27,133 nucleotides of DNA from a virus (taxonomy: Duplodnaviria; Caudoviricetes), in IMG/VR virus record IMGVR_UViG_3300042339_000486, positions 1 through 27,133 of that record, one strand, 5' to 3'. The notes below the pieces were generated by a model. That model did not search any database and was not told where the DNA came from. It worked only from the letters and a program-made list of their open reading frames with translations. Numbering within the stretch: position 1 is the stretch's first letter; the number at the start of each line of letters is the position of its first letter. Both the position numbers and the translations under genes were made by a program. Positions 1-27,133 of this stretch are shown here, piece by piece.

Positions 1-971
1 GGGGCAGCAGACTCGCGCTCCTGACCGCGCTGCGTAATGTCATTCGCCTGATAAATAAAGTTCCTATCAAACTCGTCAGCATTATCAATACGCCGATTAA
101 TAGGCTGATTAGTTACGCGAGACAAAACCTCAACAGCAGCATCCTTCGTCGGCCGCACAGCATTACGATCAGCCCAAGTCTTAGCCGAATCATAAATCGG
201 AACCTCAGTCTGCAAGAAATCATCAACACTCCCAACAGCATCAGCACCACCCTTACCCAAAGCAGCAGCCCCATCAATAACACTCGCAACATAAGGCTTA
301 ACCCGATCAAAGCCCTGCGTCTTCGCAATAGCCGCACCACCCTTAACAAGTTCCGCAGCATAATCAAAAGCCTTATCAACATCCTGCTCCTTGCCGACAG
401 CACCAGCAGCCGCACGAGCAATCGTCACACCGGGCGAAACAAGACCAACACCATAAGTCTCCTTCGCCGTCTCAAAAACTTCGCCAAACGCTCGGCCAAC
501 AACCGGCAAAACGTTATCCGTATAAAAATCGTCAAGGCCCAAATCATCCGCCAGCCCACCAAGGAACCCGGGATCATCATCCTCCTTCCTCTTCTCCGCA
601 ACAATCTTCCTCAAATTAGAATAATCAGGAGTCGCAACCCTCCGCTCACCAGCAAGACGACTCTTCTCAGCACGATCAAAAAGCGTATCCTGACGCTCAA
701 TAGCGCGCTCGCGAACACGAGCCATGATCTTGCCCTTGTCGCCCTTCGTGAAGAACCCGACCCCGCCGCCACCAGTAGCGATACGACCACGAGGAGTCTC
801 AACAAACTTCGGCGTACGCTTCCTAATTACAATGCGCTTCTCAACATCAGTAAGCGGCAACTTGTACGGGCCATAAGCAGGAAGCGGCTGCTTCTTAATC
901 GGAGCAGGACGACCCGGCCCAGACGTGATAATGATTGGCCCCTTCTTGGGGTTACGGGAAGCCGGGGGCAA
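1..971 (-). CDS. Large internal virion/ejection-like protein, N-terminal part (runs off the left edge; absent from the ORF track)
   Basis: Hand translation from TTG at 971 gives MPPASRNPKKGPIIITSGPGRPAPIKKQ...DDPGFLGGLADDLG...GQERESAA, open to base 1. It starts 4 nt after the previous stop. Function is inferred from position after the tail genes. Confidence 0.7.
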   Translation of the reverse strand, partial: MPPASRNPKKGPIIITSGPGRPAPIKKQPLPAYGPYKLPLTDVEKRIVIRKRTPKFVETPRGRIATGGGGVGFFTKGDKGKIMARVRERAIERQDTLFDRAEKSRLAGERRVATPDYSNLRKIVAEKRKEDDDPGFLGGLADDLGLDDFYTDNVLPVVGRAFGEVFETAKETYGVGLVSPGVTIARAAAGAVGKEQDVDKAFDYAAELVKGGAAIAKTQGFDRVKPYVASVIDGAAALGKGGADAVGSVDDFLQTEVPIYDSAKTWADRNAVRPTKDAAVEVLSRVTNQPINRRIDNADEFDRNFIYQANDITQRGQERESAA

Positions 972-975
972 CGTA

Positions 976-1989
976 TTACCCCTGATACGCCTCTCGCACA
1001 GCAGCCGCGTTCATCATGCCAAACGGAGTGCGCATAATCGCATTATAGATTTCTTGCTGGCTAAACGAACCAAGCGTTCCCGCCGAATCAAACATCATCT
1101 CCGCGATCTCGGAAGGCGCGCGCTTCGTAGTACCACGCTCAACAGTCCGCACAGGAATGCCAGAAATCTTAGCCCCCGTCTTCTTCTCAACATACTTCTT
1201 CCAAAACGCGTCACGCTGAGCCTGCGACTTGTTAGCAGGATCAAACGCAACACCCGACACGTCAATCTTTTTCTGCTTGCCGTCACGCGAATCGGTATAA
1301 GTAATCTCCCCCTCGTAACCACCAGTGCCCTTCTTAGAAGAAAGTTCCTTAGCCATGGTGGAAAACGTCGGAATCAAATCATCAATCTGGCCCGTGTCAG
1401 CCTTAGCCAACTCCGACTCGTACTTAGCCAAAGAAAGATTGTAATTACGATCAGACTCGTAAATGCCACGCTGATAATCTTTCTCCTTCAAATCATAAGC
1501 CTTAGCAGTAGCAGCACCCTCAATCTGCGCAGCCTGCTTCTCCCGCTCACCCGCCTCAATGTCAGCACGAGACTGCGTCAAGTACTTACGAAAATCCTGT
1601 GCCCTCTCCTTACGCGCAGTAGTGGCACGACCCTCAACATCAGCCGCCAACTCAACACCACGCCCAGCAGACAGGCGCGGAGCGGCCTCAGCAGCCTGCA
1701 CCTCCCCAGCAATCGAACCAGCAAGCGCACCAGCACCAACATTCTGACCAGCAGCACCCTGAATAGCAGCAAGGCGACTAGCCTGAGCATTAGCCTGCTC
1801 ACGAAGAATATCCCCAAAAGACTTAGTAATACCAGCCGCCGCCGCCGCCTCTCGCCGACGACGATCCTCAATAACCTGAACACTCTCAACAGCATCAGTA
1901 GCAGTCCGCTGCGCCTCACGCTCGCGCTCCCTCCGAGTCTTAAACGGAGTACTGTACGGGCCGGGAGTGACTTTCTTTGGCTTTGCCAT
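976..1989 (-). CDS. Putative internal virion (ejection) protein, Ala/Gln/Glu-rich and helical
   Basis: 337-aa ORF preceded by a purine-rich RBS-like sequence (AAGAAGAGGG). Composition and synteny match podovirus core proteins. Confidence 0.6.
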   Translation of the reverse strand: MAKPKKVTPGPYSTPFKTRREREREAQRTATDAVESVQVIEDRRRREAAAAAGITKSFGDILREQANAQASRLAAIQGAAGQNVGAGALAGSIAGEVQAAEAAPRLSAGRGVELAADVEGRATTARKERAQDFRKYLTQSRADIEAGEREKQAAQIEGAATAKAYDLKEKDYQRGIYESDRNYNLSLAKYESELAKADTGQIDDLIPTFSTMAKELSSKKGTGGYEGEITYTDSRDGKQKKIDVSGVAFDPANKSQAQRDAFWKKYVEKKTGAKISGIPVRTVERGTTKRAPSEIAEMMFDSAGTLGSFSQQEIYNAIMRTPFGMMNAAAVREAYQG

Positions 1990-2020
1990 TACTTACTCGC
2001 CCTCTTCTTGATATCTTTAA

Positions 2021-3262
2021 TCATCTGCGCGCCGCCTGCCAAGAATTACTCTTTGCATTATAGACCCACTTGCGGCCCGGCCCCGGATTACCAGCAGGCT
2101 TGGGCGGCTTCGTCTTACCAGCACCGCCCGGAGCCTTAGGAACACTAGGCTTAATCGGCTTAGGCTTAATCGGCCTAGGCGTGGGCTTCGCAGGGGGCGG
2201 AGTAGTAGCGCCAGCACGAGGAGGAGTAACCTCAGGATTAAACCGTCCAATATCCCCCGAACTAGCCTCCTCCTGCGCCTCAGAAAACGCCCGAGACCGC
2301 CGACCACCAATGTCAGTAGTCAAGTTAGTCAACTCCCCAAGCAGCCCAGTAATCTCTGCACCCTCACGCTGAACCTGCTGCTCGCCAGCCGCAGTCCGCA
2401 ACCCACCAGAACCCGTGCCACTACGAGAACGCGCCTCAGCCTCACTAGCCGCCGTCCGACGAGCACCAAGAATTGTCTGACCCAACTTTGTACCAGACAA
2501 ATCCGTACCAGTCCCACCAGCACCAAACACATCCGTACCAAGAAGATCCCGATTTACAAGTCGCCCCTGAGCATCACGAACCTGAAAAGCCCCCGCCTGA
2601 GGAGCAGCACCCGGAGCAGCAGAACCAAAGATCTCATCGTACGTCGCTCGCGTACCATCAGCCTTACTAAGACCAAAACCAAGACCACCAAGCCCAAGCG
2701 TTTTACCCGTGTACTCACCACGAAGCGTAGGATCAAGATCAGCAACACGAGACTCCGCAGCCTTCCTAACCTCTTCAGCAATCTGCTCAGGAGTCTTCTC
2801 AGGAGGAGCAGCGGGAGCAGGAGCGCCAGCGCCAGCCCCATCCGCGTCCGACCCAACCGGAGTATCCTCAACAGTTGTGCTTCCATCGGGCTGCGACGTA
2901 ACGGTGCTAGTCGTGGGCTTATTAGGCGTAGCAATGGAGTTGCGCTTCTTCTGCCAAGAATTAGTCTGCGCATTATAAACCCAACTCTGGCCCGGCCCGG
3001 GATTACCCGACGGCTTAGGCGGCTTCGTCTTGGGAGCACCACCCGGCCCGCGAACGACAGGCCCGGGCGTGGGCTTACCAGCAGGCGGCGTAGGCGGCTT
3101 ACCAGCGGGCGACCTAGGCTTACCAGCCGGAGGCGTAGGCGGCTTGCCCGGAGCAGGGGGCTTGCCCGGAGCAGGGGGCTTGCCCGGAGCAGGCGGCTTA
3201 GGGGGAGGCGGGGCAGCGGGCCTAACAGGAGGCTTGCCCGGAGCAGGAGGCTTACGAGCCAT
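2021..3262 (-). CDS. Pro/Lys/Gly-rich putative internal virion protein with a duplicated terminal motif
   Basis: 413 aa with PPAPGK repeats. The motif KTKPPKPxGNPGPGxxWVYNAxxNSWQ occurs twice. TAATG coupling to the upstream gene. Confidence 0.65.
   Translation of the reverse strand: MARKPPAPGKPPVRPAAPPPPKPPAPGKPPAPGKPPAPGKPPTPPAGKPRSPAGKPPTPPAGKPTPGPVVRGPGGAPKTKPPKPSGNPGPGQSWVYNAQTNSWQKKRNSIATPNKPTTSTVTSQPDGSTTVEDTPVGSDADGAGAGAPAPAAPPEKTPEQIAEEVRKAAESRVADLDPTLRGEYTGKTLGLGGLGFGLSKADGTRATYDEIFGSAAPGAAPQAGAFQVRDAQGRLVNRDLLGTDVFGAGGTGTDLSGTKLGQTILGARRTAASEAEARSRSGTGSGGLRTAAGEQQVQREGAEITGLLGELTNLTTDIGGRRSRAFSEAQEEASSGDIGRFNPEVTPPRAGATTPPPAKPTPRPIKPKPIKPSVPKAPGGAGKTKPPKPAGNPGPGRKWVYNAKSNSWQAARR
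3072..3255. repeat. Coding minisatellite: 18-bp unit GGCTTGCCCGGAGCAGGG (PPAPGK) plus degenerate variants
   Basis: Tandem copies start at 3141, 3159 and 3177, with another at 3232. GGCTTACCAGC variants lie at 3072-3130. Confidence 0.85.
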
Positions 3263-3546
3263 TACGCCCCGCGACGCTGAGACTGCTTATACCGCTTCCA
3301 CATCGTATACGCGCGATTCTTCGCATTACCCTTACCATCCTTCTCCGTCTTACGCATAAAATAATTCAGCGTATTAGGAGCAGGAACAGGCTTCTTAGTC
3401 TCAGACGAATCAGGCTTCGAAACCGCACCACGCACAGGATTCTTCTCACCCGGAGAACGCCCCTGATTCTTCGCGGCATACTCGCCAGAAGTCTTAGACG
3501 CCAAACCAGTAAAGTCGCCCTTGCCCTTAAGATCAAACTGCGGCAT
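3262..3546 (-). CDS. Small basic hypothetical protein
   Basis: 94 aa, AGGAG RBS, translationally coupled to the downstream gene. Confidence 0.7.
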   Translation of the reverse strand: MPQFDLKGKGDFTGLASKTSGEYAAKNQGRSPGEKNPVRGAVSKPDSSETKKPVPAPNTLNYFMRKTEKDGKGNAKNRAYTMWKRYKQSQRRGA

Positions 3547-3554
3547 AACTACTC

Positions 3555-3926
3555 CTACATTCCCGGCTTAAAGGCCGCCATCTTCTTCATAATGCTCATA
3601 TCGCCACCCGGCTTCTTGCCACCCGGACGCATCGGCATCGGACGAGCATCAACACCACCCGGACGATCCGGCATCGGCTTCTTAGCGCCACCCGGCATCG
3701 GCGGCATCGGACGAGGAGGCATACCACCAGTAGGCCCGGGCTTCTTAGCACCAGTCGGCATCGGACGACTAGCAGGCGGCAACATACCAGCCGCAGGCGG
3801 CGGCTTCGGAGAAGCCTGACCACGATTCGCACTACGCGGCGTCACCTGACGCTGCTGACCCGGCTTACCGGCAAGACGAGGCATGCCCGGCTTGAAGTTA
3901 GTGCGCTGCGCGTTGTACAAATCCAT
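3555..3926 (-). CDS. Pro/Gly/Met/Lys-rich disordered protein (123 aa; start revised to MDLYNAQ)
   Basis: The track start at 4085 overlaps the upstream gene. ATG at 3926 is preceded by TGcTACTCT-N6, a leaderless promoter pattern. Confidence 0.7.
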   Translation of the reverse strand: MDLYNAQRTNFKPGMPRLAGKPGQQRQVTPRSANRGQASPKPPPAAGMLPPASRPMPTGAKKPGPTGGMPPRPMPPMPGGAKKPMPDRPGGVDARPMPMRPGGKKPGGDMSIMKKMAAFKPGM

Positions 3927-3945
3927 AGTTATAGAGTAGCAGACA

Positions 3946-4260
3946 CTACTCTGGTTTTGGAAACTGTTCCTTAACAGCACGGATTTGAGATTCCATTTCT
4001 GGTGGAAAAACGCCAGCATGAAAGAGCGCATCCAACTGATCGCCGATAGGCGGATACTTGCTAGCACGATCAACTCGGTACACATTCGCCTCTTGTTCTT
4101 TTGCTAGGCGAAAAACTTCAACCTCAATTGCCTCGTTGGTAGGACGCTCAATATTTTTGTCAATCCAATCTAAGCCTTCTAGAGTTCCGTCGCTAGACCA
4201 GCAAGCGCCGGGGGCAAGACTAAGTAGAGCGTCAACATAAGTAATCTCTCTAGTAATCAT
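3946..4260 (-). CDS. Tail fibre assembly chaperone-like protein
   Basis: Has the motif YPPIGDQLDALFH...IRAVKEQFPK typical of small proteins that follow phage fibre genes. ATGA overlap with the fibre gene. Confidence 0.65.
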   Translation of the reverse strand: MITREITYVDALLSLAPGACWSSDGTLEGLDWIDKNIERPTNEAIEVEVFRLAKEQEANVYRVDRASKYPPIGDQLDALFHAGVFPPEMESQIRAVKEQFPKPE

Positions 4261-4928
4261 TGTTTCACCTCAAAAATTGTGTACCCGCTTCCCCACTGAT
4301 TGGCTTGATTTACCTCAATCGTTGAAGTCGAAGCGTAACCCATAATTTGGGTGGTAAAAACACCAGCGCCAGCGCCAGCAGTCGCCGTTGCGTTCTTTGC
4401 CGAACGAAGATAAAGATCCGGGTTTCCGCCACCAGTGTGCATGTAATGCTCATGGCCTGCCGCCGCGCTTTGGGTACTGATTACCGCGCCGCGCCACAAA
4501 AGTCGCGTTGACATTCCCGCATACGCGCCACCCGGATAGTAAGCATGAACAGAAATATCTGAAAACACAAACAATTTTGACGTTGCGTATAACGGCGTAA
4601 ACGTATACGACGACCCATTACAAGTCGTCCACGTTGCGCCGCTCATTGTCGTCACGTTTCCCCACTCGTACCGTTGCGCTTGCACAATAGAACCGGCCGG
4701 GAGCGCACTCGCCGGAACAGCCGCAACAGTAGGATTCGGGTATGTTCCGGAAAGCCCACCACCAGCCGTTAGCCCAATCAGCGTAGTGATCCAAGAAGAA
4801 CCATTCCACGCCTTAAACAACGTAGTATCAGTCTCAAAAAAGAGTTGACCCATCTGTGGCGAAACAAGAGCAACACGCTCCGCAGAGGTTCCCACTGTTG
4901 CGCCTAGGCCGGTAAATGCTGGAGACAT
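4257..4928 (-). CDS. Tail fibre / receptor-binding protein
   Basis: N-terminal GQLFFETDT..WNGSSW module, GGLSGTYPNPTV linker, and a C-terminal LPAGSIVQ...TIFEV beta-rich tip. Confidence 0.7.
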   Translation of the reverse strand: MSPAFTGLGATVGTSAERVALVSPQMGQLFFETDTTLFKAWNGSSWITTLIGLTAGGGLSGTYPNPTVAAVPASALPAGSIVQAQRYEWGNVTTMSGATWTTCNGSSYTFTPLYATSKLFVFSDISVHAYYPGGAYAGMSTRLLWRGAVISTQSAAAGHEHYMHTGGGNPDLYLRSAKNATATAGAGAGVFTTQIMGYASTSTIEVNQANQWGSGYTIFEVKQ

Positions 4929-4931
4929 CCG

Positions 4932-5111
4932 CTACTCCTTTGGAAACTTGTCTTTAACGGCTTTGATAAGCGCACTCATATCCGCAGAAAACACGCCCGC
5001 ATGATACAAATCATCCAACTGATCCCCAATAGGCGGATACGCAACCGCGCGTTCTGCTTGGTACGAACCATGATCAAATGTTTCTTGATTCTCAATTGGA
5101 AAGTTAGTCAT
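4932..5111 (-). CDS. Short tail fibre chaperone paralogue (59 aa; absent from the ORF track)
   Basis: Hand translation MTNFPIENQETFDHGSYQAERAVAYPPIGDQLDDLYHAGVFSADMSALIKAVKDKFPKE, clearly similar to the C-terminal half of 3946-4260. Confidence 0.8.
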   Translation of the reverse strand: MTNFPIENQETFDHGSYQAERAVAYPPIGDQLDDLYHAGVFSADMSALIKAVKDKFPKE

Positions 5112-5119
5112 TATTTGTC

Positions 5120-5830
5120 CTAAATCTTAATGATGTAGTTAGTGACAAGAAATGGTTGTGCCGCAGTACCACTGTTAGCGGTATTGCTGCCGTCAGTAGT
5201 GTTTGTGCTTGGGCCGCCAGTGCTGCCACCAACGCTCAGCCCACCACTAAGCGTTCCCGCATTTCCGCCAATTGTCTGCACACCACCGTAAACAGTAGTT
5301 CCCCAAGCCCCGCCGCCAATAACATTTGCGTAGTAAATATTACCACCAGCAACCCAACGGGCAAACTGGCTACCTTCGCCATGCGTATGGTTACCCATAT
5401 TGTGCGTATGCGTAATTGTGTGTGAATGGTTTGGATTACGCGAAGCGTCGGCAAGGAGATCACTCTTATTTAAGGCGTCTACCGCGACGTTCGCGCCCTT
5501 ACCGACTGGTGCGCGACCCTTTAGATCAGGAATCTTGAACGAGGATGCGCTTGTTCCTCCATACGTCGTAGTGATAGCGGAGTAGAGCGCCGCGTATTGC
5601 GTATTGGCTACGCTGTTTAGTGTTTGCCCATCACAGATAAGCCACCCACTGGGAGCGGTTGACCCTGCGAAGGACTGTATCGACCCGATTGGCGTGACGC
5701 CTTCCCATGCAGTGCCATTCCACCAGCGGTGACTAAACGTGTCTGTTTCGTAGATAATCTGTCCGACGATAGGGCTTGCGGGTCGTGTGGTGCTGGTTAC
5801 TACTTGATGTCCACTACCAAAAATAGTCAT
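5120..5830 (-). CDS. Tail fibre protein with phage tail-collar domain
   Basis: PIGSIQSFAGSTAPSGWLICDGQ...FKIPDLKGR collar motif, HxH motifs, and a C-terminal QPFLVTNYIIK. Confidence 0.85.
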   Translation of the reverse strand: MTIFGSGHQVVTSTTRPASPIVGQIIYETDTFSHRWWNGTAWEGVTPIGSIQSFAGSTAPSGWLICDGQTLNSVANTQYAALYSAITTTYGGTSASSFKIPDLKGRAPVGKGANVAVDALNKSDLLADASRNPNHSHTITHTHNMGNHTHGEGSQFARWVAGGNIYYANVIGGGAWGTTVYGGVQTIGGNAGTLSGGLSVGGSTGGPSTNTTDGSNTANSGTAAQPFLVTNYIIKI

Positions 5831-5838
5831 ACCATCCC

Positions 5839-7215
5839 CTAACTACTACTTAAACGTTTAACGGTACAGGTTATTTGATAACCCGCATTATCAACAGGGT
5901 CTAGCAGCGTCAAACTGCCGCTATCACGATAAATACGAATATCATGAGATTGAGTAGTGGATGTTATTTGCCCTAAAAACTGATAACTTACCGGCCCCGG
6001 ATCGGCCCCGCCAACTTGTCCGGTGCCATATGCTTTAGCAAGTACGGTTGAAGTAGTGGCGTTAAAAAGATTTACACCCGTCCAAGTGTCAGCACCAGTA
6101 CCAAAGCGATGGCCTACGGAAAACTCGTATATTCCGGGCTTAGCAAAAATCATAGAACCGGAAGATAGCGTTAGGTTTTTTGAAAAAAGCAAATTGCTAA
6201 AAGGAACTTTAGTGTTTCCTGTTGCGGCAACAAGACCGGCACCGTCGTATAAGTATTGACCGTAAGCCTCATCGTTTGCAGTAGGAATAATAACCCATGA
6301 TATTCCGCTGTAGAGAAGCAGCCTTTCAATGTCCGTATCGTAAATCATTGTTCCCGTAGCGGGGAAGGCGGGACGACTTAAAGATGAGCAAATAATGTGA
6401 CCTTGACCGGAAAGCGCGTTAATCCCCGCAAGATGCGCAGTAAGATCAGTGACCGCACCAGCACCGGGCGCAGCCGCATTCCGAGTATACGCAGACGGCA
6501 CATAATCAATCTGCACCCGATCCCCGTCAATGACATCCGTGCCAGCACGAATATGCGACGAAGCATGAGCAACAGTAGACGGCTCAACACTACCACTAAG
6601 CGTAACCTTGATGATATAAACAGGACTAGGTACACCACTAGAAGAGAGGTTCGGCAGGTTGAATGTGGTGCTGCCATCGCCAGCACCATACGTTGTCCCG
6701 ATAATCGCGAACAAGCCTGCGTACGTTGTGCGGCTGATAGCAGTCCCGTCAGCGCGTAGCCAGCCAGTCGGATACACACTACCCGCATACAACTGGAGCG
6801 AGCCTAGAGGCACCGCAATGAGCGTCTCACTAATCACTGTCGTACTAGCAGCCGCAGCCGTCGCCTTAATGATGAAGTTCGTATAGGTTCCGACAAAGTT
6901 TGGAAGTGCGAACGTCGTCCCCGGAAGCGCACCCGGCCCGTATGTCGTCCCAATAGCCGCAAAGAGATCAGGGTAGGATGCTCGGAGTTGGCTAGAACCA
7001 TCAGCGTCTAGATAGCCCGTGGGGATTGTCGCGCCAGAGTAAGCAACGACGGAGCCAATGGGGAGCGGGTCGGATGTTCCACCAAACGTGACACCTGCCG
7101 CTTTCATAGCAGCGGCTAGGTCTTTAGCATTGTTGTAGAGGACGGCGTTCGGGATTGGGCCAGCGCCGCTTAGCGCGATTCGTGTGGCTTCGATGTTGCT
7201 TTCGTCAAGGGCCAT
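5839..7215 (-). CDS. Tail fibre protein with two tandem tail-collar domains
   Basis: PIGSVVAYSG...FALPNF and PLGSLQLYAG...FNLPNL collar motifs, plus a beta-rich C-terminal domain. Confidence 0.85.
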   Translation of the reverse strand: MALDESNIEATRIALSGAGPIPNAVLYNNAKDLAAAMKAAGVTFGGTSDPLPIGSVVAYSGATIPTGYLDADGSSQLRASYPDLFAAIGTTYGPGALPGTTFALPNFVGTYTNFIIKATAAAASTTVISETLIAVPLGSLQLYAGSVYPTGWLRADGTAISRTTYAGLFAIIGTTYGAGDGSTTFNLPNLSSSGVPSPVYIIKVTLSGSVEPSTVAHASSHIRAGTDVIDGDRVQIDYVPSAYTRNAAAPGAGAVTDLTAHLAGINALSGQGHIICSSLSRPAFPATGTMIYDTDIERLLLYSGISWVIIPTANDEAYGQYLYDGAGLVAATGNTKVPFSNLLFSKNLTLSSGSMIFAKPGIYEFSVGHRFGTGADTWTGVNLFNATTSTVLAKAYGTGQVGGADPGPVSYQFLGQITSTTQSHDIRIYRDSGSLTLLDPVDNAGYQITCTVKRLSSS

Positions 7216-9329
7216 TAGCGCTTAACCCGGCCCTGCCTAGCAACAGTGTAGTTAAACGAAAGTTTATCAATCCAAAAGTCGTCTTGCGTTACCAAATAAC
7301 TGCCGGAAAACGCCGTTGTAAACTCTAGTGCCAAGCCAACATTAGTGGCCTTACTCTGGAAATAGCCCGGCGTAGAGAGGGGAGCCGTGCCCCTAAGTTC
7401 CTTAAGCGTAGATGGCTGACCGTTGTAATACACCCCGCCAAGATAAAACGACCCCTGAGTAACAATCAAGTCGGGGTCAAGCCCAGTTTTAATGCTAACA
7501 ACAGTATTGGGCGCGTTGCATGCTCCAGTAAATACCATTTTCTGAAACCGCTTCATAGAAGACGACGAGTTAAACGTGTACGACTTTGTTACTAGCCTTG
7601 CGTTTACGCGCGCGGATGTGTCTGGGTCGCACCAGAAGTTATAACCGCTTGGGTTGGGCGAGGGTGGAATTTGTTCAAAGGGATCTGTTAGCGTCATTGT
7701 TTCTAGACGACAAATCTTTGACCCACTTGCAGCCCCGGGGTTTGCTGGATCTACAAGAAATTTTGGTGCGTATACATGACCGCTCCCCTTGGGGTCATTT
7801 ATACCAGAACCCCACGTTAGGCCAGTAAATCCAGAGGCCACTATTCTAGTCCAAGAATAATCATTAGAAAGGTCGCACATCCAACCTAGGCCATATTTTG
7901 TAAACAAAACATAATAGTTGTTAAACAGAACAGCCGACCCGCAGGGGAAATCGGCTCCATAAATACCAACAGAAGACGAAAAATAACCGTAAGAAAACTG
8001 TACTTTGTTTTCCATTAGATTTACAAAAGATGCGCCATCAGTAATGTAAACGGTGTTTAGATCAGAAAACATAACGCCCTTAGGGGTTTTCTGAATAGTC
8101 TTTGGGTACGCGCAACCAATATTGGTAGACAGGGTACGGATGTTAATAGAACTTTCGCCCGTTACCCCGCCCGTTGTAACAATACTTCCCAAGGTACCGC
8201 TAAGCATCAGAATCTTATCTACGCACAAAACCATAAGATTGTTTGCGTCAAGGCTCACGAGGCCCGTGATCCCAGCAGTGTCAAGCGTCAACGACTGACC
8301 CTTAGGCCACCCAGCATAGAGAAGGCCCAGAAGACCATCAGACTTGGTGTTTGCCGCCGTTGCAGGCTCACCAGTAATCGCGCTCCACATAATCGTATTA
8401 GCCCTAGCGTCAACCTTTGCAAACGAGGGCGGCGTAAATGCTGATAGGGAAACATAATTATTTGTGCCCTGAACGGCGCAAACGGTTCGGTTCTGGTGAA
8501 TCACTGCAGAGTTAGCGCCCATCGGCCTAGCGCCGCCACCAGTTTCAAAGTTTGCCCCGCCCATACCAAACGTTGTCGAACGAGAATAATACGTTCCGAC
8601 AAAAGCGTTTTTAGGGGTAGGCGTTACGGTAATCGTACCAGCCGCATCGTCTTGAGATATGATTTTGCCAACGTATTCGTTCTGATTAGTTCCAGCACCA
8701 ACCGTCGCATAAAAAAATTGTCCGGCCATTGTTGTTGCTTTAAAAGCGTTATAGAACGGTAGTGTGGAAAACGCAATTACAGACTCGTTAGCCTTAACGG
8801 TGACGGTTCCACCAGAAGTTGTTGAAAAGTTTCCAACATCAGCCTTTGCGCCACCAGCCCAAACAATAGGAAGCGCGTTATAAGTCGTCCCTAGCGAAGT
8901 AGCACTTTCGGAAATTGGGAATCCAACAATTCCAAACGAGTTAAACGAATCGCCGGGTACACCAGAAGAATAAGATCCAACATCACTATTTGTTGATGCC
9001 GTTCCTGTTTCCAGTGGGCTACTTCCGCCCGGTTCACCAAGTTCAAACGAATCAAGAATTATCTTGTTAGACGATACGCGCGAAGCGTAACCGCGCTGAA
9101 GTGCCGCGCTTTCAGAATCGTCAGAAGTTCCGAGGGAATTGTAATAGTTAGCGTTTGCGGCTTGAAGATAAGATCTAATTGCCTTTCTTTTAGTAAGGCG
9201 TCCAGACTTATCCGTAAAGACGTTTTCTGCATACAGCAAACCATTGTCGGGGATGAGGCTTGCGCTGATGTCGCTCATCTCTCCGCCAGAGAAGTCGGAG
9301 TATTCGATCCAGCGGCTGTTCTTACTCAT
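7215..9329 (-). CDS. Tail nozzle / tubular protein B-like (P22 gp10 or T7 gp12 position)
   Basis: 704 aa. N-terminal DFSGGE...AENV...GRLTKRK and internal NIGCAYPKTI motifs. Follows the adaptor gene. Confidence 0.7.
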   Translation of the reverse strand: MSKNSRWIEYSDFSGGEMSDISASLIPDNGLLYAENVFTDKSGRLTKRKAIRSYLQAANANYYNSLGTSDDSESAALQRGYASRVSSNKIILDSFELGEPGGSSPLETGTASTNSDVGSYSSGVPGDSFNSFGIVGFPISESATSLGTTYNALPIVWAGGAKADVGNFSTTSGGTVTVKANESVIAFSTLPFYNAFKATTMAGQFFYATVGAGTNQNEYVGKIISQDDAAGTITVTPTPKNAFVGTYYSRSTTFGMGGANFETGGGARPMGANSAVIHQNRTVCAVQGTNNYVSLSAFTPPSFAKVDARANTIMWSAITGEPATAANTKSDGLLGLLYAGWPKGQSLTLDTAGITGLVSLDANNLMVLCVDKILMLSGTLGSIVTTGGVTGESSINIRTLSTNIGCAYPKTIQKTPKGVMFSDLNTVYITDGASFVNLMENKVQFSYGYFSSSVGIYGADFPCGSAVLFNNYYVLFTKYGLGWMCDLSNDYSWTRIVASGFTGLTWGSGINDPKGSGHVYAPKFLVDPANPGAASGSKICRLETMTLTDPFEQIPPSPNPSGYNFWCDPDTSARVNARLVTKSYTFNSSSSMKRFQKMVFTGACNAPNTVVSIKTGLDPDLIVTQGSFYLGGVYYNGQPSTLKELRGTAPLSTPGYFQSKATNVGLALEFTTAFSGSYLVTQDDFWIDKLSFNYTVARQGRVKR

Positions 9330-10045
9330 TAGTAACTATCTACGGAAGAGTAGTACGCGCTTCGATCATGCTGAGGCATACCAGTAGAACGAGCGTAACC
9401 GCTTGGCATCATGCGAGTTCCACGGCCCTGACGACCATTTACCCACTTGGTAAACATAGAGTACATAATTTCGTAACGGTTCTGAAGAGCCTGAGAAAGA
9501 GTGACATCCTCGCCAACGGCGTCAGAAAGACGAGCCGCTGCCGCAACGCTAATCATGTGCTGCCACTGGCTAGGAACAGACGAAGGAGAAGATTCCTCAA
9601 CAAGCGGATCGACCACTGTGTCTACAAGAAGAAGCGGGTTCTGCGCGTAGTAAATAATTAGCGAGTCGCCGGTCTGCTGTGAAGCGGGCCACACATACAG
9701 ATTGTCTAGCCCCTGCAAAGCGTACTTGCGGATATACCCGGTCGGGTTTGTAGACGACAATTGGAGAACGGATTCAAGGTCAGACGGCTCAAGGATATAA
9801 CCGTCTGTTTGACCAGCAGCACGATAAATAATGTACTGAATCATTCCAAGATTAGTAATGCCGAACCCCGAAAGGGTGTAAAGATTCTGTCCTTGCGTAA
9901 GCGACTCAACACTATTTGTGCAAAGCAACTGGGCCTGCACAACAAGATCACGGTATGCGTCGTTGACAAAAATGCCCGCAAGCGTGTCGTCTTCAGTGAG
10001 CGCCATGTTCTGAGCGCGAGTCTTCAGATCAGCAAACGTAGCCAT
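9329..10045 (-). CDS. Head-tail adaptor (tubular protein A-like)
   Basis: MATFADLK...FVNDAYRDL...LYVWP...YY...VPSQWQHMI pattern and synteny. Confidence 0.7.
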   Translation of the reverse strand: MATFADLKTRAQNMALTEDDTLAGIFVNDAYRDLVVQAQLLCTNSVESLTQGQNLYTLSGFGITNLGMIQYIIYRAAGQTDGYILEPSDLESVLQLSSTNPTGYIRKYALQGLDNLYVWPASQQTGDSLIIYYAQNPLLLVDTVVDPLVEESSPSSVPSQWQHMISVAAAARLSDAVGEDVTLSQALQNRYEIMYSMFTKWVNGRQGRGTRMMPSGYARSTGMPQHDRSAYYSSVDSY

Positions 10046-10395
10046 TAGTACGCACCATCCTCTGGCTCAAACTCGTCCTTGCCGCGATGCGTAGCATTCG
10101 TCATCTCCATAGAAACCTCGGACTGACAAACAGGACAACGGCCCTTAGTGACGAGAGCCATCAACTCTTCGGCGCTACGAATACCAGCATAGTGGTGCGC
10201 ATGATCGCGCCACACCTTCGCATTACGCGCCTCTGGGGCGGCCGGGAATGGCTCAAGGCAAGAGCCGCAAACCATTCCCAGCCGAATCTGGTCAAAGCCA
10301 TCCTGACTGATATACCACTTAAGCGTGGACTCGTCCGCACCGTGAACAACGTCGGCAGTTTCTTCAGCGTGGGCAGTGACCGGGACTCCAAACAT
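10045..10395 (-). CDS. Hypothetical protein with putative zinc ribbon (CGSC...CPVC)
   Basis: 116 aa, TAATG-coupled on both sides, two CxxC pairs. Confidence 0.65.
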   Translation of the reverse strand: MFGVPVTAHAEETADVVHGADESTLKWYISQDGFDQIRLGMVCGSCLEPFPAAPEARNAKVWRDHAHHYAGIRSAEELMALVTKGRCPVCQSEVSMEMTNATHRGKDEFEPEDGAY

Positions 10396-11087
10396 TAGAC
10401 GACTTCTACCTCAAGCGCCTCTGCCTCTTCAGCATTAGCAGCAATGGTATTTCCGATTGCGGTAAGGGCCGAGATAACGGCGGGGCGGTCAGCGTGAGCC
10501 TTCTCGTAGGCGATCACTGCAGCCACGTCGTAACCATCCTCAACGCACTTTTCAGCGATGGCGTCGGCAACAGTTGCGCCCTTCTTAGCGCGAATCTTGT
10601 TGTAGTTCGGCCACGGAGGAGCAACTTCGATTGCGTCAACCTTGACGTACCAGACGCCATTGTCGGCATTCTCCAAGAGCGTAGATTCGGCTTCCTTACG
10701 ATCATCAAGGTCGTCGATCCACTCAGTGTCGAACAGGCTGAAGTTAAAGTCGGGTCGCGATGCGTTGCTTACACCAGAAATGCGACCAACGCCGTCCTGA
10801 ATTACAATGCCGCGCTGATAAGGGACAGCGCCAAAGATGTCGGCGGCAGACGTACCGCTTGCATTGACGCGCTCGGGATCTGTGCGCGAGGTTGCCTGAC
10901 CAGACCAATGCAGCAGGGCCGCGTAGTTCTCGTCGGGGTAAGCCATGCCATGCTTAAACTCAACGATAAGCGCAGGCTTCTTAATATTGCGTGGGATCAT
11001 CGTGCCGTTGGCGGTTTCAAAAACCTCGTACTCGGTCTCGCCTCGGACGATGAACGTGTAGTTAGCGGAGCGGCTAACAAATCGCAT
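10395..11087 (-). CDS. Hypothetical protein downstream of the major capsid gene
   Basis: 230 aa with purine-rich RBS. C-terminal PPWPNY..I...YEK.H.DRPAVI helical domain. Confidence 0.7.
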   Translation of the reverse strand: MRFVSRSANYTFIVRGETEYEVFETANGTMIPRNIKKPALIVEFKHGMAYPDENYAALLHWSGQATSRTDPERVNASGTSAADIFGAVPYQRGIVIQDGVGRISGVSNASRPDFNFSLFDTEWIDDLDDRKEAESTLLENADNGVWYVKVDAIEVAPPWPNYNKIRAKKGATVADAIAEKCVEDGYDVAAVIAYEKAHADRPAVISALTAIGNTIAANAEEAEALEVEVV

Positions 11088-11110
11088 GTGAGTGTTCTCT
11101 CTTTCTGTAA

Positions 11111-11160
11111 GACAAAGGAGCCTCTGGTACTACAATTAGATTGTAGCGCCAGAGGCTCCT
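11111..11160 (-). terminator. Stem-loop after the capsid gene (probable intrinsic terminator or attenuator)
   Basis: 12-bp inverted repeat AGGAGCCTCTGG/CCAGAGGCTCCT (11116-11160) with an inner CTACAA/TTGTAG stem and a short U tract on the minus strand. It is preceded by a CCACC-UUCG-GGUGG hairpin (11167-11180). Confidence 0.65.
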
Positions 11161-11186
11161 GATGACCACCCGAAGGTGGCGACTAA

Positions 11187-12350
11187 CTATGCGTAACCGG
11201 TCACGCCGCGAAGGATCGCGTGATTCTGCTCAACGCCGACCTGCAGCGAGAACTCGGTCAGGTACTCCTGAATCGTCGAATCCCGGTCGGGAGCCTGACG
11301 GTTCGGGAGCAGCACCGTCTTGCGCAGCGGGCGCATGACGACGTCGTCCATGTCAACCAGCACGGCCCACGAGCCGATCTGATTGCTTGCCGTGGAGAAG
11401 TCAAGCCAATCACGCTTCTCAACGATCTTGACGGTACCACCATTGGCACCACGATACTCCATCAGCGACACACCGTACGACTTCACGTCGGACGACGGGA
11501 GCGCCAACTTGCCCTGCGGGAACGAGGACAGAGCCGACACGACCAGCGGCGAGGCGAAGAGCACCTTGTTCCGCGAACCGTAACGGAAACCCGTGCGGAG
11601 GAACGTAGCAAAACCGCTCTCCGAGAGGTTGCCACCAACGGTGGTGATGTTGGACGAGATGAAGTCGGCAAGGCCGCCACAGAAACCCGTGGGGGACGCG
11701 CCAGTAGCAAGGTCGCGCTGACCGAAGAACAGCGTGTTCTCAATCTGGCGACGATGCTCCATCATCTTCTTCTTGGCCTCGTACTGCGGCTCGTTGCCAC
11801 CATACAGATCCGACTGGATCAGCGTGTTGGTAAAGCCGAGCGGGTCGCGCTGGATCTGGCAGTAGTTGTAGTTAGCAACCTGCTGCGTCATGCGGATGTC
11901 GCCAAGCGTTGCGCCCTCAGACGAAGCGTTACCAATCTTGATAACGTCCGTTGCGGTCGAAACAGCCGAAGCGGCAACCGAACCAATGCTACGAGTGACC
12001 GTGAGGACATCCGTAGCGATGCTGGTGACCTTGACGTTCTCGCCGTTTGCAAGGCGGAGAATGTCGTTGGGACGGAAATACGCACCCGTGCCAGTAGCAA
12101 CGGTGATGGTCGTGTCGCCAATCAGAACAGCGGCGGCCAGCGTCGTCAGACGCGGAACCAACTGATCCGAAAGCCACTCAACCTTCTGGGACTTCGCGGG
12201 ACGCGAAGACACCTGCGAAAGCATGACAGTAAACGGAGCGTCGTCCGGCTCCAACTGCTTGATAACAGGATCCATGTCAACGACACGGCGGGCCTGCAAA
12301 AGGGTGGATACATCGTCACTGACGACTCCACTAACAACGGTAACAGGCAT
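11187..12350 (-). CDS. Major capsid protein (resembles SU10/DUF5309-type HK97 fold)
   Basis: 387 aa with AGGAGG RBS. KVEWLSD, NYCQIQR, IENTLFFG and EFSLQV..EQNHA motifs. Follows the scaffold gene. Confidence 0.9.
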   Translation of the reverse strand: MPVTVVSGVVSDDVSTLLQARRVVDMDPVIKQLEPDDAPFTVMLSQVSSRPAKSQKVEWLSDQLVPRLTTLAAAVLIGDTTITVATGTGAYFRPNDILRLANGENVKVTSIATDVLTVTRSIGSVAASAVSTATDVIKIGNASSEGATLGDIRMTQQVANYNYCQIQRDPLGFTNTLIQSDLYGGNEPQYEAKKKMMEHRRQIENTLFFGQRDLATGASPTGFCGGLADFISSNITTVGGNLSESGFATFLRTGFRYGSRNKVLFASPLVVSALSSFPQGKLALPSSDVKSYGVSLMEYRGANGGTVKIVEKRDWLDFSTASNQIGSWAVLVDMDDVVMRPLRKTVLLPNRQAPDRDSTIQEYLTEFSLQVGVEQNHAILRGVTGYA

Positions 12351-12431
12351 AGCCCGAACCTCCTACTTTGGTTTTCATTTTGAATCTGGTCGAAAACCCT
12401 AGTGGGGTGTCGCTCTGGTCAGGCGGCCCGC

Positions 12432-13271
12432 TTAGGCGTTGAGAATCATGTTCCGAATCAAGTCGTCTGCCTCATCACTACCAAGGTCTGCGGGGTTTGT
12501 CGTATTCCGCGTACTGACCATTGGAGCCTGAGCGATTTCTTGATCGGGGACAATCATCCCCTGATTACGCATGGCAGTCTGATATTCGTGCCACTTAATA
12601 ATCCCTACAATTGTACCAATTCCTTCGGCTAGCGCAACCGGGTCAGTCTCACTGCCCGGAGGAATGATGCCACTAACGTCACGCTCATCAATAAACTGTT
12701 CGACGCGCTCCTGATACTCGTCATAATCCGGCACGGCGTCAACGATCATTTCGTAAGCGTCCATCATCACGGCGCGCTCATGCTGCTCAAGCAGCGGCAT
12801 CGTCATGTCCGCCAACTGGTCGCGCTCAGTGTTCAGGCGCTGCTCCATGAAGTACTGGGTTGCCTCCCACGGCTTCTGCGTCCACCAATGCTCAAGCACC
12901 GCATTAGCAAGATCATCTGGAAGCCGATCACTATTGCTCAGCACCCACATTGCAGCGTTTGACGGATCCTGCTCAGCAAACGACACAACCTCGGCCTCAG
13001 TCGTAGGCTCCTGACCAAAGTACTGGGGAGCAGCGGGCTGCTCATACTCTGGCTCGGGGTCGGGCTGGCGCGACTCGTGAAACTTACGCTGCAACTCTAG
13101 GTAAGCATTCTCAAGATCATCAGCATTCTGGTACTTGCCAGCAAATACGCGAGAATCTTCCTCTTCGCTCTGCTCGGCAACCGGATGCTCCTCAACGGGC
13201 TGGTCGTCCAGAGGCTCTTCGTCTACCTGAGCCGCTCGGATCGTCTCCATCAGGATGTCATCGTCAGACAC
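12432..13271 (-). CDS. Capsid scaffolding protein
   Basis: Acidic 279-aa protein with FAGKYQNADDLENAYLELQRK motif, directly upstream of the capsid gene. Confidence 0.8.
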   Translation of the reverse strand: MSDDDILMETIRAAQVDEEPLDDQPVEEHPVAEQSEEEDSRVFAGKYQNADDLENAYLELQRKFHESRQPDPEPEYEQPAAPQYFGQEPTTEAEVVSFAEQDPSNAAMWVLSNSDRLPDDLANAVLEHWWTQKPWEATQYFMEQRLNTERDQLADMTMPLLEQHERAVMMDAYEMIVDAVPDYDEYQERVEQFIDERDVSGIIPPGSETDPVALAEGIGTIVGIIKWHEYQTAMRNQGMIVPDQEIAQAPMVSTRNTTNPADLGSDEADDLIRNMILNA

Positions 13272-13464
13272 TGTTTAGTCTCCTTGACTTTAGTTTGATG
13301 ACGAAATCAAGTCCTTTGACTTCGCCACTTAGTCGCAAGTAATCCTCGTAACTAAGATTATCGTACACCATCTGGCGCAAAAGCACATCTTTACGGCGCG
13401 TAAGTTCTTCTTCTACCGCAACCCAACTTGTCTGACTCAACAAGGAGTCAAGCAGATTGCTCAT
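13264..13464 (-). CDS. Small portal-adjacent protein
   Basis: 66 aa, ATGA overlap with the portal gene. YEDYLRLSGEVKGL motif is common in small podovirus head-module proteins. Confidence 0.7.
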   Translation of the reverse strand: MSNLLDSLLSQTSWVAVEEELTRRKDVLLRQMVYDNLSYEDYLRLSGEVKGLDFVIKLKSRRLNSV

Positions 13465-15200
13465 GCGGCCTCAGGGGGTGGCACGGCGGCACCGGCCTCA
13501 GCGTTAGCCTCGGGAGCAGCAGCAGGCATACCGCCCTGCCCTCCTCCAGCAGCCATTGCCTCGGGTGTCGGTGCCGCCGCCGCCCCTCCACCGCCGACCA
13601 GTTGCGGGGCGGGCATCGTGGGAGGCTCTTCCTTGAAGTACTTGGAAGGTTCCTCACTAAACGCTTCGGTGACATCCTCTACAACCTTCTTCAGGTCAAG
13701 AGTGATGCCAGCCTGCTGCATAAGCATATAGTTAGCAGTCAAAAAGTTAGCCTTGGCAAGGGCTTCGGCGCGCTTCTCCTGCCGAATAAGAGACTCTGCC
13801 GCGTCCTCCACGACATACTCATACTTACCCTGAAGCATCGCCGGATTAGCGGCCTTCCACTCAATAGCCGCAGCGCCACGATCAATACGGATAGCGACGT
13901 TGGGGGGAAGCAACTGCTGGTTCAAAGCAATCTGCTGCTCGCCGACGCGCTTGAGAGCAAATAGGATCTGCTGCTTCATGCGCATGATGCGCTTTGTTGC
14001 CATGTTCTGGATAATGCTAATACCGGTGGCGGTGCTCTGATCCATCTGCGAATTAGAAGCGCCGCTCAGGTAGGCGACAGCGCCACTGAGGTTCTGCAGG
14101 TCGCCCTTGAGCAACTCTTCTGCCTGAACGGTAGGCCCAATGATGCTGGTGGCGGGCTGCCACGCTTGAATCTGATCGGGACGAGCGCGAAGAATGCCGC
14201 CCGGCATAAGGCGAAAGTCCTGCTGCTCGGCGGACGGATCAACAAACACGGCAGCGTTTGACATGAAACGAGTGTTGTCAATGCGATGGTTCTGCATCTC
14301 CCACAACGCTGCCTGAATATCAGCAATCATTTCGACAACGCTATGCCCGGCGAGTTCAAACAGGCTAGGCATTGGCGAGGCGGTAACAAATGGGAACTCG
14401 CCATGCCAGAACGGGCTGCACTCGTGACGCAGGATCGTGCCACGATTAGCGATAGTGGTGAGGTAAATCTCGTCACCCTCACGGTGCCACCACTCAATAA
14501 CTTCAACGCGGCCCTTGCGCTTGTTAGCGTTAGTTCCTTCAAACTCGCTAGACGCGCCATCACTAATCTCGTCAACGTTTTCGTAGACGCCACTAGCCTT
14601 GAGTGACTTCTTGTTTTCGTACGTCACATGGAAAACTTCGGAAGCATCGTCAATAGAATGCGCCGTCGGATCCCACAAGAACTGCTTAGCATCGATGACA
14701 ACAAAGCCGGGCTGCTGGCGATACGGTACGCGAGTCTCCGTGACCTTGCCAATCATCTGCGAACCAAACGGCGAGGGCTGAAAATCTCGCTGCTTTACCT
14801 TGCGCCACTCTTCGCGCCAAGTAATCTTGCCTACCGTAAAGCCACGGATAAGTGCCTGCAGAACAAATGGCACCAACTTTTCGTGATAACGATCAGCCTC
14901 GCGCTGCTGGTTGAGCAGGTGCTCGTGCAGGTTGGCGGACTCGTCATTTGCGGGCTGGGCGGAGAGAACTTTGGCGCGCTGATTCTCATCAATCATGTTG
15001 CTGGCGAGCAACTCAATGATCTGCATGACGTATGGCGGGTGCAGATCACTCTGCCAATCATCGTCGCGCGGCTTTAGGACAGCGTTATAGGCGTCGTCGC
15101 ACTTCTCGTACTTGTTTACGCGAGCGGTGTGTGGTGCTTTTGCAGAGTCGAAACACTTGTTGAATCGCGCAAGCAATTCTCGCTCGTCGTAAGGCTCCAT
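13461..15200 (-). CDS. Portal protein (P22/SU10-like; start revised to MEPYDER)
   Basis: PFWHGEFPFV, GHSVVEMIADIQ and STATGISII motifs, size about 580 aa, and synteny. The track start at 15254 overlaps the upstream gene. Confidence 0.9.
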   Translation of the reverse strand: MEPYDERELLARFNKCFDSAKAPHTARVNKYEKCDDAYNAVLKPRDDDWQSDLHPPYVMQIIELLASNMIDENQRAKVLSAQPANDESANLHEHLLNQQREADRYHEKLVPFVLQALIRGFTVGKITWREEWRKVKQRDFQPSPFGSQMIGKVTETRVPYRQQPGFVVIDAKQFLWDPTAHSIDDASEVFHVTYENKKSLKASGVYENVDEISDGASSEFEGTNANKRKGRVEVIEWWHREGDEIYLTTIANRGTILRHECSPFWHGEFPFVTASPMPSLFELAGHSVVEMIADIQAALWEMQNHRIDNTRFMSNAAVFVDPSAEQQDFRLMPGGILRARPDQIQAWQPATSIIGPTVQAEELLKGDLQNLSGAVAYLSGASNSQMDQSTATGISIIQNMATKRIMRMKQQILFALKRVGEQQIALNQQLLPPNVAIRIDRGAAAIEWKAANPAMLQGKYEYVVEDAAESLIRQEKRAEALAKANFLTANYMLMQQAGITLDLKKVVEDVTEAFSEEPSKYFKEEPPTMPAPQLVGGGGAAAAPTPEAMAAGGGQGGMPAAAPEANAEAGAAVPPPEAA

Positions 15201-15204
15201 ATTT

Positions 15205-15480
15205 TTAGTATAGAGCAATAACGGTTGCTGCGTCCGTGCCAGTAGCGCGGACACGGGTAACGCGAAGCGGAGTCACAACGCCTGTGCGAATAGGGATTGT
15301 GACGGCAGCCGTGTCGCCCATGAGGATAACGCTGACCATTGCATGCTGCAGAGTTGCGTGGTCAACGATAATTGCGCGAGTCGTTTCCACGAGATCCGTG
15401 GAGTTGTTTGGCGTGACGGCAAGAGCGCGAGAGTAGGACGGTAGCGAAGCGTCTTTGGCTTGGAAATTGTTGATGGGCAT
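15205..15480 (-). CDS. Head spike base protein-like (resembles RcGTA Rcc01079 family)
   Basis: AVTPNNSTDL..TRAI...PLRVTRVRATGTDAATVIALY matches the family pattern as recalled. Confidence 0.7.
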   Translation of the reverse strand: MPINNFQAKDASLPSYSRALAVTPNNSTDLVETTRAIIVDHATLQHAMVSVILMGDTAAVTIPIRTGVVTPLRVTRVRATGTDAATVIALY

Positions 15481-15484
15481 CTAA

Positions 15485-16000
15485 TTATCCAATCTTTCGA
15501 ATCACAATACAATGCGGATCGTAACTACCGTACGGTGCCCACACTCCGGTTACGGCAGACGATACTTTGATGTTGATTGCTGTTGCAGCGGGCAGGGAAC
15601 CAGTAAAATGAAGATTTACGGTTTTTCCACCATTAAATGTTTCATAGAAATTGGCGTACCGACGAGAGTTCGCAACGTTGTTGATGTAAACGTTTGTCAG
15701 TCCACTGGATGTGTTGCTAATTGTGGCAGTAAAAAAGATTTCGTAGATACCCGTCTGCGTAAGCGTAATATCTGTTCCGCTACGGGTTGCGCCAGTTGTT
15801 ACAAGATCTGTCCAATTGCCAAGTGTTGGAGCCGTTGTAAACAGATTTGCCTGATCTGATGTGGCTGCAAATACAACATCGCTTCCACCACTGTTTGCCT
15901 TCAGGTAAACAAGGTTGTCGATAACGTTCGTGTTAAGAAACGCCTCGTTATCAGCAATTTCCATGCTGTTCGGATAACGGGTGGGGTCGGTCCAAGCCAT
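15485..16000 (-). CDS. Putative head fibre / minor virion protein
   Basis: MAWTDP...LNTNVIDNLVYLK N-terminus and a beta-rich C-terminal domain (QTGIYEIFF). Adjacent to the spike base gene. Confidence 0.5.
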   Translation of the reverse strand: MAWTDPTRYPNSMEIADNEAFLNTNVIDNLVYLKANSGGSDVVFAATSDQANLFTTAPTLGNWTDLVTTGATRSGTDITLTQTGIYEIFFTATISNTSSGLTNVYINNVANSRRYANFYETFNGGKTVNLHFTGSLPAATAINIKVSSAVTGVWAPYGSYDPHCIVIRKIG

Positions 16001-16341
16001 TAGTACATCTCCTCATTCTGATCCTCAGCCATACCAGACGGAGACTCTTCGTTTTCCATCATGCCCTCTTCACCCATCGACTGGGGAAGCGGCTCAGTAC
16101 GAGCAGCGGCACCAGCCGGATTAGGCATCGGCATCATGCTGACAAGGCGGAGGATCTGCTGCTTCATAGCCTCACGAAGCATCATCTGCTGCTGCTGCTG
16201 CATGCCGAGCGCCTGCTGCTGCTGCTGCGAAAGCATTGCGAGCGGGCCGAGCATCTGCGTTGCGGGGGCTGGCTCCATGCCGGGTGCGCCCATTGCGGGG
16301 CCGGGCATCGGTGCGCCTTCTGCGGGGGGCATGATACCCAT
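16000..16341 (-). CDS. Met/Pro/Gln-rich low-complexity protein
   Basis: 113 aa with poly-Q tracts, TAATG-coupled on both sides. Confidence 0.7.
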   Translation of the reverse strand: MGIMPPAEGAPMPGPAMGAPGMEPAPATQMLGPLAMLSQQQQQALGMQQQQQMMLREAMKQQILRLVSMMPMPNPAGAAARTEPLPQSMGEEGMMENEESPSGMAEDQNEEMY

Positions 16342-16463
16342 TAGCGCATTCCCTGCGAGTACTTCTTCAAGAAATTCTTGACAGCATTGGGACGGACGTT
16401 AGTGGAAGCGGCTGCCTTGGTCGGCTTCGGCTTCTTCTTCATTGGCGCTGGACGCTTCGGCAT
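16341..16463 (-). CDS. Very small basic protein (40 aa; absent from the ORF track)
   Basis: MPKRPAPMKKKPKPTKAAASTNVRPNAVKNFLKKYSQGMR. GGAGAG RBS; the stop overlaps the next ATG (TAATG). Confidence 0.7.
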   Translation of the reverse strand: MPKRPAPMKKKPKPTKAAASTNVRPNAVKNFLKKYSQGMR

Positions 16464-16517
16464 TGTTTTCTCTCCGGCCTTTAGTGGCCATTTTCTGGGA
16501 GGCTATTAAGCATACCC

Positions 16518-16535
16518 TAAAAGTATATCAGTAGT
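16518..16535 (-). promoter_or_regulatory. Putative extended -10 promoter for head genes
   Basis: The minus strand reads CTGaTATACT in an AT-rich intergenic gap. Confidence 0.45.
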
Positions 16536-16543
16536 ATTACCGA

Positions 16544-16825
16544 CTAGCAGTCCCACGCCCGCAACGACTTATTGATTCGACTGTTCGGATCGTTTGCCGT
16601 CTTGGCGCTAGTCAACTTTTTCTTCATTCCCATCATGCGATCACAGAATGAGCGCCTGCGCGCTGCGTGTTCTGGTGATCGTGCCGCTTGGGCGCGCTTG
16701 ACGGGAGGCTTGAGGCCGGGCTTGCCGGGGTTTTGTCTGTTGTACGATGCTCTGCCAGCAGCGTTTAGCCCACCGGATGGGTTTTTTCCTTCTTTGCGCT
16801 GCCAAGCATCACTACTGTTAGACAT
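16544..16825 (-). CDS. DUF6321-like small basic phage protein
   Basis: AWQRKEGKNPSGGLNAAGRASY...RRRSFCDRM.GMKKKLTSAKTANDPNSRINKSLRAWDC is a widespread aquatic-phage family signature. Confidence 0.8.
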   Translation of the reverse strand: MSNSSDAWQRKEGKNPSGGLNAAGRASYNRQNPGKPGLKPPVKRAQAARSPEHAARRRSFCDRMMGMKKKLTSAKTANDPNSRINKSLRAWDC

Positions 16826-16837
16826 ATAAAAACTTTA

Positions 16838-18451
16838 TCATACGCGCGGTGCGCGCTTTGTAATCGTTGTAGAACTTTTTCTACGCTGTGGCGGGCGAAG
16901 ATCAATCGGCCTGTACATCGTTTCCTGCATAACAGCAAAAGCGCCGCCAGCAGCCATCACCATATCGTCGTGGCACCCATAATCAGCGCCTTCGCGGCCA
17001 CGCTTGTCGTAAACAAACGTTTTCAACTCGTCAATCAGACGTTCACTGCAGATTGTTTCGGGATGATCACGAATTTGTGCTTGTAGTGCGCTTAGCATGC
17101 GGGGCCGGGTGGACTGGTTAGTGTTCCAACCAATTTTTCGGTCAAGATCCGGGCGCGTACTGTTGACATGCTTGGGTCTGTACAGATTCGGATAGTTAAA
17201 CGTAGTGGTTAGCATTAGAAGTACTGCTTGGCCCATGCTGTTGCGCTCTACTGCTAGTAGCGCCTTGTTATAGGTGTGTGCGATGCGGCCGAGTTCTTCT
17301 GCGTACTCGTCTAGTGCTGGTCTTCCGTGAAATTCTGCACAGATTTGACCATTTTCTGCATCAATGACTACTGCTGCTGCGTAATCCGACCCGTCTGTGG
17401 AGTCGTAATTTGTTACACGGGATTGAAAAGTGTCTTCTGTAACACTTCCGGCCACGTCGGCAAAAACTATGTAGCGCCTGTCCTTGACTGGGGCGTGGTA
17501 GATCTTTACTGGCCCGCTTGTGTCTTCGTAGAAGCGTACCGTGCCGCCCTTGACGGGCTGGCCGAGCATGCGGCCCTTCTTTTTAGGCTCAATGTATTGG
17601 AGTTTCTGCATGAACTGGAAGAATTGGCGGCCCGTTGTTTCCGCGAAGTCTCCTAGTACGCGGATTTTGTATGCGGGAGAGTCAACGCCCCACTGGATTG
17701 CTGCGTCAGATGCCCATTCTGGTGTTACGAGTGCTCGCGCAGCGTTTTCGTGTACTTCTTCTCCGGTAAAGTTGGGAGAGTCGAATGCGCTAATATGTAC
17801 TCTATGCCACCCAGAATCTGGTTTGAACGCTCGGTAGAACGTTCCAGTAGTACGGGTCGGGTTTCCGATAAGAAGGACGCGAGCGCCGTCGGCGGTGAGG
17901 AATCCTTCGGAGGCTTCGTAGATGGCGTCATCTACACCACTCGCCTCATCAACTACCAAGAGCATTCGGGGGGCGTGGTGGCCTTGAAAACGTTCCGGGG
18001 TGTCAGTGGACAGTCCGATGGCAAACCAGTCTGGGGCTACTTCAAGTTGCGTCTTGAAAAGTTTTCCAAAGGCGGGGTCAATATGTCGATGACGCTGAGC
18101 AATTTCTCGCCAGAGCAACTGTTCGACCTGTGACCATGTCGGCGCAGTCGTGATTACGCGACATGGCCCTTGCAACATGAACTCTAGGACGACGGCTGCG
18201 GCTACTGCTGTCTTGCCAGAGCCGTGGCAGGATCGTACTGCGGTGCGCTTGTTGTCTCGTACGCTGCGGATGACTTCCCATTGTTTGCTCCATGGCTGCA
18301 TGCCTAGGAGGTTGGGGTATATCCAGTCGGGATCTAAAAGGATTTTTTTTCGTAGGTCGAACTGGTCTTCGGGTACGTCGTTGACGATGCGCTTTTTGGT
18401 TCCTGCGCGGGGTTTGCGGCGTTTTTCTTGTGCGTCGATTTGGCGCGACAC
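16838..18451 (-). CDS. terL: Terminase large subunit
   Basis: Walker A HGSGKT, Walker B LLVVDEASG, LLIGNP coupling motif, and nuclease motifs FADVA and HDDMVMA. Confidence 0.95.
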   Translation of the reverse strand: MSRQIDAQEKRRKPRAGTKKRIVNDVPEDQFDLRKKILLDPDWIYPNLLGMQPWSKQWEVIRSVRDNKRTAVRSCHGSGKTAVAAAVVLEFMLQGPCRVITTAPTWSQVEQLLWREIAQRHRHIDPAFGKLFKTQLEVAPDWFAIGLSTDTPERFQGHHAPRMLLVVDEASGVDDAIYEASEGFLTADGARVLLIGNPTRTTGTFYRAFKPDSGWHRVHISAFDSPNFTGEEVHENAARALVTPEWASDAAIQWGVDSPAYKIRVLGDFAETTGRQFFQFMQKLQYIEPKKKGRMLGQPVKGGTVRFYEDTSGPVKIYHAPVKDRRYIVFADVAGSVTEDTFQSRVTNYDSTDGSDYAAAVVIDAENGQICAEFHGRPALDEYAEELGRIAHTYNKALLAVERNSMGQAVLLMLTTTFNYPNLYRPKHVNSTRPDLDRKIGWNTNQSTRPRMLSALQAQIRDHPETICSERLIDELKTFVYDKRGREGADYGCHDDMVMAAGGAFAVMQETMYRPIDLRPPQRRKSSTTITKRAPRV

Positions 18452-18452
18452 G

Positions 18453-18647
18453 TTATGTCCTGTCTATTTCCGGGGTGGTGGAAATACTGAGGCAACCGTT
18501 TTCGTCGGGTATTAGGTAATAGTTTTTTCCCTTGGGCGGGGAGGGTTCGTCTTGTGCGTTTAGCCATTTGAGAAAGAGGTCAAAGTAGTCATTCTCGTCG
18601 CCCGGGTCGCGATTGGTGTGGAATGGTTCAGTCATTGATTTGTACAC
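18453..18647 (-). CDS. Small hypothetical protein between the terminase subunits
   Basis: 64-aa ORF fills the gap. The true start may be the second Met (18635, ATGA-type overlap region). Confidence 0.55.
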   Translation of the reverse strand: MYKSMTEPFHTNRDPGDENDYFDLFLKWLNAQDEPSPPKGKNYYLIPDENGCLSISTTPEIDRT

Positions 18648-19050
18648 TCTCGGCTTCGATCTGCTTTGTTTCGCGCTTGGGCAGGTCTTTCTCTGTAATG
18701 CGGCCTAACTGGTTCCAATCAAATGCCGATGCTTCGATCTTGATTGTGTTGGCTTTTTCTTTGGCGTAGCCCGTCGGGAAGAGACGTTCAAGTAGGTGGG
18801 CATGCATGCGCCAGTCAGTATCTCCGCGATCCATCACGTTGCCTACGAGGTTGGCTTGTAGTTTTGCTCGGAGTTTTTGGAACGCAACGCCGAATTCGTC
18901 TTCTTCTTCTGTGCGGTCTCTGAGTGTCTGTGCGGGGATGCCGTGTGCTTGGGCGATAGTTGTTAGGGCCACGGGGTGTCGCGCCATTTCTAGGATACTT
19001 GCTCGTGCTTCTTCGCCAAAGTACTTGAGTTCGGTCTCTTCGCTAGCCAT
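18628..19050 (-). CDS. terS: Terminase small subunit
   Basis: N-terminal HTH (TTIAQAHGIPAQTL) and DWRMHAHLLERLFP motif, upstream of terL. Confidence 0.75.
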   Translation of the reverse strand: MASEETELKYFGEEARASILEMARHPVALTTIAQAHGIPAQTLRDRTEEEDEFGVAFQKLRAKLQANLVGNVMDRGDTDWRMHAHLLERLFPTGYAKEKANTIKIEASAFDWNQLGRITEKDLPKRETKQIEAESVQIND

Positions 19051-19373
19051 TATGCTGCCTCGTCGGCCAGATCTCTGCGATCACTGCGAAGCGCGTACTG
19101 CTTTCCCTTAGGGGCGCGCATATGCTGGAACGCTGTAGACACTTGATCACAGTGAATCGTCTGGATCTCTCCAGTGAGGGGAATGATCCACTTGATGTCG
19201 CCGCATCCACGATTGTTTCTGCGTGGCTGCTTATAGTCAAACAAGTCTTTGAAGAATGATGGTGGGTTTCCATCCTTTTTCTTCCCCCTGCGAATGCTTT
19301 GAGCATCATTGAACTGGCGAAGTTCATCTTCGTACTTGGTGTAGGTGCGCATCATGCGCTTGTTGCTGCTCAT
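19050..19373 (-). CDS. Hypothetical protein, first gene of the late arm (start revised to MSSNKR)
   Basis: ATG at 19373 is preceded by TGcTATTGT-N6. TAATG-coupled to terS. Confidence 0.6.
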   Translation of the reverse strand: MSSNKRMMRTYTKYEDELRQFNDAQSIRRGKKKDGNPPSFFKDLFDYKQPRRNNRGCGDIKWIIPLTGEIQTIHCDQVSTAFQHMRAPKGKQYALRSDRRDLADEAA

Positions 19374-19901
19374 AAAGCGACAATAGCACAACAGCAGTAG
19401 TCACGAACATACGATTTATCGTGCATATGTACGATATTTACACACCAACACCACCCACAGTGTAGAAAACCTACACACCGAGTCGTGATACTCTAAACAT
19501 AACGCCGAATCCCCCGCTTAGGAGAAACGGCACACAGTAACCGCAAGCCTCGTCGAAGCACTGACGCAGAAACCGCACCACGGACTGCCATCAGACGACC
19601 AGACAATGTCCCGGCAACGGCTAGGCCGGATCGTGCAGGGACGTCAAGCACGTAAAACGGAAGACGGTTAGCCACAAGGCTAGGAGGGCCAAAGAAGAAC
19701 TGGCACAACCATCATCCTGAGAAGAAGCCTACACAAAAATCGTACCCACAAAAAAGAAAGCCCGAGGATGGGTACGACGTCGGGCGGCGCGGGTGGGGTT
19801 CTCGCTCGGGCGGGCGGGCGGCGTAGATAGCGCGGGCGCGCACGGCGCGGGGTAGGGGCCAACGCGCGCGAAGGACGCACACACCATCGGCGGGTTGTAG
19901 T

Positions 19902-19974
19902 TGTAAGGATTATGTAAAGGTTTGGTTTGGTGGTGATTCGTCTGCTATGATGGGTGAACACCGAATGGAAGGGG
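19902..19974 (+). promoter_or_regulatory. Early promoter P1 (tandem box inverted)
   Basis: TGTAAG-N5-TGTAAA (19902-19918), TGcTATGAT (-10 at 19946-19951), GGGTGAACACC, and RBS GGAAGGGG (19967-19974). Confidence 0.65.
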
Positions 19975-19980
19975 TGCAGT

Positions 19981-20211
19981 ATGAACGCTGCGAAGCGGCA
20001 GGACTTGAGCACGGCGTGGAAGTTGGGGGTACAGCGTGGGGCGGCTGGCCCGCACGTTTGCGGGGATAAGTGGCTGGCCCTGATCGATGGCAAGTGTGAG
20101 CGCGACGTGCGGGATATCGTCGCGGCGCTATTGTTCGGGATGCATGGCGATTCGTTCGGCGCGTTTATGGCGCAGCGGTTCCCGGTTCGCGCGAAGGGGG
20201 TGACGGCATGA
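19981..20211 (+). CDS. Early hypothetical protein (76 aa)
   Basis: ATG 6 nt after GGAAGGGG; ATGA coupling to the next gene. Confidence 0.7.
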   Translation: MNAAKRQDLSTAWKLGVQRGAAGPHVCGDKWLALIDGKCERDVRDIVAALLFGMHGDSFGAFMAQRFPVRAKGVTA

Positions 20212-20501
20212 TCGCCCCCACGGGGGTGCCCGCATTTGGTGGCGGAGTGCTGCTACGCGGCGCGGGTGGCCGGTTCGTGGGCGTTCAGCGTGACGGGGTG
20301 CCGGTGCCTACGGGTTCCGGGTTCCGCGTGATCGATGGCCGCGTGTTCGTGGTCACGGTTTTGCCGGATGCGCGGGTGCCCGCGTGGGCCTGCAAGTCGC
20401 GGCCGATTGGGCGGACTCAGCACGGCAAGCGTGGCGGGTATCGTGAGGGATCCCGGGAAAAGTGGGCGCAGCGCGCGGCGCGGATGGCGGCGGCGTCGTG
20501 A
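20208..20501 (+). CDS. Early hypothetical protein (97 aa)
   Basis: GAAGGGGG RBS; overlapping start/stop at both ends. Confidence 0.65.
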   Translation: MIAPTGVPAFGGGVLLRGAGGRFVGVQRDGVPVPTGSGFRVIDGRVFVVTVLPDARVPAWACKSRPIGRTQHGKRGGYREGSREKWAQRAARMAAAS

Positions 20502-20617
20502 GTCCGGCGGAAAAGCGGCTAGCGCGTCTGATTGCGCGGATGAAGGCCGGGGAGGTGCTGACGCCCGAGGAGCGGGAGCAGGCGCGGGAAGCCTGCCGGG
20601 TGCTACGTATCGGGTAG
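20498..20617 (+). CDS. Small early protein (39 aa; absent from the ORF track)
   Basis: GTGA overlap; MSPAEKRLARLIARMKAGEVLTPEEREQAREACRVLRIG. Confidence 0.6.
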   Translation: MSPAEKRLARLIARMKAGEVLTPEEREQAREACRVLRIG

Positions 20618-20622
20618 GCGCG

Positions 20623-20667
20623 TGGGGGGTGGCTGGCCCTGCCGGGTTCGAATCCCGGCACCCCCCA
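20623..20667 (+). ncRNA. Minimal tRNA-like element (acceptor-like stem plus T arm, no anticodon arm)
   Basis: TGGGGGGTG/CACCCCCCA stem enclosing a 10-nt linker and a canonical T arm CCGGG-TTCGAAT-CCCGG. Confidence 0.6.
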
Positions 20668-20752
20668 TTGGATAGGCTAGGCGGTTCGGAGTGCGCCCGG
20701 AGGGCAGGAGGAAGGGGAAGGTACGCGCGCGCTCGGGCGTGGGGGCTTGTCG

Positions 20753-20822
20753 AATCCTTACGGAATCTTTACAAACTTCGCCGCCGGGGTGCGTTATAGT
20801 GTGGGTACACCAACGGAAGGGG
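20753..20822 (+). promoter_or_regulatory. Early promoter cassette P2
   Basis: AATCCTTAC-GG-AATCTTTACA, 21 nt, TATAGT, GTGGGTACACC, and RBS GGAAGGGG. Confidence 0.8.
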
Positions 20823-20827
20823 TGGCA

Positions 20828-21058
20828 ATGATGATCACGAAGGAATACCGCGAAGCGGCGTTCGCGCTGAACCGGGCGCTGGATGCGATGGATGCGGCCA
20901 ATGATGCCATGGCGCGATTGGGCTACACCGAGGAGGTGCTCGGGGAGGTGATGAGCCTTCACGCGTGGGGCACCATCCATAGCCTGTATCAGGACTACGG
21001 CAACGCGGCCGCGAAGTGGCGGCGGGAGACCAAGTCGGCGGGGCTACTCAGCCCGTAA
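20828..21058 (+). CDS. Early hypothetical protein (76 aa; start revised)
   Basis: ATG follows the RBS of P2. The track N-terminal extension runs through the promoter. Confidence 0.75.
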   Translation: MMITKEYREAAFALNRALDAMDAANDAMARLGYTEEVLGEVMSLHAWGTIHSLYQDYGNAAAKWRRETKSAGLLSP

Positions 21059-21123
21059 TCCTTACGGAATCCTTACAAGTACGGCCACGGGTTCGTGGCA
21101 TAATGGAATCAGTCCGAAGGGGG
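21057..21123 (+). promoter_or_regulatory. Early promoter cassette P3
   Basis: AATCCTTAC-GG-AATCCTTACA, 21 nt, TGgCATAAT, and RBS GAAGGGGG. Confidence 0.8.
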
Positions 21124-21128
21124 ACAAA

Positions 21129-21944
21129 ATGACCTATAGCAACCGCGTACTACGCGCCGTCACCGCAACGGTGGCCGCCATCGATGAGCACTACCCGGTC
21201 AAGTCGGAGGGTAGCCTGCTCACCACCACCAACCCGAAAGTGGCGAAGGGTGCCGCCGATATGGGCTACTTGCCCGCCGTCCTGCACCTAGCGCCCGCCA
21301 CCATGTCGGGTGCCAACGTATGCCCATGGGCTAGCGTCGAATGTACCGCCGTCTGCCTGAACACTTCGGGCCGGGGAGGTATTGGCCTTGACGCTAGCGG
21401 GTGGAACGTGATTCAGGCTAGCCGGATTCGTCGCACCGCCCGGATGATCCTTGACCCGGAAGGGTTTAGCGCCCGCATCTGTCGCGAGATCACGAATCAT
21501 GCCCGCAACGCGCGACGGCATGGCCTCACGCCCGCGCTGCGCCTGAACGGCACGTCCGATATCGCTTGGCATCGCACGTTCCCCGAGGTGGTAGCCCACG
21601 CTATCGCGGAGGGCTGCATCCTGTACGACTACACGAAGCGGCCGAAGCCTGACGCTGCCGAGCACGGCATCGACGTGACGTATTCCTACCCGGGCGGGCA
21701 GGGAGAGGCGGCGCGCCGTTATCTGGAAGCCGGGCACCGCGTAGCAGTAGTCTTCGCCACCCGCAAGGGGGCACCGCTGCCCGCAACGTGGACGGCACCG
21801 TGGGGAGGCACGTATCCCGTCATCGACGGGGACGCGCACGACCTCCGATTCGCTGACGCGGGCGGCGTGATCGTCGGGCTACGCGCGAAGGGGAATGCGC
21901 GCGGCATGCAGGGGACGCGGCACGGATTCCTGCAGGCTCCGTGA
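21129..21944 (+). CDS. GP88-family protein (putative Fe-S / radical-SAM-like fold)
   Basis: LHLAPA..SGANVCPWASVECTAVCLNTSGRG, LRLNGTSDIAW, YDYTK and VIDGDAHDLRF.D....IVGLRAKG motifs. Confidence 0.8.
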   Translation: MTYSNRVLRAVTATVAAIDEHYPVKSEGSLLTTTNPKVAKGAADMGYLPAVLHLAPATMSGANVCPWASVECTAVCLNTSGRGGIGLDASGWNVIQASRIRRTARMILDPEGFSARICREITNHARNARRHGLTPALRLNGTSDIAWHRTFPEVVAHAIAEGCILYDYTKRPKPDAAEHGIDVTYSYPGGQGEAARRYLEAGHRVAVVFATRKGAPLPATWTAPWGGTYPVIDGDAHDLRFADAGGVIVGLRAKGNARGMQGTRHGFLQAP

Positions 21945-21996
21945 TCCTTACAAAATCCGAACACACTACGCACCAGACAAGGGGTACGATAAAACT
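21943..21996 (+). promoter_or_regulatory. Early promoter cassette P4 (leaderless)
   Basis: GATCCTTAC-AA-AATCCGAACA, 21 nt, TACGAT, N6, ATG. Confidence 0.7.
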
Positions 21997-22224
21997 ATGG
22001 ACAAGACAGAGAAGCGCGCCGATATCATCGCCGATACACTGACCATCGCAGAGATCGGGCACGTCGCCGAAGGGCTACGGTACTGGCTGAACCTGCCCGG
22101 ATCCGAATTGTCGCCGCACTTCAGCGACGTGTACGCTACGCGTCGGCTCATGCTGGACGCACTATCGTCGGCCGAGCGTAACGAATACGCGGGCGACTAC
22201 GACTACCCGGAGGGGGCAGCATGA
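21997..22224 (+). CDS. Early hypothetical protein (75 aa; start revised to MDKTEK)
   Basis: Start follows P4; ATGA coupling downstream. Confidence 0.7.
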   Translation: MDKTEKRADIIADTLTIAEIGHVAEGLRYWLNLPGSELSPHFSDVYATRRLMLDALSSAERNEYAGDYDYPEGAA

Positions 22225-22430
22225 AATACGATCCTACACACGACTTCACCCCGCTACGGCGCTACTGCCGACGCAACGGGGCAGGGGAGGCACTCCCGTG
22301 GGAGTACATGGGGCACGACGACAATGGGAACGCGCACTACCGAGAGCGGGAGAACGGGAACCGGCTCTGCCTGAACCCGAACGGACGGCTCGGGTGCATC
22401 CACCGCATCCGAACCGTCGACCTGAGATAG
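22221..22430 (+). CDS. Early hypothetical protein (69 aa)
   Basis: GGAGGGG RBS and ATGA overlap. Confidence 0.7.
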   Translation: MKYDPTHDFTPLRRYCRRNGAGEALPWEYMGHDDNGNAHYRERENGNRLCLNPNGRLGCIHRIRTVDLR

Positions 22431-22431
22431 A

Positions 22432-22503
22432 AATCCTTACAAACTTTTTACAAACTCAGCCACAATCATGTGGCATAGTATGGGTACACCACCAGAAGGG
22501 GAC
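22432..22503 (+). promoter_or_regulatory. Early promoter cassette P5
   Basis: AATCCTTAC-AA-ACTTTTTACA, 21 nt, TGgCATAGT, ATGGGTACACC, and RBS GAAGGGGAC. Confidence 0.8.
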
Positions 22504-22506
22504 ACC

Positions 22507-22956
22507 ATGAACACCATCGACACCGACACCGCAGACACCGACGTGCTCCGCGCCCAGATCCGCGAGATCAGCGCAGAGAACGACGACCGCCTCACCATCA
22601 TCGAAGAACTTCGCCGGGCCAACCTCAAGACAATCGGAGACATGAACGTAGCCGTCGCCCTGCTCCGTGAGATGGCAACCATCGCCGAGGAAGGCATGCG
22701 CCGGGCCTGCGAGAACGACGAGAGATTCGCCAACCTCGTCATCAATTACGACATCATGGACCTGACCTCCGAGTATGAGATCCGTATCACGGTGCCCGTC
22801 ACCATGACGATCATCATCAGCGGCGACAGCGAGGACGACGCGCTGGAGGGCGTCGGCGAGCACCTGTCCAACGAGGTCACCGTCGACGTCCACGGAGTAG
22901 AGGACTACGACTTCGACTCGTACGACTTCGACATCCAGAACGTCTGCAAGGCGTAG
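22507..22956 (+). CDS. Acidic early hypothetical protein (149 aa; start revised to MNTIDT)
   Basis: ATG follows the RBS. N-terminal coiled coil and a very D/E-rich C-terminal domain. Confidence 0.75.
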   Translation: MNTIDTDTADTDVLRAQIREISAENDDRLTIIEELRRANLKTIGDMNVAVALLREMATIAEEGMRRACENDERFANLVINYDIMDLTSEYEIRITVPVTMTIIISGDSEDDALEGVGEHLSNEVTVDVHGVEDYDFDSYDFDIQNVCKA

Positions 22957-22965
22957 CACTACCCA

Positions 22966-23026
22966 TCCGGCATCCCGCACTGATGAGCGCCGGACGAAAC
23001 ACCCGCCACGACGGGGGTGTCTGCGG
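22966..23026 (+). ncRNA. Type I hammerhead ribozyme with loop II pseudoknot
   Basis: Stem I CCGCA/TGCGG; core CTGATGA (22980-22986); G-C closed loop II; GAAA (22996-22999); stem III ACACCC/GGGTGT; cleavage triplet GTC (23019-23021). Loop II GCCGGA pairs with upstream TCCGGC. Confidence 0.88.
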
Positions 23027-23059
23027 ACAGGCTAGCCAGTACTGGCGAACCTCTCCCAA

Positions 23060-23164
23060 GGGAACCACGACCCGCTAACAACGGGGCTAAATGGAAAATC
23101 GGGTTTGTTAGGCCCGAGTAATCCCCCCGCATCCACCAATGCGATGCGGCTGGGCGCGGTTCCC
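23060..23164. ncRNA. Unclassified multi-stem pseudoknotted RNA candidate
   Basis: Closing stem GGGAACC/GGTTCCC, internal stems, and a 7-nt loop TTGTTAG complementary to CTAACAA. Strand is ambiguous. Confidence 0.5.
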
Positions 23165-23172
23165 CGGTAAGA

Positions 23173-23232
23173 ACTCCTTACCAAATCATAACAACAGCCA
23201 TACTCTAACCTGTGGTACGGTATGGGTACACC
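23173..23232 (+). promoter_or_regulatory. Early promoter cassette P6
   Basis: ACTCCTTAC-CA-AATCATAACA, 22 nt, TGgTACGGT, ATGGGTACACC. Confidence 0.75.
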
Positions 23233-23252
23233 CCAAGAACGGAGAAGGAAAC

Positions 23253-24257
23253 ATGATCGAACACGCAACCGGTGGCATCCTTGAGAACGACGGAGCCTTC
23301 TACGGTGGACGCCAGCCCGCATGGCACCGCCTCGGCACCGTCATCGACGAGGACGTGGTCACCAGCGCCGAGGCCATCCGCCTCGCCGGACTGGACTGGA
23401 CGGTGGAGCAGCACGACATCCACGTCCACGTCCCCAACGGCGACGACATGCCCGACACGACCACGCTCATCCCCGACAAGGTCGCGAACGTCCGCATGGA
23501 CACGAACGGCACGCTCGGCATCGTCACCCCCCGCTACAAGATCGTCCAGAACGTCGACGCGTTCGACTTCTTCGACGAGATCATCGGCAAGGGTGACGCG
23601 CACTACCACACCGCAGGTAGCCTGTTCAACGGGCGCAAGGTCTGGGCGCTCGCTCGCCTGAACCGGGACATCCTGATCGGTGGCGACGAGTCGGAGCGCA
23701 TCGACCCCTTCGTCGCCCTCTGCAACGGGCACGACGGGAACACGTCGCTCAGCGTCTACACCACGCCGGTCCGTGTGGTCTGCCAGAACACGCTGCAGTG
23801 GAGCATGCAGGGAACTAAGAACATGTGGAAGGGCAGGCACACGCCGAACGTGACCGACAAGGTGCGGGACGCGCGTGACATGCTCGGCTTCAGCAACGAG
23901 TACTTCGACCAGTTGCAAACGCTGGGCGACAGCCTCATCCGGCAGCCCATCAACCGCATCTCGTTCGACCGGATGCTGGAGATGCTCGTCCCGCTCCCCG
24001 CCCCGAAGGACGAGGAGAGCACACGCGGACTGACCATCGCGCAGAACACGCGCGAGGCAATCCACGCAGCATGGGACGTGGACAACCTCGCGAACGTCAA
24101 GAACACCAAGTGGGGCTTCGTGCAGGCCGTCGCCGAGTACGTCGACTGGAGCAAGACTCACCGCTCCGACGACAGGTTCATCGACCAGAACCTGCTCGGC
24201 GCAAACCAGAACGTCACGCTCAAGGATCGCAGCGTGGCCGTGGCGCTCGCCGCCTAA
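23253..24257 (+). CDS. DUF932-family (TIGR03299-like phage/plasmid) protein (334 aa; start revised)
   Basis: PAWHRLG, AGLDWTV, YKIVQNVDAFDFFD, TAGSLFNGRKVW, NGHDG, TPVRVVCQNTL and TKWGFVQAVAEYVD motifs. AGAAGGA RBS. Confidence 0.9.
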   Translation: MIEHATGGILENDGAFYGGRQPAWHRLGTVIDEDVVTSAEAIRLAGLDWTVEQHDIHVHVPNGDDMPDTTTLIPDKVANVRMDTNGTLGIVTPRYKIVQNVDAFDFFDEIIGKGDAHYHTAGSLFNGRKVWALARLNRDILIGGDESERIDPFVALCNGHDGNTSLSVYTTPVRVVCQNTLQWSMQGTKNMWKGRHTPNVTDKVRDARDMLGFSNEYFDQLQTLGDSLIRQPINRISFDRMLEMLVPLPAPKDEESTRGLTIAQNTREAIHAAWDVDNLANVKNTKWGFVQAVAEYVDWSKTHRSDDRFIDQNLLGANQNVTLKDRSVAVALAA

Positions 24258-24264
24258 CCGAATC

Positions 24265-24303
24265 CACCCCCGCCCGACCTATCCATCGCTCCGGGCGGGG
24301 GTG
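24265..24303 (+). terminator. GC-rich hairpin after the DUF932 gene (terminator-like or stabiliser)
   Basis: Perfect 12-bp stem CACCCCCGCCCG/CGGGCGGGGGTG. There is no U tract. Confidence 0.5.
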
Positions 24304-24331
24304 AGATCCACCATCAAACGAAAGGAACAAG

Positions 24332-24541
24332 ATGCCGAAGAACATCCTGTGGTACAGCATGGCTGACCATTCGCACGGCGCATGCGCAGCCCACGACATG
24401 CTGATCGTCGACGCCGACGACCTCACCCCAGAGGAGGGGCGCGCACTATACGAGGCGTCACAAGACGACACCGAGATCCTTCCCGACATCATGCTCGGGA
24501 TCTACTACCGACAGAACCCGGAGGCCGACCCATGTGGATGA
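24332..24541 (+). CDS. Hypothetical protein (69 aa)
   Basis: GAAAGGAA RBS; codon usage consistent with neighbours. Confidence 0.7.
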   Translation: MPKNILWYSMADHSHGACAAHDMLIVDADDLTPEEGRALYEASQDDTEILPDIMLGIYYRQNPEADPCG

Positions 24542-24885
24542 TGACTAAACTAGGATTCTTCTCAACCGTAGAAGACCGAGACAATAAGGGCGGCGTGATT
24601 GTCAGGGCGCGCTGCGAACAGGACATCGTTAACATTAGTTACTTCATGCAGATGAAGGACGCGTGGTGGCTAGACACCCTCGCCGACTACGGATACCGCC
24701 TGCGCTGCAGCAAGCCAGCGTGGGCAGCAGCAGTCGCACGAATGGCAGACGACATCGACTACGACAACTTCAAGTCTTCTATCACTGACGAGCGACACCA
24801 CAGTGCGTATCAGCGAGTGTGGATCGACATGCTCTACATTGACGACCGCGTTATCGATGACACAACGTGGGGTGATATGCTCTAG
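24532..24885 (+). CDS. Conserved phage hypothetical protein (117 aa; start revised to MWMMTK)
   Basis: GGAGG RBS; MW....GFFS.V...VRAR...DY.YR...IDYDNFK pattern. Confidence 0.75.
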   Translation: MWMMTKLGFFSTVEDRDNKGGVIVRARCEQDIVNISYFMQMKDAWWLDTLADYGYRLRCSKPAWAAAVARMADDIDYDNFKSSITDERHHSAYQRVWIDMLYIDDRVIDDTTWGDML

Positions 24886-24887
24886 CC

Positions 24888-25043
24888 ATGGAAAAGAAAC
24901 CAGAAACAAAAAGAAAAGTACGCTATATCGACTTCGACGGTGGGCGAGACTACCGGGCTTGGCTGACTGAGAACTTCCCCAGCAAGAGCGACCCGCCCCC
25001 CACCCCGAAGGCCGCAGAGGACACACCCGACACCAAGCCGTGA
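24888..25043 (+). CDS. Small hypothetical protein (51 aa; absent from the ORF track)
   Basis: MEKKPETKRKVRYIDFDGGRDYRAWLTENFPSKSDPPPTPKAAEDTPDTKP, starting 2 nt after the previous stop. Confidence 0.6.
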   Translation: MEKKPETKRKVRYIDFDGGRDYRAWLTENFPSKSDPPPTPKAAEDTPDTKP

Positions 25044-25061
25044 GCCTGCTACCATAGGCTC

Positions 25062-25172
25062 CGCAGGTAGGGTGTGCCTGTACAACTTGACGGCGGCGCG
25101 CCTTGCCCGTCGCTGAGGGACAAGTCCCTCCCCCCTTTGGTTGCGTCCCCTTCCCCGCAGCCAGAGGGGGTG
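25062..25172 (+). ncRNA. Putative sRNA (about 110 nt) with an anti-Shine-Dalgarno loop
   Basis: Own promoter candidate CCGACA-N17-TACCAT with TGn (25027-25055). Four consecutive hairpins; the last is 15 bp with two G-U pairs and loop TCCCCTTCCC. Confidence 0.55.
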
Positions 25173-25174
25173 TC

Positions 25175-25222
25175 AAGATTTACAAAACCCAAACACACCC
25201 AGTAATGAAGTAGCGGTACGCT
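25175..25222 (+). promoter_or_regulatory. Early promoter cassette P7 (degenerate)
   Basis: AAGATTTAC-AA-AACCCAAACA, 21 nt, TACGCT. Same spacing as P2-P5. Confidence 0.6.
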
Positions 25223-25259
25223 ACGACCAGAAGGCACACACCCATTCAGGAGGTAAGAG

Positions 25260-25667
25260 ATGACCATGCACATCCGCGAGCAGGACGACTACGACCTGAC
25301 TCCTAACCCCGACGACATGACGTACACCGAGGCGCAGATCGCAGAGCGCATGACCACGTTCGTCGGAGAGATCGACACGATCAACAAAGTGGCCAAGGCC
25401 ATGACGAGGGACGCCATCTCCCGGTTCGGCCTCGTCACCATCGAAAGAGATATCCACGTCAACATCCTCGTCATTGACCCCGAGGAGACGATCAACTGGA
25501 TCGACCAGCCGGGGCAGCACATCGACCTGCGCCGCATTGCTGAGCATGTTCACGGTGACGCGACCGTGGTCCCCAGCCCGACGGGCAAGAACCACCTGTA
25601 CATCATGCCCATGGGCGGCTCCATCAGCGGCTCCACCTTCTGCATCACCGGGAGGGAAGATGCCTGA
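25260..25667 (+). CDS. Hypothetical protein (135 aa)
   Basis: Strong AGGAGGT RBS; consistent codon usage. Confidence 0.75.
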   Translation: MTMHIREQDDYDLTPNPDDMTYTEAQIAERMTTFVGEIDTINKVAKAMTRDAISRFGLVTIERDIHVNILVIDPEETINWIDQPGQHIDLRRIAEHVHGDATVVPSPTGKNHLYIMPMGGSISGSTFCITGREDA

Positions 25668-26067
25668 CGAGCAGATGACAATCGAAGACGTCCTTCGCCA
25701 GCACGGCGTTCCACTCGTGCACACGCCTAACGGAATCAACGCAGCAATCGCCGCTCGCGACGAAGCCATCGACCGAGTAGAGAAGAACACCAACCCCGAC
25801 TGGGCAGAGGCAGCGTATCTCGCATGCTGCCTAGTCGCAGAGGAGCAGCCGCTCTTTACGACAGACAACGTGTGGCAGAAAATGTCTTACCTCTACCCAC
25901 AGTTTCAAACGCATGAGCCGCGAGCAATCGGCGCAGTCATGCGACGGGTGGCGCGCGAGGACAAGATCTGCGGCACCGACGACTACGTCAAGTCGAACCG
26001 ACCAGAGTGCCACCACCGCCCGCAGATGATATGGAAGAGCCTGATCCATGAACTCCCAGAGTACTAA
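25660..26067 (+). CDS. Conserved phage hypothetical protein, possible winged helix (135 aa; start revised to MPDEQM)
   Basis: GGAGGG RBS; FTTDNVW...HEPRAIGAVM...S.RPECHHRP..IWKS pattern. Confidence 0.7.
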   Translation: MPDEQMTIEDVLRQHGVPLVHTPNGINAAIAARDEAIDRVEKNTNPDWAEAAYLACCLVAEEQPLFTTDNVWQKMSYLYPQFQTHEPRAIGAVMRRVAREDKICGTDDYVKSNRPECHHRPQMIWKSLIHELPEY

Positions 26068-26485
26068 GACATACATCAGCGGGACAATGAGAAAGCCCAA
26101 GGTCAAGAACAAGGGAGGCAAGCCGCAGATATACAAACACTTCGCGGCGGAAGACAAGTTGTACTACCGTGATGAAGGTAAGTTCCACTGCGCCTGCGAC
26201 GACAAGCAGGCCAGTGGCTACGTCGTCAAAGACCATTGTGGAGCAGAGAAGTTTCTCCCCAAAGACTTCACAGACCTAATCAGTTACGAAGAAGCCAGAC
26301 GCATGTGTGATAAGCACAGCGTCCACCTACCCAAACCCGGACACCCGAACCACGGGCACCGAGTACCACCACCCCTGCTCGTAGTGAGCACACCCCAAAA
26401 GAAGCGTCCCATGTGGAACCGGGACGCCATCAACAGGCACATCCAAGAGTGCCTAAGGAGAAGACACGATGCCGGAATACGTTGA
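26048..26485 (+). CDS. Hypothetical basic protein with Cys/His residues
   Basis: 145-aa ORF fills the gap between neighbours. The start is uncertain. Confidence 0.6.
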   Translation: MNSQSTKTYISGTMRKPKVKNKGGKPQIYKHFAAEDKLYYRDEGKFHCACDDKQASGYVVKDHCGAEKFLPKDFTDLISYEEARRMCDKHSVHLPKPGHPNHGHRVPPPLLVVSTPQKKRPMWNRDAINRHIQECLRRRHDAGIR

Positions 26486-27133
26486 CGCAGCAGACCTGCC
26501 CGACGCAGAGCGGATCAAGGCGCTGCGGGAACTGCATGCAGACCTGCGCACCCCACACCCCAGTCTCGTTGAGACCAAGCCCAAGGGCGGAACTAATCTT
26601 TCATACGTCGGCCACGCCGCCGTCACCGAGATGCTCCTCCGCCACGACCCGCTCTGGCACTGGTCGCCCCTAGGCTACGACGAGAACGGCAGCCCCGTCC
26701 TTGACCGCAACGCCGAGGGCCGACCGACTGGCATGTGGATCAGGCTCAACATCTTCGACCACGCCCGCATCGGGTACGGCGGAGTGGAGCCGAACGAGCG
26801 CCGCTCCGACGGCGACCTCATCAAGGAGATCATCGGCGACGGCATCCGCAACGCAGCCATGCGGTTCGGCATCGCGCTGAACCTCTGGAGCAAGAGCGAC
26901 CTAGAGTCCGCAGCCCCCGAGCCGTCCCCGCAGGATCACGTCCTGACTCAGGCCAAGGGCTGGAGCAAGGCAAAGCGAGATAAGATCAAGCAGGTTCTCA
27001 GCATCCGTGGGATCATCGACGAGAACGCCACCACGTTCGAACTGTTCGCAGAGCAGGTAGGTAACCACCCCGAGGTAGCGCGCGACATCGAAGCGTGGGT
27101 CAAGGCTCAGGCAGCGCCCATCCCCGAGGGCAC
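26469..27133 (+). CDS. Rad52/Rad22-like (Sak-type) single-strand annealing protein, truncated at the right edge (absent from the ORF track)
   Basis: Hand translation: ...KPKGGTNLSYVGHAAVTEMLLRHDPLWHW...GMWIRL.....RIGYG...IKEIIGDGIRNAAMRFGIALNLWSK. GGAG RBS. Confidence 0.85.
   Translation, partial: MPEYVDAADLPDAERIKALRELHADLRTPHPSLVETKPKGGTNLSYVGHAAVTEMLLRHDPLWHWSPLGYDENGSPVLDRNAEGRPTGMWIRLNIFDHARIGYGGVEPNERRSDGDLIKEIIGDGIRNAAMRFGIALNLWSKSDLESAAPEPSPQDHVLTQAKGWSKAKRDKIKQVLSIRGIIDENATTFELFAEQVGNHPEVARDIEAWVKAQAAPIPEG

Follow-up and report, generated by a model that had tools for sequence, protein, structure and literature searches.

What does a hammerhead ribozyme cut for in a phage genome? 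In the accessible part of PMC6765202, what self-cleaving ribozymes do in bacteria and phages is called largely elusive, and an earlier note on the DNA studied here, made from its letters, pointed to a hammerhead with a one-pair stem II behind a stop codon. The window (the whole stretch of DNA analysed, 27,133 nt) is the virus record IMGVR_UViG_3300042339_000486 (Caudoviricetes; 27 kb, estimated completeness 72%), the sequence of which is present in lake-water DNA sequencing runs; no RNA run was among the matches listed, which is no evidence on expression either way. Terminase, portal and capsid genes lie on its minus strand and small early genes on its plus strand, and a complete 39-kb relative (G010) is identical to it at the hammerhead site. 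The hammerhead region sits in a 296-nt gap between a 149-aa ORF and a DUF932 gene (Table 1). The locus raises the questions of whether the ribozyme is real, what stands behind it, and which RNA its cleavage would serve.

Table 1. Features of the hammerhead locus and its flanks, in window coordinates
Feature	Position	Strand	Basis or remark
Upstream early-region ORF, 149 aa	22507..22956, alternative start 22468	+	no PHROG or Pfam family
Pseudoknot 5' tail strand, 6 bp with loop II	22966..22971	+	sequence; duplex -10.2 kcal/mol, loop costs not included
Type I hammerhead	22975..23026	+	sequence, Rfam match, 6-sequence alignment, descriptor
Hammerhead stem I	22975-22979 with 23022-23026	+	5 bp, read from sequence
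Hammerhead stem III	22999-23007 with 23013-23020	+	8 bp, one bulge
Variable hairpin, 5' end of predicted 3' cleavage product	23022..23058	+	predicted fold, 6/6 sequences
Motif 2, unclassified four-way-junction RNA	23060..23164	+ (putative)	covariation, loop complementarity, folding z
Motif 2 helix P1	23060-66/23158-64	+ (putative)	7-bp closing helix
Motif 2 helix P2	23069-74/23082-88	+ (putative)	hairpin, loop 23075-81
Motif 2 helix P3	23099-103/23113-17	+ (putative)	hairpin, loop 23105-11
Motif 2 variable helix P4	23123-54	+ (putative)	15-40 nt among copies
Promoter-like box copy, repeat families D1, D4, D17	23173..23242	+	repeated before early genes
DUF932 protein, 334 aa	23253..24257	+	PF06067 E 4e-53; phrog_1221

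The hammerhead and its known counterparts

The analysis confirmed the element as a real type I hammerhead ribozyme, for which self-cleavage is predicted. Its core is complete, as the earlier note had it, with CUGAUGA (22980-22986), GAAA (22996-22999) and GUC (23019-23021) read directly from the sequence, and stems I and III are intact as described there. Stem II is indeed a single G22987-C22995 pair, but loop II has to be corrected to seven nucleotides (22988-22994), of which only six (22989-22994) pair. The 6-bp pseudoknot that had been proposed supplies the tertiary contact of loop II with the region of stem I; it is a predicted pairing of loop II with the 5' tail strand, in which relatives show compensatory change. 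Identity and geometry of the element hold, and so does the predicted cleavage site after C23021 (23021/23022). The suggested check against hammerhead covariance models came out in part: the best Rfam match is RAGATH-1-hammerhead (22975-23026; 33.3 bits, E 5e-4 in a 271-nt stretch), at a score under the gathering cut-off of 56.3, and on the whole window the score is 29.4 bits (E 0.34). An Rfam Hammerhead_II match at 22992-23061 (18 bits) was rejected, its core being broken. The window holds one hammerhead copy. The bare core pattern was met in 6 of 100 window shuffles and a type I descriptor (at least 4 bp in each of stems I and III, pseudoknot not required) in 1 of 300; plain folding misses the hammerhead fold (z -0.39), as is expected of a pseudoknot.

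Pattern searches and protein-anchored searches gave six distinct hammerhead sequences (the window, L001, L132, L130, L133 and L175). In their alignment 119 of 120 cells are paired, pseudoknot included, while slid controls pair 35-50%, and all six keep the type I core, with CUGANGA, GAAA and NUH following one another correctly. Both-sided changes were found once in the pseudoknot (L133, end pair, U-A to A-U) and once in stem III (L175), and the L001 pseudoknot carries a single A-A mismatch. Since 25 of 500 column shuffles reach the observed level, covariation alone is supportive but borderline. At the level of sequence, conservation is the stronger argument: the hammerhead is 89-100% identical in the five relatives, whereas the upstream protein is only 30-39% identical (L130, L132, L175). 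The L133 core differs by U7A and a GUA triplet, both of which are tolerated hammerhead changes.

The design itself is already known, and the window element is an ordinary new example of it, a minor variant. RAGATH-1 (RF03152) shares the type I topology, the canonical core and a single G-C stem II with a 7-nt loop, but the window hammerhead covers only model positions 26-77 and leaves the 5' hairpin of the model (1-25) unmatched; the partner of loop II is here a single-stranded tail 3 nt before stem I. The L175 copy likewise scores 33.2 bits, below 56.3. Although RAGATH-1 is the type I counterpart, the window hammerhead is not filed as a member of it. A relaxed hammerhead scan returned 22 loci, with six contigs of this group and the unrelated viral contigs L208 and L209 (~1482-1547, minus strand); these two carry type I hammerheads with a one-pair stem II, with RAGATH-1 scores of 26.6 and 47 bits, and the L209 match spans model positions 1-77. 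A one-pair stem II together with a 6-bp pseudoknot occurs in a type II hammerhead assayed by Perreault et al. 2011 (PMC3088659, Fig. 4). According to the part of that paper that was accessible, it cleaves at more than 1.2 per min in 0.5 mM Mg2+, disruption of the pseudoknot abolishes cleavage and compensation restores it, and pseudoknots are found in about 40% of hammerheads. The 2011 example is of type II and pairs loop I with a 3' tail, whereas that of the window is of type I and pairs loop II with a 5' tail, and a linked downstream RNA is not mentioned for the former in the accessible part (PMC3088659).

A further question is whether the hammerhead can form in its context, next to a variable spacer hairpin of 38-70 nt (35-94% identity to the window) that in predicted folds draws the 3' strand of stem I, partly or mostly, into new pairs, with at least the last two stem I bases so paired in all six sequences. 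If this hairpin captured the strand before the cut, the ribozyme would be inactive, a reading in line with modelled energies that, when the pseudoknot is left out, put the rival fold ahead by 1.4-2.9 kcal/mol in five of six sequences. Stem I trails the unconstrained fold in this model by only 0.6-2.9 kcal/mol, however, and the pseudoknot duplex would add up to -10.2 kcal/mol before loop costs and would tip the balance towards the active fold before the cut; moreover, the core is intact in all six, with changes that are compensatory or fall at tolerated positions, so that we regard inactivity as highly improbable. A population variant, T23033C, was also seen in the spacer hairpin (runs X16 and X17).

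The structured RNA downstream

A second structure, absent from the earlier note and here called motif 2, starts 38 nt downstream of the predicted cut. It is 81-105 nt long across copies, its linker RUAAU is conserved and its unpaired junction bases are invariant. Neither MAFFT nor the covariance model places the 5' strand of P3 correctly, and pairs were therefore counted by a script on segments cut at conserved anchors: 111 of 114 cells are paired and 7 of 19 helix pairs show both-sided change, counts that ignore phylogeny and come from six related sequences. Two of these differ over P1-P3 by a single base, and with sequences so few and related the changes are not independent events. The both-sided changes fall in P1, P2, P3 and the closing pair of P4. 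In the window the loops of P2 and P3 are complementary over 7 bp, and the complementarity (7, 7, 7, 7, 6 and 5 bp in the copies) is kept in three sequence versions, loops of different versions pairing over only 2-5 bp; cognate pairing is best or tied in all six copies, and pairing as long as that observed arises in 38-428 of 20000 trials with shuffled loops. The folding z is -3.3 in the window, the six copies giving -3.3, -0.7, -2.1, -1.9, -5.6 and -2.4.

At E<=10 no Rfam 15 model, among them ribozymes, riboswitches, packaging RNA and SRP Alu, matched either strand of motif 2 in the window, L175 or L130, apart from one unrelated plastid 3'UTR hairpin model in L175 (E 9.7). Readings of motif 2 as twister, pistol, hatchet, hairpin or HDV-like ribozyme were compared by eye with consensus features and rejected, and the Rfam scans agree. 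Purine riboswitches, the SRP Alu domain and phi29 packaging RNA presumably offer the nearest likeness, in that adjacent hairpins are joined loop to loop; they share complementary-loop hairpins, a multi-way junction and a short linker with motif 2, which stands apart by its four helices, its loop complementarity of 5-7 bp and the want of an Rfam match. Unlike phi29, the phage of the window has a large and a small terminase. No terminator-like site was found on the plus strand in 21800-24400 and no U-tract follows P1, which leaves the 3' end of motif 2 undefined.

Searches for further copies returned little. Three pattern scans of viral contigs gave 3 loci, one a chance match, at least 120 loci in 19 of 64 parts, among which only the known copies were real, and 16 loci, with six real and all known. 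Metagenome contigs gave 5 loci with one real, identical to L002; one genome-contig locus that matched the pattern was rejected as a coding-like stretch (16 bits with R2, the motif 2 model), and blastn of cultured phages gave short chance matches only. R2 matched none of 100 further loci, gave 5 matches, all known, on 21 whole records, and had no match in L208 or L209. Because the patterns were derived from close relatives, diverged members would be missed. No description of the cassette, by which we mean hammerhead and motif 2 together, was found in the literature on hammerheads and phage structured RNAs, where coverage lay largely outside subscription papers. Fremin et al. 2023 list more than ten thousand phage RNA candidates in the part of that work available to us (PMC10690425); motif 2 is absent from six of its supplementary files, with files 1, 2 and 4, which may contain it, excluded, and from one supplementary file of PMC10085705. 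Judged by sequence, motif 2 is a conserved, uncatalogued compact RNA and is the new part of the finding.

Motif 2 probably acts from the plus strand. It might instead be a minus-strand RNA, antisense or independent, that has no more than the interval in common with the hammerhead: the modelled energy of the minus-strand form is lower or equal in five of six copies, and an invariant A-C next to P1, as well as the L001 change in P1, become G-U pairs. Yet the spacer hairpin has the same minus bias in five of six copies despite a plus-strand GAAA tetraloop in L130, so that the bias looks compositional; no minus -10-like hexamer is common to all six (within 90 nt, L175 lacks any), plus-strand linkers are rich in A, and P4 wobbles in L130 and L133 favour plus, which makes a minus-strand origin rather improbable. 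In another observation on P4, a contig in X20 has, past 23129, the P4 of L001 type, a switch suggestive of recombination inside the cassette.

Linkage and genomic setting of the copies

Motif 2 follows the hammerhead in all six copies, 38-70 nt downstream. Among 12 loci with a DUF932 protein at least 71% identical, six carry both elements and six neither, and both are missing from 13 more distant DUF932 loci. The whole records G001 (86% complete) and G003 (complete) gave no cassette match; since complete relatives do without it, the cassette is accessory. L175, which branches first in the close group, carries it behind the homologous ORF. One origin with two losses fits this distribution, but the DUF932 tree, which requires 3 changes (135 of 500 shuffles are as low), does not establish it and leaves gain against loss unresolved. 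The upstream ORF has 18 homologues, all unnamed or hypothetical, and homologues of 30-39% identity precede the same site in L130, L132, L134, L136 and L175.

The position 9 nt after a stop codon in sense orientation, claimed at the outset, holds for the window (stop 22954-22956) but not as a rule. A stop codon lies 9-16 nt before the copies of the window, L132, L130 and L175, whereas placement differs in L001 and L133. In L001 the last gene ends at 521 and an early promoter-like box lies directly before the pseudoknot strand with no ORF between; the X16 contig has the same upstream sequence as the L001 arrangement at a contig end (loose end at 22967). In L133 (1316-1522) a 68-aa ORF ends at the UGA of the hammerhead catalytic core; its translation would cross the pseudoknot strand and stem I, and coupling of translation and cleavage is possible there. 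Three kinds of genes lie downstream of motif 2. A promoter-like box stands between motif 2 and the next gene in five of six copies; in L175 a ribosome-binding site follows about 18 nt after P1, with no promoter-like box between, and the gene lies directly behind motif 2.

The promoter role of these boxes is drawn from their position before early genes, since a canonical sigma-70 scan gave 0 matches. They are repeated at 20753, 21057, 21943, 22432, 23173 and 25179 of the window, with an inverted copy at 19897-19922, often doubled with 11-nt spacing and set 21-25 nt from a -10-like hexamer; they are likely promoter or activator sites. At 21943 an ATG lies 6 nt past the hexamer, which suggests a leaderless message.

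Cassette-free relatives carry other structures in the same region. In L134 a hairpin of 14 bp (-29.3 kcal/mol), with no U-tract, stands at ~2885-2925, after the stop codon and before the promoter-like box. In the L136/L138 lineage a ribosome-binding site is preceded by a tRNA-like minihelix; in L136 the copy that follows the homologous ORF was read by eye. The leader of that lineage is itself repeated (L172 4915, L173 4274, L174 5336, L138 1662 and a second L136 copy at ~2720-2790) and consists of a T-loop minihelix, CCA-like bases, a small hairpin and the ribosome-binding site, with compensatory changes between copies. A reading of the short L136/L138 hairpin as a deleted hammerhead was rejected, as a second, covaried copy exists in L172/L173. 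The window has a tRNA-like minihelix of its own at 20625-20665 (plus strand), between early transcription units, with a 7-bp acceptor-like stem and a T-arm with canonical T-loop, without D or anticodon arm and not called by ARAGORN; it is possibly an RNase P or RNase Z processing site.

As to the phage itself, DUF932 relatives are mostly in actinobacterial phages, and the terminase and GP88 matches are mixed and only 24-39% identical, so that these do not fix the host. The GP88-family gene (PF17338, 21129-21944) is related to genes of mycobacteriophages and of Pelagibacter, Xanthomonas and other phages. On the minus strand, L216 (23-6199) continues window 3-971 as a protein of more than 2000 aa that ends the structural module and bears an ADP-ribosyltransferase family domain (PF03496, E 4e-15), which brings to mind the phage proteins that are injected to modify host enzymes. 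A reading as a mobile element that encodes an enzyme of its own was rejected: the ORFs scanned contained no reverse transcriptase, TnpB, RtcB or Ro60 family, and no partner enzyme family among them.

What the cut may serve

We propose, with a probability of about 0.5, that the hammerhead makes the 5'-OH end of an uncatalogued phage non-coding RNA, so that hammerhead and motif 2 would form a self-maturing cassette. Related phages have both elements or neither, which makes release of the motif 2 RNA a likely service of the cut, and the L001 copy, with no upstream gene and hence no mRNA to trim, points to the downstream product as its likely object; a gene-free unit together with a constant partner would make that product the purpose of the cut. 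In such a scheme the pseudoknot would replace stem II and favour the active fold during transcription, and after the cut the freed strand would refold into the neighbouring hairpin, releasing the product and hindering re-ligation. The modelled refolding of the product strand in all six sequences is in support of this. The hairpin would leave a paired 5'-OH end resistant to 5'-end-dependent RNases, as paired 5'-OH ends are. The product, about 140 nt or longer, would be a stable early phage RNA with motif 2 as its functional body, and the kissing-loop core may bind a partner or another copy of itself. A counter-example to such resistance of the 5' end is glmS, where cleavage leads to decay according to the accessible part of PMC6765202.

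The main rival, which we regard as less likely, is a transcript-boundary device. Here the hammerhead would sever the polycistronic early transcript after the upstream gene, and motif 2 would have a role in cis, be it as a stop, as a roadblock to nucleases or as a leader setting stability or translation of the sequence behind it, with no free functional RNA. That cassette-free relatives bear other structures at the site, the hairpin of L134 and the minihelix of the L136/L138 lineage, supports it, and so does L175, whose gene directly behind motif 2 fits a leader equally well and counts against a free RNA. mRNA processing is also the published proposal for phage hammerheads in the accessible parts of PMC3088659 and PMC6765202, and in the former, phage hammerhead arrays cut polycistronic early transcripts. 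The window resembles those arrays in its intergenic, sense-strand position within a phage region of small early genes, but differs in its single copy and linkage to a non-coding structure, and in L001 by the missing preceding gene (PMC3088659, as far as accessible). Against a boundary device speak that gene-free L001 unit, the promoter-like box that separates motif 2 from the next gene in five of six copies, and the covarying kissing-loop junction with invariant bases, which, with no U-tract, exceeds the needs of a terminator.

On the other hand, motif 2 might itself be a self-cleaving ribozyme of an undescribed class, in which case two ribozymes would excise the variable hairpin or cut opposite strands. 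The reading is suggested by the enrichment of ribozymes near ribozymes, bacterial self-cleaving ribozymes being enriched next to one another in the accessible parts of PMC10085705 and PMC6765202, and the type is matched by a length of 81-105 nt, by a pseudoknot, by unpaired junction bases that do not vary and by a single helix (15-40 nt) free to vary. The same features are, however, common to many non-catalytic RNAs, and invariance in six close sequences is weak; moreover, Rfam gave no ribozyme match on either strand at E<=10, and the 45 ORFs of this phage that were scanned against Pfam contained neither an RNA ligase nor a reverse transcriptase family, and we regard a second ribozyme as quite unlikely. 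If it were true, the locus would be a natural two-ribozyme phage device that makes a small RNA with ligation-ready ends; positions like that of motif 2 have yielded new ribozyme classes before.

For the self-maturing cassette that we favour, the role in question is 5' end maturation of a non-coding RNA. The hammerhead here has a constant downstream partner, comes also in a gene-free form after a promoter-like box, and is missing with the whole cassette from some natural relatives, which makes this role of a phage hammerhead testable with a 215-nt transcript.

Follow-up and report, generated by a model that had tools for sequence, protein, structure and literature searches.

Background

In phages P1 and P7, the c4 RNA carries two types of loop, one acting on a ribosome-binding site (RBS) and the other giving specificity (PMC5320573, PMC12197685). 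The 6C RNA of high-GC Gram-positive bacteria pairs through C-rich loops with the G-rich RBSs of many mRNAs and does so chaperone-free (PMC6486639), and the cuckoo RNAs of Alphaproteobacteria consist of 2–4 adjacent hairpins, each with the loop CCUCCUCCC (PMC4615179). In phage T4, the endoribonuclease RegB ends the early period by attacking a Shine-Dalgarno motif common to early mRNAs; all late and most middle mRNAs escape it (PMC3014915). Cluster K mycobacteriophages possess start-associated sequences, a conserved tag of more than a Shine-Dalgarno sequence at the starts of non-structural genes, whose reader (RNA or protein) was left open; four of these genomes have one copy in the opposite orientation (PMC3203893).

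In the literature surveyed, phage antisense RNAs have as targets either a single operon of the phage (c4, sar, OOP, aQ) or genes of the host (PreS, VpdS). The literature search, which largely covered main texts open without subscription, returned no case of a phage whose early genes are repressed by its own RNA through an RBS motif that they have in common, and the available parts of bioRxiv 10.64898/2026.10.21.760802 and PMC5737381 hold no relevant passage on such an RNA. Here we describe a phage element that probably encodes a trans-acting RNA of about 115 nt, which would repress early translation by pairing of its loops with GAAGG-type RBSs.

The phage and its relatives

The window, the whole stretch of DNA analysed, is 27,133 nucleotides long (IMG/VR record IMGVR_UViG_3300042339_000486) and derives from a tailed phage. 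Its minus strand encodes terminase, an SU10-type portal, an SU10-type capsid and tail-collar proteins, and its plus strand carries small early genes, a GP88-family gene, a DUF932 gene and the gene for a single-strand annealing protein. For the remainder of the genome we used record G001, which was identical to the window over the 9.6 kb compared; it is 39.3 kb long, has direct terminal repeats and is 100% complete. A PHROGs scan found no integrase, repressor or antirepressor family among the 54 proteins of the window and G001; many of the 54 had no match, so a small repressor may still be among them. No cultured phage relative of the window was found by blastn, and relatives of the capsid shared less than 60% identity (23–30% among the matches listed). 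Neither the atlas search nor endolysin homologues named a host; a scan of GTDB with the Sak alignment gave no match, and one with the terminase alignment gave a single weak match of 42 residues.

Loci of relatives were collected through neighbouring proteins, independently of the RNA sequence, and 13 records were extracted. Class I comprised the window, G004, L035, L032, L054, L059 and G002 (64–83% identity to the window RNA), and class II comprised G003, G005, L033, L039, L058 and L028 (55–56% identity in the three compared). A pattern scan of IMG/VR returned 42 stretches, consisting of members of both known classes and matches without the fold. No new lineage came from a model search of 46 of 61 DUF932 loci, which matched known members only, and 9 short DUF932 loci gave no match. 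Genes were predicted with a simple caller of our own, in which starts were scored by a generic anti-Shine-Dalgarno sequence and not by the loops; plus-strand genes from the divergent region to the RNA were designated early. The GP88-family (21129–21944, +) and DUF932 (23253–24257, +) genes lie in the early block of most relatives.

Structure of the RNA element

The element occupies about 25063–25177 of the plus strand (about 115 bases) and consists of a 5′ hairpin, P2, and a four-way junction. Its parts were as follows.

25063–25081, plus strand: P2 hairpin, near-invariant GGGUG loop at 25070–25074; predicted second pairing site (ACACC/CACCCG in early leaders)
25086–25091, plus strand: 5′ strand of P0 (CUUGAC), the junction-closing stem, of which 4 of 6 pairs change on both sides
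25092–25114, plus strand: P3 hairpin; second anti-RBS loop in relatives, degenerate loop GCGCCUUGCCC in the window
25115–25130, plus strand: P4 hairpin, variable loop; structural
25131–25170, plus strand: P5, 15-bp stem with two G-U pairs; main anti-RBS loop UCCCCUUCCC at 25146–25155
25172–25177, plus strand: 3′ strand of P0 (GUCAAG); predicted 3′ end of the RNA just behind, no long U run

Over 25062–25180, the plus strand folded with a z of −5.5 (0 of 200 shuffles as good) and the minus strand with a z of −1.4 (20 of 200 as good). Folding recovered the four hairpins described in the initial annotation, including the last one with 15 pairs, two G-U pairs and the loop UCCCCUUCCC. The extent given there, 25027–25172, falls short at the 3′ boundary: the structure extends to 25177 because CUUGAC (25086–25091) pairs with GUCAAG (25172–25177), closing P3, P4 and P5 into the junction, and this stem had been overlooked. 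New relative to that first reading are the junction-closing stem, the second anti-RBS loop in most of class I and the GGGUG loop complementing ACACC/CACCCG.

Element length varied from 104 to 134 nt across records. The P5 loop UCCCCUUCCC is present in the window, G004, L035 and L032. The second anti-RBS loop, on P3, occurs in most class I relatives and has decayed in the window; the P3 loops in relatives are UCCCCUUCUC, ACCCUUCCC, ACCUUCCG and UUUCUUCCUUUC. The two loops are ACCUUCCG and (U)CCUUCCCAC in L059, and UUUCUUCCUUUC and (U)CCUUCCCUCCU in G002. Class II has three hairpins, the middle one bearing the C/U-rich loop (AUCCCUUCCC), and ends with a tetraloop hairpin followed by a U-rich run.

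No Rfam family was found for the element (window 19300–27133 at E up to 5; five relatives at the gathering score); a match to mir-8515 with an E of 3.8 was attributed to chance, and identity as a tRNA was rejected by a tRNA search. No intrinsic terminator was recognised at the element by a search for a short GC stem, a loop of 3–8 nt and a U run, U-less terminators lying beyond its scope.

Conservation and compensatory changes

The element was present in 13 of 13 records at the same syntenic place, between a stop codon and the next promoter, and a model search found it single-copy per whole genome. In class I (seven rows), both partners have changed in 16 of the 38 pairs, a count reached by 0 of 500 shuffles and compared with 2–5 in slid controls; the structure was derived from the same seven rows, and the co-variation count is therefore favoured. 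Pair changes on one side were to or from G-U on the plus strand. When the class I model was run against class II, weak matches (E 0.03–0.7) were obtained, all at the syntenic place, with no others in 663 kb. The loops are more conserved than the stems: a C/U-rich loop is kept across the records while the stems vary, so that the loop conservation looked for in relatives was present.

In 4 of 9 relatives the difference in length is not a multiple of three, and a coding role was rejected because such differences break the reading frame. A minus-strand RNA or minus-strand RBS was also rejected, given the G-U pattern and the lack of a start codon behind the minus-strand GAAGGGG. Judged from its sequence, the element is a real, conserved, non-coding RNA structure, as would be expected of a trans-acting base-pairing sRNA.

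The early RBS tag and its predicted targets

Complementarity of the loops to RBS regions of the phage is present by prediction. The five RBS sites singled out by the initial annotation were located as reported, each 5–8 nt upstream of an ATG; predicted binding energies are in kcal/mol with accessibility.

19967–19974, plus strand: predicted target RBS GGAAGGGG, gene start 19981; −10.5
20193–20199, plus strand: predicted target RBS GAAGGGG, gene start 20208; −7.7
20815–20822, plus strand: predicted target RBS GGAAGGGG, gene start 20828/20831; −10.5
21116–21122, plus strand: predicted target RBS GAAGGGG of the GP88-family gene, start 21129; −10.3
22495–22503, plus strand: predicted target RBS GAAGGGGAC, gene start 22507, 9 contiguous pairs; −12.1

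The region 19900–23300 contains 7 copies of GAAGGGG, compared with a shuffle mean of 0.45 (0 of 500 shuffles reached 7). Five precede starts, and two more on the plus strand (20711 and 21887) lie away from called starts. In G001, GAAGGGG was found upstream of 5 of 11 early genes and of none of the 40 others. When seven genomes were pooled, GAAGG(G/A) preceded 32 of 69 early and 6 of 222 other genes; near-duplicates L035 and L028 were omitted from this count, and, the genomes being related, these are not independent counts.

In 5 of 6 genomes, accessibility-corrected binding of each RNA to its own starts favoured early genes over others (p = 0.0016 in G001, 0.0004 in G004, 0.006 in G002, 0.0004 in G003 and 0.005 in L059), and G005 showed no early preference (p = 0.19), with energies that ignore loop geometry. 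The predicted duplex covers the Shine-Dalgarno sequence itself.

Silencing of the earliest genes as a class, as had been proposed, fits in part. Predicted matches concentrate on genes that come first after a promoter, leaving about half of the early genes without a predicted site; predicted binding is no better than −7 for 5 of 11 early genes in the window. The description of downstream and late genes as mostly using GGAG(G) or leaderless starts was likewise partly correct: GGAG is present at 6 of 31 late genes and at 5 of 9 middle genes; a further 15 late genes start beside an upstream stop, and the other 10 show neither feature.

Co-variation of loop and tag

The commonest early-RBS 7-mer is complemented in the genome's own loop in 5 of 7 genomes (G001, G004, L032, L059 and G002). 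The tag is GAAGGGG in G001; GAAGGGG and AGAAGGG in G004 and L032, AGAAGGG being complemented by the P3 loop; GGAAGGA in L059, if the loop is counted with the U of a weak closing pair; and GAAAGGA in G002. In G003, loop and tag match over 6 nt, not 7, and several leaders (GGAAGGAA) are better matched by the loops of L059 and G002 than by the loop of G003 itself. G005 fails at the 7-mer level, its early tag GGGAGGGA pairing with its own loop only via one G-U. The RBSs of the GP88-family and DUF932 genes shift along with the tag of the lineage.

When loop types were set against RBS types in a 4 × 4 matrix, the cognate pairing ranked 1 of 24 by longest match and by energy, which is the best rank attainable with four lineages, and the G002 loops beat or tied the cognate loop in the columns of two other lineages. 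With composition-shuffled loops, single genomes gave 41–329 of 2000 (171 of 2000 for the window), a modest signal. The loop/RBS co-variation anticipated by the initial annotation is thus found in relatives, with G003 a near match and G005 an exception, and the signal is consistent, not overwhelming.

The same pairing could serve another purpose, namely exclusion of the early genes of a related phage, or a carrier state, as with c4 RNA in P1/P7. Lineage-specific loop/tag pairs resemble P1/P7 heteroimmunity as described in the available excerpts (PMC12197685, PMC5320573), and the loops cross-react least between distant lineages; however, cross-lineage binding is still substantial, and the PHROGs scan of 54 proteins, many without a match, showed no integrase or repressor family. 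We regard such a purpose as unlikely.

All loops resemble an anti-Shine-Dalgarno sequence, and some host mRNAs would be paired. The RNA might then be a mimic aimed mainly at host mRNAs during take-over, with the early genes of the phage as bystanders. The resemblance extends to 6C and cuckoo loops, whose known or proposed targets are many bacterial RBSs, and the G002 loop forms 7 pairs with the common Shine-Dalgarno sequence. In 5 of 7 genomes, by contrast, the loops form only 4 Watson-Crick pairs with this common sequence as against 6–9 with their own tagged early leaders, and they track the phage tags; a mainly host-directed role is accordingly quite improbable.

The P2 loop as a second pairing site

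The P2 stem varies around its GGGUG loop. In class I, ACACC is found no more than 45 nt from 22 of 53 early and 15 of 163 other starts, in many cases just downstream of the −10. In class II, whose version of the loop is CGGGUG, the complementary motif CA(C/U)CCG stands ahead of 6 of 16 early and 1 of 59 other starts, and it does so for 4 of 53 early starts in class I; both motifs were picked after looking, and the class II leaders are repeats of one unit. Good P2 matches (ACACC/CACACCC) also occur before two middle genes, and ACACC may simply be a preferred transcription start. We note as a lead that the GGGUG loop may pair with ACACC/CACCCG in early leaders as a second site.

The repeated unit lies upstream of early genes in class II (G003, L040 about 4900–6100; L028; L058). 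It consists of a 12-bp hairpin with a GUCGAA/GUCAAA loop, a 5-bp hairpin with an ACCC/AUCC/AACC/AAUC loop, and UAAGGAAGG(G/A)AACACC followed by the start codon.

Pairing might also be real and non-repressive, serving to protect or remodel early leaders or to guide a nuclease, or the P2 loop and a C-rich loop might form an on/off pseudoknot within the RNA. The near-invariance of GGGUG is in line with this, as are a pairing between the P2 and P3 loops that seems feasible by eye in the window, L054 and L059, and the P2 matches before some middle genes. The predicted duplex, however, spans the Shine-Dalgarno sequence itself, and pairing within the RNA, judged by eye, is weak or interrupted in L008 and G002. 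Readings of this kind are very unlikely.

Promoter motifs around the element

The following features flank the RNA.

25027–25032, plus strand: candidate −35 CCGACA, inside an upstream 51-aa ORF; poorly conserved
25042–25061, plus strand: P1, short inverted repeat around the −10; candidate DNA site or hairpin of a read-through transcript
25047–25055, plus strand: candidate extended −10 TGC-TACCAT (TACCAT at 25050–25055), predicted promoter of the RNA
25179–25222, plus strand: next promoter, TTTACAAAA ... TACGCT, with the layout of early promoters

The sequence reads as the initial annotation had it: CCGACA, a 17-nt spacer containing TGC, and TACCAT as an extended −10. CCGACA or CAGACA at 17-nt spacing was present in 4 of 13 records, and a conserved −35 upstream of the RNA was rejected on this count. 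TGn-TAC(C/G)(A/C)T occurred 8–16 nt upstream of the P2 loop in 13 of 13 records, a pattern composed after viewing the sequences and hence a description of the records, not a test; L033 retains the extended −10 outside any called ORF. The suggestion of a promoter of a different type is unsupported, because the extended −10 is the only conserved part and the early promoters also have extended −10s. P1 is nearly invariant in class I, so it has no support from co-variation. A TTACA promoter motif follows 3′ of the element in 13 of 13 records, TTACA having doubled as the end marker for extraction. The early-type layout of the promoter at 25179–25222 suggests fresh transcription of the downstream genes.

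The early promoters (20758, 21062, 21948, 22437, 23178 and 25180, plus strand) share TTAC(A/C/G)(A/G)AA roughly 29 nt upstream of the −10, frequently in two copies. In several of them a short inverted repeat also lies immediately ahead of the −10, and both features are candidate sites for an activator or operator. The −10 of the RNA in most class II phages lies within the last codons of a 60-aa HTH_17-like gene (L040, 8118–8300, plus strand; E 1e-4, below the cut-off), a candidate regulator of the RNA.

The location, which in all records is behind a stop codon and ahead of the next promoter, the tetraloop hairpin and U-rich run of class II and the unconserved −35 would suit a structural 3′ end of the last early operon (a U-less terminator, exonuclease barrier or processing site), with loops that bind protein or are C-rich for structure and an incidental RBS match. 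This is improbable in view of loops that are more conserved than the stems, are duplicated in most of class I and track the early tag across lineages, the conserved extended −10 just upstream, in L033 even outside an ORF, and the lack of a terminator pattern. Conservation, compensatory changes, early-versus-late specificity and loop/RBS co-variation, the sequence tests proposed at the outset, all favour a plus-strand RNA with an RBS-complementary loop, and they make the fallback offered with them, a plain terminator, unlikely.

Other RNA structures and genes

A hammerhead ribozyme core (CUGAUGA, GAAA, GUC) lies at 22960–23026 of the window (plus strand; 29.4 bits against RAGATH-1-hammerhead, below the gathering score) and is conserved in seven records (window, G002, G004, G005, L059, L032 and L033). 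CCGGC upstream of the core complements the loop of stem II, likely forming a pseudoknot. The core is located before the DUF932 promoter and, in L033, directly behind the RNA element. At 20624–20668 (plus strand), a tRNA-like piece has a 7-bp G/C stem stacked on a T-arm with a GUUCGAAU loop in the centroid fold (z only −1.3); lying between early genes, it could be cut by RNase P. Behind DUF932, a strong 11-bp hairpin with a 15-nt loop and no U run spans 24266–24304 (plus strand), and a similar loop is kept in G004, L035 and L032.

The structural region of L044 includes a gene (8393–14998, plus strand) for a protein of 2201 aa, likely a host take-over factor, in which residues about 1290–1450 form an Alt-like ADP-ribosyltransferase domain. 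L059 has two tRNA genes at 1188–1341 (minus strand), between the terminase small-subunit region and the early region; no tRNA genes were found in the window.

Proposed mechanism

Because loop and tag change together in most lineages, the likely product of the element is a small RNA that would shut down the synthesis of early proteins collectively. The proposal draws on the constant syntenic place, the compensated stems, the complementary loops, the use of the tag by early genes only, and the joint variation of loop and tag. The RNA would be transcribed from the extended −10, or released as the 3′ end of the last early operon, and would accumulate from the distal end of the early region as early transcription proceeds. 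Its C/U-rich loops would then pair in trans, chaperone-free, with the GAAGG-type RBSs of early mRNAs and block ribosome loading, so that the first gene of most early transcription units would be turned down together; the GGGUG loop could add a supporting contact with ACACC/CACCCG in the same leaders. The outcome would be delayed negative feedback at the early-to-middle transition, from which middle and late genes would escape.

Comparison with known systems

With c4 (RF01695) the element shares a phage-encoded multi-stem RNA, a terminal closing helix, loop pairing, and loops and targets that differ between related phages, its action in trans being predicted here. It differs in having a four-way junction and a separate 5′ hairpin over 104–134 nt, whereas c4 has three stem-loops with a′ and b′ loops over about 77 nt and is processed from a precursor by RNase P, and in having 5–8 scattered early leaders as predicted targets, whereas c4 targets the ant mRNA. 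The c4 covariance model gave no match in window 19300–27133 (E up to 5) or five relatives (gathering score), and the c4 context of an antirepressor operon in a temperate phage was not seen among the 54 proteins, many small ones of which have no family.

The C-rich loops predicted to act on G-rich RBSs resemble those of 6C; 6C, however, is chromosomal with C-run loops and host targets, whereas this element is phage-encoded with CCC(C)UUC-type loops tracking phage tags. Membership of 6C was not indicated, with no Rfam match and loops lacking 6C-type C runs. As in the cuckoo RNAs, anti-Shine-Dalgarno loops are repeated on freely varying stems, but the loop motif CCUCCUCCC is absent, the hairpins are joined in a junction and the location is in a phage.

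The predicted job of the RNA, early shut-off through a common RBS motif, is that of RegB; RegB is a protein nuclease needing S1, whereas here an RNA would occlude the tag by pairing. More tentatively, with somewhat less than even confidence, this may be an RNA-only counterpart of T4 RegB: in an apparently non-integrating phage with a private early-RBS tag, one four-way-junction RNA with two kinds of loop would end early translation class-wide, tag and reader co-evolving. If true, RNA-based class-wide early shut-off would be a new way of timing a lytic programme, and the natural loop/tag variants would provide ready-made swaps and possible orthogonal translation switches. The start-associated sequences of cluster K phages differ in sequence and in phage, and no RNA was assigned to them in the excerpts available (PMC3203893); the mechanism, if true, would offer a testable answer for such conserved tags without a known reader.
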